Positions 1 through 64,000 of a DNA stretch of 64,000 bases are shown piece after piece (positions within the stretch are counted from its first letter, which is position 1; each line of letters opens with the position of its first letter). Source of the stretch: Iphione sp. A-MEVVRFRX5. Taxonomy: Eukaryota. Location of the stretch: positions 13,764,001 through 13,828,000 of the forward strand of contig OZ320314.1 of assembly GCA_976226885.1 (NCBI GenBank), in the 5' to 3' direction. Below the pieces are notes generated by a model. It made no database searches, was not told where the DNA came from, and saw only the letters and a program-made list of their open reading frames with translations. The position numbers were made by a program, and so were the translations under genes.

Positions 1-1089
1 CCTTTGGTTTCACCCAAGGTATTTTTACCTAATATTTGAATGATCATAATGGTGGTATAGTTTTATACAAATATCTTTAATTCAACAAATTAGTCCATTG
101 CATATATAGCCAAAAACATATCTGCAGTGTATAGGCATTGGTTCTGGACATCGAAAAATCTAAACAGAAGACTTGCATGCAAACACATAAAAAGTGAGGT
201 AAAGAATATGAGGAACATCATGTCCTTTTGGAAAGAACCCTGGACATTGACTGGTATTCTACTTGAATATGAGGACAACATCACAACAAGTAAGTTGGGA
301 CTTGTGATTACTTAAAACGACTGGGTACAAATTAAAGAAAAAGCACATTTGTTCTCACAATATCACGAAATTACACATTTGATTGGTGGAATCTGTCTTA
401 TTACATCACAAATGGTAACACAAACTACATTTCAGAGTTGGGTAACATTTGGTACATTAGCCAAGCTGCAAATGTGGGACTAGACCGAAGCAAATGATTT
501 AAAGAGAAACCCAAGGATGTAGCACCATAAGGGGATATACTGACTGCCTTAACCTGGTAATAGTGTGGACTGGAGACATGTTTCAAGACCGCACAAGAGT
601 GTGACCAAGTCAGACAGATTATTTACTTCACTCTATTAGGAGTTTTATTTAGTGAGACCAAATGAAGAAAGAGACGAAAGGAACTGGTCCTAAGCATGGT
701 TTCTGTGTAGGTCTTATCTCTACTAATAAAATTTTTTTGTGCCAAGCATATCAATAAGTACTAATCTGCATAGATTTCATAATAATGTAAAGACTACCTG
801 ATAGATCCTGCTAGAAAGACAAACCACTATTGCAGACAGACTTCCCAAACGTGTAGGAGCATTTCTGCAACTACAAACATGATATTGAGTACAGCAAGAT
901 ACAACAGTATCAGTTTCAACAATTGAATATGTTTATTGTAAAGGCTGACATATTTACATTTGTTTCTAACTTTTATTTTTTCTGGCAACCAATGTAGCCA
1001 GATTAAATGCAAATACAGGTATAAATTGGCTTCTTAGAAGTTACATGGAGTGTACAGTGGATATATTATCTGCCTCCTATCTGTTAGGA

Positions 1090-3950
1090 GACAATATTGT
1101 GTCATAAGAAAGAGGAAAGAGAGAAGGAGGAAAGAGAGAAATTGTACAAGGAAGAAAAGCAGGTATAACAATACCTAGGATAAAAGGCTGAGTACAGGGA
1201 AGAAAAAGATATATTTAAGAGGGTAAGAAGAGATAAAGTAAGAAGAGATAATTGAATTGAGCAGTATACAGAGTCAAGAAAGTACAAGATGGTATATAAA
1301 ACAATTTTTAAAGTAATCAAAATTATAAAGTATATCTATAAGGAGATGTATCATTTTTTATACTATCCATCATGGTACTTTCCAGTTTTGCTTAAGTTCT
1401 TCTGTCACAAGATAGTGTTTTCACCTAAACTTAAAGTTTTTCACGGGGATTGTCTTAAAACAGGATCTAATTTGTTCCATAAGTTAATACTATGATAACT
1501 TGGATTTGTTTTGAATTTGGCTGTTTTTGGCTTGGGTATAACTATTTATGGGTTTCTATTATCGGAGTTTTTTACTTTGTACATGGCAACAAGTCGCTCA
1601 TAGTTCAAATGTAAGGTAAAATATTGGTTTCTTTCTCATATAAGCCCATTATAAAGTAAAGTTTTAGTAGTTGTTTAGGGTCTGTTAGATAGTCTCTTAT
1701 GGCCTTGAATAGCTGCTTTTCTAATCTGTAGAATTATGATCGAAAATAGTCATTTAGAAAAGCTATCCCATAATCCGTAGAGGGAACGATAAACACATTT
1801 ATCAGTTGTATTGCCACCTCTTGATTATTTCTTAGTCTAATTTGCCGGGACAAGTTTAGCATACCATAGGTCTTCTTTAACTTCATTTCTAAGTCTCTAG
1901 TCATATCCAAACAATTATCTATAAAACTTAAACAAAACCACTTCTTCAATTTGGCGGTCATTCATGACTAGATTCAATCTAAACCTTCTAAAGTACTTTC
2001 TAGCCGTAGTGAAGACTAGACATACGGTTTTAAAAGGATTGACCAATATCCAATTAGCTTGAACACCATTCCCTTAATTTGTTAATGTCATCTTGTAGTT
2101 TTTGTTTTATGATTGCAGGGTCCTTATTTTTAATAAAAAGAACTGTATCATCTGAATACATTATGCACTCAGATCCGGTATAATGTTTGATGCTGTCATT
2201 TATAAATAAGTTAAACATCATTTGGCCAAGGGTACTTCCTTGGGGTACCCCAGTCCCCAGAGGAAATTTATCCAAAAAATGACCATTGGCTTTTGTCTGG
2301 ATGGTTCTTGTAGAGAGATACAAGTTTAACCAGGAACCTATTTTTAAAGCCTATTTTAGATTTATGCCTTACTGAAATCTATGAACACTGCCCCCACAAG
2401 TACCCCATCATGAAAGGTTTTATGTATATAAACCAAAAGATCATTTACAGCTGTGTGTAGACTTTCCTTTCTGAAACCAGCAATCCTGGTAAATATATTC
2501 CAATATTCCTTTGCATTAACTGTATTTTTCATAGAAACATTTAACCCCAGGCTATGTTAACATGGCAGAGAGTATCCACAATTTACATGATTTGTATCTG
2601 CCTGTTTCTGAAGATTGATAGAATAGGCAGACTAGTTAATGTAGCAGGAAATGAGAGTATGAATGTAATTTCTGGACAGCTACTCATATATGTGTAAAGA
2701 GCTTTTAGGGAGTTATCCAGTTGATCCCCACAGCTGCATTTCCTGCAGAAATAACTAGTGGACAGTTTAGCATGAAAGTCTGAGTATTACTACAAAAAAC
2801 ATATACAAATCTCTCTTTTTTCCCTTGTTCTCTCTGTGTTATTAAAAAGAAAGGGACTACTCAACCTACATGCCCAATTCTGATCAATTCACCTGGTTTT
2901 TCCTTATTTCAATTTTATCCTATCTGTTATTTTAACCATGATAAAGAGCAAAGGATGTATGTAATAAAAACAGGTTGTGTGATTGCCAAAACCTTTATTT
3001 CTGATCCACCACCAAGATATAAGTCTGTGAAATCAAGCAATAAGCTTACCACCTAGGTATAGGTGTTTTGATGCTGAAACTTTATGAATAAAAACAGTTA
3101 GTAGCATTTTGTAATCTTTAAGCTTAATTAACTCTACTTGAATATTTTCTTGCCAAGTCCTCAGTTGGATTACTTATAAGTTTCAAATAAAATTGTATGC
3201 ATAGTTTTGGTGAAACTGTGTGTTCTGACAAGGTGTACATGTAATACCTGATCCAGAAAAAATCATTGTTTCATGCATTTTTTCAATTAGAATACATTAT
3301 CAGTGATATAGGGAAGAGAATAGGTACAGGAAATACCATTAATTGAAGCACAGTGCACCCAAACTCAGTAAAATTTAGTTAAGGCAATTTCATCTGCAGC
3401 TGGTAAAGAAGTCTGTCTACTGTATACATCGTAAGAATGTGTTCAGTATGTGATGTAATGTTAAATTATTCATATACATGTAAGCATCTGTTTGGGAATA
3501 CCCTTGAGGGTATGCAATGTAAAGATCTATCTTTGCCATAGGTTTTGCCCAGCTAAATTAAGATTGCTACCACAGTAAAACATGATAAATGAGGACATTT
3601 TGTATATGGGAGAAACATATCTCAATTCGAATTGTGTGTAAGTATGTTGATGATACACTACTGTGTTCTTGAGTGATACTTTATGGAAATATTGCATGAT
3701 ATCAGCATGGATAGGAGACTATGCATTACATAAATACAGCTAAACATATTCCAAATGAGATGTAATTTGCCCATTCCCCTTCAAGCATTCCATCAATTTC
3801 TAGAAAGATGGCTATTAGACCCTTTTCAACCTATCCAAACAGAATTAACTGAGTGATTTTTTAAACATGACTAGGGAAGAAAGAAAAACTCAAAAAGGTG
3901 ACAAGTATGTAAGTCAAGCTGAAGACATCCTGACCCAGTGGTAGGTTTCA
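1090..3950 (-). mobile_element. Degenerate non-LTR retrotransposon (CR1/L2-group LINE): RT, C-terminus and endonuclease-like remnants
   Basis: GFRK..., VGAVFIDFSKA, GVPQGSTLG, YSDDT, REWCS (track ORF 2054-2323); C-terminal IPKPKTAKFK...LWNKL at ~1400-1560. Many stops and frameshifts; boundaries approximate. Confidence 0.8.
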
Positions 3951-6599
3951 TTGTCTCTTTAAAGTAGTTCATTTAACAGTGCAGAGATTATTTGTCAGCC
4001 AATAAGATACATATACAGTGCAGTAAATGACAAAGGAGCACACTTTTGTATGTCCTTGCAGCAATACTCAACAATATTATTATGTTTTGTTTCGAATACA
4101 GTCTTCTCTATCAGTATTCTGATGTATTAGCATTATCCTTGTATGGGATTACAATTTTCTTTACTATTACTGCAACACAGTCATGCATAGATTTATGATT
4201 TCTTTTGCTTGATATATTTTACACTTAGTTTCTGATTTTGATTCTGATTTTCTGCTCTGCCCTCACATTTCTGTATTTGCTTCCCTCTCTGTTGATTTCA
4301 ATCTAAAATTTGGAATAGATTGGTTTGGTGTCATCCAAGTAATTATGGCCAAAGATTAAGTACCTTGTAGAGTAGAAACTACCTTCCAAGCAGTCATGCA
4401 CTAATAAGGCCCACTAAAACAAGGTCTGTGTTTCTAGTAACCTAACTGACTCCAATTTTGACAAAAAAGGCAATTTTTGTTAGTCTTATTTCTTTAGTGA
4501 TTTCTTCAGAATAGATAAATCTCAAAACATATACAATACACCAGTGTTTCCCTTAGTTCCTCAGTTACCATATAAGAAAAGTTAAGATTGTTAAGATATG
4601 ACTATGAGTGATGGAAGGATTGTAAAGAATTGCCTAGCCTTTTCACTGGAACATTTGCATATAAAAACAGACTAACCTACCAGCAGTATTCTCTTATAGC
4701 TTGTTATACAATTCTTATTTTTGAACTATCCTCAGCATATGAATCACCAGGGGATTTGGATTCACAAATTAAAGGTTAGTCTCAAGTATCAATATGTTTT
4801 ACATTGGCTCCTTTCTTCAATGGTTCCAGGCAACTTGATCACAACCATTGACATAGAATATAGGAAATTATAGTCGAAGAGGCCATTAGTATAAGGTATA
4901 TGACAATACCATTGTATGTATATGTACACTTGAGTCCAAACTGAAGACTGAATGATTTTAGTCTCTCCACAGGTTGAGCTCATGAGACATCATCCACATA
5001 GATGAGAAAATGCAATTAGCTTTTAAAACCATACTGTAGGAGAAAACAGAATCTTTCACTTCTTAGCCTGTCCACCGCTGTCTTTTGATAATCTGATTGA
5101 AATGTGCTGAAATATTACTCCATATAGTTAGGTAATTACAGTTTTGTAATATATTTTAACTTCCAAATAAAAGTAGTCTGACAATTTTCATCACTTAATC
5201 TGCACCAATTAGCCTTTTTGCACCTACATGGAATATACCAAAATGTCAAATTTTAAAGTGTAAATAAAATTAGTTAAGATAAGCTACACAGTTTATCAAA
5301 ATGCTCTAAAATGCTCTAGTAAAAAGAACTCTCACTGGTTCTTCCATGGCTACATTTGAAGGTCTCTAAAATTTCAGGTCTTAATTGTCACTCAATAATG
5401 TGTAAGACACAATAGTTTCTATAGTGCTGTCTAACATGTCATCTTCATTTTTGACATCAGGATTCTGGAAATGAAATGGAAACATCCTCTATGAAATATT
5501 AGTGGTCAATATGTTGTCTTATTTATGTTTTATTAAATATATATGAAATCAGAGATATCTTTTGTCACACAATACCAGGATTTATATAAAACTTTTTCAA
5601 CTGAAGGCAAGATATAAGGAATGTTAACAGGAGTGAGGAGGATAGGCATGTCCAATGATGTCCAAATCTGTATATTATAGTACATTTCTGATTATCTATT
5701 TGACACATGAAACAATTTAATATTTTGTTCAAAAGAGTGATTCTAATAGATTAACTGTATTATTCATGCTATGACAAGCCTAGACATTTGGGTTTCAGTA
5801 AAAAATGTGCATTCAGGTGTTGTTGGGTTGCATTTTAGGATAAGCATACCATAAGACCACATTTCCATGTATATCTGTGTCTCTGTGTAATTTGTTTGTG
5901 TATGTTTTTACAGTGGGAATTAAGGACAATGATGTATACCAGGAGTGTCTAATGAATCTGTTTAGCACCTAGCATATTGTGTGGGTCTGTGCAGTATGTT
6001 TGGGGAATAGGAATTGTCCTATTTGACTGTCTGTGTATATATATTTGAAATAGGAACTATGCATATCCACTGGGAAACTAGAGGGCTCTATGGCTTATCC
6101 ATTATAGTGTACCAGACTAAGTCCTTCCTGAGTGACTTTGTGTCATGTCAGAGTGGGATTCTGATACCAGTGCCAACATTCACATTATGATGAATTAGAC
6201 ATGTGAAATCTAAGTAGGTATTGCACAAAGCAATTAGGACACTGACTATATATAAAGTAGGAATCCTGTAAATAAACAGGCATTCTCTCACTGCATTTGA
6301 AGAGAATTGCAACCACCAGAGTTTTACAAGTGAAATAAACAAATTCTTTCTGAATGATTTGGTTTATTCGACTGGTGATCTCTGCACTGAAAAGCCATTA
6401 GTCAACAGACCATGTTCATGTTATAATATCTATGATAGATAGGGTATGCTATTCTATGGCATTCTATGGCATATCCATTACAAAATGTTTCCAAATCTGA
6501 CAATATCCAATGAAATCTTAAGAAACCAAAAATGTAGGGTAAGGGAGGACCACTATATACCCAAAATACAGAGGATATGAGGCCAAGCCTATGCAAACA

Positions 6600-6960
6600 A
6601 GCATACCGCATTACTTGATTTGTCACATGATAGCATGCAGCATTGGTCAAAGTGTAATGTGATACCATAGAAGACAACTTGGCATATGGTTGGCATACAG
6701 TAATTGTCAATCTGTTATGTATTAACATACAACAATTAGTGAACTTAGTGATAGTATAAAACACTAGTTAACCTATTGTGTGATAGCATGTAGCATTGGA
6801 TGTTCTGTAGCATAATAGTTTAAGAGCATTGGTTAACCTGTCATCTGATAGCATATAGGATAGGTTGATCTGTTACATGATTGCTTTAAACATTGGTTGA
6901 TTGGTCATGTGAGAGCATACAGCATTTCTTTACCTGTTATATAACAGCATGCAGCACTTG
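6600..6960. repeat. Degenerate ~30-bp minisatellite just after the gene A stop (3'UTR); paralogous copy ~35270-35560
   Basis: Recurrent cattggttaacctgtcatgtgatagcatatag-like units, about 11-12 copies. Confidence 0.65.
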
Positions 6961-6973
6961 TCACTTGTCCCTG

Positions 6974-7024
6974 TCAATTGTTAAAACTCAGTCTGTCACA
7001 ATCCGACTGTTTTCTGAATTGGAG
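6974..7024 (-). CDS. Gene A exon 15 (LQFRKQSDCDRLSFNN*)
   Basis: ctgcag acceptor; TGA conserved in B. Confidence 0.75.
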   Translation of the reverse strand, partial: LQFRKQSDCDRLSFNN

Positions 7025-10000
7025 CTGCAGTAGCAAAAGTAATCAAAATATAGAACATTTTACCATTGAGCCCATTATATATTCTTCAAATGAAAATGGT
7101 CCTCTAAAACGGAATTGGACTTACCTTTACTTCTGTTACTTTTTCTTCTATTATTGTATAATCCCTGTAGTAATTACGCACCCATGGATGATATAACATG
7201 GATGATACTTGCATCCCCCGGGTGCACCCTACATATGCCATACCATAATAACAGAGCATTACGAAACTTCTGAAGACTGTACACTTATCGCAATACCTAT
7301 TCAATGTTTAACTATTTAGAAAGAAGAAAATTATATATACCTGAGAGATAAGGTGGTGAATACACTATATTAATGACTATTTATGATTTTTTTAAGAAAA
7401 AAGTGAATGCTCTAATTAAAGAACATTTAAGGATTTGATTAAGGAACATTTTATCAAAGAAATCTTTCTAAAAACCCTCACCTGTTAAGGCACTGACAAT
7501 CATACAGACAGCAAATGTGATGAGCATGGCGAATAATGCAAGCCACAGGTAGGATACAGAGTAAAACTTAATGAGGGGATTATCATACGGGCTGCAACAA
7601 ACAAAGACAGCAATCTTAAAATAGAATGACCAGATGTGACATTACAAATGAATGTGGCATCATATTCTGTATCTGTGATTAATATTGTGTTGAGCTGTAA
7701 CAGTAAATGAAGTACGCTAAACAGTTCTTGCTAGATGTATATATACCTGTTCCTTTTTACATATCTATTTGTTTGTCAAATGAAATGATCCTAAAATGGT
7801 GAAAATCCACACACTTTTATTGCATACAAATCAGATAGTTATCCTAATTATTATGGCTATTCATTTGAAATTGTAATATATGTACTAACATTTATTACAA
7901 TAAATCATGTTTCAGATTAATTTTTACTCTATGACTAATCTTTGGCAATGATCACCCATTGTTCCATCATCAGCAACCCAATCATCAGCAATTGATAACA
8001 TCTTTATTACTCGGTAACACTCAGACAAAAAAAAGACAGACTTGCCTTTGTCTAACCCTATGCTAACAGGCAAATGTTAGATTTTTTCCTTGACCCTTGG
8101 CAACCAATGGTACACTGTTTTGTAATTTGGGAGAAAAATGCTCATCTGAACAATGTAACAGGCACTGTTACCATACTTAGACCTAATTGATGAAACATAG
8201 TTTGTTTTTAGGGTTGACTACTTTACATGATAACATGCCATGTGGCTTTATACATACTAGTCTGGGGATATATTTGTTTAGTAAGCAGGTGTAATACCCC
8301 TGCTTCACTCATACATTTTTTTAACCTTATCCGGAAGAGTTACAAAGAACAGTAAGACATTTATGTCCTGTAATATCTTTTATTTCTTTCAATCTAAAAC
8401 CTTATACAGCCTATTAGTAACTGCTTTTGTTTCTTTTCCATCAGTTCTTCCCAGTGATGTCAGCAGATGTTTGGATCTTGACTCACTCTATTAGTTTTGT
8501 AAGCTAAGCTTCAGGAAATATGAGGATGCATTAGGAATCAGTATCCAATAATACCTTGCATTTCTGTCAAAAACATTGTCTATCTAATATGGCATCTCTT
8601 ACCAATATGTAAACTGCAAAGGGAGGAGGAGATTCTCTCTTACATTTGGTTTTAGTTGAAGAAAGCTCACAGCTTTTCAGGATTGACTGCAATAGTTGTT
8701 TGCAGGCTAAATGTATGACTTTTGTTTTTCAGGCTATAACAAATATTTTTCTGATTTAGTTATTTTTGTAGAAGCAGTGACCCTTAATGGTACTTTATTT
8801 TACTATGTGCCTCTTTGCCCTTGAGCTTGCATTTGATATCGCATAAATAGGCATACAGTCCACAGAACTTATCTCTCCAGTTTAAAAACCCAACAAACAC
8901 ATAATGTTTTCACAACTTTTTTAAAGGTCTCAAAAAAGCTGCAAATAATGTTATGAAATAATGTTTTTATAATGTTTCACACAACTTTTTAAAAGGTCTC
9001 TAAAAGAGCTTCATAAATTGTTATGAAAATTAATAACATTTTTACGTTTTCATAACATTCTTAAAAGGTTTCAAAAAAGCTGCAAATAAAGTTATGGTAT
9101 AATGTTTTTATGTTTTCACAACATTTTTAAAGGTTTGAAATAGAACTTCATGAAATGTAATGAAATAACATTTTTACAATGTTTTTACATTTATAAAATG
9201 TCTAAAAAGGCTGCAGATAATGTTTTGAAATTACATTTTTAAATTGTTTTAATAAGATTTTTAAAGATCTTGAAAGGAGGTCAAGGGAGATGGCAACATA
9301 TTAACCTGGTAAGAACAGGCAGACTCAGTGGCCAAATGGATAAGAGTGCTGACACCACCAGCAATGCAGAGGACATGGGTTCAAATCCCCAACAAGGCAA
9401 TATTTCACATCATGGAAAACCAAGACACTCCTTTATAAAAAGTTAAATTACATAAGAAAGGAGTATTCTAGGGAAGATAGAAGCATAAAGAGCAAAAAAG
9501 TATGATTTACATTTTGAATTTTGAAATTAAGATTATAATAAAATGTTTTGAAAAAGTTTTCCAAAAATGTTTTGAAAACATTTTTTGAAAACATTTTCAG
9601 AAAATGTTTCTTAAACATTTTCAAGACCATTCACTTCTATGTTTTTAACCCTTTGACGGCAGCATTGTAGTGTTGCGCATATCCTCCATGCAGCGGTACT
9701 TAGTAAAGGCGTAATCCGATAGAGGGCGAGACATGTACAGCGTCATCGCATAACGTACGTCATTGTGGTGAATCGGGATGGAGTTTTCATGTTTTAGGGA
9801 TATTATGGAATAGACATTATAAACTAATTGGATGCATTATTCTAAGGGATATTTCGAAATAATTAACTAAGAAATACATTCTGAATCATAAAGGATAAAT
9901 TTAATGCTTAAATGCACTACTCGCCGTCTCCACGGGAATGCCCTGATGCACTATTCACCCGGACCACGGGAATGTGTCAGTGCATTACTCGCCGTCAGAG

Positions 10001-13000
10001 GGTTAAAACTTTTTATAAAAACATTTTCAATTTTCCATTTAGGATAATGTTTTTTAAAAATGTTATTCTGGAGGCTCTATTCTGGAGAAGTTATACTCTC
10101 TCTTACAATAATGCATGCACCTTCTTACTACTTATATAAAGTATTAATTGGACCATTCCCAAATAATATAAATGGATAAATCTGTGTCTGGCCATCTTCA
10201 ATATAAATCTTTTGATAATGCTAACCATCTTTACAGAGTATATAAGCATCAATGTCAACTTTTTTAATAGAAAAAAAATAATGAGAAAGTCCATACTTAC
10301 TCAACTGAAGCCATAGCCATTGTGACATTTATTGACACAGTGGATAGAGCTGTCATGTTTGACATCCTAAAATCACATGTTGCTATGGTGGAATTGAGGA
10401 ATGTTCCCTGTAAATTGTTTGCATATGCTCCGAATCCCATCCAGGCTGCAAACACAAACCCTGAGATGCCTCCTACAGAAACACCCTATTAGAAAATTAC
10501 AGGGAAAAAACTCTTTTTGTCATGATTATGATGATGACATAATTATAAGTAAAAAACTGTTTTGAATGCAAATTGATCAAAAATGTAGATGAATAAAGAA
10601 ATTCTTACAATCCAGTTTATGAAGGGAATAAAAACTCCCAGAAGAAACATGGCTATGATTGGCCCTGAACATGCTCCAATGAATGTAGCCACTAGCTGTA
10701 TCAATGTTCCACCTAGTTGATCAACTCCAAGACCAAGGGCAGTAGAAGTTACACCTATTATCACAACTGAAAAGAGGAGGTATTCTAAAGAAATGACTTG
10801 GTTGAAAGTTGGTTTTCTTCTTCTCAATGGCCATACTTCCTATTACTTGGGCCAAGAAAAAATATATCTTAGTTTCTAATAATTTGACAAACCAAGTAGT
10901 TATGGAATATTTTACTTTGTCTTGTTTTGTAGATATCTTCAGAAAAAATGGGACTTTAGGGCCTTAGCTACCTACCAAATGTATCTTTTTAGCACTTAAC
11001 CAGAAACATGTACATGTCTATTTTTTCCTTTCACATATATGTTTATGCAGTGGAAACTTTGGTAAAAAACTAACATGGAATAATTGAATACACACTTGGA
11101 AATATGTCAGGACAGAGAACTGGTAACATGTGTCATATTGCTTCAAGACACTCTACATAACATGTAATAAAACCAGGTCTCGTGCATCATCTATGAGCAT
11201 GTGTGTTGCATTCATGAGAGAGAGGTGAGAGTCAACCGGAACTCAATGAAAGCCCCATAAAACATGATTTTGATGTTTTTAGCCATGCCCAGGTAAAGGA
11301 TGTGAATTCTTTTGTAGCAGTTAAGCCTCAACCCAAAACATTGTGTAGGAACTTAAACTTGTATTGTTTAGTCTCAGGCTGGAATTATTCCCACTTGAGA
11401 AGCAAATAGGTAGGACTCTTCTGGCTCAAGCCAGAAGGAGACAATTTAAGAGTTTTAAATTGTTTATACTTACGTGACCATGGCTAAGTTTAGAGTAAGA
11501 CTTTGTATATCACAGCACATTTTTTGTGAATAAACACAGTCTCTTACTGCACTTGAAGAGAATAACATCCAACACTTCTTTCCTGTGCAGACAGCTTTTA
11601 TATCAAAGCCAGCACTCATTCTACACCAAGCACAGGCTACACGTTTTTATTGGAAGACAGTTGTGAAGAAATATGGAAAATGAATTTGTAATTTAAGCTC
11701 TATTTTAATCAGAAGATTCCATCATGAACTTACCCAGTACTTTGGTTATGATGAGACCAGATGTCTCTGATACATTTGGCCATATTGCTTTCACAATGTC
11801 CTCATAGGCATTTGTAGCACCAGAGATCAGATTGGTGGATGCTGAGCTGTAATGATATTGCTATCGTTAATATTTTACCTAGGGACCAATAAAACCACCT
11901 TGCAAGTACATAGATATCATGTACTTTTCTGAGTATTTTACCTAATTATTTTAAGAGGCTTTACCTGAACATGTTCATATAAAGTACTACACAATTTGAT
12001 ATGATAACATGATATAATGGAAAACAGCAGACATAGGCTATACTTCTAGTCACATGTGGACACTTAATATGTCGATTCCAACATGAATCTACTTGAAACA
12101 AGCATGAAAATAGCTTGGGGGAGAGGGTATGTACATGTACATATTTCTATGTACACGTATATGTATACAAGTAGGAATATTTTATCATACACATTGACAT
12201 GCAGATTGAATAGTAGATAGATGAATAGAATGTGGCAAAAAGTCCATTTAGAGAGTTGTCTACTATTCCAGTGACTGTGCATATTTTGATTAAGCAAACT
12301 GAAAGTCTTTCAGATTTTACTCTATATCTTCATGCACATATACAGAACACAACAATTGAGATACTATGGAGAATGAAAAGCAAGAGGGTTTCCCATGCTG
12401 ACAATAGACCACATACCAGCCTGTTCACGAAAAATGAAGCCGTACTATAGCATCATTTCAAATCAGTAAACTTTAATATACTGAAGGGATTTTATCAAAC
12501 CTGAGTGAAGCAGCTAACATGCAGGCTATCAATATACCAGGTATTCCAGGAATATTCAAATCATGTATGATAAAATATGGAATGAGCTACAAAAGAGAAA
12601 CATTAAAGATGTTGGCAATACTCATGATGATAAAGAGTGCAGACTATATAAAAGATGCATAACTACATAATATAGTCATAACTGGGAATAACTGAATAAT
12701 CTCCATTGCAGGACTCTTTTGTCATAAATAGGACCTATCTATAGAGGGCTCATGGAAAAATGCATTCCTAGATTTTAATTTTTCTGCAGTCCTTAAAGTT
12801 ATATAATTATTTACATAACATACTTGGTTTGGATTGCCCACTTTCTTGCCTCTAATGGGATCACATCCTTTATATGTGTAGAAAGCAAACATGGACAGAC
12901 CAGATAATGCAGCAATGGTATGCCAGGCACAACTCACAACCAAAACAATCACCAGACATCTGCAATTTAATTGATGGCTTTTAGTTTGTTCATCGATTCA

Positions 13001-16000
13001 AGGAAGTACCACTATTATGCATTATATCATTAATAGTATTTACTGTGAATGAGAATCATTAGGCTGGTAATATTGCACATTTAATTTTTTGGCAGGGTAC
13101 AATCATTTATTATTGATACAAATGTACCATAATATATAAATTGGGCTGCAGTCTATTTTATTACAAACAAAACACATTGGACAACAGCATGGGAACCAAT
13201 TGTTAATTGTAAATTGTAAAATACCCAGTGAGTAAAATGTTATGTTTTGGTATTATGTAGATAGCTAGGCAACATCACAGACATGCATTACAGACACAGA
13301 CACCATAGTCCTAAGATGCCTCAGATGATGTATACCCAAGGCTTTGTATTGTAGTGACATAATGACATAGATCATAATTATGCTGGTGTCATGAACCTAA
13401 GCCTAGTGCTATGAAGTATTATGTTCAAGGGACCAATGCTGTTCATACAGAGTGAACCTTCCAGCTGACTACTGTGACAGGAGACCTGGCCTGGTCATGC
13501 CACACCAAAGGGCTATGAAAGTTTGTTAAATTAATTGAGGGTGTACAATGGGCAAACAACCAGGTCTTCACTCCTAAGTATAGCAAACATCCTCCTTTGG
13601 TTAAAAATCTGTATGGCCTGTGACCACCTTGGCATAGCTGTGGACTGTAATGGAAAGTGGGGATAGATTGCCATGTGATTTTAGTGTTCAACACTGACTG
13701 CATCTCCTCTGGGTTCATCAGGTGGCTCAACACCAGGATGCATGCCTTATCTGGGAAAACTACATTGAGTGCCAGAAACCAGTTCTGACTACCTTGGACC
13801 CATTCTCATGTTCCAGTCAGGCAATTTTCCTATCCAATGTAAAAGTTTTTCTTGGAAATAGAGAAATGGGTAGGAAACTTTTACTCTTTAAGTTGATAGT
13901 TCATTGAACTGTCAGACTCACAAGTTAAAACAATGTCTTAATAATCCTAACAACAGAGCAGCTCCATGACATGTGTGATCAGTCTAATCCATCTTTTTAC
14001 TAGGGTATGTACAAATAATATTCTCACTTCAAATTTGATTCTACACACAGCTTGAGAAGAATGCAGTTGATCACCTGTCCATTCATCTTAAGGTGGGTTG
14101 CTGAATCCTTCTCACATGAAAAGGCCTACACCTCCTTTTGCACATTTACTGAAAAAGGTCCCTATTGCCACCAGCAGTTTCTTTGTTTTTGCTGTCATTG
14201 AAGGATAATTGCTGGAGCATGTCAAAGATGTAGTAAGTGCCATTTCCCTTTCCTAGGATGATGAGACAAGCATTGATCTCACAACAATTTGTAAGCTCCT
14301 TTTCTTTTGGCATGAGTGCAATGCAATCTCACTGAGGCAGATGGTATACAAACCATTCTAGGTTTAAAATCTATATACACTTATTGTGAAACAAGGTTGA
14401 GCCCTCAACATAGTTCCCCTCCAAAATATATGAATCATAGCTCCCCTCAAAAATGCTGACAGCATACATACTTGACCTGGGAAATTAAGATCTCTCCCTA
14501 CTAAAAAACAAAGTGACCCCACCCTGAATGCATGCGATATAGTATACATGTATAAGAGCACACTCCTTCTGTTCTTCATCAATATCATGCAAATATACTA
14601 ATGGAAACCTGAATACATGAATTTTAAGCCTAATTCTTTCTTGGTCTTAGAGTCAGCTGGCACGATTGCACAGTGCCACATGTCATGCATGATCTGGAGC
14701 AGTCAGCTGATAATGCAATATGCTAGGTGCAGACAGTTTTGGACCTGTAGGAGCTTTCTGAGTGGATTTTGTCCCTCCCTGAGAGTCAGCTTATCTATAC
14801 TGGGAGCGACTTGAACCTCATTCATGCTGTTCTTCAGGCACTTCTAGCATCTTCTGCTGTGTGCCAATGACTGCCCCAAGTCACAGGACTGAAAGACAGA
14901 AGGGGCCAGTTCATAGAGGTGGATGTAACATAAGTATATATATATATAAATGTGTATACATTCCAGTCTGAGGTCTATCATTGCCAGGATCATATCCCTG
15001 GACCCTGCTCCTGTAAGTTGCTAATGGTATGGCCAAGAGACCCTTACCAATGCCCCATGACATTACCTAAGATGATGGTTTCTTTCAGGTTGCATGCAAC
15101 AATAGAGCAGTCCTGCAGAACTGTCATGCTGCTAATGCCAGGGCTTTTCATAGTGTCTGCCTTCTATCAGGTCATTACCAGAAGCCAGGGGTGAAATGGA
15201 CCAAACATGACATCTGATGTGGCTTCTTCATGGACAAAGTTATCTATTTGGTCAGGACATTTAGTGGTGCTAGGATGTTTCAGCAGGCTGCCAGTATGCC
15301 AGATTGGTAACACTTTGGGACATTACAATGTTTTTGAAGTATACACCTGATTGTTGGTGGTTTTGTTGACATTGAGCTTGTGTACCTCAAAAGAGTTTGT
15401 GCTTCACCATTTCAACAATGACACAATGAATTTCTAGTCCATTTTGTACATGCTTTCAGATAAAGGGGACTGATTTTGTAGGCAAAACAATCCTCATCAG
15501 GACACCTAACTCATTCAGTCTCGGGAGGAAGAAGACCTATTGCTTAAGATGACCATACCCCTGAGGTGGCAAATATCAGATGTGATGATGATTGACAGGC
15601 AGTGAACAACATTAGTGGAATGTGTAACAAGGCATGACAATTTTACTCAGTCTTCTTGCAAACACCTCTGATACCTGCAGTTACAGTGATTTAGCCATCA
15701 ATATATGGATGCACCAGTTGCTGGCTTTGGGGTTGGCCTCATCCAAAAAATCTTCTCAACAAACCCAGTGCCTCTTTTGAGGTTACAGGCAGTCACTGCC
15801 CAGCTTAGAGGGCCAATAATTGGATTCTGATATGTACAATCTGGCGAACAGGTACACAGACCCTCAACTATAGAGTTAGTTCCCAGTAGGGTTACAGGCT
15901 GCTGAAACCATTAGCCTAGCACATCCAAGAATAGGAACTATGCATATGCACAGAAAAGCTATAGGGCTCTATCGCTTACCCATTAAAGTGTACCAGACAG

Positions 16001-19000
16001 AGTCCTAATAAGCTCCTTCCCAAAGTGAGTTTTTGTCATGTCACATCGGGATTCAGATATCAGTTCTGACAATCACATTTTCAATGCCATATACTCTCCT
16101 TTTGCACCCTAAGGGAGGCTCTCTTACCTATTGCATTTGCATCAATGCTTTTATATGCACAGAAGAGACACCCCTTCAGGTCTAATAAACATGCATGATA
16201 TATGCTATACACATGCATATTAGAGACTGAAGTTTGAGCAGAGGGATGCTAGTCAGGTACAATTCACTGAAGTAAAACACTATTAATGATGCCTCTGGGA
16301 ACAAAGCCTGAGCCTACTTTTTACTCGACTGGATTTTGAGAAAAAATATTCAATAAGACAAGCCCAAAAGCACCAACTATATGGGAAGCTTGAGGCACTA
16401 AGGAGTCAAGATGTGGAAGAGTCTTCCACAGTCTGTTAAATCATAATTGAGAACAGACTATAAGAAGATTGTTGCTGCACAACATCAAAGGTAGTCCAAT
16501 AACTGTGAACTACTTCTGAGTACAGCAACTGGAATGTCATTTCTGTGGCAAGAGCAGAAGCTTCAATGAAGGGAAAAATATAGTTTATCACAGGATGAGC
16601 TATTTCCAGGGCATTTTCCTTCTATTACAGGCTTGGGTAATGAATGGTTATTGTCAGTGTTATTTTATACTAACATAGTTGAAAGAAGCTGAGCAAAGGA
16701 AAAAAATATTTAATCCCACAAAGAAAGACCTGTGAGACATCTGAGAAGATTAATAAAAATATCTAAAATTCAAATAAAAATTAGATTTTAATGTAAATCA
16801 TCAGTAACTCATGTAGTGTCATGAAAATTTGAGTGACAGTAATTTGTTAGGTATGGCAAATAGTTACCAGCTGGGAACTTACAGTTTAGCCATGCTCATT
16901 GTACGCACAGCAGAGTAGCGCTGCATTGAACTTTGTGATGTACCAAATCTTCCTATGTAATTTGCTCCTACTCCAAATGTACAGGTCCATATTGTATAGC
17001 GAATAGTTGGGTCAGCACTCACACTTGAAATGGTAGGAAAGAAAGTCTATAGTATTACATGCTTCTTTCATTTTCAACATGCCTGCAGACTATTTAAAAG
17101 AAGGTTGGATCTGACATTCTCCATTGTTTGCAATTAACAAATCTGTTCACCTCATGAACATCTACAAGAAAGCTATTTATTTAGGCAGGCTATATTTTTA
17201 TTTTTCAAGAGGCAAAATTAAGATTCTCTAGCTTAGCTGGATTTTGAGTGCTACATTGTAAGGAATGCACTTTGTATCAGACAGTGGTACTGGGAATTGT
17301 ACTAAAGGCATGATTATACTGGAAACATTGTATAGTGGAAACATTTAATTTTATGTAGGAATACAATTTTTAAAAAACACATGATTGATATCTCCACAAT
17401 ATTTGTAATATAGTATGACTCATACAAATATCAATCAAGTTGAATGCATGATTTAGAATAGATGTAGACCCATATACTCACCGGAAACCACAATCAAATG
17501 TATGTATCTAAACTGCATATGAGGGAAAAAATTTGTTTCCGATCGGGGTTTAGGTATGGACTTGTCACATACATAACTATAGTGTTTATCGATTCAAAGC
17601 AAATATTGCTAAAATTTAGTAAAGATAATTTTTTCTGACAGCCTGCTTTACCTGTATGTGTATTCTTCAACAACTTGATATAGACGCCTATGATCTATGA
17701 TTGTATACAATGATACCTTTGGTGACTTATTATCATATTTGCACATTACTGATCAAAGACCTACGTTTTATTTATAAGCTCATAAACTGTAGTTCTTTTT
17801 AAACTACTCGTATTAACAATGTCAATTCCAATCTATTATCAAAAGTGTACTTAGAGGTTTAGTTTATGATACTGTTATGGCCAGACCTTAACATACTGGA
17901 GGCAAACTCTCAAATAAAGTTTAGATGTTTATTCTTGAGAGGTAAGAATGCAACTGCACTTGCTTTTATACACACAGTCATAATGTGCAGAGCTAGCATG
18001 AGGAGTAAAATTACATGCTTACCGTGCTGAGTAACTCGGTGCAGAGTTTATTACTGCTCTGCACAACAATACAATAACTCTAAGCACCTTGAGAAAGTAA
18101 ACAATTTATGCTACATTTGTAGATAATAATGTTGTTTTGATAAAATTGAAATGACACACAGAAAATCTACATTGGCTTATGATTTCTAATAGTGATAATG
18201 AAATTATTTATCAATAAGCAGCATTTAAGACAACATTCTTGTTACACTGTTATTAGCAACCATCAAGAAAGCCTTTAACAAAGAAACTTTGCTTCCAGTA
18301 GTCTGTTGAGAACTGACACAGGCAATATGTTAGAGGTAATTTTCATTTTACCAGACAAATGTTCTGGTGAAAGATTAGACAGTGATTTCCAATCACAGAC
18401 CCATAATCATTCTTGCTTGAATCATAATGAAATTTCTATTATTTAAAGATTAATGATGCTTCATTTATTCTTAAAATATTAACATATCAATTTTCATTAA
18501 AGAGGTCAAATATCATGGTTGGGCAGGTTATTGGCAACAAAGATGTTTCCTAAACAGGCCTAGGCAAGAGACATCTGTATGAGCTTCTCATTTAAACTCA
18601 ACATTAGAAATCCAATACCTCTCATTATGCTAAATATGATGTATATACAGATACTTACTCAGCAATATTGTGTCGATCCCACATACCAGTAATAGCAAAA
18701 ACATCATCAATACCACCAACAGAATGTATAGCCTGAATAAAACAAAAGCTCCATATGAAGGTTACAATATACATAATATCTTTGACTTCAGGTGTTTCTT
18801 CTCAGAAACTGCCTAGTGATTTTACAATTATATTTCATGCCCAAAAATTTCACAAATGTTTAATTGGTTATTTTATCTATTTCTATTTCATTGCACAATG
18901 GCACTTGGCAAAGTCTTTGAATCATTTTTTGTTCAAATCTCTCACATCTATAATAATGCATAATATCTATACTTTTATGCAGAAAAATTTTAGTGAACTC

Positions 19001-22000
19001 TTATAATATGAGACCTAGTTCTCAATTTTACCACTATTTTTATATAGTTAATTATTTTGATAAAAAAGACATTATTCGAAAATTATTACTATGAATTATG
19101 TTACACCTTAAAAAAAGATAAAGTAAAATAAATGACAATATAGACGAAATATTATTGAAAATAAGCCTCTTGAGACTGCACACACATTTAAAAAACATTT
19201 ACTAACAAATGTCAATAGCATCACCTATTAGGTGAGGTCTCTGGAGACATGAGAAAGAGACATACGAAAGAGCAATGAACTGTTAGCTTTGGCCATTGTT
19301 AAAGAATAAACTTCCAGTCAGCATGAAATTCAATGGGTAATCTTTATTCCTGAGGAACATTCAGCAACAATATACATACACAACTGATTCAAACCTCTCT
19401 GCGAACATCACTCATATACAATCCAAAACTCCCTCTGCGGCCCTCCGCGGCCCTCCGCACCTCCGCAGAATGAACACTCCCTCCGCACAGCAAACACCCT
19501 CGGCTGAAACATGAACACCCGTCCCTCTGCTGACCCTCACAACAGAAGATTTGCATACAATGCCTCATTGAATAACAAGTATCAGCTGATACACCTCTAG
19601 AGACTAACATGCGAGAGGACAATGAATATGGATAGCAACAGGAGTTGAACAAGATAATGCACAGAATTGACTATAAGCATAAATTCATATTGACTGGTTG
19701 GGGGAGTGGTGAACTTCTCACCCTGTATCGTAAGCCTATACCACTGACTGCTCATGGCAAAACATAGCCGAGGATTCCAGTAAAGCACACACTGGCTATA
19801 ATAATACAGGAGCGCATCATGTATGCCTTCTATGAATTATGAGCAGATTTTGAAATTCTGTGTTACAAATCCATAATTTAACAATTCAATTCTTTCTCAC
19901 TTTAATTTGCTGTGAGAAATGGGTAAACGAAGAGATTCGCCTTCTCCATAACCGATATAAGGTGTCACTTCACTAATGCAATGAACATCAGTTCTGATCT
20001 CAAAAGGCAGAATAGGGAAGTGGTCTTAAAAATATTATGGATATGCATTGTCATGTGCAACCAGGGCTGAAATCCCTAAAATCTTTGGACAGAAGCCAAG
20101 AGGGCTGTCAAGTGAAATGATCAATGTTAACACAGAACAATCTGGTTAACTTCAATGCCAGACTTCTTTTTTATGTAACCCTCTCCAAATGCAGTGACAG
20201 ATTACCTGTGGCCTAATCGCTACAAACAGAACCTTGGTGGATTATGTAATACTGAATATTTAAATACATACAACACATTTTACTGTTTGCAATATTTCTT
20301 CATTTTGATGGTCCAACCAACTATTATCAGATCAACTTATTGGCAGCTGTGGCTCAGACTAACCTATCAGATAATATTATTGGAGCTACAAGTCTGATGA
20401 TGCCTATTCATCATACTATGTATATGACAAAGACTTAGTATAGCCACAAATGGTTGTATTGTGCAGGTGATCTGGTTACAATCATTGTCACAGTCCAAAA
20501 GAGAAAATGTGTTTTGGTAACAAGCCAAACATCAGCAGCTTGAAGTACAAAACACTGGCATTGCTGGCATTGTTTCTGTGTGTGTGTGTCATATGTTAAA
20601 ATTGGAGGGGGAAGTTATAGCAAAATATTTTTTACCTTTATGCATACTGTGAGTAGGCCAGCAACCATGACCATACATTGAAACACATCAGTCCATATGA
20701 CTGCTCTGATGCCACCCTTGGAAAAACAAATAGTACAGTACAGTGCAAACACAGATCTGAACATATGAACTCAGAGGGCAACCCCATATAAAAGACAAAA
20801 TGGGACATTAATCATACCCCATTTTAGTCTGTATGACTAGATCAGGTAAAAGGACATCTCATTATTAAGGGCAAAATTGCCTGGTCCCCTTAGTGTTCTT
20901 AAATTAGAGTTACTACTGTTTTTATTTACGATGAAGATATTCAGTAAATATTTTACTAGTACTTATGAGGCTAATTGTACTCACTAGGCATGTATAAATA
21001 GTAGTGATAACTCCTATGATCAACACCATGCCCCATACAGGGAATCCAGTCACTTGAAAATAGAAATAAAAAGAGGAGCTTCTGTGTATTTTGTACATAA
21101 CCTACCCCAACCAGAATAAAGTAGAAGAAATGTTAAGAATAAGAATAAGAATAATTTTATTGGACCTCTCCATTTGACGGAGCTATCATGGTACAATATG
21201 TATAGAAAAGTGAGTTATAAACGAGTTTGTGAAAAGAGTATAAAGGCAACTCATTTTGCTAATATGAAAAATTTGAAACTCACTTGCTTGCAAGGCTATG
21301 GATGGTCCAAAAAAGTCTATACATGTGACCAAAACCTGAAAGAGTTACAAATTACTGTCTAAAGATTGATTCTAAAGCACTTGGGGCTGTGGTGTACAGG
21401 TAGGTATTGTGAAGCTAAACATGACTGCATATAAATATCTGTTCAGATGACAACTCACATTTCCTTTGGACACTCAACTCTGAGTTAAAAATCAAATCAT
21501 TGAGGACAGTATTCTGGGAAGAGACCATGTCAACATAGACCCCCAAAGTATTTGGCCTTATAAAAAGGGATAGCGAAAAATGCTCAATAAGAAAAAGACC
21601 AGATCTTCCAGACCAACATTTGGTTTCTTCAACCAAATATCGCTTAACAGCTGTTTACAGGAACACTGGTTATCTGGAGTATGGCAAGTTTGATAAATCA
21701 GCATTATAGAAGTGGCAAACTTGATGGAAAAAATTCTAGTGAATTTGATGAGGTAAAGTCCTAATGGTTGCATATTTAATGAATAATCATTCTAACAGTC
21801 CCAGATATGATGAATATGTGTGAAAATGTGCAAATAAGGTAGACCTTTGCAGGATGTATCATCTATTCACATATATACTTTGCTTCAACAAAGCCAAGCT
21901 ACTAAATGCTACTTGCATATTTAGATGTGCTTGTGTTAAAATTTTGGTCAATGACCAACCCAAACATGGTGCAAATACACTGCAAATGTAATACAAGGAC

Positions 22001-25000
22001 ACAAGTATGAAAACCAGTAACATATGTTCTCAAATGTTCCATAAATAATGACACATATGCAAAGTGAAGTATATTCATAATAGTATGTGTGCTGGTGTCT
22101 GTTAAACTATTGATATTAAAAGAAGCTATTGTCATAAAATAATCACTTCATGAACCCTTATCAAATAACCATTTATAAACATCCTTTTCATATCATTCAT
22201 AATCTTGTTTGTGAAGAAAAATCTGATAGAAATGGAAAAAAACAACTTATAATAGTCTTAAACCTACCAGGTTTACTAAGCTTGCTGCACTTGCTAATAT
22301 TGCCACGAGTTTTGACTTGAACCGCAATTGAAGGTACTATAAAACATCACATACATTGCATGTATTAAATAATGTACTACAGACATATCACTGTGGTTAA
22401 TACTAGACAGGAGTCTAACCATACTCATGTATGTAAAGTCATTGTTTATTCTCAAAAATAAAGTTTGGTGATTATATGCGATTAACAATCAACATATGGA
22501 ATAGTATTAGTTGTTCCCTGAGCTCCTGATTTGTATCACCATATCATGAAGTTGAAATCTACATGTATCAGCATATCATTCTCATATGTGTTGTAGAAAG
22601 TGTACACACTACCTTGTTAGAGGGCAATATCATGAACCTAGCAGTTTATGCAGTAAGGAATTTAATAATACAACAGCATCACATATGTTACAGTAACATG
22701 ATAACATAATAAGAGAGAACTCTTTAATAAATATATGTATAGTGAACTGAAATCAGGTAGTTATAGCATAGTAGGAAGAACTTAATTAGGATACATATGC
22801 CTAAATATAAATGGATGTATGTGTGTGAGGGATTGATTAAACTTGACCACCATTATCAACATCAACAAATTCAATGTAAAGTCGATTCTATGTTTAACCC
22901 CTTCTGGACCACATCATTTCAGTAAACCACCTTAGTATAGCAGCATGTTTGAGTGTTTTCATTGATTTGATGGAACTAAGTATTATATCAACTTTATCTG
23001 TATACCAAATTACATTTCTCTAAATGAATATGGATGTCGATAAATAATTTTAGATGAATTAAAATGAAATTGTACTGTAAACACCACTGTTGCAATGTTT
23101 GCAGCATGTCAAAAGTTACATCACGAATGGAAAATGCTGGAAAATGCTGGAAACGCTGTACATACCTATATACACTATGCAAGAAGGTTATGAGTATGAG
23201 TCATATCAAAGACATCTGGTAAATTCTTGAATGATCAAATAGAGAGAGTATGACAAGTCGAATATGTCTCTGTGAATAGCCCGAAAGTGTTGCGTTATGA
23301 AATGACGTAACATTTGTTGAATCATTAGCATATGAACATGTTTATGTTAATATATCCAATATAATCCGGTATTATTTGGTCATGTGTATTGGGTATTCTT
23401 TTCTTTTGCAAATGTGCTCTGCATTCTTCATTGAAAAAATTATAATGCGCCACAGGAAAAGCAATATGTTGCTATGCAAACAATGAGATCATCGTGTGCA
23501 GAGCATCAATTTTAACCATGGAGGAGCTAAAGAAATGCATTTATTGACAAAGGGTGAATGCAAAATACATATCTAGATATACATGAGCTTGCATATATAT
23601 ACAACCAAAAATGTTATTACATGTAAGTCTGTAATCCTCAATGTTGTTATATATACCAAATCTGTGCCATTGTATCTGTGTTGTATATGGTGACACAAAG
23701 TACATTATATTCCAGTCTATCAATTCCTGATCCATTATTGGAGACAATAGAAAGGGGACAGAACAAACAGGCCATTTTTCGGAAATCGTACATCGCTACT
23801 AAGGTAACTTCAGACACGAAATTATTTTTTCCGGAATATTCCGTATGATCTTCATACATATAAGGAGGAAATGGTGTTGTTAGAGGATGAAATAATCCTC
23901 AAGTAGTAAAGCATTTGGTATGCATCTCAGCTTATAGATATCCATGTGTGTCTTTATAGCAGAAATACAAGGCAATATTTAAGCATATAGTTTTTGTCAT
24001 GCTTTGTAGTTTAGTGGCAACCTCAGTCGAGGGAACAAAACGTGTTCCTTCTATAAGTTTGGTCTGCAATAAGGGAACGCTTCCTTGCTGAGTCTCCAAA
24101 ATTATATGATGACCAGCATGAAAGAAAACCTGGTGTTAATACAGGTATGATATTAGTAAAACCTATGACATTTGACTTCCAGAAATTTCAGAATATTGAA
24201 ATTCACATTTTTCTTTGTTCAATCTGATCTAAGTCATACAGGCTTACCACATGATGTTGGAAGAACCTGTGGCAAGGACCAGCACTGAACATGTCTGCAG
24301 TATCTGGTCTGTAATAAGACATTGAGTGTCTCCCCATGAAAAGAACAGAAAAGTAAAATTACTGCTGAACTACTTCATGCTCTTGTCTCTCATTCCATCA
24401 AAGGCTGTGATGTGCCAAAGGATAAAGCAGTTCCTTATTGAGGTCATGCAGAGGTGAACATTGCAGAATGCGCGTTTGCAGCTCCAGACTCACTTGAACT
24501 CTTCTTGGAACTTGATGCAGCATACATGACAGTTACACCTCAAACCACAATTCTGTGGTAGGTGTTCTGTGTGATACTCGGCATCTGCTGATGCAACAGC
24601 TGACCTGGGACATACTGGAACATCCTCATCATCGTTTTTGTCTGCTAGCTGACGGACGAGTTCTTCTCAATATTGCAGTTGGCTGAATCAAAAAACGAAA
24701 GGAAACATTCAATAAAAAGTCCAGCAGTAAGCATGTTTACAACTAGACTTGCAGACCCCAGTTCAAAGACTTTATAATTTTTTCGGATATGCATCATGTG
24801 AGGAGGTAGTCTTCTAAATGCCTTTCATAGTAACACATTCCTTTGTCCAACAAATTATCCTCGTAATCGGAAATTTTTCTTGAGTTCTGCATCGAAAATC
24901 TTTTCTGTTATGTGAGAGCTACTTTGCAATAACTGTTATTCCAGAATAAATAAGACTTACAGCACAACGTTATCGACCCTTGTTGAGCCCTGGGAGCTGG

Positions 25001-25902
25001 GTGTATGTCCCTGCCCCTCAACCTCCGTTGGTTCATCATTATTTTCTGTCTATAAGCATGCATTCAGTTCTTCTCCTTCTCCTTCTTCTTCTTCTTCTTC
25101 TTCTTCTTCTTCTTCTTCTTCAGAAGATGACATTCCTCCATCATTTATTTAATTTATGGCCGTGATGTCCATCAATAGGAAATTAACTGCTGTACCCTTT
25201 TAGTGGCTGCCCTCGGTAATCTCTCCAAATTGCAATAGTGGACAAGTTCACACCACACACATATGACTTCATTACCAAGGTGATCACAGAGACATATTGT
25301 TAAATATTTCATATCTTTCTTCCAGAAGATACACTTTATTATCATTGTGAATAACAATCATCAAAAATTTAACAAATATGGTCTTTTACAACAGACACTG
25401 GTTCATTTAATCCATCATATGCTACCATACAATCCATCCACTGCATTCTGGAAGGGGATAAGCATCATCGGGAAGTGATATAATGATCTAGCGTTGGATT
25501 TATTAATGGCACCAACAATTTTTTCTCATGAGGACAATATTATGAATGAGTACATACCCTGTTAACACTTGTCAAGTTCAGAGGGTAAAACACTGGTACA
25601 ATAGTGATCCAGGCTATGATACATCCAAGAGTGAAACCTACTGGGAAAAGCATTAAAGCATTTCCCCTGGTGTATGCCTCAGCAGGGACCCCAAGTACCA
25701 AAACAGTAGAGAATAAAGATGCTGTAAAAGACAGTGCGATGGCAATCACATTTAGGTTTCTGTTCCCAACAAGATACTCGCGTGTTGACTTGGTATGTCT
25801 TGTTCTGTATGCAAAAACAGAGCCTATGATGACAGTGATGCCTAGTGTCCCAGCAAGCAGGACATATTCCACCCAATGCAAAGTTTCCGGAGCACTCATC
25901 AT
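6974..25902 (-). CDS. Gene A span: sodium:solute symporter, SLC5A5/6/8/12 (NIS/SMVT/SMCT)-like, 15 coding exons, 589-590 aa
   Basis: Exons 25902-25558, 22336-22268, 21335-21284, 21052-20985, 20716-20636, 18732-18659, 17023-16883, 12959-12824, 12586-12501, 11846-11734, 10766-10609, 10485-10301, 7591-7482, 7228-7125, 7024-6974. All introns GT-AG, phases compatible, 1773 nt from the first ATG. SSS motifs: EYLVGNRN, LGVPAEAY, YLQLRF, GGIRAVIWTDVFQ, QSSMQRY, GCDP..NPNQLIPYF, PGIPG, YSVSYLW. Confidence 0.93.
7125..7228 (-). CDS. Gene A exon 14 (CTRGMQ...TEVK)
   Basis: tag acceptor, GTAAGT donor, phase 1 to 0. Confidence 0.8.
7482..7591 (-). CDS. Gene A exon 13 (PYDNPLIKFYSVSYLW...SALT)
   Basis: ttgcag/GTGAGG; last TM with SYLW motif. 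Confidence 0.9.
9322..9410 (+). mobile_element. tRNA-derived SINE head (Pol III A and B boxes)
   Basis: A box TGGCCAAATGG 9329-9339, B box GGTTCAAATCC 9378-9388; I could not fold a complete cloverleaf, so not called a tRNA gene. Confidence 0.6.
9649..10002. mobile_element. Non-autonomous piggyBac-type MITE, 354 bp
   Basis: TTAA at 9645-9648 and 10003-10006; TIR CCCTTTGACGGC / CCCTCTGACGGC (11/12). Confidence 0.88.
10301..10485 (-). CDS. Gene A exon 12 (GVSVGG...MASV)
   Basis: tag/GTAAGT; loop with three N-glycosylation sequons (NST, NMT, NVT). Confidence 0.9.
10609..10766 (-). CDS. Gene A exon 11 (VIIGV...GGTLIQ...FINWI)
   Basis: ttttcag/GTAAGA; lies within track ORF 10543-10827. Confidence 0.92.
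11734..11846 (-). CDS. Gene A exon 10 (SASTNLISGATNAYED...KVL)
   Basis: ttacag/GTAAGT; Na2-site helix. Confidence 0.92.
12501..12586 (-). CDS. Gene A exon 9 (LIPYF...PGIPG...AASLS)
   Basis: ttgtag/GTTTGA. Confidence 0.92.
12824..12959 (-). CDS. Gene A exon 8 (CLVIV...GCDP...NPNQ)
   Basis: ttgcag/GTATGT; AKL-to-SGL spacing matches SMCT-type sequences. Confidence 0.9.
13980..15290 (-). mobile_element. Highly degenerate DIRS/Ngaro-like retrotransposon RT-RNaseH relic in intron 7
   Basis: Frameshifted remnants HPS...PDQIDNFVHEE...GPF, IGKG.LLA...YR, GAVIGT..MLEVPEE, KLLQV.NC.H.A, and an RNaseH-like tail (..LKLCVESN...YIP). Parts also present in B (~41540-41700). Confidence 0.5.
16883..17023 (-). 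CDS. Gene A exon 7 (VSADPTIRYTIW...QSSMQRY...AKL)
   Basis: ttcaag/GTAAGT. Confidence 0.92.
18659..18732 (-). CDS. Gene A exon 6 (AIHSVGG...HNIA)
   Basis: ttcag/GTAAGT. Confidence 0.88.
20636..20716 (-). CDS. Gene A exon 5 (GGIRAVIWTDVFQ...CIK)
   Basis: SSS signature motif; ccaag/GTAAAA. Confidence 0.95.
20985..21052 (-). CDS. Gene A exon 4 (TGFPVW...IYTCL)
   Basis: ttcaag/GTGAGT. Confidence 0.92.
21284..21335 (-). CDS. Gene A exon 3 (VLVTCIDFFGPSIALQA)
   Basis: tttcag/GTGAGT. Confidence 0.9.
22268..22336 (-). CDS. Gene A exon 2 (YLQLRF...VNL)
   Basis: ttatag/GTAGGT; YLxxRF motif. Confidence 0.92.
22898..25457 (-). mobile_element. piggyBac transposon, internally deleted relic, 2560 bp, in gene A intron 1
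   Basis: TTAA 22894-22897 and ATAA 25458-25461; TIR CCCCTTCTGGA / CCCCTTCCAGA; empty TTAA site in B near 51140; acidic N-terminal remnant (MSSSEEEE...); C-terminal Cys-rich remnant CHVC...C...CNVHLC...RNCFILWH at ~24410-24540. Confidence 0.85.
25068..25121. repeat. (CTT)n microsatellite, poly-Glu in the piggyBac relic
   Basis: Direct reading. Confidence 0.95.
25558..25902 (-). CDS. Gene A coding exon 1 (MMSAPETLHW...LTSVNR)
   Basis: ATG at 25902 or 25899; upstream acceptor taactag ending at 25928; GTATGT donor. Confidence 0.93.
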
Positions 25903-28112
25903 TGCTTTTTCTCGGGGATGTTGCAACCTAGTTAATGTAAGATGAATAAAAAATGATTCTCATGTCAATTTTGTTTTTCTATATATTCTATAACATTTGC
26001 TTCTTGTAAAAAATCAATCTGTGGTTATGATGGCATGCCAAGAATAGCAACTTGTTTCCCAAAGCCTCAAAACCTCATGGTAAAGACCAGTGTTCAGTTG
26101 CTACCAGTACTGCTATCTGTCATAGTTGGATAAGATTATATTCCATGCATGCATGAAGTATGTTTGAGTCTCATGGAGTATTATGAAAGCTTGTCCATGT
26201 CACTTTAATTATATATTATGTCCCTATTGTTGTTTATTATGTATTACCTCACTTTAGAAACAAGAAAACAATCATGTTTTTATTGTAGACTGAGACAGTT
26301 CCCAAACATGCTATATAAATACATGCCACATATTACATACTACAAACATGCATTAAAACATGCCAGCTGTTGTATATCACCAAAACTTAGTGCAAAAATA
26401 TACTTGTTACTGTTTAAAGGGTGTTTGCATTCTATGAGCCTGTTGATTATTATATTTTTATCAGCATGAATGGTGAACATATTCATACGTAATATTAACA
26501 TATCAAAATAAAGATATATATTCACATGCACAAAAAGTGCTGGACAAAAAGTGTTTAATATTTAACTGTGAGAATGGATGGTGTCACTAACAAATTCTGT
26601 TTCTTTCATCTTACCAGTAAAGCATACATTATCCCTCTCAATGCATCTAATGGTATACAATGGACCCACTGTGGTCTGGAGCTGTGATACAGTTGTGACT
26701 TTTAGTGATTATACTAAGATGAGTGTGGAAGTAAGCTAATTACACTATGGACCATTGTTGCAGAAATAAATTTGATTGCTTACTCTCAAGCATTTGTGTT
26801 GATTTGTGTAGAATGTCATGTGTGTACAAACCAAGAGCTTTTATTCTCTTGTCAAACTCACTAACATGTTGTCTACAACTGTACATTGTTCGGCAATAAT
26901 CCAAGCTGAACATGAACTTCTTAGTGTTGTATATTCACAACTACATTATTATCCACTTGAAACTGTTATCTTTCTATTTCACAAGAAGTAGAGTGAAACA
27001 AATACTTCAGTGTTATCTTGTTATCAGTGTTATTGCATTAGTATTTCATACTTGGTACATTCAAAATACCTAAAAGTAATGCCCTATTATTGTATACACT
27101 ATTGTCTGTTCCCATGCATTAAACATAGTGAATATGTTATAAATTAGTTACTCTTCTCCAAATATAAAAAAAGCTGCAGGACAAATTACACCAATGGTTC
27201 TTGACATTATAAATTGGGAATTGCAGTAGAGATATATATGCTTAGAATAATTTTTCATGGAAACATGTTTTTCAACTTAAGCAATACACTTGCAGTTTTA
27301 TATCCTGTTGGTTTTGATAACATAACCAGAAACACAATCTGAAATAGAAAACTGAATTTTGATCATACAAATGCTTATTGAGTGTGATATTAATGTTAGC
27401 CTTGTTTCCATACATGCATGTGAATTGCTATGATTGTCAAAAATGATGAATTCAGGGCAAGATGTTCCATTCATGCATGTCAGTGCTCGTATATGTATGT
27501 GTATGATGGTTTCAAACACTAATTGATAATTTTATGCAGCACGCCAGAAATGCATATAGTATCATGAGTAGGATAAAGCATGATGCTGCACACAGCTATA
27601 TTTTTTCTCATATTGTGAATTTTTCAATCAGATTTGCAGCTGTTGGAATGTTTACTAGTCAGATTTACTATTTTCAGGATGGTTTATCATCAAATTCTCC
27701 ACATTTTGCATACCTTATTGATCAACTTTGCTTAAGTATATAAATTAGGTACGTTTTATGTGTTAAGAAATTTTGGACACTTATGAAATGCATCCTACTG
27801 CAGACACCAAAAATGCTTCAATGAGGATCTGGGACAGTCCTCCATGTGATACCAAAGACACAAACCTGCCAGCATGAAGGCACAGAGGAACATAAATCCG
27901 GCTTATTCAGTACTACAGAGGTGCTTCATCAATTGAAAATGTAATATTTGTCTGTGATGTCTAGAACAGGTGAAACTTCAATGTTTTGCTTGCTTTACAA
28001 GGATTTCCACAACATGATATGCCCATGAAAGTCATTTGATGTAGTCTGAACAAGTCATAGTGAACCAGTTTATACTTCATGTGGGCATCAATTACATCAT
28101 ATGTGTAAATAT

Positions 28113-28683
28113 TGTAGTGGAGACATGTTCGTAATCCACAAGTTCCTCACCGCATGGTGTGGGTAAGAGCTAATAATAGACACTGGGGTTAATTGTTATT
28201 GCATAGTCTGATGTCTAGGTATTGCATAAGGGTGATTACATAGCCTCTCTAGTAACCACTCCAGTAACTTTACAGGAGCACCTACAGGAGCAACCAATCA
28301 GATGGTTGCAGAGGTTAGCTTTACAGGAGTAACTACAGGAGCAACCAATCAGGAGGTTGCAGGAGTTATTTTTGTTAACAGTCCAGTCAGAATGTCTAGA
28401 CAGTGTCTAACTTTAGAGCAGGAGCTAGACATATGTCTGGAGCATTACTATTTTTAGCAGCAGGTCCAGACGTTTGTCTAGACAGTTACCGTGTCATGTG
28501 ACTTATCAACAAGAGTATATAAGGATGTACTTTTTCCTGTTATAAACAGTTATTCTCTAAACTGCACTCCAAGAGAGCACCATTCCAGCAGGCTAGATTT
28601 CTGCATTTGGAGTGAACCATATTTTATGATAGTTGTTATCATTTCTCGTTGCCTTCCTTGTCAGAGACCAAGCTCGTGTTACA
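28113..28683 (+). mobile_element. Solo LTR, 571 bp
   Basis: TGT...ACA ends, perfect ATAT 4-bp TSD, CCAAT at 28294 and 28345, TATATAAG at 28516; homologous to 57008-57528. Confidence 0.82.
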
Positions 28684-29869
28684 ATATGTTATAGGAGAAC
28701 ACTAAAATCCTGAATTATTAGAGTAATTGATGGCAAGAACTTTCATGTCTTTCAGTCTATGATAAGATTCATATAGATAGTGCCAAAAAATGAGAGATGT
28801 ACAAGATGTACAACACTCATGAATACTACTTCACGATTGAGCTGTGGATACTTACACCTTAGTTTATTGTGTAACAAATTTAGGAATACACAATATCGCA
28901 TAATTCTTCTTCAGCTTTGCTTCATTGCAGAGGATTGTTCAGTGTTTACACACATAGTCAAAGAACAATCATTTAACTCCTATCCTAAAGGCTATCCATT
29001 TAACCTTATGCTAAATATTAGACATTTAGGCCAAATAATTTGACAATCTTCACCAAAATAATTCAGTTAACATGAACATTGTTACAGTATAATCACAAGT
29101 ATGAAGGCTTATTCTACACTTTGTTCATTGTTACCACTTAGATGCTTTGGCCATTAATTTTAAGCAGAATGTACACTCTTTCAGGTAAAATAAGAAAAAA
29201 CAAAATTCACACTATTAATTCTCATAGTATATATTAAAGCTTTAATTAAGAGCTGTGTTACAAATGACAGTACCAGCCCAAGGAGGCAATGGGATGAATT
29301 AAGTGACACTATCAGAGGTCCCTTTATTAGGCAAACTGCTTAATTTACCAATCAAACTCTCTCACGTTCATGCCAGTCCTATCCACAAGCTTAATATACA
29401 ATAAATATAAAGTAGCATAAAAAGCATGACAAAAAATTAAGGGACTTAACATTAGAAGAAGCCTGATATTGTACAGTCTTATAAATAAGGTAAGTATGTA
29501 CCAAAGAAGGGATTACACTGCACGGAGTACGTTCTTGTTCAACTTTGGTTTATTGAGGAGCAAACAGCAGAAGCACCGGGTTGGCAAATCTGAAAAGAGT
29601 ACATCCGCTCCTCAGCTGTAATAATTATATAATTTTCAACTGTTGGTGTAACCCAAGGCATTCTTACCCAATATTCCAATAATAACACTATAAGATTAAA
29701 CAACTTGCAGCTGCAACCAATATCAAAACGTCATAACAGTCCTCAGTCCACACAAGTTTTCATTCTGTGTCAAATGCACCAAATACTATACTCCATATGA
29801 AAGCTCTATTTCACCAATTATATCTTGTCTACATAAGTATCACATAAAGGTAACTAACTGTCCACTTAC

Positions 29870-29886
29870 CTGTTGGTCACAGCATG
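29870..29886 (-). other. Candidate 17-nt 5'UTR micro-exon of gene A (paralog 55574-55590)
   Basis: ccttttatag|CATGCTGTGACCAACAG|gtaagt; in B ccttttgcag|CATGCTATGACTAACAG|gtaagt. Confidence 0.45.
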
Positions 29887-31336
29887 CTATAAAAGGCAGA
29901 CAGCAGACACTGATAATTATGGTGGAGGTCGCACAGGTACACACTTAATCATTTTGAGAATAAACACACTATTTTCAGCATAATAGTACATAATGAACCA
30001 TTGTTATGACATTGAAAATATGATATACAGATATAAAGAGCCCATATGAATCATATGCCAAAGAAGACACATAATAAACGGTGAACAGTAAAATTTTATA
30101 GAGATAGAAACTTCAATTTGCCAATTGAATGATATGGCCTAAATTACACAGCGTAAAAGGGATATGGTAAATTGTATGGTGTAGGACACAGCAGACACAA
30201 AGCACACTAAAGGATAAAGTACAAAATAGACAGTATACCATGCATGATGCTGAATGATGTATTGAAAGACACAGTGTATTAAAACTCACCTGCACTTTTG
30301 CTGAAAAATAGTACACCCTGAAGAGGTTTCTATGGTCTGCTTGCAGGTAGCTAGTTTTGAATTAGACAAATTATTAATATACACATTTACAGGATACATG
30401 TATATATTTATTATAAATACAAAACTTGACTTGTAAAATCCATAATCATTCAATTGCAAATCATTCATTACCAATATATATCTAGCTTTTGAACTACTTG
30501 TGTCATTACTATCTTACCTCCATTTAGAGCACATTGCAATAAATATCATATGTTACTTCAGCTCTATAATTATTACATCCTCCAGCTCTTATTGTTAAAA
30601 TAAATGTAAAACCCTAATATTTGGACTTTCTCAACTAAAAAACAAGCTCCCTCTCTCACTATCCCTCCTAGTATTTGAACCTTAACATCTAAAACTGACT
30701 CACTAACTTTGCTAATTTTGCTAAGTAAAAAATTAATTTATTTATTAATAAACTACAAAATAATGTCATCCCCTACCCCTTATTCAGTAGGGAGATGAAA
30801 GTTATGCAGCTTAGAGACACAGCATATTTTACATCAGTCAAATTCAATTTTTTTTCTTTGAATAAGTATAATTTATTGTGTATGAACCCTACATTTTTGA
30901 GTGATTTATTTTGATTCATTTAGTGTATATATATATTGGATGTGGTGTGCAATTCCAGTAGATGGGTAACTTAATTTGGAGGTAAAGATATGTCTCAAGG
31001 GCATATCAGGGATAACATCTCTAAGGCATCAAGTAATAGGCCTCCTGGTTCTGACCCCTTCCCCTGGGGGTAGATCAGTAAGGACATGAAATCATTTTCC
31101 ATAAGGCGGTGTTCACATGTATCAGGACTTATCTGCTAAGCATCCACAGATGGGTGCAGATATATTTCGAGCCCATTCTTATCATTTGTAGCATTCACAT
31201 ATAGGCACATTCTTATGTATCTGCACACAGGCATGGACGTCAAATCATCTGCGATGGGTTTGGTCCAGCCATGTATGCAGATTTTCATAGAATGCAGTGG
31301 TGAAGAGACATCTGCAGACCATATGTCAGCAATTGA

Positions 31337-33250
31337 CTTAATTTGCTAATGTCATCTTGAAGTTTTTGTTTTATGATTGCAGGGTCCTTATATGTTTAAA
31401 AAGATTTGTATCGTCTGCATGCATTATGCACTCAGATCCAATATCATGTTTGATGCTGTCATTTATAAATAAGTTAAACATCACTGGGCCAAGGATACTT
31501 CCATGGGGTACCCCAGTCCCCAGAGGAAGTTTATCCAAAATATGACCATTGGCTTTTGTCTGGATGGTTCTTCTACACAGATACGGATTTAACTAGGAAC
31601 TTATTTTTTAAAGCCTATTTTAGATTTTAAATCAATAGAATGTGATTTATTGTGTCGAAAGCCTTACTGAAATCTGTAAAAACTGCCCCCACAAGTTCCC
31701 CATCATGAAAGGTTTTATGTATATAAACCAAAAGATCATTTAAAGCTGTGTGTGTAGACTTCCCTTTCTGAAACCAGCAATCCTGGAAAATATATTCCAA
31801 TGTACTTTGCATTAACTGTCTTGTTCATAGAAACATTTAACCCCAGGCTGTGTTAACATGGCACAGAGTATCCACAATTTACATGATTTGTATCTGCCTG
31901 TTTCTGAAGATTGATAGAATAGGCACACTAGTTAATGTAGTAGGAAATCAGAGTATGACTGTTATTTCTGGACAGCTACTCATATACATGTAAAGAGTCT
32001 TTGGGGAGTTATCCAGTTGATCCCCACAGCTGCATTTCCTACAGAAATAACTAGTGGGCAGTTTAGTATGAAAGTCTGAGTATTACTACAAAAAACATAT
32101 ACAAATCTCTCCTTTTTTCCCTTGTTCTCTCTGTGTTATTAAAAAGAAAGGGACTACTCAACCTACATGCCCAATTCTGATCAATTCACCTGGTTTTTCC
32201 TTATTTCAATTTTATCCTATCTGTTATTTTAACCATGATAAAGAGCAAAGGAGGTATGTAATAAAAACAGGTTGTGTGATTGCCAAAACCTTTATTTCTG
32301 ATCCACCACCAAGATACAAGTCTGTGTGAAATCAAGCAATGAGCTTCACCACCTCGGTATAGGTGTTTTGATGCTTAAAATTTATGAATGAAAACATTTA
32401 GTAGCATTTTGTAATCTTTAAGCTTAATTTACTTTGCTTGTATATTTTCTTGCCAAGTCCTCAGTTGGATTACTTATGAGTTTCAAATAAAATTGTATGC
32501 ATAGTTTTGGTGAAACTGTGTGCTCTGACAAGGTGTACATGTACTACCTAATCCAGAAGGAATCATTGTTACATGCATTATTCCAATTAGAATATATTAT
32601 CAGTGATGTATGGAAGAGAATAGGTACAGGAAATACCATTAATTGAAGAACAGTGCACCCAAACTCAGTGAAATTTAGTTAAGGCAATTTCATCTGCAGC
32701 TGGCGAAGAAGTCTATGTCTACTGTATACATCATAAGAATGTGCTCAGTATGTGATGTAATGCTAAATTATTGATATACATGTAAGCATCTGCTTGGAAA
32801 TACCCTTGAGGGTATACAATGTATAGATCTGTCTTTGCCATAGGCTTGGGCCAGCTAAATTAAGATTGCTACCACAGCAAAACATGATAAATGAGGACAT
32901 TTTATATATGGGAAAAAACATACCTCAATTTGTAAGTGTGGTGATGATACACCACTGTGTTCTTGAGTGATACTTCATGGAAATATCTCATGATATCAGC
33001 ATGGGTAAGAGACAATGCATTACATGAATACAGCTAAATGTATTCCAAATGAGATAAAGTTTGCCTATTACCCTTCAAGCATTCCATCAATTTCTGGAAA
33101 GATGGCTATTAGGCCCTTTTCAACCTATCCAAATAAAATTAACTGAGTGATTTTTTAAACATGACTAGGGAAGAAAGAAAAACTCAAAAAGGTGACAATT
33201 ATTTAAGTAAAGCTGAATACATTCTGACCCAGTGGTAGGTTGCATTGTAG
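31337..33250 (-). mobile_element. Duplicated copy of the same LINE, 3' part cut off at the duplication junction
   Basis: VGAVFTDFSKAFDTINH (track ORF 31627-31812); aligns with 2073-3950. Confidence 0.8.
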
Positions 33251-35572
33251 TTCATTTAACTGTGCACTGTATTTCCTCCCTTCTTTATCGATTTCAATGT
33301 AATTTTGGAACAGATTGGTTTGGTGTCATCCAAGTAATTGTCACCAAAGATTAAGTACTTTGTAGAGTAGAAACTACCTTGCAGGCAGTCATTCACTCAT
33401 AAGACCTACTAAAACAAGGTCTGTGTTTCTGACTCCAATCTTGAAAGAAGGGCAATTTTTGTTAGTCTTATTTCTTATGTGATTTCTTCAGAATGGATAA
33501 ATCTCAAAACATATACAATACATCAGTGTTTCCCTTAGGTCCTCAGTTACCAAATTACAAATGCTTTATTAGATATAACTATAAGTGATGGTTCTAGGAT
33601 TGTAAAGTATTGTCTAGTCTTTTCACAGGAACATTTACATATAAAAACAGACTAACCTCGCTTGTTACACAATTCTTATTTTTGATCTATCCTCAACATA
33701 TCAATTCTGAGGGGATTTGGATTCACCAATTACAGGTCAGTCTCAAGTTTCAATATGTTTTACATTGCAACCTTTTTTCAATGGTTTCCTTGTAACTCGA
33801 TCACAACCATTGACATAGAAAAGAGCCAATTATAGGTGAGGAGGCCATTAGTCTAAGGTATGTGAAGATACCTTTGTATGTATATGTACACATGAGACCA
33901 AGGTGAAGACTTAATGATTTAAGTCTCTCCACAGGTTGATCTCATGAGACATCATTGACATGGAAAAATCCAATTAGTTCTTAACACCATACTGTAGGAG
34001 AAAACAGAATCATTCACACCTTAGCCTGACAACCTCTGTCGTTTTGTCATCTGATTGAAATATGCTGAAATATTACTCAGGATAATTATGTAATTAGAGT
34101 TATGTAATATATTTTAACTTCCAAATAAAAGTAGTCTGACAATTTTCTACTCTTGATCAGGACCAATTAGCCTTTTTGTACCTACAAGGAATATACCAAA
34201 ATGTCAAATTTCTTCAATAAATTTGAATAAAATTAGTTAAGATAACCTACAGTGTAGATCAAAATGAATTTTGTTTGAAATGTGAGATACAGTAGAATCC
34301 CATCCAGCAGGCAAATCAATTTGAAGGGAATTCAAGAATACAGATAGGTTTTGCTTCTCAATAGTGTATCTACAAACAAACCACTCTAGTAAAGAAAACT
34401 CTCACTAGTTCTTCCATGGCTACATTTGAAGGTCTCTAAAATTTCAGGTCTTGATTGTCACTCAATAACTTGTAAGACACAATAGGTTCTGTAGTGCTGT
34501 CTAACATTTCATCTTCATTTTTTACACCAGGATTCTGGAAATAAAATGGAAACATCCTCTGTGGAATATTAGTGGTCAGTATAATGTATTTTTAATTATT
34601 GTATTAAATAAATATGAAAATAAGAGATAACCTTTCTCACACAATACCACGATTTATATAAAACTTTTCCAACTGAAGGCAAGATATAAGGAATGTTAAC
34701 AGGAGTGAGTAGGAAAAGAATTGATGTCAAAATCAATAAATTACAGTGCATTTCTGATTATCTTTTTGACACATGAACCAATTTAATATTTTGTTCAAAA
34801 GAATAATTCTAATAGATTAACTGTATTATTCATGCTATCACAAGACTAGCCATTTGGATTTCAGTAAACAGTGTGCATTTAGGTGCTGTTGGGTTGCATT
34901 TTAGGATAAGCATACCATAAGGCCACAATTCAATGTGTAACTGTCTCTGTGAAACTTGTTTGTATGTGGTTTTACAGTGGGAATTGAGGACAATAATGTA
35001 TACCAGGAGTGTCTAATAAATCTGTTTAGCACCTAGCATATTGTGTGGGTCTGTGCAGTATGTTTGGGGAATGGGAATTGGCCCATTTGACTGTCTGTGT
35101 ATACATGTTTTAAATAGGAACTGTGCATATCCAGTGGGAAGCAATAGGGCTCTATGGCTTATCCATTACAATGTACCAGACAGAATCCTCCCTAAGTCAG
35201 TTTGTGTCATGTCAGAGGGGATTCTGTTACCAGTTTCACATTCACCTGAATTAGACATGTGGTTCTGATATAGCTGTTGCAATTTGATTGGCATACAGTA
35301 TTTGTCATGTTATAACATACAACAATTAGTGAACATATAACATGAAAGCATACAACACTAGTCAACCTATTCTGTGATAGCATATAGCATTGGTTGTTCT
35401 ATTGCATGATAGCTTAAGAGCATTGGTCAACCTGTCATGTGATAGCATATAGAATTGGTTGATCTGTTACATGATTGTATTAAACATTGGTAGATCTTTC
35501 ATTTGAGAGCATACAGCATTTCTTTACCTGTTATACATCATGCAGCACTGTTCGACATGTCACTTGTCTCTG

Positions 35573-35623
35573 TCAGTTATTAAATCTCAGTCTATCATGA
35601 TCCGACTGTTTTCTGAATTCAAG
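35573..35623 (-). CDS. Gene B exon 15 (LEFRKQSDHDRLRFNN*)
   Basis: ctgcag acceptor; stop conserved with A. Confidence 0.72.
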   Translation of the reverse strand, partial: LEFRKQSDHDRLRFNN

Positions 35624-38600
35624 CTGCAGTAGCAAAAGTAAGGGAAATGTGAAACATTTTACCACTGTGCCCATTGTATATTCTTCAAATGAAAAAGGTC
35701 CTCTAAAATAGGATTGGACTTGCCTTTATTTCTGTAATTTTTTCTTCCATTATTGTATAATCCCTGTAGTAATTACGCAACCATGGATGATATAACATGG
35801 ATGATACTTGCATCCCCCTGGTGCACCCTATATATGCCGTACCATAATAACAGAGCATTAAGAAATTTTTGAAGAATGTACACTTATGGCAATACCTATT
35901 CAATGTTAAACTATTTAGAAAGAAGAAAATTATATATACCTGAGAGATAAGGCAGTAAATACACTATTTTAATGACTATTGATAATTTTTTAATGAAAAA
36001 TTGAATGCTCTAATTAAAGAACATTATTTTAAGGATTTGGTTAAGAAACATTTTATCAAAGAAATCTTTCAAAGAATCATCACCTGTTAATGCACTGACA
36101 ATCATACTGACAGCAAACGTGATGAGCATGGAGAAAAATGCTAGCCACAGGTAGGATACTGAGTAAAACTTAATGAGGGGATCATCATAGGTTCTGCAAC
36201 AAACAAAGACAGCAATTCTAAAATAGAATGACCAGATGTGACATTACAAATGAATGTGGCATTATATTCTGTATCTGTGATTAATACTGTGTTGAGCTGT
36301 AAAAGGAAATGAAGTAGGCTAAACTTTTCTTGGTAGATGTATATATACCTGTTCTTTTTTACATATATTTGTTTGTCAAATAAAATTATCCTAAAATGGT
36401 GAAAATCCACACACTTTTATTGCATACAAATTAGATAGTTATCCTAATTATAATGACTATTCATTTAAAATTATAATATATGTACTGGCATTTATTACAA
36501 TAAATCATGTTTCAGATTAATTGTTACTCTATGATTCATATGACAATGATCACCCATTGTTCCATCATCAGCAACCCAATCACCGGCAATTGATAACAGA
36601 TTAATCACTCGTTAACACTCAGAGAAAGAAAGACATCTTTGTCTAACCCTAAGATAACAGGTTAATATTAGTTTTGTGCCTTGATTTTGGGCTACAATCG
36701 TAAAAAGTTTCGTAATTTTGAAGAAGTTCCATAGAATAAGACCATGGGGTACTGCAAGTGAGGTAGGACTAATGCCTTAAAGTGTTGTGTTTTGTGCTAA
36801 ATGGCAGGATCAGTTTGCTCCTCCCGATCTTAAATGCAACCAACCACATTTTGGCCTTTACTTCCTTCAGTGTCCCTGTGAATTTGAGGCATGCGTTAAT
36901 GGCATAGCCTAGCAACTTCAGGCATGTCATCATGGCCAGATTAGTTACGTTCAGCTTGATTTCCAACTGGGTATTGGCAGCTTTGCCCACCAATATTTAG
37001 CTACATTTCTGCTCACTTAGCATCAGGCTGACACTACTGCACCACCCTAAGATTGTATTCACCATATGCTGGGTGGAGCCTCTTAGTCTTAGCAGGTCCC
37101 TTGCCACTACCAGTATGCTCAGATCATCCGCGCAGAGTACTGCACTTCTTTCTTCTGGCAGACATTGGATGACCTCATCCATTATGATGCAGAAGGCACT
37201 TGCGCCAAACAAGGACCCCTGGGGATGCCATGCTTTTTGTGTCTTACACTTGAATCCTGACCTCTGCATCTCACAAACTGTAGTCTGTCTGTGAAGTAGC
37301 CTGTGACAACTCTGCATATTTCAATACTTGCTCCGGCCTGCCATAGGCGCCTGACCACCCTGTAGGCTGGCACCAGGTCAAATGTCTTTTTCATGTCAAA
37401 TGTGAGGATGTTGCAGTACAGGCCTTTATTCATCTGCTTGGCTCAGTAGAGACACAATGGCAGTTTCATTTCATTATCTATGTGTAAAACCATCGCCTTG
37501 TGGCCTGTATAAAGCAGTGATTATGATAGGTTTCCTTTTCCTAGCCTTTAGACTCAAGGATAAGCTCTTTCAAAGCTGAGTATTTTTTTTTTTTTTTACT
37601 CTGGAGAAGTTATATAATGCATGCACCTTCTTCCTACTTTTATAAAGTGTTTTGAAGTGTTAATTAGACTAATCCAAAATAATTTGAATGGGTAAATCTT
37701 TTATGGCCATCTTCAATATTAATCTTTTAATAATGACGAAGAGAGTAATATAAGCATCAATGTGAATGTTTTTAAATAGAAACATTTTATGAGAAATTAC
37801 ATACTTACTCAACTGAAGCCATGGTCATTGTGACATTTATTGATAAAGTGGATGTTTCTGTCATGTTTGATATGCCAATGTCACATGTTTCTATGGTAGA
37901 ATTGAGGAATGTTCCCTGTAAATTGTTTGCATATGCTCCAAATCCCATCCAGGCTCCAAAAACGAACCCTGAGATGCTTCCTACAGAAACGCCCTATTAG
38001 AGAATGATACAAAAAAAATTTCCTTTTAGCTCTGATAATGATGATTTCATAAAAGCAAAAAATTATTTTGAATGTAAATTGATGAAAAATGCAGATAGAC
38101 AAAGAAATTCTTACAATCCAGTTTATGAAGGGAACAAAAACTCCAAGAAGAAACATGGCTATGATTGGTCCTGAACATGCTCCACTGAATGTAGCAATAA
38201 GCTGAATCAATGTTCCACCTAGTTGCTCAACTCCAAGACCAAGGGCAGTAGAAATTACACCTATGATCACAACTGAAAGATGAGGTATTCTTAAGAAATG
38301 ACTTGGTTGAAAGCAGGTTTTCAGGCAAAGAAATATATATGTTTGCAGTAATTGGATGAACCAAGTACTGATGGAATATTTTACTTTGTCTTGCTTTGTT
38401 GCTATCTTCAGGAAAACCAGGGACTCAGGGCCTTAGTTACCTACCAAACACATCTTTTCAACACCTTACCAGAAACATTTACATGTATGTTTTTCACATC
38501 CACATATATGTTTTTGCAGTGGGATATTTTGTGGAATACCGACATGTAAAATTATGAGAAAACAGAACTTGAAAATAATTATGTCAGCACAGAGATATGG

Positions 38601-41600
38601 TAACTCAATTCGTAGTGCTTCGAGACACTCCACACAACATGTCCTGAAAATGGGTCTTGTGTATCATTTAGGAGCATGTTTGTTGCATTCATGAGAGAGA
38701 GTTGAGAGTAAACCAGAACTCAATAAAAGCCCAATAATAAATTATTTTGATGATTTTAGCCATGGCCAGGTAAAGAATTCAAATTCTTTTGAAGCAGTTA
38801 AGTCTCAACCCAGAATATTCTTTAGGAACTCAAACTTGTATTGTTTAGTCTTGAGCTGGAATTATTCTCACTTGAGAAGTGAAAAGGTAGGCCTCAGTGC
38901 AATCTGCAGATCTTCCAGCTCAAGCCAGAAAGGGGCAATTCCAGAGTTCCAGAGTAAATTGTTTCTTAAATAAGGAATTCTGATGTAACTATGGCTAAGT
39001 TTAGCACTAGACTTTGTATATGAGAGAACAGTTTATGGGAATAGACAGGCAGTCCCTCATGGCACTTGAAGAAAATAATACCCAACCCCCAACTGGACAG
39101 TTTTTATTTCCAAGCCAACACTCATCCTACACTTAGCACATGTTACATGTGTTTTATTTTGAAAAAAGGTTCTGAGGAAATTTTAATTTGTATATAAAGA
39201 ATTCACAGTTTTAACAAGGCTTTGTTCTCATCAGAAGATTCTATCATGAACTTACCCAGTACTTTTGTTATGATAAGACCATATCTCTCTGATACATTTG
39301 GCCATATTGCCTTCAGAATGTCCTCAAAGGCATTTGTAGCACCAGAGTTCAGATTGGTGGATGCTGTGCTGTAATGATATTCACATTCTATAGTTTACAG
39401 TTTACCTGGCGACCAATTGAATCATCTTAGATGATACATAGGTATCATGTACTATTCAGAGTATTTTACCCTATTATTTTTAAAAGCTTTACCTGAACAT
39501 GTTCATATAAAGTACCACACACTTTGGTATGATATCTGATGGAAAACAACAGACATGGGTTATACTTCTATTCAGAGGTGAACAATTAATATGTGAATCT
39601 AGCATGAGTCTACTTAAAACAGGCATAATCATGGCTCAGGGGAGGAGTTTCCATACTTTTTTCTATGTACATATATATGTATACAAGTAGAACTATTTTA
39701 TCATACACATAGACATGCAGATTGATTAGTAGATAGATCAATAGAATGAGGAAAATAGTGTATTTAGAAATTTGTCCACTGTTTCAGTGACAATGCATAT
39801 TTTGCTTAAGCATACTGAGAGTCCTTAGATTATAGTATATATCTTCATGCACATATACAGGACACAACAATTGAGATACAGAGGATATGCAAAAACTGAA
39901 CACTCAAAAACAGAATTTTCCCAAATCCAAATATATTTAACTGGGACCCATTGTTGTTCTCTATTAAAATACTCATGTAACTGAACATTTGTATCTGAAA
40001 TCCAAACAATTTTTGGTCAACATTGACTGGTTTTTGCCCATTTTTGGACAAATTTGGCTGGTTTTTGATGAATTTGGCTGTTTTTTGGTGATTTTCAGAC
40101 AAATTTGCCTAATTTTGCTGATTTTTAGATGAATTTGGCTGAGTTTTGCAAATTTTAGATGAATTTGGTTCAGTTCTGCTGATTTTCGGATGAATTTGAA
40201 TGAATTTTGTCAATTTTTGGCTTAAGAATATGAGGAGTATTTTGGAAAGTGGCCTCAGGCCACAATTTAAAATCTGAATTATCCGAAATCTGAACAAAAT
40301 AACCTGAAACAGCTATTGTTCAGTTTTTGAGTATTAACTGTACTCTGGAGAATGAAAAGCAAGTGGGTTTCCCATGCTGACAATCGACCACATACCAGCC
40401 TGTTAGAAAAATAAAGCTGTACTATAGCATCATTTCAATCATTAATGTTAAATATATTGAAGGGATTTTATCAAACCTGAGTGAAGCAGCTAACATGCAG
40501 GCTATTAGAGTACCAGGTATTCCAGGAATATTCAAATCATTTGTGATAAAATATGGAATAAGCTACAAAAGAGAAACATCAAAAAGGTTGGCAATATTCA
40601 TGATGATAAAGAGTGCACACTGTATAATATATGCATAAATGTATGATATAATGATTAGGGATGACAGAGTAATCTCAGTCACTTTTTTTCATAAATAGGA
40701 CCTATCTGTAACTTGATAATAGAAAAATGCCTGCCTAGATTTGACCTTTTCTGCAGTACTTATATTTTACATGACATACCTGGTTTGGATTGCCCACTTT
40801 CTTGCCTCTGACAGGATCACATCCTTTATGTGTGTAGAAAGCAAACATGGACAGACCAGATAATGTAGCAGTGGTAAGCAAGGCACAACTCAGAATCAAT
40901 ACAATCACCAGACATCTGTAATTTAATTGATTCATTTTAGACATTCATTGATTCAAGAAAATACCACTATTATGCCCTATGTCATTAATGTATTTCACTG
41001 TGAGTGAGAATCATTAGGCTGATAATATTGCATATTTTATTTTTTGGCAGGGCAGAATCATTTATCATTGCTACAAATGTACAATAACATAATGTGTTAC
41101 AACCCTAAGCCTAGTGCTATGTAGTATTAGTTTCAAAGGACCAATAATGTTTATACAGAGTGAACTCTTCAGCTCACTACTGCCCTGTGACAGGAGACCT
41201 GGTCTGGGCATGTCATACCAAAGTGGTCCTGAGGGCTATGAAAGTTTGTTCAATTCACTCAGGCTGTACAATGGGCAACTAGGTCTTCATGTATAGCATA
41301 CACCCTCCTTTGGTTAAAACTCCACATGGTCTGTGACCACGTCCTGTGTGTCCAAGATATGCATGTTGTCACTTTGCTAGTTCTTTCCTTGGTTTACAAT
41401 GTTTAATTCTTAAATATTGCATGTAAGCACATTTCAGAAGAACAAAATAAATTTTATATCGTATACTAGTTCACTGTTAAGACACTCTGCCCTCAGGGTC
41501 AGACAATAAACCTTCAGACCAGTCACTCTATGCCATTGTTAATTGTGTAGTCCATTCATGTTGATGTTGGTTGCTGACTCTTTCTCAAATAAGATGGCCT

Positions 41601-44600
41601 ACAAGTTCTCTAGCACATTTATTGAAAAAGGTTCCCATTGCTACCAGGACATTGTTATTTTCGCTGTCATTGAAGGATATGTGCTGCATCAATCCAAAGC
41701 TGTAGCTGTGTAGCATGTTTTTCAGAACATATTGCTATGAAAAGAAGATGTCATGTGTCCTATTGTATTTTAAGGAAATATCAATGGAAGCAAGGTTGAG
41801 ACTTGCACCCCTATCTTTGTACAAAAGAAGGTTTGTTCAAAGATCAGTGTATCAGATATAGGTGTATCATGATGGAATGGAATGCCGAAAACACTGAGAG
41901 AAAACAATTCCACAAAATGGTTATTAAAACAATTAGAATAAAGGTGATATATACTATGTAAGATGTGAACTGATTCCTGAAAGAACAAATAGTACTTCAA
42001 GAAATAACATACTAACTATTTGTCTGTTTTGTAAAATCTCTATACCGGAGATATTGATGGACAGTAAACACCTTTGAATTGAAAATTGAATTGATGCCCC
42101 TAGGAACAAAGGTTGAGCCTACTTTTAACTCAACTGGTTTTTGAAATAAATATTCAGGAAGACAAAGGTGTCACAAGCCCAAAAGCACCAGCTATTTGAG
42201 GAGCTTGAGGCACTAAGGAGTCAAGATATGGAATAGTCTTCCACAGTCTATCAAATCCCGTTTGAGAACAGACTATAAGAAGATTGTTGCTGAGCAACAT
42301 CAAAGGTATTCCTATAACCGCAAGCTACTTCCAAGTACAGCAACTAGTATCATTTTTGTGGCAGGGGCAGAAGCTTCAAGGAGGGGAAAAGTCTAGTTTG
42401 TCACAGGATGGGCTATTTCCAGGGCATTTTCCTTTTATTGCAGAATTTGGTAATTAAGAGTTATTGTCAGTGTTATTATGTACTAACATAGGTGGTAGAG
42501 GTGAACAAAGGAAAAACATTCGTAATCCCATTCTCTTTATACTTAGTCCTGTGCTTAGTGAGTATCACCAAATTAGATGCTAGGATAGAAGATAATCTTT
42601 GGAAAAGTGAGTACCTACACAAAAATGTAATAAATCAAATAGGAAGTGTCTTGCACTACTTTAATTGGTGGGCTTGGGATGTACCTTGAAAGATTTATAT
42701 ATGAAATTGGACCTGTGCACTTAGTAACCAACTAATGTGTTTTGTCAAAAATTAGGGAGCGCCATGCATCTTTAAGCTTATCACTATCTTTCGTGTTGCT
42801 ATATGGACCTTCAATTATTTTTAAATACTTTTGTAAGATAAATTTAATTGATCTCTATTTTGTACAATCATTTTCTCTATGTCATACATTTCATGCTGTA
42901 TATTCTGGTATCATTGATAATTTTACTATACTCATGCCTTATTATCCCATATTGTTGCACCCATATTAATCTTGGAAGCTTTACATCAGAGAAGATTAAT
43001 AGAAATGCATAAAATAAATTCAAAATTAAATTTTCACTGTTAATTATTAATAAATTATGTAATACCATTATAATTATAATGACACTAACTTTTTATGTAT
43101 GGCAAATAGTTACAAGCTGGGAACTTACAGTTTGGCCATGGTCAGTGTACGCACAGCAGAATAGCGCTGCATTGAACTTTGTGAGGTACCAAATAGTCCT
43201 ATGAAACTTGCTCCTATACCAAATGTACAGGTCCATATTGTATAGTGAATAGTTGGGTCAGCACGCACCCTTGAAATAGTAGGAAAGAAAACCTATAGTA
43301 TTTTCTGCTTAATTCATTTTCAACTAGCTTGCAGATTGCTTATAAACAAAATTGGATTTGACATTCTGCATAGTAGCAAACTACAAATCTTATCTCATGA
43401 ACATCTTTAAAAATGTTGTTTTATCTAGGAAGGCCATATTTTTGTATTTTTCAAGAGTCAAATTTGAAATTTTCTAACTTAGCTGGATTTTAAGTGCCAG
43501 GTTTATAGGAAACGCACTTTGTATCAGACAATGTTATGGAGAATTGTACTGAAGCAATGATTAAAGTGGAAAAATTGGATCCCAAAACCTAATCATGCAA
43601 TAAACTGTATTACAAATTTCTAATGGAATATGGATACTTACTAACAGATCATTTAAATTCTATTTATGATTAAGATAAAAAAAACATGATTGATACACAA
43701 CATGATGATCCATAACATTTGTAATATAGTAGGTCCTAAACAAAGATCAATGAAGTTCAATGCATGCAAATATAGATTTAGGGCCACAAACTCACCAGAA
43801 ACCACAAACCAATGTATGTATCTAAACTGCATATTTATGAGGGGAAATGATTCTGGAGATGTTTGCTTCCAATCTGGGTTTAGGTTTGGATTTGCCACAT
43901 ACATAACTATTATGTATATGTATTATTTAATCAAAGCAATGTTGCTAAAGTTAATAAAAGATCATTTTTTCTGACACCCTGCTATACCTGTATGTGTATT
44001 CTTATACAACTTGTTGTAGACTCCTATGATCTATGATTGTATACGATGATTCTTTTTGTGACTTATTTTCATATTTGCACATAACTGATCAGAGACCTGA
44101 GTGTTATTTATAAGCTTATACACTATACACTATACCTCGTTCTAAACTACTCACCTTAATTATGTCAATTTCAATATATTATCCAAACTGTCCTTAGATA
44201 TTTAGTTGTATTGTATGATGCAATGACTATAAGCACATTGAAAAAGTAAATAATTGAAAACATTGCCATCTAATTACACTGAATAGTGCATCATAGCCAA
44301 TAAGGAAGGAATTTTTTATCCACCTATGGGTTTATGTAGAATGAAATGTTGGCTCTAGTAGATTAAAATGGTATGACACATAAAATCTACACTTGGCTTA
44401 GGTTTTTTTTATAGGGATATAGAAATTATCTATTAATAAGCAGTGATTAAGACAATATTTTTGTTACACTGTTATTAGCAATCATCGAAAAAGCTTTCAA
44501 CAAGGAAACTTTGCTTTAGAAATGCATTGAAAACTGTCACATTAAGTATGTTGGTAGTTGTATTCATTCTACCACACAAATGTTCTGGTGAAAGATTACA

Positions 44601-47600
44601 CAGGCATTCAAATCACAGACCCATCATTTTTCTTGCTTGGCTCATAATGAAATTTATATCATACCAAGATTAATGGTGCTTTATTTATTTTTGAAATATT
44701 AACATATCAATTTTCATTTTCAAAGAGGTCAAAAATCATGGTTGGGCAGGTAATTGGCAACAAAAATCTTTCTTGAATAGACCTCAGAAAGAGTCAGCTT
44801 CTTATTTTAACTGAACCTTAGAAACTCCGTAGCTCTAGTTATGCTGAATATGATGTATATACATATACTTACTCAGCAATATTTTGTCGATTCCACATAC
44901 CAGTAATGGTGAAAACATTATGAATACCACCCACAGAATCCATAGCCTGAATAAAACAGAAGCTCCATATGAAGGTTACAATGTACATATCTTTGACTTA
45001 AGGCTTTTTTTCTCAGACACTGTTGAGTGATATTACAAATTAACATAAATTCCCTAAATATTGCAGTTATTCCACAGGTAAATTTGTCTTCCTATTGAAT
45101 TTCTCCTTGTCATAACATAATGTCAAATTTATTATTTTATTCATGTTATCTATTATCTAGTAGATTTTTTTGTAATAAATAGATTTCAATGAAATGAGAC
45201 TAGAGGTTGTTAATAGATGTATCATTCATAGAGAGACATGTATACAATGTAGTATCAATTACATTCAGAGTTTTCAGAATTTGATAAAGTTAATGTTTGG
45301 ATTTCACTGCACCGTGGCACTGGGCTCCTACAGCAAAGTCTTTGATTTTGGGTTAGAACTTTCTTACATACATAAAAGAATGTTTTATGAAAGAATTTGG
45401 CAACAGCTATATAATATGAGACCTAATCCTCATATTGATGCTATATGATTAATTATTTTTATGAAAAGGTCTCATTATTCTAAAATTAAGTGTCAAAATT
45501 AGACCAGACAAAGTAATCACCTTATACTCAGCACCACCAAACTATATCAGCTGCAGCACCAGACTATATCGTAGATGAGTTATTATATGGAAGCTAGTAT
45601 ATTAAGTAGTTGTTCATAACATAGTGTCAAGAAGTACATCACACCGAAAAGTTTTTTTTTAACAGCATGTTATTCAGGAGATGTATAGCAATGCCAACAA
45701 ATCAGTGAGTCTGGAGAGAGTAGATCAGCTCGCTCCTTATCTATGCATCTACAACAGTTTTACAAGATGGAGGTTATTTGTTTGAAAGTTCAATTCACCC
45801 TTAATCTCATCAATATGTGTGTATAGGGGCCATTACCACCTACTGATAACCATGCAGTATTACTTCTTATACTACACTGTGGTTGTGTAGGTTTGATAGT
45901 TTGAAACAAAAAGGAAACAAAATAGTGGACGTGGATCAAGTTGGCGTTTTAACAGGTAAATATCACATTAACCCTTTCCTGACCACCAATGCAAAATCAA
46001 TCATTGGTGATCCACTTTATTCATTCCCTGTGCTAGATTATTGATATTTTAAAGATCTTTTTCATATATGGTACAAAAGAAGCAAATATCATGAGGCATT
46101 CACTGTCATTTGAAATTTTGTAAGAATACACTGGGTTACCATGGAGAAGTAGTCATGTGACCTTCAACAACCTCAAAAATAAATATTTATACATATTTTC
46201 CCAAACAATTTATTACAAATATGTATTAAAACTTTATATAACTGAATTAATGTTATATTGTCAAGGTATTCCCATGAAACATAAGAGTGTTTATTCCTTT
46301 GGCTTATCAGAAGTTTTTGATGAATCATTAGTGGGAATAATACAAACATACAGTATATAATATCTTATAACCTTTTTTTATTGCAACAAAACTACATTTA
46401 ATTATTACATAATATTTTCTTATTATTACATATGGCTTTTATGTAATAAAGACTGTCTTCCATCAACTTCTGCCCAAAACATTCATAAGAAAATTCATAG
46501 TTTGTTTTGTTACTAGTCATATTTGACTAATTATGATTATTTCTATATTTTATATATCCCATGATGCATCAGTGATGCTTATACATATGATGATGAACTA
46601 CTTTTGCTCAAAACATGTATACTTACAGGTCATGACAAAAAGTGTTCTAGAGACATACAGAGACAAATTTGGAATCAAAGCACTGTTAATCACTTCCTGA
46701 ACACTTTCTCAATGGAACATTTCTTCTAGGAGCAATATTTTTCAATGTTTACCTTAGTAGTGAAAATCAGGGTCACTTTAATGTTAAGTCTGTAATTTCT
46801 ATGTTACTTTCAATTATGCCTTGTTACCATGGTAACCAAATAAATCAAGTAACAATATTTTCAAAATAACATGTAATTCAAGGGCTTTCTTTTGATATAC
46901 AACATAACACAGTAACTTGAGTATTTAATCCTATAGCTTAGCATGATATAAGAAAGAACCATTACCACTGCCCGAAACCTCACTTTTCCCAGTCAGGATA
47001 GGGTTAAAAGAGGTTTTAGTTATCACCATCTATCAAAGGCACTAAATAATTCATATGCACATATGTTTAAAGTATTATGAACTAATTATAAAGGTATAGT
47101 TTATCTATATACTAATAAGTGATCTACAATAAGGACACTTCTGAAATCAGGATATTTTGGGACACAACCATATTTGAGACATTCAACTGTATGAGTAGAT
47201 TTTGAATTTGTATGCAACCTTATACTACTCATAGAAGCATTACTTTCATCACTTACACCTATACACTTAGGCAGTTTAACACAGCTTATTACAGTGACTC
47301 TTTTACAAGCCACTCATCAGAAAGTAAAATTCTCATTTTAATTGCTATGAGAAACAGGTGAAAGGAGAGCTGAGTCCAAATGGGATTCACCTTCAACAGA
47401 ACAGATCTATGGTGTCTCTTCACTAATGTTACCACCATCAGTTCTGATCTCAAATAGTTGGAATAGGAGAGTGGTCTTACTAGAGACTGTTATGTATTTT
47501 AATGTGCAATCAGGGCAGTTCATGATATTCTATGCTTTTCACTGAACTGGATGTTTACTTTTAAATACATTGATGTTTCGTTATATATACCAGATTTCTC

Positions 47601-50600
47601 TTCCTATTAGTTTATGTGTTATCTAGCCATATTGTCAGAGATAACTCTGTACCTCACTGCATGGAGATGACAATAAACCCATATTAAATATTGAATCTTG
47701 AAAATCTCTGAAATCTTTGGCCGAAATCCAAGAGGGCTGTCAAGTGACAAGTAACTTCAACATAGAAGTTTTGTGGACAAACATTCGAGTTTTGTAGATA
47801 CTTGAACATTTAGGTTTTGTAGACATTCAGACATTTAGATATTGTGGATGTCCAAATATTGCAAACATTAGGATGTGTGAGTATTGGAGACATCCAGATA
47901 ATTGTTATTTGAATTGAATAATTGAATTTTGTTACTAAGTGGTGCCGTTGATTGTCTGGACACCAACAGTCTCTGGCAGAGCAGATACTTAAACTATGTA
48001 AAAGTGGCATGTGGACATAACAAATTTTACATTGGAATATTGATTTCAAGCTACTTCCAGGAGAGGTGTCAGCAGCTCATGCCTGGAAAAGACATATCAC
48101 AAAGGTGCTAGGGTGGGATCTGGGGTTAATTCAAAAATTAACCAATTGTGACCCAAGCCATGCACCCAGGTCAGAGGTAACATGACTTATGACAAGGTTA
48201 TGAAAGGTTGTGAATTTTGTACCCAAGTTTGTAAACTATGTGCTAAGGCTTAGGAACTATGACCAGACGATTGTGAACTCCAGCATTAGGGTTTTGAACT
48301 ATGGATATATAATGTCCTCAAATTCTCCAGACTTTTTGGAGAGTACTGTCCTGTTACCTGTACGTGTCTACTGTGTCACAATAAACCATCAACTAACCAG
48401 AAAACCTCTGTCATCTTTAGTTGTTGTGTCACATGACACTCTCCAAGTGCAGTTAGAACATGTCTGTGCCATAGTGGCCACAAACAGTACCCTAGTGGCT
48501 TGTGTAATACTTTATATTGAAATACATAAAACATAACTTATTATTAACAATATTTTCTCATTCCAACCAACTATTATTGGACCAAAGCATAGGAACCTAT
48601 GTATCAGACCAGCCTATCAGATGATGGCATTGGTGCTACAAGTCTAATGATGCCTATTCAACACACAATATATCTGACAAAGACAGACGGTTTTATTGTG
48701 GAGTTTATCTGGATACAGTGATGGTCACAGTCCAAAAGGAAAAATGTTTTATTGAAGCCAAAATGTTCAAGTCCTTGAATACCAACAGACTTCAGTCTTT
48801 CTAGTGGGAAATTGATGTCCTTGTTTCTGTAAATGTTTCATATGTTAAAAGTAGAGGGTGAAAGTCAAAGCAAAACATTATTTACCACTATGCAGACTGT
48901 GAGTAGACCAGTAACCATGACCATGCATTGAAACACATCAGTCCATATAACTGCTCTGATGCCACCCTTGGAACGGAATAGAACAGTGAATGAGTAAAGA
49001 TATTAAGTAAAAATTTAATTATCTAATGTCTTAACATGCACTGGTGACAACAGGAAGCTAATCATACTCACTAAGCATGTGTAAATGGTAGTGATGACTC
49101 CTAAGATCAATACCATTCCCCAAACTGGGAAACCAGTCACTTAAAAAAAGGAATAAAAAGAGAAACATTGTGTGCTGTTCATAACCACCCAATACCAAAT
49201 AAACCAGAAGATAAGTAATTCATTTTGCTATTATAAGATATTTAAAACCCACTTGCTTGCAAGGCTATAGATGGTCCAAAAAGACACATGCCTGTTCTCA
49301 AAACCTGAAAGAGTTTTGAATTAATGTCTCATGAGTGATTCTAGAGCATTTGGGGCTTTGGTGTAAAGGTATTCTTAAGCTAAGCATGGATGCGTAATAT
49401 TACATGAATATCAAGTCAGATGACAACTCACATTTTCTTTACACTATCAAATCTGAGCTCAAAATAAGATCATTGAGAAGAGTATACTGGGGAAGAGACC
49501 AAGTTCACATGAATCCCCAAATTATTTTTTCCATATAAGAAGGGACAACAGAGAAGGTTGAAGCAGCAAAAGATACCAGATCCTCTAGACCCACATGTGG
49601 TTTCTTCAAGTAGCAAACAGAATTTCCTTTTGTGTTTGCTCTTAATACAAGGATTTACAAAGTTGAAATGGGAATATTATTATTAGCATTCTTCTTAAGG
49701 TCAGTTTCCACATTTGTGTTATAAGGTTTGCTTAGCATTTGCAATGCATTGCAATAATCCAAATTATGATTTTTCTCAAATGCCCATATAGAAGCAGTTT
49801 CTAACATGCTAGAAATAGCAAACCTAATGAAATAAACTTTCTGAAAGTAATTAATTTGATGAGTTCAATTCCTAATGGTTGCATATTTAATGAGTAATCA
49901 TTCTAAAAGTGGCAGAATTGATGAATATATGTTGCAATTTGCAAATAAAGCAGACCTTTGCAGGATTTATCATATGTTCACATATATTCTTTGCTTCTAC
50001 AAAGCCAAGCTACTATATGTTTCTTGTACATTTTCATGTGTTCATATTAAAATTATGGTTATGAACCAAAACATGACATGCACAATGCACTAATGCACAA
50101 TGTGTTGATGCAATGCAAGTGTGCAAACACCTCCATTAAATAGCGCCAACACAAACCCTGTGCAAAGAAACTAAAGATGTAAAACAATAACACAAGTATG
50201 AAAACCAGTAATGTGTTCTCCAATTTTCAATAAATAATGACATATGTAAACCATTTTATGGTAATAAAGATATGTGTGCTGGGGTCTGTTAAACTGTTAA
50301 CATTAAGAGAACATATTGTCATAAAGAAACTGTTTATTGTTCATAAATAAAGTCAATTCATGAATGCTCCTCAAACAATCCTTCATGGTCATTGTCTTCA
50401 TATTATTCAAAATCAATTTTATGAAGTAAAAATCTGATGAAAATTGAAAAACATCTTATGATAATATTTTGAACTTACCAGTTTAGTTATACTTGCTGCA
50501 CTTGCTAATATTGCCACAACATTCGACTTAAACCTCAACCGAAGGTACTATAAAACACCATGTACATTGCACATATTGAATCATGTTCTAGTGACATGTC

Positions 50601-51584
50601 ACTGAGGTTAACAGTACAGAGGATTTTGCACTGCACTCATATATACAAAGGCATTGTTTATTCTAAATAAAAAGTTTGGAATATCATGATATGTATATAT
50701 GAAATTAGATGTCGATAGACAGCATAGTATTAGCAGTTTACTGATCCCCTGAGCACTATGTCACTATATTATGCAGTTGAAATTTTCATGTCTACACACT
50801 AACATGCTAGAGGCCGATGTCATCTGCAAATTTACCTAACAGTATATGCAATATGGAATTAAATAATACAACAGCATCACTGGCGTTACAGTAACATGAT
50901 AACATAACAAGAGATATCTCTTTGATAAACAAAGATATAGTGAACTGAATTCACCCAGTTATAGCATTGTAGGAGGAACTAAATTAGGATATGTATGCCT
51001 ATATATAAGTGGATGTATGTGCGTGTGAGGGATTAATTGCATAAAATCATTTATTCCATAAAAAGACAAAATTAAACTTGACCATCATAATCAATGCCAA
51101 CAAATTTAATGTAATTAATCATAAACATTGATTTTATGTTTAAGCATTATTAGAATCATTGATATATTAATCTTGTATTGTATTTAATAATTGCACCAAC
51201 AGTGTTTACTTCTTAAGAGCAATACTATGAATCAGAACATACCTCGTTAACACTTGTCAAATCCAGAGGGTAAAAAACTGGCACAACAGTGATCCATGCT
51301 ATGATACAACCAAAAGTGAGACCTAATGGAAAAAGCAGTACAGCTTCACCTCTGGTGTATGCTTCAGCTGGGATCCCAAGGACCAGAACAGTAGAGAATA
51401 TAGATGCTGTAAAAGACAGTGCAATGACAATCACATTCAGGTTTCTGTTCCCAACTAGATACTCATGTGTTGACTTGGTATGTCTTCCTCTGTATGCAAA
51501 AACACATCCTATGATGACAGTGATACCTAGTGTCCCAGCAAGCAGGACATACTCGACCCAATGCAAAGGTTCTGGAGCACTCAT
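35573..51584 (-). CDS. Gene B span: paralogous sodium:solute symporter, SLC5A5/6/8/12-like, 15 coding exons, 589 aa
   Basis: Exons 51584-51243, 50547-50479, 49304-49253, 49139-49072, 48966-48886, 44946-44873, 43269-43129, 40915-40780, 40562-40477, 39368-39256, 38272-38115, 37993-37809, 36193-36084, 35827-35724, 35623-35573. Exon lengths equal those of gene A counted from its MSAP ATG, 1770 nt, no internal stop. Intron 14 has a GC donor. Contains the NIS-like LSTASTNLNS motif in TM9. Confidence 0.93.
35724..35827 (-). CDS. Gene B exon 14
   Basis: tag acceptor; AAG|GCAAGT non-canonical donor. Confidence 0.78.
36084..36193 (-). CDS. Gene B exon 13
   Basis: TYDDPLIKFYSVSYLW...; ttgcag/GTGATG. 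Confidence 0.9.
36730..37450 (-). mobile_element. LINE RT fragment in gene B intron 12
   Basis: FDMKKTFDLV, HPQGSLFG, CADDLSI, GWCS...LSEQKC, KLLG (track ORFs 36769-37433); absent in A. Confidence 0.85.
37809..37993 (-). CDS. Gene B exon 12
   Basis: GVSVGSISG...MASV; tag/GTAAGT. Confidence 0.9.
38115..38272 (-). CDS. Gene B exon 11
   Basis: VIIGVISTALG...FINWI; ttcag/GTAAGA. Confidence 0.92.
39256..39368 (-). CDS. Gene B exon 10
   Basis: TASTNLNSGATNAFED...; ttacag/GTAAGT. Confidence 0.92.
39879..40340. mobile_element. Tc1/mariner-type MITE, 462 bp, with internal 10-bp tandem repeats, in gene B intron 9
   Basis: TA|CAG...CTG|TA; imperfect TIR sharing CAAAAACTGAACA; empty TA site in A near 12362; gaatttggct-like decamers. 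Confidence 0.8.
40477..40562 (-). CDS. Gene B exon 9
   Basis: LIPYFITNDLNIPGIPG...; ttgtag/GTTTGA. Confidence 0.92.
40780..40915 (-). CDS. Gene B exon 8
   Basis: CLVIVLILSCALL...GCDP...NPNQ; ttacag/GTATGT. Confidence 0.9.
43129..43269 (-). CDS. Gene B exon 7
   Basis: VRADPTIHYTIW...QSSMQRY; ttcaag/GTAAGT. Confidence 0.92.
44873..44946 (-). CDS. Gene B exon 6
   Basis: AMDSVGG...QNIA; ttcag/GTAAGT. Confidence 0.88.
45972..47003. mobile_element. Non-autonomous piggyBac-type element, 1032 bp, in gene B intron 5
   Basis: TTAA 45968-45971 and 47004-47007; TIR CCCTTTCCTGAC / CCCTATCCTGAC. Confidence 0.85.
48886..48966 (-). CDS. Gene B exon 5
   Basis: GGIRAVIWTDVFQ; ccaag/GTAAAT. Confidence 0.95.
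49072..49139 (-). CDS. Gene B exon 4
   Basis: TGFPVWGMVLILG...; ttaag/GTGAGT. Confidence 0.92.
49253..49304 (-). CDS. Gene B exon 3
   Basis: VLRTGMCLFGPSIALQA; tttcag/GTGGGT. Confidence 0.9.
50479..50547 (-). CDS. Gene B exon 2
   Basis: YLRLRFKSN...; ttatag/GTAAGT. Confidence 0.92.
51243..51584 (-). CDS. Gene B coding exon 1 (MSAPEPLHW...LTSVNE)
   Basis: ATG at 51584; upstream acceptor taactag ending at 51612; GTATGT donor. Confidence 0.93.
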
Positions 51585-52575
51585 CTTTCCTTTTCCCAGG
51601 GATGTTGCCACCTAGTTAAAGAAAGAACATAAAAATACATTTCCTCATTGATTTCTGTGCCCGTTTTACTATATAATATTTATACAATTGTTTCTTGTAT
51701 CAATCAATCTCTGGGTGTGCTGGCATATGAAGTATACCAACTTGTTTTCCAAAGCCTTAAAACCTCATGGTAAAGATCAGTGTTCAGTTGCTACCATTAG
51801 TGTTATCTGTCATAGTTGGATAAATGTATATTCCTTGTATGCACAGAGTATGTTTGAGTCTCATGGAGTACTGTGATGCATTGTCCATGTGACCATGTCT
51901 ATATGTGGGCACATTGTGTGTATGTTATGTAGTACCTCACTACAGAAACAAGGAAACATAATTATGCTTTTACTGTTGATTAAGACCTTTCCCAAGCATG
52001 CTATATGACTACATACCACATGTTACATACTACACATATGCATTAAAATATGCCAGCTGTTGTACATCACCAATAACCGGTGCAAAAATATACTTGGACG
52101 TATACATAATATAAAAACATCAAAACAAAGATAAATATTAACATGCATAACAATCGCTAAACAAAAAGTGTTAAAAATCTAACTGTAAGAATGGATGGTG
52201 TCACTAACAAATTTTGTTTCTTTTATCTTCCCAGCATGGCAAACAGTATCCCTCGGAATGTATCTAATGGTATTCATGGATCCTGTGAGATCTGGAGCTG
52301 TGATACAGTCATAACTGTTAGCAGTTATACTATGATGATTGTGATAATTTCACTAAGGATCATTCTTGGAGAAATAACTTGAATGCTAGCTGTCAAACAT
52401 AGGGTTAAATAAATAACATTTGGGTTCATTTGAGTAAATTGTCATGAGTTTACGAACCAATAGCTGTTTTCTAAAGCCTCAAAACCTCAGGGTAAGTTGT
52501 CTCCCACTGAACGTTGTTCTGCAATAATCCAAAGTGGAACATGAACCTCATAGTGTTGTATATTCACAACTACAT

Positions 52576-55152
52576 TTCAAGTTCAAGTTCAAGTGTGTTT
52601 ATTGATTTCTCTCCAGAAGAACATTAAAGGTCCTTATGACAACATGACCTTGTTAGATCAACAACTCCCTTAAAGATCGACTCCATTGGACAAACTGGAG
52701 TGACCAAGCCCAAGCCCTCCAGACCGACTCGGCATACCCAGCATACCCATCTTGCTTTTCCTTATCTCGGGAACATCAACGTTCCTTTCCAAATGCATAG
52801 TCAGCAAGTTCCCAACATTTCATGACGCAATTCAAAGCAATCCAGGCAGGAGTGAGCAATTCCCCTCTTTCACAAACCCATCTGAAAGGCAGTCACTAGA
52901 TCAAAGAGAACTCACACCTTGCCATGACTCAATCTGAGAGGGATCCGACAGGTGAGGAATATTTCTCCTCTTTCTATAGGCATACCTGCCAAACTCCCAC
53001 CTGTGTAACTCCGGTCCGAATTCCTCCCCGAATGAGCTGAGCTCGGACCCCGGCCCCTTCAAAGAGGCTGGGCCCTTTCTCATTGTCCATCTAGTTAGTT
53101 TCCCTGCCCATAAACCAAGTGTTATGACCGTCATGACAGTTTTGGGTCCCCTTTTAGCTTAAACTGATGTTTATGACTCTCATCAATCTTCGTCAGAAGA
53201 TTGTGCAATTCTCAGGGCCCTCATTTGTCTTTTCCTGGAATCCCTTTGATCTTTTGGGACCCGCCGTGCAGTGCTTACTTATGTGAGCCAATGGGAAGAG
53301 TCCCCTCTCCCAACCCTCCAATCGGAATAGTCCCTTTTCAGCCAATGGAAAGAAAGGACTTGGGACAGAGTTCGTATATAAGAAAAAGCTCCACATCCCC
53401 TTATCATCTGACCCCATCATCATCTGAGGTCTGAGTTCCATCTAGCTTACTCTTTACCTTTCTATCAGAAGTCTCTAGAAGCGGCCGAGACCAGACCAGA
53501 GTCCTGCTGGAGGAGTCGTCCACCTCGCAATCTTCATCAAGCACCCGTTCACTAGGAAGGACTCCCCATCCAGAAGGACTCTAGGTCTCCGTCCAGATGT
53601 TCGAACCCACAGGCTCTGGTCTGGCTCGCAAGCCCGCAATTCTCCTCAATATGTAAGCTCAGCTCTGCCACTGATCTGTCATCCATAAGCCGCTGTCAAG
53701 GGAGGAGAGTATCATCCCTCTGATGTGCTCGGAATAAAGCCCTCTTTAAAACTCACACTCGGTTTTAGTGTTCCTTGTTTCCACCAGTATATCACCCCAC
53801 TCGAAGAGACCGACTAAGTACTCTCTGAACACTTAGAATAAAGCAACACGGGACGTGTGACCTGTTAGGAAGCTTTATTAGTCCCTATCGAAGAAGGAAA
53901 TCATTGGATTGAAGGCCCCAGACTGGAACCAGCACGGGCAGCAGACGAAGAAGATCATCACGGACTCGAGGACGCCCCGAGATAAGAGGTGCTTCATTCA
54001 TCACTACCCACCCCATACGATCCCCGAGGAAAGTGGAATCCTCACCTCTCGACAACATCACACCGATGGCGGTGTAGTGTAGTGGAGACATATCAAAACA
54101 ACCACACATCCAAGACACAGACAGAGAAGTAACAATTTTGAACTGTAGTTGTCGACAATTTCACAACCTCACTTCAAGGTATTTGATGCTAATTGGTTAG
54201 TCCAACAGTTTGGTCATGGAGATTAACTATACCCCCAAACAGTGTCTGTCCCACAAAAATCAAGGCAGTTAGATGGATTGATCAGACATATGCAACCCTT
54301 CCTACAAGACTTGTCACAGTAGTGGGGGATGCTGCAGTTTGTTACCTGCCTTAACAGTCGCTAGAAGAGCATTCCAGCACAAGACGCCATTGTAGCATAG
54401 TGAGTTGTGATACCACATTGTCACAGGCTTCGAGGCAGCACCTTTCATAGTGACACCACTTCTCCTCAGAGCTTTCTTACAGACAGGGATGAGCCCAAGT
54501 TTCATCTGACAATGAACAGCCCTTAGTTCTCTATCCTGCACCACATCCTTGATGTGCCTGATTCCCAGCCTTTGACAGAGCATCTGACTTTTGAGATAGG
54601 CAAACATGGGCACATCTTTTTGGTGAATCTGAAGCTCCACTAGGTGCGATTCTGACATGCCATAGTAAAGTGGAGCATGGTACATGATGTGTATTAGCAG
54701 TAAGGCCTGAAAAAACTTTAGGCATTCTTGCATTAGGATCAACCTCTTTATCCTTGGATGGCAGCTCCCAAAGTTGTTCTCTTAAGACACTTCATGTCAT
54801 CAATGAAGGACAAGTTGCCATCCAGGTACCGGAGCAGCTTGGTTGTTTCCTCTCGCTTATGTGGCATCCCACCTATTGTCAGGTCCAAATCGGTTCATAC
54901 TGCATTTCCGATTGGGAGGTAGGTGCACTTGTCAGTGCTCAGATGGAAGCCTTCTGACTTACACCAAATATGACACCCTTGATTGTTGGGTTGCAGGCAC
55001 TCCTAAGGTAATAAAGGTCAGATGATTTCACCAATACTGATAAATCATCTGCCTACATGATAGGTGTGCCCCTGCCTGGTAGACAATTTACAACATTGTT
55101 GATAACCATATTGAAGGCCCCAGGCCGGAAAATGAACCTTGGGGCACTCCTT
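52576..55152 (-). mobile_element. 5'-truncated LINE with (CTTGAA)3 tail, upstream of gene B coding exon 1
   Basis: GVPQGS, *ADDLSV, WCKSEGFHLSTDKC, and C-terminus in track ORF 54314-54742; AATAAA followed by (CTTGAA)3 at 52576-52603. Confidence 0.8.
53120..54133 (+). mobile_element. GC-rich LTR-like insert nested in the LINE 3' part; right end uncertain (53831, 54108 or 54133)
   Basis: Starts TGTTATG; two GCCAATGG boxes, TATATAAG near 53375, AATAAA near 53733; no perfect TSD found (ACCAAG/TCCAAG if the end is 54108). Confidence 0.5.
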
Positions 55153-57007
55153 GCCTTGTTCAACTTTGGTTTATTGAGGAGCAAACAGCAGAAGCAACAG
55201 GTTTGCAAATCTGGAGAGAGTGTGTCCACTCCTCAGCTGTAACAATTATACAATTTTCAACTGTCAGTGTCACCCTAGGCATTCTTACCCAATATTCCAA
55301 TAATTGTAATGGCACACCATAAGACTAAACAACACACAGCTGCAGCCAACATCTAAAAGTCATAACATACCACAGTCCACACATGTTTACATGCTGTGCC
55401 AAATTCACCCTGGCTATACTAATACACAGACACGCCACATGTGCCTCATATAGATTTTGAACAGTATTCATAAATTTACCTATAATACTATATACTCCAC
55501 ATGAAAGCTCTATTTCACCAAGTATACCTTGTCTACATAAGTAGCACACAAAGGTAGCTAATGGTCCACTTACCTGTTAGTCATAGCATGCTGCAAAAGG
55601 CAGACAGCACACACTGATAATTATACTGGAGGTCACACAGGTACACACTTAATCATTTAGAAAGTAAATACACTATTTTCAGAACAATAGTACATAATAA
55701 ACCAGATTTATGTCATTGAAAATATGATATACAGGGCCCCTATGAATCATATGCCAAAATAGACACAGAAAGAATAGTGTACAGCAAATCTTTATAGGGA
55801 TAGAAACTTCAATTCATCAATTGAATGATGTGGCCTTAATTACACAGCATAAAAAGGATATGTTAAATTGTCCGGTGTAGGACACGGCAGACACAATACA
55901 CACTGAAGGATGAAATACTAAATAGATAGTATACCATGCATGATACTGAATGACATATTCAAAGGCACAGTTTACTTTAAATATATCCTGAAAAGGTTTC
56001 TTTGGTCTCCCTGCAGGTAGCTCTTCATGATTTGAGTGCAAAACAAATTTGTTTGCAAAACTGTATTTGTGCCATTAGCCTCATGTACTGAATTAGACAA
56101 AATATCAATACATGAATTATAGAGGGTATATATTTATAATAAATGCAAAACTTGACTTGTAACGTCCGTGATCATTCAATTGCAAACCTTTCTAGGCAGG
56201 ATCCAAGTAGATTTACCACTTTACAAGTAGCTTGATTTTGAATAAGTTATGTCATAATTATCTTTCCTCCAGGTACGTTTCCTCCAGTATGTTGCAATAA
56301 ATGTCACATGTAACTTAAACTTTATATCACCTCTCCTTCCCTGTTAAAATAACCCAACCCTAATCCTCCGAATTCCTCAACTACGAAAGAAATTCCCTCT
56401 CTTACTATTCCTTCAAGTATTTCAACATTAACATGTACTGTCTAAAACTGACTCACTAACCAATTTTGCTAACTAAGGAATTGATTTGTATATTGATAAA
56501 CTACAAGATAGTGTCATGTTCTATCCCTTATCCAGTAGGAAGAGGAAAGTGATGCAGCTTAGAATGGCAGCATATTTGACTCTAAGATAACAACCATCAG
56601 TCACATTGAAAGCGTTTTTCATTTGAATACAGTACAGTTGTGTATATAAACCCTGGATTTGTGAGTGATTTATTGTGAGTCATTAAGTTTATGTATAATG
56701 GATGTGGTAATAATAATGATAGAAATAATTGTATTAATTCCAAGTTTTGTCCTAACGGACAGTCTTCACAATGGGGAATTATAGTTATAAGACAGTGCCC
56801 GATACATTACGGACAAAGTCAGGTGATGATGATGGTGATAATTGATTTGCAACCAGGTATATAATAGTGGTATCTGGTAAAGATGTATGAGTGTTTAACC
56901 ACTAATCTGCTCTTTAATAGATTTTGGTTGGTTGGTAGGCAACTCCAGTACATAGGTAATTTGCTTTGGAGGCAAAAATATGTCTGAAGGGCACAGACAG
57001 ACACTAT

Positions 57008-57528
57008 TGTAGTGGAGATGTGCCTGCCATCTGCTAGTTACTCACCACGCGGTATGAGTATGAGTTAAGAATAGACATCAGGGTTGATTGTTATTGCGTA
57101 ATATGGTGTCTAGGTATTGCATAAGAGTGATCATGTGGCTGCACCAGTAACCACTCCGGTAATCTTACAGGAGCAACTATAGGAGCAACCAATCAGGAGG
57201 TTACAGGAGTTATTTTTGGCAACAGTGTAGACAGAATATCTGGATGATGTTTATTTTTAGAGCAGGAGCCAGACATAATGTCCAGAAAATTACTATTTTA
57301 AGCAGCAGGTCCAGACAGTTTTTTTGACAGTCACAGTGTCATGTTACTTTTCAACAGGAGTATATAAAGATGTACTTTTTCCAGTAATAAACAGTTATTC
57401 TCTCAATTGCACTCAGAGAGAGCAGCATTCTAGCAGGCTAAATTTCTACATTTTGAGTGAACCATATTTTAAGATTGTTGTCATTATTTCTCATCGCCTT
57501 CCTTGTCAGAGCCCAAACTCACATTACA
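57008..57528 (+). mobile_element. Solo LTR, 521 bp, same family as 28113-28683
   Basis: TGT...ACA; TSD CTAT/TTAT; one CCAAT; TATATAAA at 57361. Confidence 0.8.
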
Positions 57529-58899
57529 TTATAATATTTTTCCAGCTAGATAAGGTTAATATCAGGTAATGGACTCCAACTGTTTCATTATTTTGTTTTT
57601 TTCTCTTCACATTTGTTTGCAACCATAGTTCATACAAAGCAGTTTGTTTGATTGAAATAGTCATACAACTTCAATACAAGTATAAAATAACAATTTACCG
57701 AAGATGTAAAACACCTATTGAATAATATTTTGATCAGGAATAAAGAAACCAGCAGATATCAAAATATTTCAGGTCCAACTACTTCTTGCCTATGCACATT
57801 TTACACAAGGGGAATCTGTGGCTTATTATCTGGAGAACAATTTGGGAAAAGTAGTTACAAACAAAAAGAACTGGTGCTACATAGTAAAGAGATACACAGG
57901 TGTGATACAAATAAATAGATGAGAAACAGTGATAAGCACATATAATCATCAAATAATCATCAGGCATAAGCACGCTAAATTACACAGAGCAACACAAAGT
58001 TGGCAAATGATATAAACAGATTGATACTGAGCATTACAAATTAACAGATGAATTTTGTACAAAGTAAGTACCGGATAATGGACCATGTATCACAATTTAG
58101 CAATTTAGCAATTTCTCTAGCTATTTAATATCTGTGATGTCATACCAGCATATCAATATAATCAAGGGTTATTCGACTTAACAGACAAGGTGTTGACTAA
58201 CAAATGGACATGAGAAAAGGTATGGCTATCATACACTAGACTGAAAAATTACGAGAGAACATATGTTAATACAGTGGCTCCATAAGAGCTGACAATAATA
58301 ATCCCATCACATGACACTGAATCACTAGAGCAGCAAGACATTACAGCTTACCGTGTTAATGAGTAAAACTATCACACAAGTCATATCCACAGGTCTATGT
58401 GACATATCTCAATGGAGATCACAGAAGAAATGCAGATGCACTGTATGATACAACCATACTCTATGCAGTACACATAGGCAATAGTAATAGACGTAACAAT
58501 ACGTGCACAGAGCATCATCCTCAGATATAGCTAGGCAGGCACTCCACATTTGATGGAAGTTTTCAATAGCTTCACCAAAATGTAATTGTTGTCAATTGTA
58601 CTAGCTTCAACTATGACCTTGCTGCCATTGCTCGGTAACATCCTTAGTATTATCCTGATGTTGGCTCTATGTAAACTACTGGATTCTAAATTGAGCTTAT
58701 GTGATACTATCCTATGTGTCATTTGTTACCAGTGTGATTTTTCCCACTGGTGCCTTTATTTGCAAACAATCATTTCTGAGAATTTGTATGCTTTATACAC
58801 TAACTTTTGTTGTATTGATGCTCATTTGCAAGGGAGGGACTTGCTGGGGTAAAAATTACTAACACCTTTAGTATGTGAGACATAATTGTACTTGGAAAG

Positions 58900-59580
58900 G
58901 ATATAATCCTGGCAACAAATACTCAACAATGTATCATAATGTCAGGTAAAATAAAACTTTATGTAAAAAAAAAGATTTGCCTCAAGTTGACAATGAAAAA
59001 TGTATCTAATGGAGATTGGCTCAATAAAGAAATCAAATAAAGTAGTATCTTTAAAGTATAATATATAATCTATTCAAATCTAGACTATATACCTTGGATA
59101 GCAGAGTGCTGGATTGGATGTCATCCCAAACCAACACTTAGACACACTGGCTAGCATTAATGTTCCTATACCATGTTGTACCTTCTCAGTTAATTCACCT
59201 CTGAATCCATTTTTCTTTCACCCGGATGTTTTTATACTGCATTGCATATATCCATTTTCCAGAATAAACATTAGTACTAGAAATAGAATAGATGCTCTCT
59301 TCCCTGGTAATTCCAGTTTTGAGAATCCTTTTATTTGATGTTAGACTTGGCATCACACAATATCACCACAACTTAATACATTGATTTCTGACAAAGGGTC
59401 ATATTAATATTTATCTTCTGATTCCAGACCAAGCACATATCCAGGCAGCCAGTCTCATCTTCACTCACTCTTATCTCTTTAGCACATTCTCTTGTCATCT
59501 GCCTAGCCACATTTGGCCCATTTGGTCCAATAACATTCTGGTTCTTAATTGATCTATTTAACCCATTATTCTTCATATTG
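58900..59580 (-). mobile_element. Very degenerate CR1-like RT remnant
   Basis: ADDKR and TEKVQ-like remnants among many stops. Confidence 0.3.
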
Positions 59581-59587
59581 TACTTAA

Positions 59588-60654
59588 CCCCTTACCGTCC
59601 AGTAATGGTAAAATCGTACATATATGTACGATGGGACTTGGTGAACATGTACAAAAACTAATTCTTAAGCTACCATTATCATTTTTGTCCATATAAGCCC
59701 AGAATATGATGTTTTTCTCAGGTTTTACCAAAAATATTACTTTTTTAACAGGGGAGCCACTGAAACTGATCACATGACCTTCCTCATTTGCATAACTGAG
59801 CTATTGCTATGTTTGGCATGATACATGTTTGTTATGATGAAAGCAAGCCCTTGGATATTTGAAGTAATATATAGATTTGCAATCTTTTTTGAAGTAATAC
59901 TATAGAATTTGAGTTCATGTTTGAATTTAGGCAACTTTCTGGTAGTTTTTAGTCTTTCTTATTTACTAAAATAAACTACAACAGACCAATATCAACTACA
60001 TCTCCACCAACACTGGATATTTATGCATAATGAGATGCATCACATATAGTGCTGTGCTATAGGTAAACACACTATACCTGCCAGATATCTTGAAAATGGC
60101 ATGTTTTCTACAAATATTACATAGAAACTCTTACAGTGACTCACAAGAATTTAGATTTAGCTGAAATAATTTAATTGGTTACCATGGTAACACCTGAAGC
60201 CTGCTGATGCAATATCAGTGATGCAGCTGATGCATATGACTCTACACTTTTTTAGGTGCAGGATGCAAATTGGCACATTGTGATAGAATGTACTTAATCT
60301 ACATACAATAACAAATGAGGTATTAAAATATAGCAAATCACTTACTTAACATTTGCTCAATAGTAAATTTTTCTCTAAAGACAATATTTAAAACCCTTTC
60401 TAGACATTTAATGTCAATAAGTGGAAATTTCTCAATATTTTCATAGGAAATGGTCTATACTCAAGACTCTCCTGTTACCATGGCAACTGAAGTGGAAGAA
60501 CAAAATTGATGCTAAATCAAAGTGTAATTCCTAAGGTTTACAGTGATGTATGGTATTATGTCAGCTCCATTAGAAAACAACTCATAGGAGTACAGCTTAA
60601 CTTTTACCTCTAGTCCCAGTGTCAAAAACATGAATTTACATGGACGGTAAGGGG
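59588..60654. mobile_element. Non-autonomous piggyBac-type element, 1067 bp
   Basis: TTAA 59584-59587 and 60655-60658; perfect 14-bp TIR CCCCTTACCGTCCA. Confidence 0.92.
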
Positions 60655-61369
60655 TTAAGCTACAATGCTCCAGCTGACAGCCCACACCTCATGCCTGATT
60701 GTAGATGCTTAGCACCTTTATCTGTCCGCTATATATTAAAAGCCTTTCTTTTAATAAAATTATATTGCTTCCTTCTGTTTTGTGAAACATGGGGGGCAGA
60801 AAAGAAAAAACAGCTTCCTAGTTGAATATAAAGCTCTTCATGTGCTGGTGAATGTGCCGCTCTCCATTACATCTACTTATATAGATTAAGGGAGCATGTC
60901 CCCTCAATTCAGTGGATTTGTCCAGGATGTCACACTCCTAAATTCCTATATTACCCACAGTACTTTTCTGACTGTCCCTTACAAAAAAATACCGTCCTTA
61001 TAAAAAAAATTATCTGTATGATACTGGTTATACCTAGTAGCCCAAAATAGAACCATGCTGAGCCCAGCAAGACATATGCAGTTGAAACTCACATAGAAGC
61101 CAAACTGGAGGATTTAGATTTACACTTCAAACATTAACACAGTTGATTACAATGTGTTACAACCTGACCATATCAGTGCAGCTCCAATGTATGGGACTGT
61201 GAAACAAATATATTGCTATAGCTCAACACCCTAGAACTATAATTGACTGCATTATGTTAAATACCTTTTAAAGTCGGATGCACTCTCTCACCTTATATTC
61301 TGCCTATTATTTTGGAGCAAAGTGTTATCAAAACCTGCCAATATCAAAACCAGCAATATAAACCTTACA

Positions 61370-61615
61370 CCATGGGGTATAGGTAAACGTTATACCTTAG
61401 GGTATAAGTAAACATTACATCTTAGGTTCCAGGCTAGCTTGACACCTTAGGGTATAGGTGGAAACTTTTAACCTTAGGGTCTAGGTAAACCATATACCTT
61501 AGGTTTCAGGCTCACCCTAACCCTATATCTTACGGTATAAGTTTACCTTATACCTTAGGGTCTAAGTACAAATCTTAAACCTAAGGGTCTAGATAAACCT
61601 TCAACTTTAGGTGTG
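61370..61615. repeat. Degenerate ~25-bp minisatellite containing TTAGGG hexamers
   Basis: Unit approximately ACCTTAGGGTATAGGTAAACCATAT; TTAGGG at 61397, 61447, 61474, 61555; CCCTAA at 61515. Confidence 0.75.
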
Positions 61616-62094
61616 CCAGTGTTGACCCTACAGCTCCCAGCAGTACAGTCAGTATTCCTTCTCAGTCAGACATATGTCAAGTACTTTCTCAATAAGAAGT
61701 AAGAAGTCTGTTAGTACAGCCGTTTGTATTTCTGCAACAAAGAACAAAAAGGCTTTTGATACAAAAATTTTTAATTCCATAAAACAGACCATTACATATA
61801 AGGCAATAGACATATCTACAGTGTATAGGCACAAGATCTTGACATAGAAAAACCCTAACAGGACACTTGTACACAAATACATAGGAACTGAGATAAAGGA
61901 CACAAGAAATATTATCTCCCCTTGAAAACAATCCCGGGAAATCATTGGAACTATAACTACTTGAACGTGGGGACACCATCACAAATATGTTAGAGCTTGT
62001 GATGCCCAAAACACTGCATGCAAATTAAAAAGAAGTATATTTGTTCTCATAGTGTCATGAAATTACACATGGTAAAGAGTATGCATTATTAAGT

Positions 62095-63115
62095 TAATTT
62101 GTATCTGCCCATGTCTGAAAATATGTAGGATGGGCTGAGCAATGCACTTAGCAGAAACCACAGTGTGAGTGTATTGTTTTGACAGCTACAAAACTATATG
62201 CAGAGGCCCTAAGTGAGTTGTCCAGTTGATGCTCAACTATGCGAACTACTAATACTAAGTCTAGCCTAGGCTACCAAAGTGTGAAGGGTACTATGAATAA
62301 GTATTTATTTCTCCTTTTTCTCTCTTTACTCTTCCAAAACTACAAGGGGTTGATCTCTTTCCCACCTAACCCCCCCCCCACATGACTTTTTCTGATTAAT
62401 TCACCTGTTGATTCCTATTTTTATTTTTAATAATAAAAAAGATGAAAGGTAATGAAATAAAGGTTGAGCAATTGCAAAACATTTTATTATGATCAACCAA
62501 CAAGATACAAAATACATTGAGTATCAATTGTACCATTGAAAGTCTGATATATTCTGCTTGTATTTTCTGTTACCAAGTCCATAGTTTCTCAGTTAGATTA
62601 CTTATAAGTTTCCAATTAAAGTGTATATAAAATCTTTTGTAATTTTTTTTCCAGCCAGTAGTAGAAGGCATGAGATTGTCTGCCTTTTTGGTTGCTAGGC
62701 TACAAGCCACAACAAATACATATACCACTGGTAACAAAGGTAGGCTTCACAGAACCTGGTTGCACTCAGTAAAGGGAACATCTAGCCGCGTTCCACATTT
62801 AATCTTTAGTAAAATTGTATATTCTGTAAACGTATGTTGCCAGACTTAGGATAAAGCATTGTTACACTGTGTCTTAAAAAGAGTATATAATTTGTGACAT
62901 AAAGAAGAGGAAACGCACAGAAAATACTATTATTCAAGCACAGTGCACCTCTTCTTGGTAAACGTTACTTTATGCTATTTTGTGTGAAGCCAAAGAATAA
63001 ATCTGTACCTACGGTATATATGATATCAAGTGCATAATCTTTGTGGCATGCATTACAAAGCTCAATGAAGGTTGCTACCACAGTAATAAAAGAATGATAA
63101 AATAAAAAAGTATAA
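62095..63115 (-). mobile_element. Third, more diverged copy of the same LINE segment
   Basis: Colinear with ~2590-3600 (tttgtatctgcc, tccagttgat, ccaagtcc...gattacttataagttt, gaagcacagtgcacc/caagcacagtgcacc, ttgctaccacagtaa). Confidence 0.7.
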
Positions 63116-64000
63116 GTGATGATTTTACAGTTGTTAATTATTATTATAGCCTATTCGCTGAAGCATTTCCATGTCAAAAAAAACAAAAACATTAATCTAC
63201 CAGCCCTGTCCATTTTTACGTTCTTACCATAACAGTTCTTTTACACAGTTCTTTTTAGGGACAGGACAGGGGCTGTTATCAAAGAGTTAGGGTTCAGTCT
63301 ATCCATAGGATATTAATCCTTAGGGCATTTGCATTCATAAATGATGACGTCAATCTTAAATATCAATATGCTGTGCATTGTACCCTTTCCTCAAAGGTAC
63401 GAGGCATCTTGATTACAACCATTTACATAGAATGCTATAACATCCATTATAGTGGGGAAATTGAGAGCGCCGTTACAATAAAGTATGAGAAGATACCTAT
63501 ATAGATATATATATGTGTGTATGTGTGTGCTGCCTAATGAGACCAAACTGTGGGAGAAAACTGTGGGAGTCCATTTCTCAGCTTGGATTCCTCTGGTTTT
63601 AAAATATTAAAATACATGAAATATTACTGAAGATAATCAAAATTCAAGTTCTAAAATGTTTTTAACTTTACCAATACAGCCTCTCAGACAATCTCTCTGA
63701 AGGTTTGTAGTCTTGATCTGGATTGATTGCCCTTGTGGTCCCTGAATGGAATAAAGCTTGAATGAAATTGGTTAAAATTAGCTGAACAGTAAACTTTGTT
63801 ATGGACATCAGATCAAGTAGCATCTTGGCATGCAGACAAATGAATTAGAAGGGCAATCTAGAACGAAGGGCATATTTTGCCTGTCTGAATACTTGATAAT
63901 ATATCTAAAAAGAGGAAAGCTCCAGTCAGGTCTCACTGGTCCCTCCATGGTTCCATTGGAGGGTCCCTTTCTGTTTTAGGTGTCCATTTCCACTCAGTTA

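What the first reader, a model, noticed from the sequence alone, without database searches (positions are those of the whole stretch)
12824..17023. Buried Arg moves from TM4 (B) to TM7 (A), with a more polar pocket in A
Seen: in exon 7, A has GANYIGRFGTSQ and B has GASFIGLFGTSQ (AGA 16950-16948 vs CTA 43196-43194). In exon 8, A has SCAWHT and B has SCALLT. By-eye alignment puts Y/F251 at NIS W255, R/L254 at NIS M258 (the vSGLT Y263 inner-gate position) and H/L289 at NIS V293, all pocket positions. B has Arg140 in TM4 where A has Val. Each paralog therefore has an intramembrane Arg on a different helix, and only A adds Asp144 and His289. Inference: a reciprocal charge rearrangement of the binding site, i.e. 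two near-identical transporters with different substrates.
Basis: partly seen in the sequence, partly recalled or inferred. Interest (0 to 1): 0.78.

Follow-up and report, generated by a model that had tools for sequence, protein, structure and literature searches.

The report
Diverged substrate pockets in tandem SLC5 transporters
Two neighbouring sodium-coupled transporter genes, part of an array of at least 15 copies in an invertebrate genome, differ mainly at residues that line the substrate pocket, so they probably carry different cargo, but the "moving arginine" is one lineage losing an old arginine and then gaining a new one.

Summary
On the minus strand, gene A has V140, D144, Y251, R254, W288 and H289. 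Gene B has R140, C144, F251, L254, L288 and L289. The cited codons are exact.

Both genes are intact 15-exon SLC5 (NIS/SMVT/SMCT-type) genes of 600 and 605 aa. They are 84.5% identical, not near-identical (dS 0.25, omega 0.33).

- 251 = NIS W255
- 254 = NIS M258 = SMVT L270 (inner gate)
- 289 = NIS V293 = SMVT L305
- 140 = the conserved NIS Y144 / SMVT Y156, which binds the substrate carboxylate or a Na+

A and B differ at 11 of 19 SMVT pocket and gate positions, against 73 of 519 elsewhere (p = 2e-5). All four inner-gate positions differ.

The "reciprocal swap" needs re-polarising. A and B are two of at least 15 tandem paralogs. R254 is ancestral (13 of 16 exon-7 copies). B and its sister gene lost D140, D144 and R254 together, and B alone then gained R140 (AGC to AGA). 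A's W288/H289 recurs independently in another paralog.

Pocket divergence is well supported. Different substrates remain an inference: no model, expression data or assay was available.

The parts
5381..25899 (-). Gene A: 15-exon SLC5 (SSF) transporter gene, 600 aa. Exons: 25899-25558, 22336-22268, 21335-21284, 21052-20985, 20716-20636, 18732-18659, 17023-16883, 12959-12824, 12586-12501, 11846-11734, 10766-10609, 10485-10301, 7591-7482, 7228-7125, 5464-5381.
   Evidence: All splice sites are AG/GT, the ORF is open and there is a single stop. Exon 1 passes the Pfam SSF threshold.
34436..51584 (-). Gene B: 15-exon paralog, 605 aa. Exons: 51584-51243, 50547-50479, 49304-49253, 49139-49072, 48966-48886, 44946-44873, 43269-43129, 40915-40780, 40562-40477, 39368-39256, 38272-38115, 37993-37809, 36193-36084, 35827-35724 (GC donor), 34534-34436.
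   Evidence: Exon lengths match A through exon 14. Exon 1 passes the Pfam SSF threshold.
21284..21335 (-). A exon 3 (TM4 in NIS numbering, TM3 in LeuT numbering): VLVTCIDFFGPSIALQA. V140 is at 21329-21327 (GTC) and D144 at 21317-21315 (GAC).
   Evidence: Position 140 aligns with SMVT Y156 and NIS Y144.
49253..49304 (-). B exon 3: VLRTGMCLFGPSIALQA. R140 is at 49298-49296 (AGA) and C144 at 49286-49284 (TGT).
16883..17023 (-). A exon 7 (TM7 in NIS numbering, TM6 in LeuT numbering). N250 is at 16962-16960, Y251 at 16959-16957 and R254 at 16950-16948 (AGA).
   Evidence: Alignment without gaps to NIS, SMVT and SMCT1.
43129..43269 (-). B exon 7. S250 is at 43208-43206, F251 at 43205-43203 and L254 at 43196-43194 (CTA).
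12824..12959 (-). A exon 8 (TM8 in NIS numbering). W288 is at 12925-12923 (TGG) and H289 at 12922-12920 (CAT).
   Evidence: Position 289 maps to NIS V293 and SMVT L305 through P0084.
40780..40915 (-). B exon 8. L288 is at 40881-40879 (TTG) and L289 at 40878-40876 (CTT).
10609..10766 (-). A exon 11 (TM11 in NIS numbering, TM10 in LeuT numbering). V413 is at 10692-10690 and I417 at 10680-10678. Position 417 aligns with SMVT inner-gate residue F431.
38115..38272 (-). B exon 11. I413 is at 38198-38196 and S417 at 38186-38184.
25558..25899 (-). A exon 1 (TM1-3). L62 (25716-25714) aligns with SMVT inner-gate residue F79. V71 and F89 align with NIS V76 and Q94.
51243..51584 (-). B exon 1. I62 is at 51401-51399. 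Positions 71 and 89 are I and L.

Best explanation
A and B are two intact, selectively maintained members of a lineage-specific tandem array of at least 15 genes. The array encodes SLC5 Na+/solute symporters of the NIS/SMVT/SMCT type, and its substrate pocket has been repeatedly remodelled.

Shown:
- The array as a whole carries an Arg at position 254. This is the inner-gate and pocket-floor position (SMVT L270, NIS M258), which is never Arg in 18 distant full-length homologues sampled here or in the three solved relatives aligned at this position (NIS M258, SMVT L270, SMCT1 I256).
- The array has replaced the conserved TM4 Tyr (SMVT Y156, NIS Y144) with a highly variable residue: D, V, Y, I, Q, S or R.
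- In the clade (P663,(A,(B,P752))), the B+P752 ancestor changed D144 to C and R254 to L, each by a two-nucleotide codon change.
- B's R140 codon (AGA) is one nucleotide from P752's S140 codon (AGC).
- A kept R254 and D144.
- A's V140 and W288/H289 are the states seen in the unrelated paralog P630. The 288/289 codons differ by single nucleotides from the B/P663 state.
- A/B differences are about 8-fold enriched at pocket and gate positions, including all four inner-gate residues.

Inferred:
- The ancestral state at 140 was Asp (as in P663), so the B+P752 ancestor also lost D140 (GAC to AGC), B then gained Arg140 by a single change, and A changed D140 to V.
- The pockets differ in charge and shape, so A and B recognise different substrates or bind the same class differently.
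- In B, the guanidinium at 140 sits where SMVT Tyr156 hydrogen-bonds the substrate carboxylate. It would bind an anionic group directly, much as SiaT Arg135 does.
- In A, Arg254 rises from the pocket floor and is probably balanced by Asp144.
For: Gene models are intact, with omega 0.33 overall and no exon above 1. Polarised changes are 36N:33S on the B lineage and 24N:29S on the A lineage, so neither gene is decaying.

Position mapping comes from phmmer alignments to SMVT, NIS and SMCT1 chains. Residue roles come from PMC13454448 and from the NIS preprint 10.1101/2022.04.07.487502.

Enrichment: 11 of 19 pocket positions against 73 of 519 elsewhere, p = 1.9e-5. With the NIS site list it is 6 of 11, p = 0.003, and all four inner-gate positions differ, p = 5.6e-4.

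Among 7 full-length paralogs, pocket entropy is 0.90 bits against 0.38 bits elsewhere (p = 2e-4). P350, P384 and P424 keep nearly the same pocket (1-2 of 19 positions differ) while differing at 63-76 other sites. So the pocket is conserved within types and differs between types.

The topology (P663,(A,(B,P752))) has support 1.0 in two independent 3-kb loci.

The 18 distant homologues have Y or F at 140 in 16 of 18 (L and I in the other two) and never R at 254.

SiaT R135 on TM3 forms a salt bridge with the Neu5Ac carboxylate. It aligns within one helical turn of position 140.
Against: - No 3-D model of A or B could be made, so side-chain orientation and any R254-D144 pairing are inferred from SMVT and NIS only.
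- No expression data were found.
- The TM8 mapping (289) is transitive through a roughly 40%-identical homologue, because exon 8 alone finds no PDB chain.
- Several of the 11 pocket differences are conservative (L/I, V/I, L/V).
- R254 occurs without an acidic partner at 140 or 144 in seven paralogs (P470, P529, P569, P630, P857, P903 and frag637, where exon 3 is unknown). A salt bridge is therefore not a general requirement.
- Only 7 of 16 paralogs are available at full length.
- Gene conversion among tandem copies could blur the polarity.
Confidence: 0.6

Rival explanations
1. The fixed positive charges (R254 in most of the array, R140 in B) act as built-in surrogates for a co-transported Na+. 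They would then change the Na+:substrate stoichiometry or electrogenicity, not substrate identity. Precedents in other LeuT-fold carriers are a Lys or Arg at a Na+ site (ApcT K158, CaiT R262; from my own knowledge).
For: Position 140 aligns with NIS Y144, which ligates the Na+ that NIS authors call Na2. Canonical Na-site residues are otherwise kept: S57, D187 and the S-[ST]-A-S-T motif at 350-354.
Against: Position 254 is not a Na+ ligand in NIS or SMVT. In SMVT it is a hydrophobic gate and pocket contact. Many other pocket residues that do not touch Na+ also differ. No electrophysiology is available.
Confidence: 0.15
2. One reading: a reciprocal, two-gene charge rearrangement in which the buried Arg moved from TM4 (the B state) to TM7 (the A state).
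For: A has R254 and V140, and B has R140 and L254. The two positions belong to the same inner gate in SMVT.
Against: R254 (AGA) is shared by 13 of 16 exon-7 copies and is ancestral. L254 (CTA) is shared by B and P752. R140 is unique to B, and its codon is one step from P752's AGC. So the only possible direction is loss on TM7 followed by gain on TM4, with a charge-free intermediate that P752 still represents.
Confidence: 0.08
3. The pocket differences are functionally neutral or reflect relaxed constraint. B, the most deviant copy, would be a redundant gene drifting towards loss of function.
For: B differs from every other full-length paralog at 11-12 of 19 pocket positions. No expression evidence could be obtained. 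B exon 14 has a GC donor rather than GT.
Against: B has a complete 605-aa ORF across 15 exons. Its lineage shows 36N:33S changes, against a neutral expectation of about 3:1. Non-pocket positions differ at only 14%. GC-AG with a GCAAGT donor is a standard minor splice class.
Confidence: 0.1

Closest known systems
Human SMVT (SLC5A6; PDB 26va-26ve; PMC13454448)
   Same: SMVT ranks first or second among solved chains for every exon that finds a PDB chain. It has the same LeuT-fold SLC5 architecture. Its pocket and gate residues align column for column with the variable positions here: F79/Y156/L270/F431 = 62/140/254/417, M266/M267 = 250/251, and Q301/L305 = 285/289.
   Different: SMVT has Tyr156 and a hydrophobic Leu270. 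A has V140 and R254. B has R140 and L254. Identity is only about 30-35% in the aligned exons. No orthology is implied and the substrates are unknown.
NIS (SLC5A5; PDB 7uuy, 9zfl; bioRxiv 10.1101/2022.04.07.487502)
   Same: Exons 1 and 7 align without gaps. The iodide-site residues W255 and V293 and the Na+ ligand Y144 correspond to positions 251, 289 and 140.
   Different: The key iodide residues Q72 and Q94 are L67 and F/L89 here, so iodide transport is unlikely. In NIS, charged substitutions at pocket positions abolish transport, whereas this array carries native charges there.
SMCT1 (SLC5A8; PDB 7sl9) and mollusc SMCT-like expansions (PMC11939762)
   Same: SMCT1 is the best solved-structure hit for exon 1 (2e-13). 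Lineage-specific tandem expansion of SMCT-like genes is already reported in a bivalve (16 genes).
   Different: SMCT1 has W253 and I256 at positions 251 and 254, and Tyr at 140. The published expansion study found no well-supported selected sites and did not examine pocket residues.
SiaT sialic-acid symporter (PDB 5nv9; PMC5931594)
   Same: SiaT is an SSF member with an Arg (R135) on the same helix as B's R140. That Arg forms a salt bridge with the substrate carboxylate and is essential for transport.
   Different: SiaT is a distant bacterial relative. R135 aligns at column 143, not 140, with indels beside it. This is an analogy, not an exact positional match.

Membership tests
SSF / SLC5 (Pfam PF00474) | Profile match above the curated threshold | tested here: met
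   Exon 1 of A scores 32.9 bits and exon 1 of B scores 34.3 bits, against a cut-off of 22.8. The genome-wide exon hits include both genes.
SSF / SLC5 (Pfam PF00474) | Conserved core motifs and Na+-site residues: WTDxFQ, QxxxQRY, the S-[ST]-A-S-T segment of TM9, and the GP of TM11 | tested here: met
   Both proteins contain IWTDVFQ (185-191), SQSSMQRY, SLS[S/T]AST (348-354) and CSGPIIAMF. The match to the NIS STAST segment is at motif level only.
SSF / SLC5 (Pfam PF00474) | 13-TM LeuT-type fold | not testable with these tools
The fold is inferred from alignments, nearly gap-free, of exons 1, 7 and 11, and of exons 2-8 through P0084, to solved SLC5 chains.
NIS/SMVT/SMCT subgroup (SLC5A5/6/8/12) | Closer to these members than to the SGLT or CHT members | tested here: met
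   The only significant PDB hits of the exons are SMCT1, SMVT and NIS. SGLT1 and CHT1 appear only weakly, through P0084.
NIS/SMVT/SMCT subgroup (SLC5A5/6/8/12) | Conserved TM4 tyrosine (NIS Y144, SMVT Y156) that ligates a Na+ or the substrate carboxylate | tested here: not met
   A has V140 and B has R140. Only 2 of the 15 array genes keep Tyr. 16 of 18 distant homologues have Y or F.
NIS/SMVT/SMCT subgroup (SLC5A5/6/8/12) | Uncharged hydrophobic inner-gate residue on TM7 (NIS M258, SMVT L270, SMCT1 I256) | tested here: not met
   A and 12 other exon-7 copies have Arg, and one has Lys. B and P752 have Leu, so they do meet this feature.
SiaT-type carboxylate-binding arginine on TM3 (LeuT numbering) | Arg at the column of SiaT R135 | tested here: inconclusive
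   R135 aligns to our column 143, three residues from B's R140, with indels flanking. It is on the same helix and roughly the same face, but not the same column.

The most novel reading that the evidence does not exclude
In this invertebrate SLC5 array, the hydrophobic inner gate of NIS/SMVT/SMCT has been replaced by a charged module formed by residues 140, 144 and 254. In this reading the module is an Asp-Arg lock that evolution toggles to switch substrate class. The array would preserve the whole path: D140/R254 (P384 type), then the charge-free state (P752), then the relocated Arg140 (B). That would be a natural series showing how a buried charge migrates between helices of a LeuT-fold transporter without loss of function.
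Probability: 0.2. Interest if true: 0.6.

Novelty: new variant of a known kind. Interest (0 to 1): 0.4.

Why it matters
SLC5 carriers of the NIS/SMVT/SMCT type take up iodide, vitamins and short-chain carboxylates. How their shared pocket is retuned for different substrates is a current structural question. This array offers a set of natural, closely related variants that differ mostly in the pocket. It includes an unusual buried Arg at the inner gate, a charge-free intermediate, and a copy with the Arg relocated to the helix and position where SMVT binds the substrate carboxylate. If expressed and assayed, the set could show which pocket residues set substrate class and Na+ stoichiometry. The substrates of expanded SMCT-like families in marine invertebrates are unknown, and this would also address them. 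On present evidence it is a well-founded hypothesis about ordinary paralog specialisation, not a new kind of system.

Tried and rejected
1. Expression. Two searches for public sequencing runs (A exons 8-12, and A exon 1) listed none.
2. Fetching the whole array. Only 5 extra paralogs are therefore full length, and the others are known for exons 3-5 and 7. States at 288/289 for five more came from one pattern search. I did not use pattern searches further, so as not to work around the cap. Exon 8 of P569 remains unknown.
3. Structure prediction of A and B was not run. No model-based distances exist.
4. Exon 8 and exon 10 alone find no PDB chain. TM8 was mapped through P0084.
5. The protein-representative search with exon 1 found nothing above 47% identity, so this species or its close kin is not in that library. 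Cluster look-up gave no names.
6. Whole-exon gene conversion as the source of A's W288/H289 is rejected. A's exon 8 is closest to P663 and B (91-92%), not to P630 (88%). A conversion tract of only a few bases cannot be excluded.
7. B as a pseudogene is rejected.
8. Chance clustering is rejected.
9. The equivalence of NIS M258 with vSGLT Y263 could not be checked by sequence. The vSGLT and SGLT1 hits were weak (E 6.6e-4 to 2.7e-5); the SGLT1 hits end at query position 140, before TM7, and the vSGLT alignment was not displayed. It rests on motif knowledge and on SMVT L270 being named an inner-gate residue.
Full report
**Observation**

The minus strand reads GANYIGRFGTSQ in copy A, with AGA at 16950-16948. 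It reads GASFIGLFGTSQ in copy B, with CTA at 43196-43194. A self-comparison shows a tandem duplication of about 26-29 kb. A lies at roughly 2-27 kb and B at 31-52.6 kb, and their introns are 75-92% identical.

I built gene models using full-length homologues retrieved with exon 1, open frames and splice sites. Each gene has 15 exons. All splice sites are AG/GT except a GC donor (GCAAGT) after exon 14 of B. Exon lengths are identical through exon 14. The proteins are 600 aa (A) and 605 aa (B).

| Position | A | B |
|---|---|---|
| 140 | V | R |
| 144 | D | C |
| 251 | Y | F |
| 254 | R | L |
| 288 | W | L |
| 289 | H | L |

These come, with codon coordinates. The finding's limits, 12824 and 17023, are the end of exon 8 and the start of exon 7.

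The copies are 84.5% identical (93 of 600 residues differ). Over exons 1-13, dS = 0.25, dN = 0.08 and omega = 0.33, and no exon exceeds 1. "Near-identical" overstates it.

**What the genes are**

Exon 1 of each gene passes the Pfam SSF (PF00474) threshold. Against solved structures the exons hit only SMCT1 (7sl9), SMVT (26va) and NIS (7uuy, 9zfl). I found no species name.

**Position mapping**

- Exon 7 aligns without gaps. Y/F251 = NIS W255 = SMVT M267 = SMCT1 W253. R/L254 = NIS M258 = SMVT L270 = SMCT1 I256. N/S250 = SMVT M266.
- Exon 1 gives 62 = SMVT F79, 71 = V88 (NIS V76), 82 = Y99 and 89 = Y106 (NIS Q94).
- Exon 11 gives 410/413/414/417 = SMVT L424/A427/I428/F431.
- Exons 3 and 8 are too short or too diverged to hit PDB chains alone. 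They were mapped through homologue P0084, which aligns over 230 residues to SMVT, NIS and SMCT1 with a single one-residue gap. This gives 140 = SMVT Y156 = NIS Y144, 144 = SMVT V160, 285 = Q301, and 289 = SMVT L305 = NIS V293.
- The residue letters printed in the alignments match the residue names used in the papers, so chain and native numbering agree in these regions.

**Roles of these positions in solved relatives**

In SMVT (PMC13454448):
- The intracellular gate is formed by F79, Y156, L270 and F431.
- The substrate carboxylate hydrogen-bonds the Tyr156 hydroxyl.
- M266, M267, L270, A427, I428 and F431 line the hydrophobic pocket.
- L305 makes van der Waals contact with the substrate.
- Y156A and M267A abolish transport, and L270A severely reduces it.

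In NIS:
- The iodide site is Q72, V76, M90, Q94, W255, V293, L413 and F417.
- Y144 ligates a Na+.

**More than chance?**

I took the 19 mappable residues that the SMVT paper names as gate or binding residues.
- A and B differ at 11 of these 19, against 73 of 519 other positions in exons 1-13 (odds ratio 8.4, one-sided Fisher p = 1.9e-5).
- With the NIS site list the count is 6 of 11 (p = 0.003).
- All four inner-gate positions differ: L/I62, V/R140, R/L254 and I/S417 (hypergeometric p = 5.6e-4).

Both lineages remain constrained. When the differences are polarised with five outgroup paralogs, the B lineage shows 36 nonsynonymous to 33 synonymous changes and the A lineage 24 to 29. The neutral expectation is about 3:1.

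**Context changes the story**

A Pfam scan of the whole genome shows the window is C2:13,764,001-13,828,000. A and B sit in a minus-strand array of SLC5 genes from 13.35 to 13.90 Mb, and further clusters lie on C1 and C11.

Exon-7 and exon-5 searches find 16 close copies. Fourteen are genes on C2, one is a lone degenerate exon-7 fragment at 13,637,260, and one is a gene on C4. I obtained full sequence for five further paralogs. All five have open exons 1-11. For the rest I have exons 3-5 and 7.

States across the array:
- **Position 254:** Arg in 13 of 16 (AGA in 12, AGG in 1), Lys in P663 (AAA), and Leu (CTA) only in B and P752.
- **Position 140:** D in 6, V in 3, Y in 2, and I, Q, S and R once each, with R only in B.
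- **Position 144:** V in most, D in P350, P663 and A, and C in P752 and B.
- **Positions 288/289:** TTG CTT (LL) in ten copies, including B, P752 and P663. TGG CAT (WH) in A and P630. WN in P529 and WF in P470.

Among 18 distant full-length homologues, position 140 is Y or F in 16 (L and I in the other two), and position 254 is never Arg. R254, together with loss of the Tyr, is therefore a hallmark of this array.

**Polarity**

Maximum-likelihood trees of two independent 3-kb loci, which are mostly intron, both give (P663,(A,(B,P752))) with support 1.0. With that topology:
- The B+P752 ancestor changed D144 to C (GAT to TGT) and R254 to L (AGA to CTA). If the ancestral state at 140 was Asp, as in P663, it also changed D140 (GAC to AGC). 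Each is a two-nucleotide codon change.
- B then gained Arg140 by one change (AGC to AGA).
- A kept R254 and D144. It changed D140 to V (GAC to GTC) and L288/L289 to W/H, one nucleotide each.

A's exon 8 is closest to P663 and B (91-92%), not to P630 (88%). The identical V140 / W288 / H289 combination in A and P630 is therefore convergent, or at most a conversion tract of a few bases.

Among the seven full-length genes, pocket positions are more variable than the rest (0.90 against 0.38 bits, p = 2e-4). P350, P384 and P424 share almost the same pocket (1-2 of 19 positions differ) despite 63-76 differences elsewhere. The pocket is conserved within types and differs between types, which is the pattern expected for specialised transporters.

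**Mechanism (inferred)**

Positions 140 and 254 belong to the same inner gate in SMVT, so they should be neighbours beneath the substrate.
- In the D140/R254 copies they could form an ion pair.
- In A, the acid is one turn away, at 144.
- In B, the only charge is Arg140. It sits at the site where SMVT binds the substrate carboxylate and NIS binds a Na+.

There is a precedent on the same helix. SiaT Arg135 forms a salt bridge with the sialic-acid carboxylate and is essential (PMC5931594). It aligns three residues from position 140, with indels nearby.

The main rival is that the fixed charges replace a Na+ and change stoichiometry instead of substrate. Neither reading could be tested here.

**Limits**

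- No model of A or B could be made, because a spliced protein has no reference for the folding tool.
- No sequencing runs were listed.
- Several pocket differences are conservative.
- R254 lacks an acidic partner at 140 or 144 in several copies.

**Comparison with what is known**

Tandem expansion of SMCT-like SLC5 genes in a mollusc is published (PMC11939762). That study gave no pocket analysis and found no well-supported selected sites.

A and B are members of the SSF/SLC5 family and of its NIS/SMVT/SMCT branch by homology. They fail two functional hallmarks of that branch. Both lack the TM4 Tyr, and A lacks the uncharged TM7 gate residue.

**Verdict**

The "reciprocal swap" is really loss of an ancestral charged triad followed by a B-specific gain of Arg140, within a much larger diversifying array.

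Noticed in passing
G000:C2:13,345,000-13,905,000 (the window is 13,764,001-13,828,000); also C4:100.50-100.51 Mb, C1:151.2-151.55 Mb and C11:91.5-91.85 Mb: A and B lie in a minus-strand tandem array of 14 SLC5 genes on C2, with one close copy on C4. More distant SLC5 clusters lie on C1 and C11. About 100 PF00474 exon hits were found genome-wide.
   Followed up: partly
window 21327-21329 and 12920-12925 (A), compared with C2:13,629,4xx and C2:13,625,521-13,625,541 (paralog P630): A and the phylogenetically separate paralog P630 share the same codons GTC (V140) and TGG CAT (W288 H289). A's exon 8 as a whole is closer to P663 and B. This is either convergence or a very short conversion tract. Across the array, V140 always goes with W288, and D140 always goes with L288/L289.
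   Followed up: partly
G000:C2:13,637,260-13,637,397: A lone exon-7-like fragment (VSANTTICCTIWTFIFGVEASYMGRFGISQSSMQYYSAVHTLTMVR) lies between two array genes. It carries odd replacements and is probably a pseudogene remnant. In the tree it groups with P663.
   Followed up: partly
window 2057-2350 (minus strand); the duplicated counterpart is near 31337-31627: A reverse-transcriptase fragment (Pfam RVT_1, E = 3.9e-11) lies just 3' of gene A. The region is part of the duplicated block, so the retroelement insertion predates the A/B duplication.
   Followed up: partly
window 35718-35723 (B) versus 7119-7124 (A): The donor after exon 14 is GTAAGT in A but GCAAGT in B, which is the GC-AG class. 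If the site is not spliced, both frames would end six codons later (VSPIPF* in A and ASPILF* in B).
   Followed up: no
window 5381-5383 (A stop) versus 34436-34453 (B): A's stop codon TAA is CAA in B, which extends B by five residues (QDLKF). A also has two consecutive start ATGs (25902 and 25899) where B has one.
   Followed up: no
window 13100-16300 and 52000-56000: Two blocks are richer in G+C (42-44%, against about 34% elsewhere). One lies inside intron 7 of A, which is 3.9 kb compared with 2.2 kb in B. The other lies upstream of B. Their ORFs have no Pfam match, and they are likely inserted repeats.
   Followed up: partly

What the first reader, a model, noticed from the sequence alone, without database searches (positions are those of the whole stretch)
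21284..21335. Burst of radical amino-acid changes in exon 3 (TM4)
Seen: A GTC ACA TGT ATA GAC TTT (VTCIDF) vs B AGA ACA GGC ATG TGT CTT (RTGMCL, within 49253-49304). Ten nucleotide differences fall in five codons, all changing the amino acid; the other 12 codons have one silent change. Neighbouring exon 4 has one aa change in 22. Established (from memory): this helix lines the substrate site, and SiaT uses a TM3 (LeuT numbering) Arg135 to bind the substrate carboxylate. By eye B Arg140 aligns with that Arg and NIS Y144. A loses it and gains Asp one turn later. Inference: positive selection or specificity switch, from an anion binder (B) to something else (A).
Basis: partly seen in the sequence, partly recalled or inferred. 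Interest (0 to 1): 0.8.

Follow-up and report, generated by a model that had tools for sequence, protein, structure and literature searches.

The report
Diverged substrate-pocket helix in twin transporters
Two intact, side-by-side copies of a sodium-coupled transporter gene in an invertebrate differ most sharply in a six-codon stretch of the helix that touches the cargo, part of a wider remodelling of the cargo pocket that probably gives the copies different cargo or sodium use, though this is untested.

Summary
Exon 3 (52 nt, minus strand) of two tandem SLC5 (SMCT/SMVT/NIS-clade) genes differs by 10 nt in 18 (VTCIDF in A, RTGMCL in B). The other 34 nt differ once. This is the densest window in the gene (permutation P=0.0017). 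All three triple-difference codons of the gene lie in this helix, on both sides of intron 2.

The alignment claim holds: B Arg140 / A Val141 = NIS Y144 = SMVT Y156 = SiaT R135, a residue that contacts bound Na+ or the substrate carboxylate.

- Outgroups carry Y, N or V here, never Arg.
- At nucleotide level B's tract is the more derived.
- A keeps an older Arg at the neighbouring inner-gate position on TM6 (SMVT L270), where B has Leu.
- So B probably moved the Arg, and A gained Asp145.

Ten of 17 positions equivalent to SMVT pocket or gate residues differ between A and B, against 15.6% overall (P=4e-5). Both genes are open and constrained (dN/dS 0.33, symmetric rates).

Positive selection is not shown: the tract evolves at about the local synonymous rate. 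A DNA-level block replacement or conversion from an unseen paralog is not excluded. No RNA runs were listed.

The scan had noted the Arg shift separately on this same window (s1-329384).

The parts
21284..21335 (-). Gene A exon 3 (52 nt), encoding VLVTCIDFFGPSIALQA, the centre of TMS4 (LeuT TM3)
   Evidence: AG/GT borders and open frame. A same-length exon is present in related genes.
21312..21329 (-). A tract VTCIDF. V141 codon 21327-21329 (NIS Y144 position), C143 codon 21321-21323 (NIS G146 position), D145 codon 21315-21317 (NIS V148 position).
49253..49304 (-). Gene B exon 3 (52 nt), encoding VLRTGMCLFGPSIALQA
49281..49298 (-). B tract RTGMCL. R140 codon 49296-49298, in the column of NIS Y144 / SMVT Y156 / SiaT R135.
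22268..22336 (-). Gene A exon 2. Its last codons (SLVNL, against SITKL in B) form the N-terminal part of the same helix and are also diverged, including one triple-difference codon.
50479..50547 (-). Gene B exon 2, the counterpart of gene A exon 2
16883..17023 (-). Gene A exon 7 (TM6 region). The R255 codon is 16948-16950 and is equivalent to SMVT L270 / NIS M258, an inner-gate residue.
43129..43269 (-). Gene B exon 7. The L254 codon is 43194-43196, at the position where A, L002, L004 and Owenia P0163 have Arg.
10609..10766 (-). Gene A exon 11 (TM10). The I418 codon is 10678-10680 and is equivalent to SMVT F431 / NIS F417, an inner-gate residue.
38115..38272 (-). Gene B exon 11. The S417 codon is 38184-38186, at the same gate position.
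25558..25902 (-). Gene A exon 1 (start codon, TM0 to TM2). The L63 codon is 25714-25716, equivalent to SMVT F79 / NIS F67.
51243..51584 (-). Gene B exon 1. The I62 codon is 51399-51401.
7482..25902 (-). Gene A, coding exons 1-13. The 3' end is unresolved. The candidate next exon is 7125-7228, or a short terminal exon with a stop just upstream of it.
36084..51584 (-). Gene B, coding exons 1-13

Best explanation
The window holds two intact tandem genes for sodium:solute symporters of the SLC5 family, in the clade of SMCT1, SMVT and NIS. They are 84% identical in protein.

[quoted passage not shown] That residue touches the bound Na+ or the substrate carboxylate and forms the inner gate together with one residue each from TM1, TM6 and TM10.

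The six-codon burst is the sharpest part of a remodelling of that pocket.
- B carries Arg at the TM3 gate position, the position of the carboxylate-binding Arg135 of bacterial SiaT, and Leu at the TM6 gate position.
- A carries Val at the TM3 position, keeps an older Arg at the TM6 gate position, and has gained an Asp one helical turn above it on the pocket-facing side.

Shown here: the sequence differences, the column equivalences, the enrichment at pocket positions, and the intactness and overall constraint of both genes.

Inferred: the two proteins differ in substrate preference and/or Na+ coupling. B would be an anion binder with a SiaT-like Arg. A would have an Arg/Asp pocket. The differences would be kept by selection.

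The mutational origin of the 18-nt tract, whether many single hits or one block event, is unresolved.
For: Gene integrity and family:
- The gene models have open frames and 12 canonical GT-AG introns each.
- Pfam SSF scores above cutoff for exon 1 of both genes.
- The best solved homologs are SMCT1, SMVT and NIS.

Position equivalences:
- TM3, TM6, TM10 and TM1/TM2.

Pocket divergence:
- All four inner-gate equivalents differ between A and B: L/I, V/R, R/L, I/S.
- Ten of 17 SMVT pocket or gate equivalents differ against a 15.6% background, hypergeometric P=4e-5.
- No Arg at the TM3 position and no Asp or Glu at the V148 position occur among the metazoan relatives sampled. Arg there occurs only in a SiaT homolog.

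Constraint on both copies:
- Overall dN/dS is 0.33.
- Relative rates are symmetric, 14:12 with L002 as outgroup.

Pattern of the divergence:
- It spans intron 2, with triple-difference codons in both exon 2 and exon 3. This points to the helix as the unit rather than one DNA event.
- Outside this helix, pN in exons 2-4 is about 0.035, against 0.38 inside it.
Against: No functional or expression data exist. No sequencing run was listed for this DNA.

The outgroups are distant, 35-47% identical, so the polarity is weak.

Tract pN (0.52) is not significantly above the local synonymous divergence of about 0.41. Neutral drift in a locally unconstrained stretch, or a single block mutation, would give the same picture.

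Five of six consecutive residues changed, which is all round the helix and not only the pocket face. Only the first is a documented ligand contact.

Seven of the ten pocket differences are conservative (L/I, V/I, L/V, F/L, N/S, Y/F, V/I).

No 3D model of A or B could be made here, so the Arg-Asp proximity and the pocket orientation of D145 are geometric inference.
Confidence: 0.55

Rival explanations
1. This is a DNA-level block event. The 18-nt tract, most likely in B, was replaced in one step by a short gene-conversion tract from a more divergent SLC5 paralog elsewhere in the genome, for instance in the third tandem unit beyond the window. Alternatively it arose from a multi-nucleotide or templated repair event, and it need not reflect adaptive change.
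For: - Two codons in the tract differ at all three positions, although gene-wide dS is only 0.25.
- The B tract aligns to the A tract hardly better than a shuffled tract does (P=0.175).
- The B tract shares only 4/18 nt with L001, while the flanking 34 nt are 33/34 identical between A and B.
- B's G142 and L145 match the wider-family consensus (xTGxxL) and not its closest relatives.
- Synonymous divergence of exons 2-4 is 3.5-fold that of exons 5-13 (P=9e-5), and intron identity rises from about 75% at the 5' end to about 90% at the 3' end. Both fit a mosaic, conversion-prone locus.
Against: - No donor was found in the 64-kb window: no hit within 3 mismatches and none at 14/18 or better within 3.5 kb on either side.
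- No third exon-3 copy is present.
- Micro-inversion is not supported (shuffle P=0.34), and neither is a compensated frameshift.
- The divergence also covers the end of exon 2, 930 bp upstream, while intron 2 between them is ordinarily similar at 76%. One short tract therefore cannot explain it all.
- A canonical donor would carry Tyr at the first position, not Arg.
- This rival concerns origin only. It does not exclude a functional consequence.
Confidence: 0.25
2. This is relaxed constraint or incipient loss of function. One copy is redundant, and its pocket helix is drifting without a new function.
For: - The tract evolves at about the local neutral rate.
- A charged residue appears in mid-helix in each copy, and a family-conserved Tyr and Gly are lost in A.
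- In NIS, charged substitutions at the pocket positions tested, Y144 among them, abolished iodide transport.
- No RNA evidence could be obtained.
Against: - Both ORFs are open through 13 exons with canonical splice sites.
- dN/dS is 0.33 overall.
- Amino-acid changes are symmetric between A and B relative to outgroups, 14:12 and 5:3.
- The rest of exons 2-4 is strongly constrained, with pN about 0.035.
- The changes are concentrated at pocket positions rather than spread.
Confidence: 0.12
3. This is chance clustering of ordinary substitutions in a stretch that happens to tolerate change, with no special meaning.
For: - By amino-acid count alone a 5-of-6 window arises in 15% of permutations.
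- The same tract also varies a little (I/L, I/V) between a pair of tandem paralogs in another species.
- The tract varies among subfamily members.
Against: - The nucleotide permutation gives P=0.0017.
- All three triple-difference codons of the gene lie within 10 codons of each other.
- Pocket enrichment gives P=4e-5.
Confidence: 0.08

Closest known systems
SMCT1 (SLC5A8, PDB 7SL9), SMVT (SLC5A6, PDB 26va) and NIS (SLC5A5, PDB 7UUY/9zfl)
   Same: These are the best solved homologs of the exon translations (E 1e-13 to 1e-8 for exon 1). The helix order is the same. The TM1 kink motif (S..S), the FGP/YAP motif after the tract and the TM6 G-x-x-Q...QRY motif are all present.
   Different: Identity is only about 35%. 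The inner-gate Tyr (NIS Y144, SMVT Y156) is Val in A and Arg in B. The TM6 gate residue (SMVT L270, NIS M258) is Arg in A. The TM10 gate Phe is Ile in A and Ser in B. The NIS Q72 position is Leu in both. Substrates are unknown.
SiaT, the Na+/sialic acid symporter of Proteus mirabilis (PDB 5NV9)
   Same: B has Arg in the column of SiaT Arg135. In SiaT that residue forms a salt bridge to the substrate carboxylate, and the R135E mutant does not transport.
   Different: SiaT is a distant bacterial relative. phmmer places R135 in a 3-residue insertion. The equivalence rests on the ungapped alignment through the SiaT homolog P0194. By my mapping, the SiaT partner Thr63 corresponds to Leu in B. The resemblance would be convergent.
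Invertebrate 'sodium-coupled monocarboxylate transporter 1-like' proteins (molluscs, Owenia fusiformis) and unnamed genes on ENA assembly ERZ25767047 (L001, L002, L004, L005)
   Same: They share the family and, where seen, the exon layout, including a 52-nt exon 3. L002, L004 and Owenia P0163 share A's Arg at the TM6 gate position.
   Different: At most 47% identity in exon 1 and 35-40% overall. None has Arg at the TM3 position or Asp at the V148 position.

Membership tests
SLC5 / sodium:solute symporter family (Pfam PF00474 SSF) | Match to the SSF profile above the curated cutoff | tested here: met
   Exon 1 of A scores 32.2 bits and exon 1 of B scores 34.8 bits, against a cutoff of 22.8. The other exons are too short to score alone.
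SLC5 / sodium:solute symporter family (Pfam PF00474 SSF) | Closest solved structures are SLC5 members over several separate exons | tested here: met
   Exon 1, exon 7, exon 11 and exon 13 weakly all hit SMCT1, SMVT or NIS. Exons 8 and 10 alone gave nothing.
SMCT/SMVT/NIS clade (SLC5A5/6/8/12-like) | Nearest named relatives belong to this clade | tested here: met
   Named hits are 'sodium-coupled monocarboxylate transporter 1/2-like' or 'multivitamin transporter' from molluscs, annelids and arthropods. Identity to B is 34-40%.
SMCT/SMVT/NIS clade (SLC5A5/6/8/12-like) | Aromatic inner-gate or ligand residue on TM3 (NIS Y144, SMVT Y156) | tested here: not met
   A has Val and B has Arg. The family column reads Y 46, F 8 and W 6 of 80 sequences.
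SiaT-type carboxylate site | Arg on TM3 at the R135 column | tested here: met
   This is met for B only. B R140 shares the column with the Arg of P0194, which aligns ungapped to SiaT R135. The pairwise phmmer alignment disagrees by 3-4 residues. A has Val.
SiaT-type carboxylate site | TM1 hydroxyl partners (SiaT Ser60, Thr63) | tested here: inconclusive
   By transitive mapping (SiaT S60 = NIS S69 = B S64; SiaT T63 = NIS Q72 = B L67) one of the two partners is present. The SiaT to vSGLT step of the mapping rests on my own knowledge of the Na2 site, not on a tool alignment.
Positively selected site cluster | Nonsynonymous rate above the synonymous rate in the tract | tested here: inconclusive
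   pN is 0.52 in the tract against a gene-wide pS of 0.21 (Fisher P=0.018). The local pS of exons 2-4 is about 0.41-0.43, so omega is about 1.2 and not significant. A branch-site test is not possible without close orthologs.
Gene-conversion tract from another paralog | A donor sequence carrying the tract | tested here: not met
   No donor lies in the 64-kb window. The rest of the genome could not be searched, so this holds for the window only.
Pseudogene | Broken frame, lost splice sites or neutral evolution of one copy | tested here: not met
   The frames are open, all introns are GT-AG, dN/dS is 0.33 and rates are symmetric. Expression could not be tested.

The most novel reading that the evidence does not exclude
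A buried pocket arginine has hopped between two contacting inner-gate positions, from TM6 (kept in A) to TM3 (in B). B thereby converges on the bacterial SiaT solution for binding a carboxylate, or uses the guanidinium in place of the Na+ that NIS holds at S69/Q72/Y144, which would change Na+ stoichiometry. A pairs its Arg with a new Asp and shifts to a zwitterionic or cationic cargo. That would be a natural two-step experiment in re-wiring charge within a LeuT-fold substrate site.
Probability: 0.15. Interest if true: 0.65.

Novelty: new variant of a known kind. Interest (0 to 1): 0.4.

Why it matters
If the inference holds, this recent paralog pair (84% identical) isolates a handful of pocket residues that set cargo or ion coupling in the SLC5A5/6/8 clade. 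That clade includes the iodide, vitamin and short-chain fatty-acid transporters. The pair offers ready-made reciprocal swaps (TM3 Arg against TM6 Arg, plus or minus Asp) for testing how charge placement at the inner gate controls anion recognition and Na+ stoichiometry. If it does not hold, this is an ordinary diverging tandem duplicate in a lineage-specific transporter expansion.

Tried and rejected
- **Mutually exclusive or third exon-3 copy.** The conserved 28-nt half occurs only twice, and tblastn found no extra exons.
- **Local donor for a templated mutation.** Neither 18-mer has a match within 3 mismatches in the window, or at 14/18 or better within 3.5 kb on either side.
- **Micro-inversion.** The best reverse-complement match is 10/18, shuffle P=0.34.
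- **Compensated frameshift.** A gapped alignment barely improves the match, and the B tract aligns no better than shuffles (P=0.175).
- **RNA or DNA sequencing runs.** None was listed for exons 2-5 or for exon 1.
- **Close orthologs.** The exhaustive representative search found nothing above 47% identity and the word search nothing above 40% overall. The genome itself is not in the protein collections, so codeml or MEME was not feasible.
- **Third tandem unit.** Only its edge lies in the window, and neighbouring windows cannot be queried.
- **PDB mapping of exons 8 and 10.** No usable hits. The SMVT residues Q301, L305 and Y527 were therefore left out of the pocket test.
- **First Pfam call.** It failed on a frame error and was repeated correctly.

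Full report
**What is there**

The window has no N runs. It holds a tandem duplication of about 28 kb. Each unit carries one minus-strand gene.

I built both gene models from frames conserved between the units and from splice sites. Each has 13 coding exons, every intron is GT-AG, and the frames are open.
- Gene A runs 25902 to 7482.
- Gene B runs 51584 to 36084.
- The 3' end beyond exon 13 is unresolved. A conserved candidate exon lies at 7125-7228, and an alternative short terminal exon lies just upstream of it.

Exon 1 of both genes matches Pfam SSF above the cutoff. The best solved homologs are SMCT1, SMVT and NIS. The nearest database relatives are invertebrate 'SMCT1-like' proteins at 34-40% identity overall, and exon-1 fragments at up to 47%. 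Other notes of the scan call the genome invertebrate, annelid-like. I did not test that.

**The observation**

A and B are 84.4% identical in protein and 89% in coding DNA, with dS 0.25 and dN 0.08. Exon 3 is 52 nt in both. The 18-nt tract reads VTCIDF in A and RTGMCL in B and holds 10 differences. The other 34 nt hold one silent difference.

It is the most divergent 6-codon window of the gene. The permutation P is 0.0017 by nucleotides and 0.15 by amino-acid count.

The last codons of exon 2, 930 bp upstream, encode the preceding turn of the same helix and are also diverged (SLVNL against SITKL). The only three codons of the gene that differ at all three positions are 135, 140 and 144, in B numbering.

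**Where it sits in the protein**

Through a relative (P0078), phmmer aligns this stretch without gaps to NIS and SMVT. B R140 / A V141 corresponds to NIS Y144 and SMVT Y156. G142/C143 corresponds to NIS G146. C144/D145 corresponds to NIS V148.

For SiaT, phmmer puts R135 in a 3-residue insertion. However, a clear SiaT homolog (P0194, E 3e-96, ungapped around R135) places its Arg in the same alignment column as B R140. I take that ungapped solution as the better one for the middle of a helix.

The literature gives these roles:
- NIS Y144 (TMS4) coordinates a Na+ together with S69 and Q72, and stabilises the TMS2 kink. Charged substitutions at the pocket positions tested abolished transport (bioRxiv 10.1101/2022.04.07.487502; 10.1101/2025.10.07.681042).
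- SiaT R135 forms a salt bridge to the Neu5Ac carboxylate, and R135E is dead (PMC5931594).
- SMVT Y156 hydrogen-bonds the biotin carboxylate, Y156A is dead, and Y156 forms the inner gate with F79, L270 and F431 (PMC13454448).

**Polarity**

I recovered the homologous 52-nt exon from four loci of an unnamed ENA assembly and from one Logan transcript.
- At the Y144 position these carry Y, N, N, Y and V.
- At the G146 position they carry S, A, A, S and A.
- At the V148 position they carry V, I, V, V and V.

In 80 wider relatives the first column is Y, F or W in 60. It holds no Arg or Lys in any metazoan sequence. The V148 column holds no Asp or Glu.

At nucleotide level the A tract shares 10/18 with L001, as much as L001 shares with L002. 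The B tract shares only 4/18. Site by site, five differences are B-derived, one is A-derived, three are ambiguous, and one changed in both lineages.

The outgroups are distant, so the conclusion is tentative.

**The wider pattern**

The scan's separate note on this window (s1-329384) pointed to an Arg difference in exon 7. I mapped it. A R255 / B L254 corresponds to SMVT L270 and NIS M258, one of the four inner-gate residues that pack with Y156.

L002, L004 and Owenia P0163 also have Arg there, so this Arg is the older state and B lost it.

The other two gate equivalents also differ: F79 is L in A and I in B, and F431 is I in A and S in B.

I took the pocket and gate residues listed in the SMVT paper that I could map (17 positions). 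Ten of them differ between A and B, against 15.6% for the whole protein, hypergeometric P=4e-5. Seven of those ten are conservative changes.

Each paralog keeps exactly one Arg at the base of the pocket, on different helices. A adds an acidic residue four positions after V141, so on the same helical face. That last point is geometric inference.

**Are both genes alive?**

The frames and splice sites are intact. dN/dS is 0.33. Derived changes are symmetric, at 14 against 12 with L002 as outgroup and 5 against 3 with L001. Nothing marks A as decaying. Expression could not be tested, because no run was listed.

**Selection or mutation?**

Tract pN is 0.52. That exceeds the gene-wide pS of 0.21 (P=0.018). 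But synonymous divergence in exons 2-4 is itself high, at pS 0.43 against 0.16 in exons 5-13 (P=9e-5). Locally omega is therefore about 1, and positive selection is not shown.

Intron identity runs from about 75% at the 5' end to about 90% at the 3' end. This suggests a mosaic history, either 3' homogenisation or an older 5' segment.

The B tract is hardly more similar to the A tract than a shuffled tract is (P=0.175). A block replacement or a short conversion from an unseen paralog therefore remains possible.

I found no donor, no third exon copy, no inversion and no frameshift signature in the window. The involvement of exon 2 across an ordinarily conserved intron argues against a single short event. 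Whatever its origin, the surrounding codons are tightly constrained: pN is about 0.035 in exons 2-4 outside this helix.

**Verdict**

The feature is real and correctly located. Its meaning is best read as pocket divergence between two functional SLC5 paralogs. B is the likelier innovator at the Arg site, and A at the Asp site.

Selection, substrate and expression remain untested.

Noticed in passing
window 20985-22336 vs 49072-50547 (exons 2-4 of A and B): Synonymous divergence in exons 2-4 (pS 0.43) is about 2.7 times that of exons 5-13 (pS 0.16; Fisher P=9e-5). It also exceeds the divergence of the flanking introns, about 24%. Exon 4 has 9 silent differences and 1 amino-acid difference in 22 codons. 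This suggests a mosaic history of the duplicated unit.
   Followed up: partly
window 3700-8100 vs 33000-36700: The 3' ends of the two units are 88-92% identical, introns included, with a 75-nt stretch fully identical at 7154-7228. The 5' parts are only about 75-80% identical. This fits gene conversion homogenising the 3' end, or units of mixed age.
   Followed up: partly
window 61755-62230, 31856-32021, 61-378 and 2560-2725: A weakly similar element (68-73% identity) recurs at about 29-30 kb spacing. The window end therefore probably enters a third tandem unit, whose gene lies beyond the window.
   Followed up: partly
window 20717-20984 vs 48967-49071 (intron 4) and intron 5: Intron 4 is 268 nt in A and 105 nt in B, with no real similarity (47% identity). 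Intron 5 is 1.9 kb against 3.9 kb at 51% identity. These are local sequence replacements or insertions next to the diverged exons.
   Followed up: no
L002:10004-19615 and L004:10103-18052 (ENA ERZ25767047, one contig, about 44 kb apart): Another species has its own tandem pair of this subfamily. The two exon-3 copies differ at two amino acids (I/L, I/V), both inside the same six-codon tract. Both genes have Arg at the TM6 gate position and Lys at the TM10 gate position (SMVT F431 equivalent).
   Followed up: partly
window 7125-7228 and about 7330: The end of the gene model is ambiguous. A short exon ending in a stop directly follows an AG about 140 nt after exon 13. A longer, strongly conserved candidate exon (35 codons, GTAAGT donor) lies at 7125-7228.
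   Followed up: no
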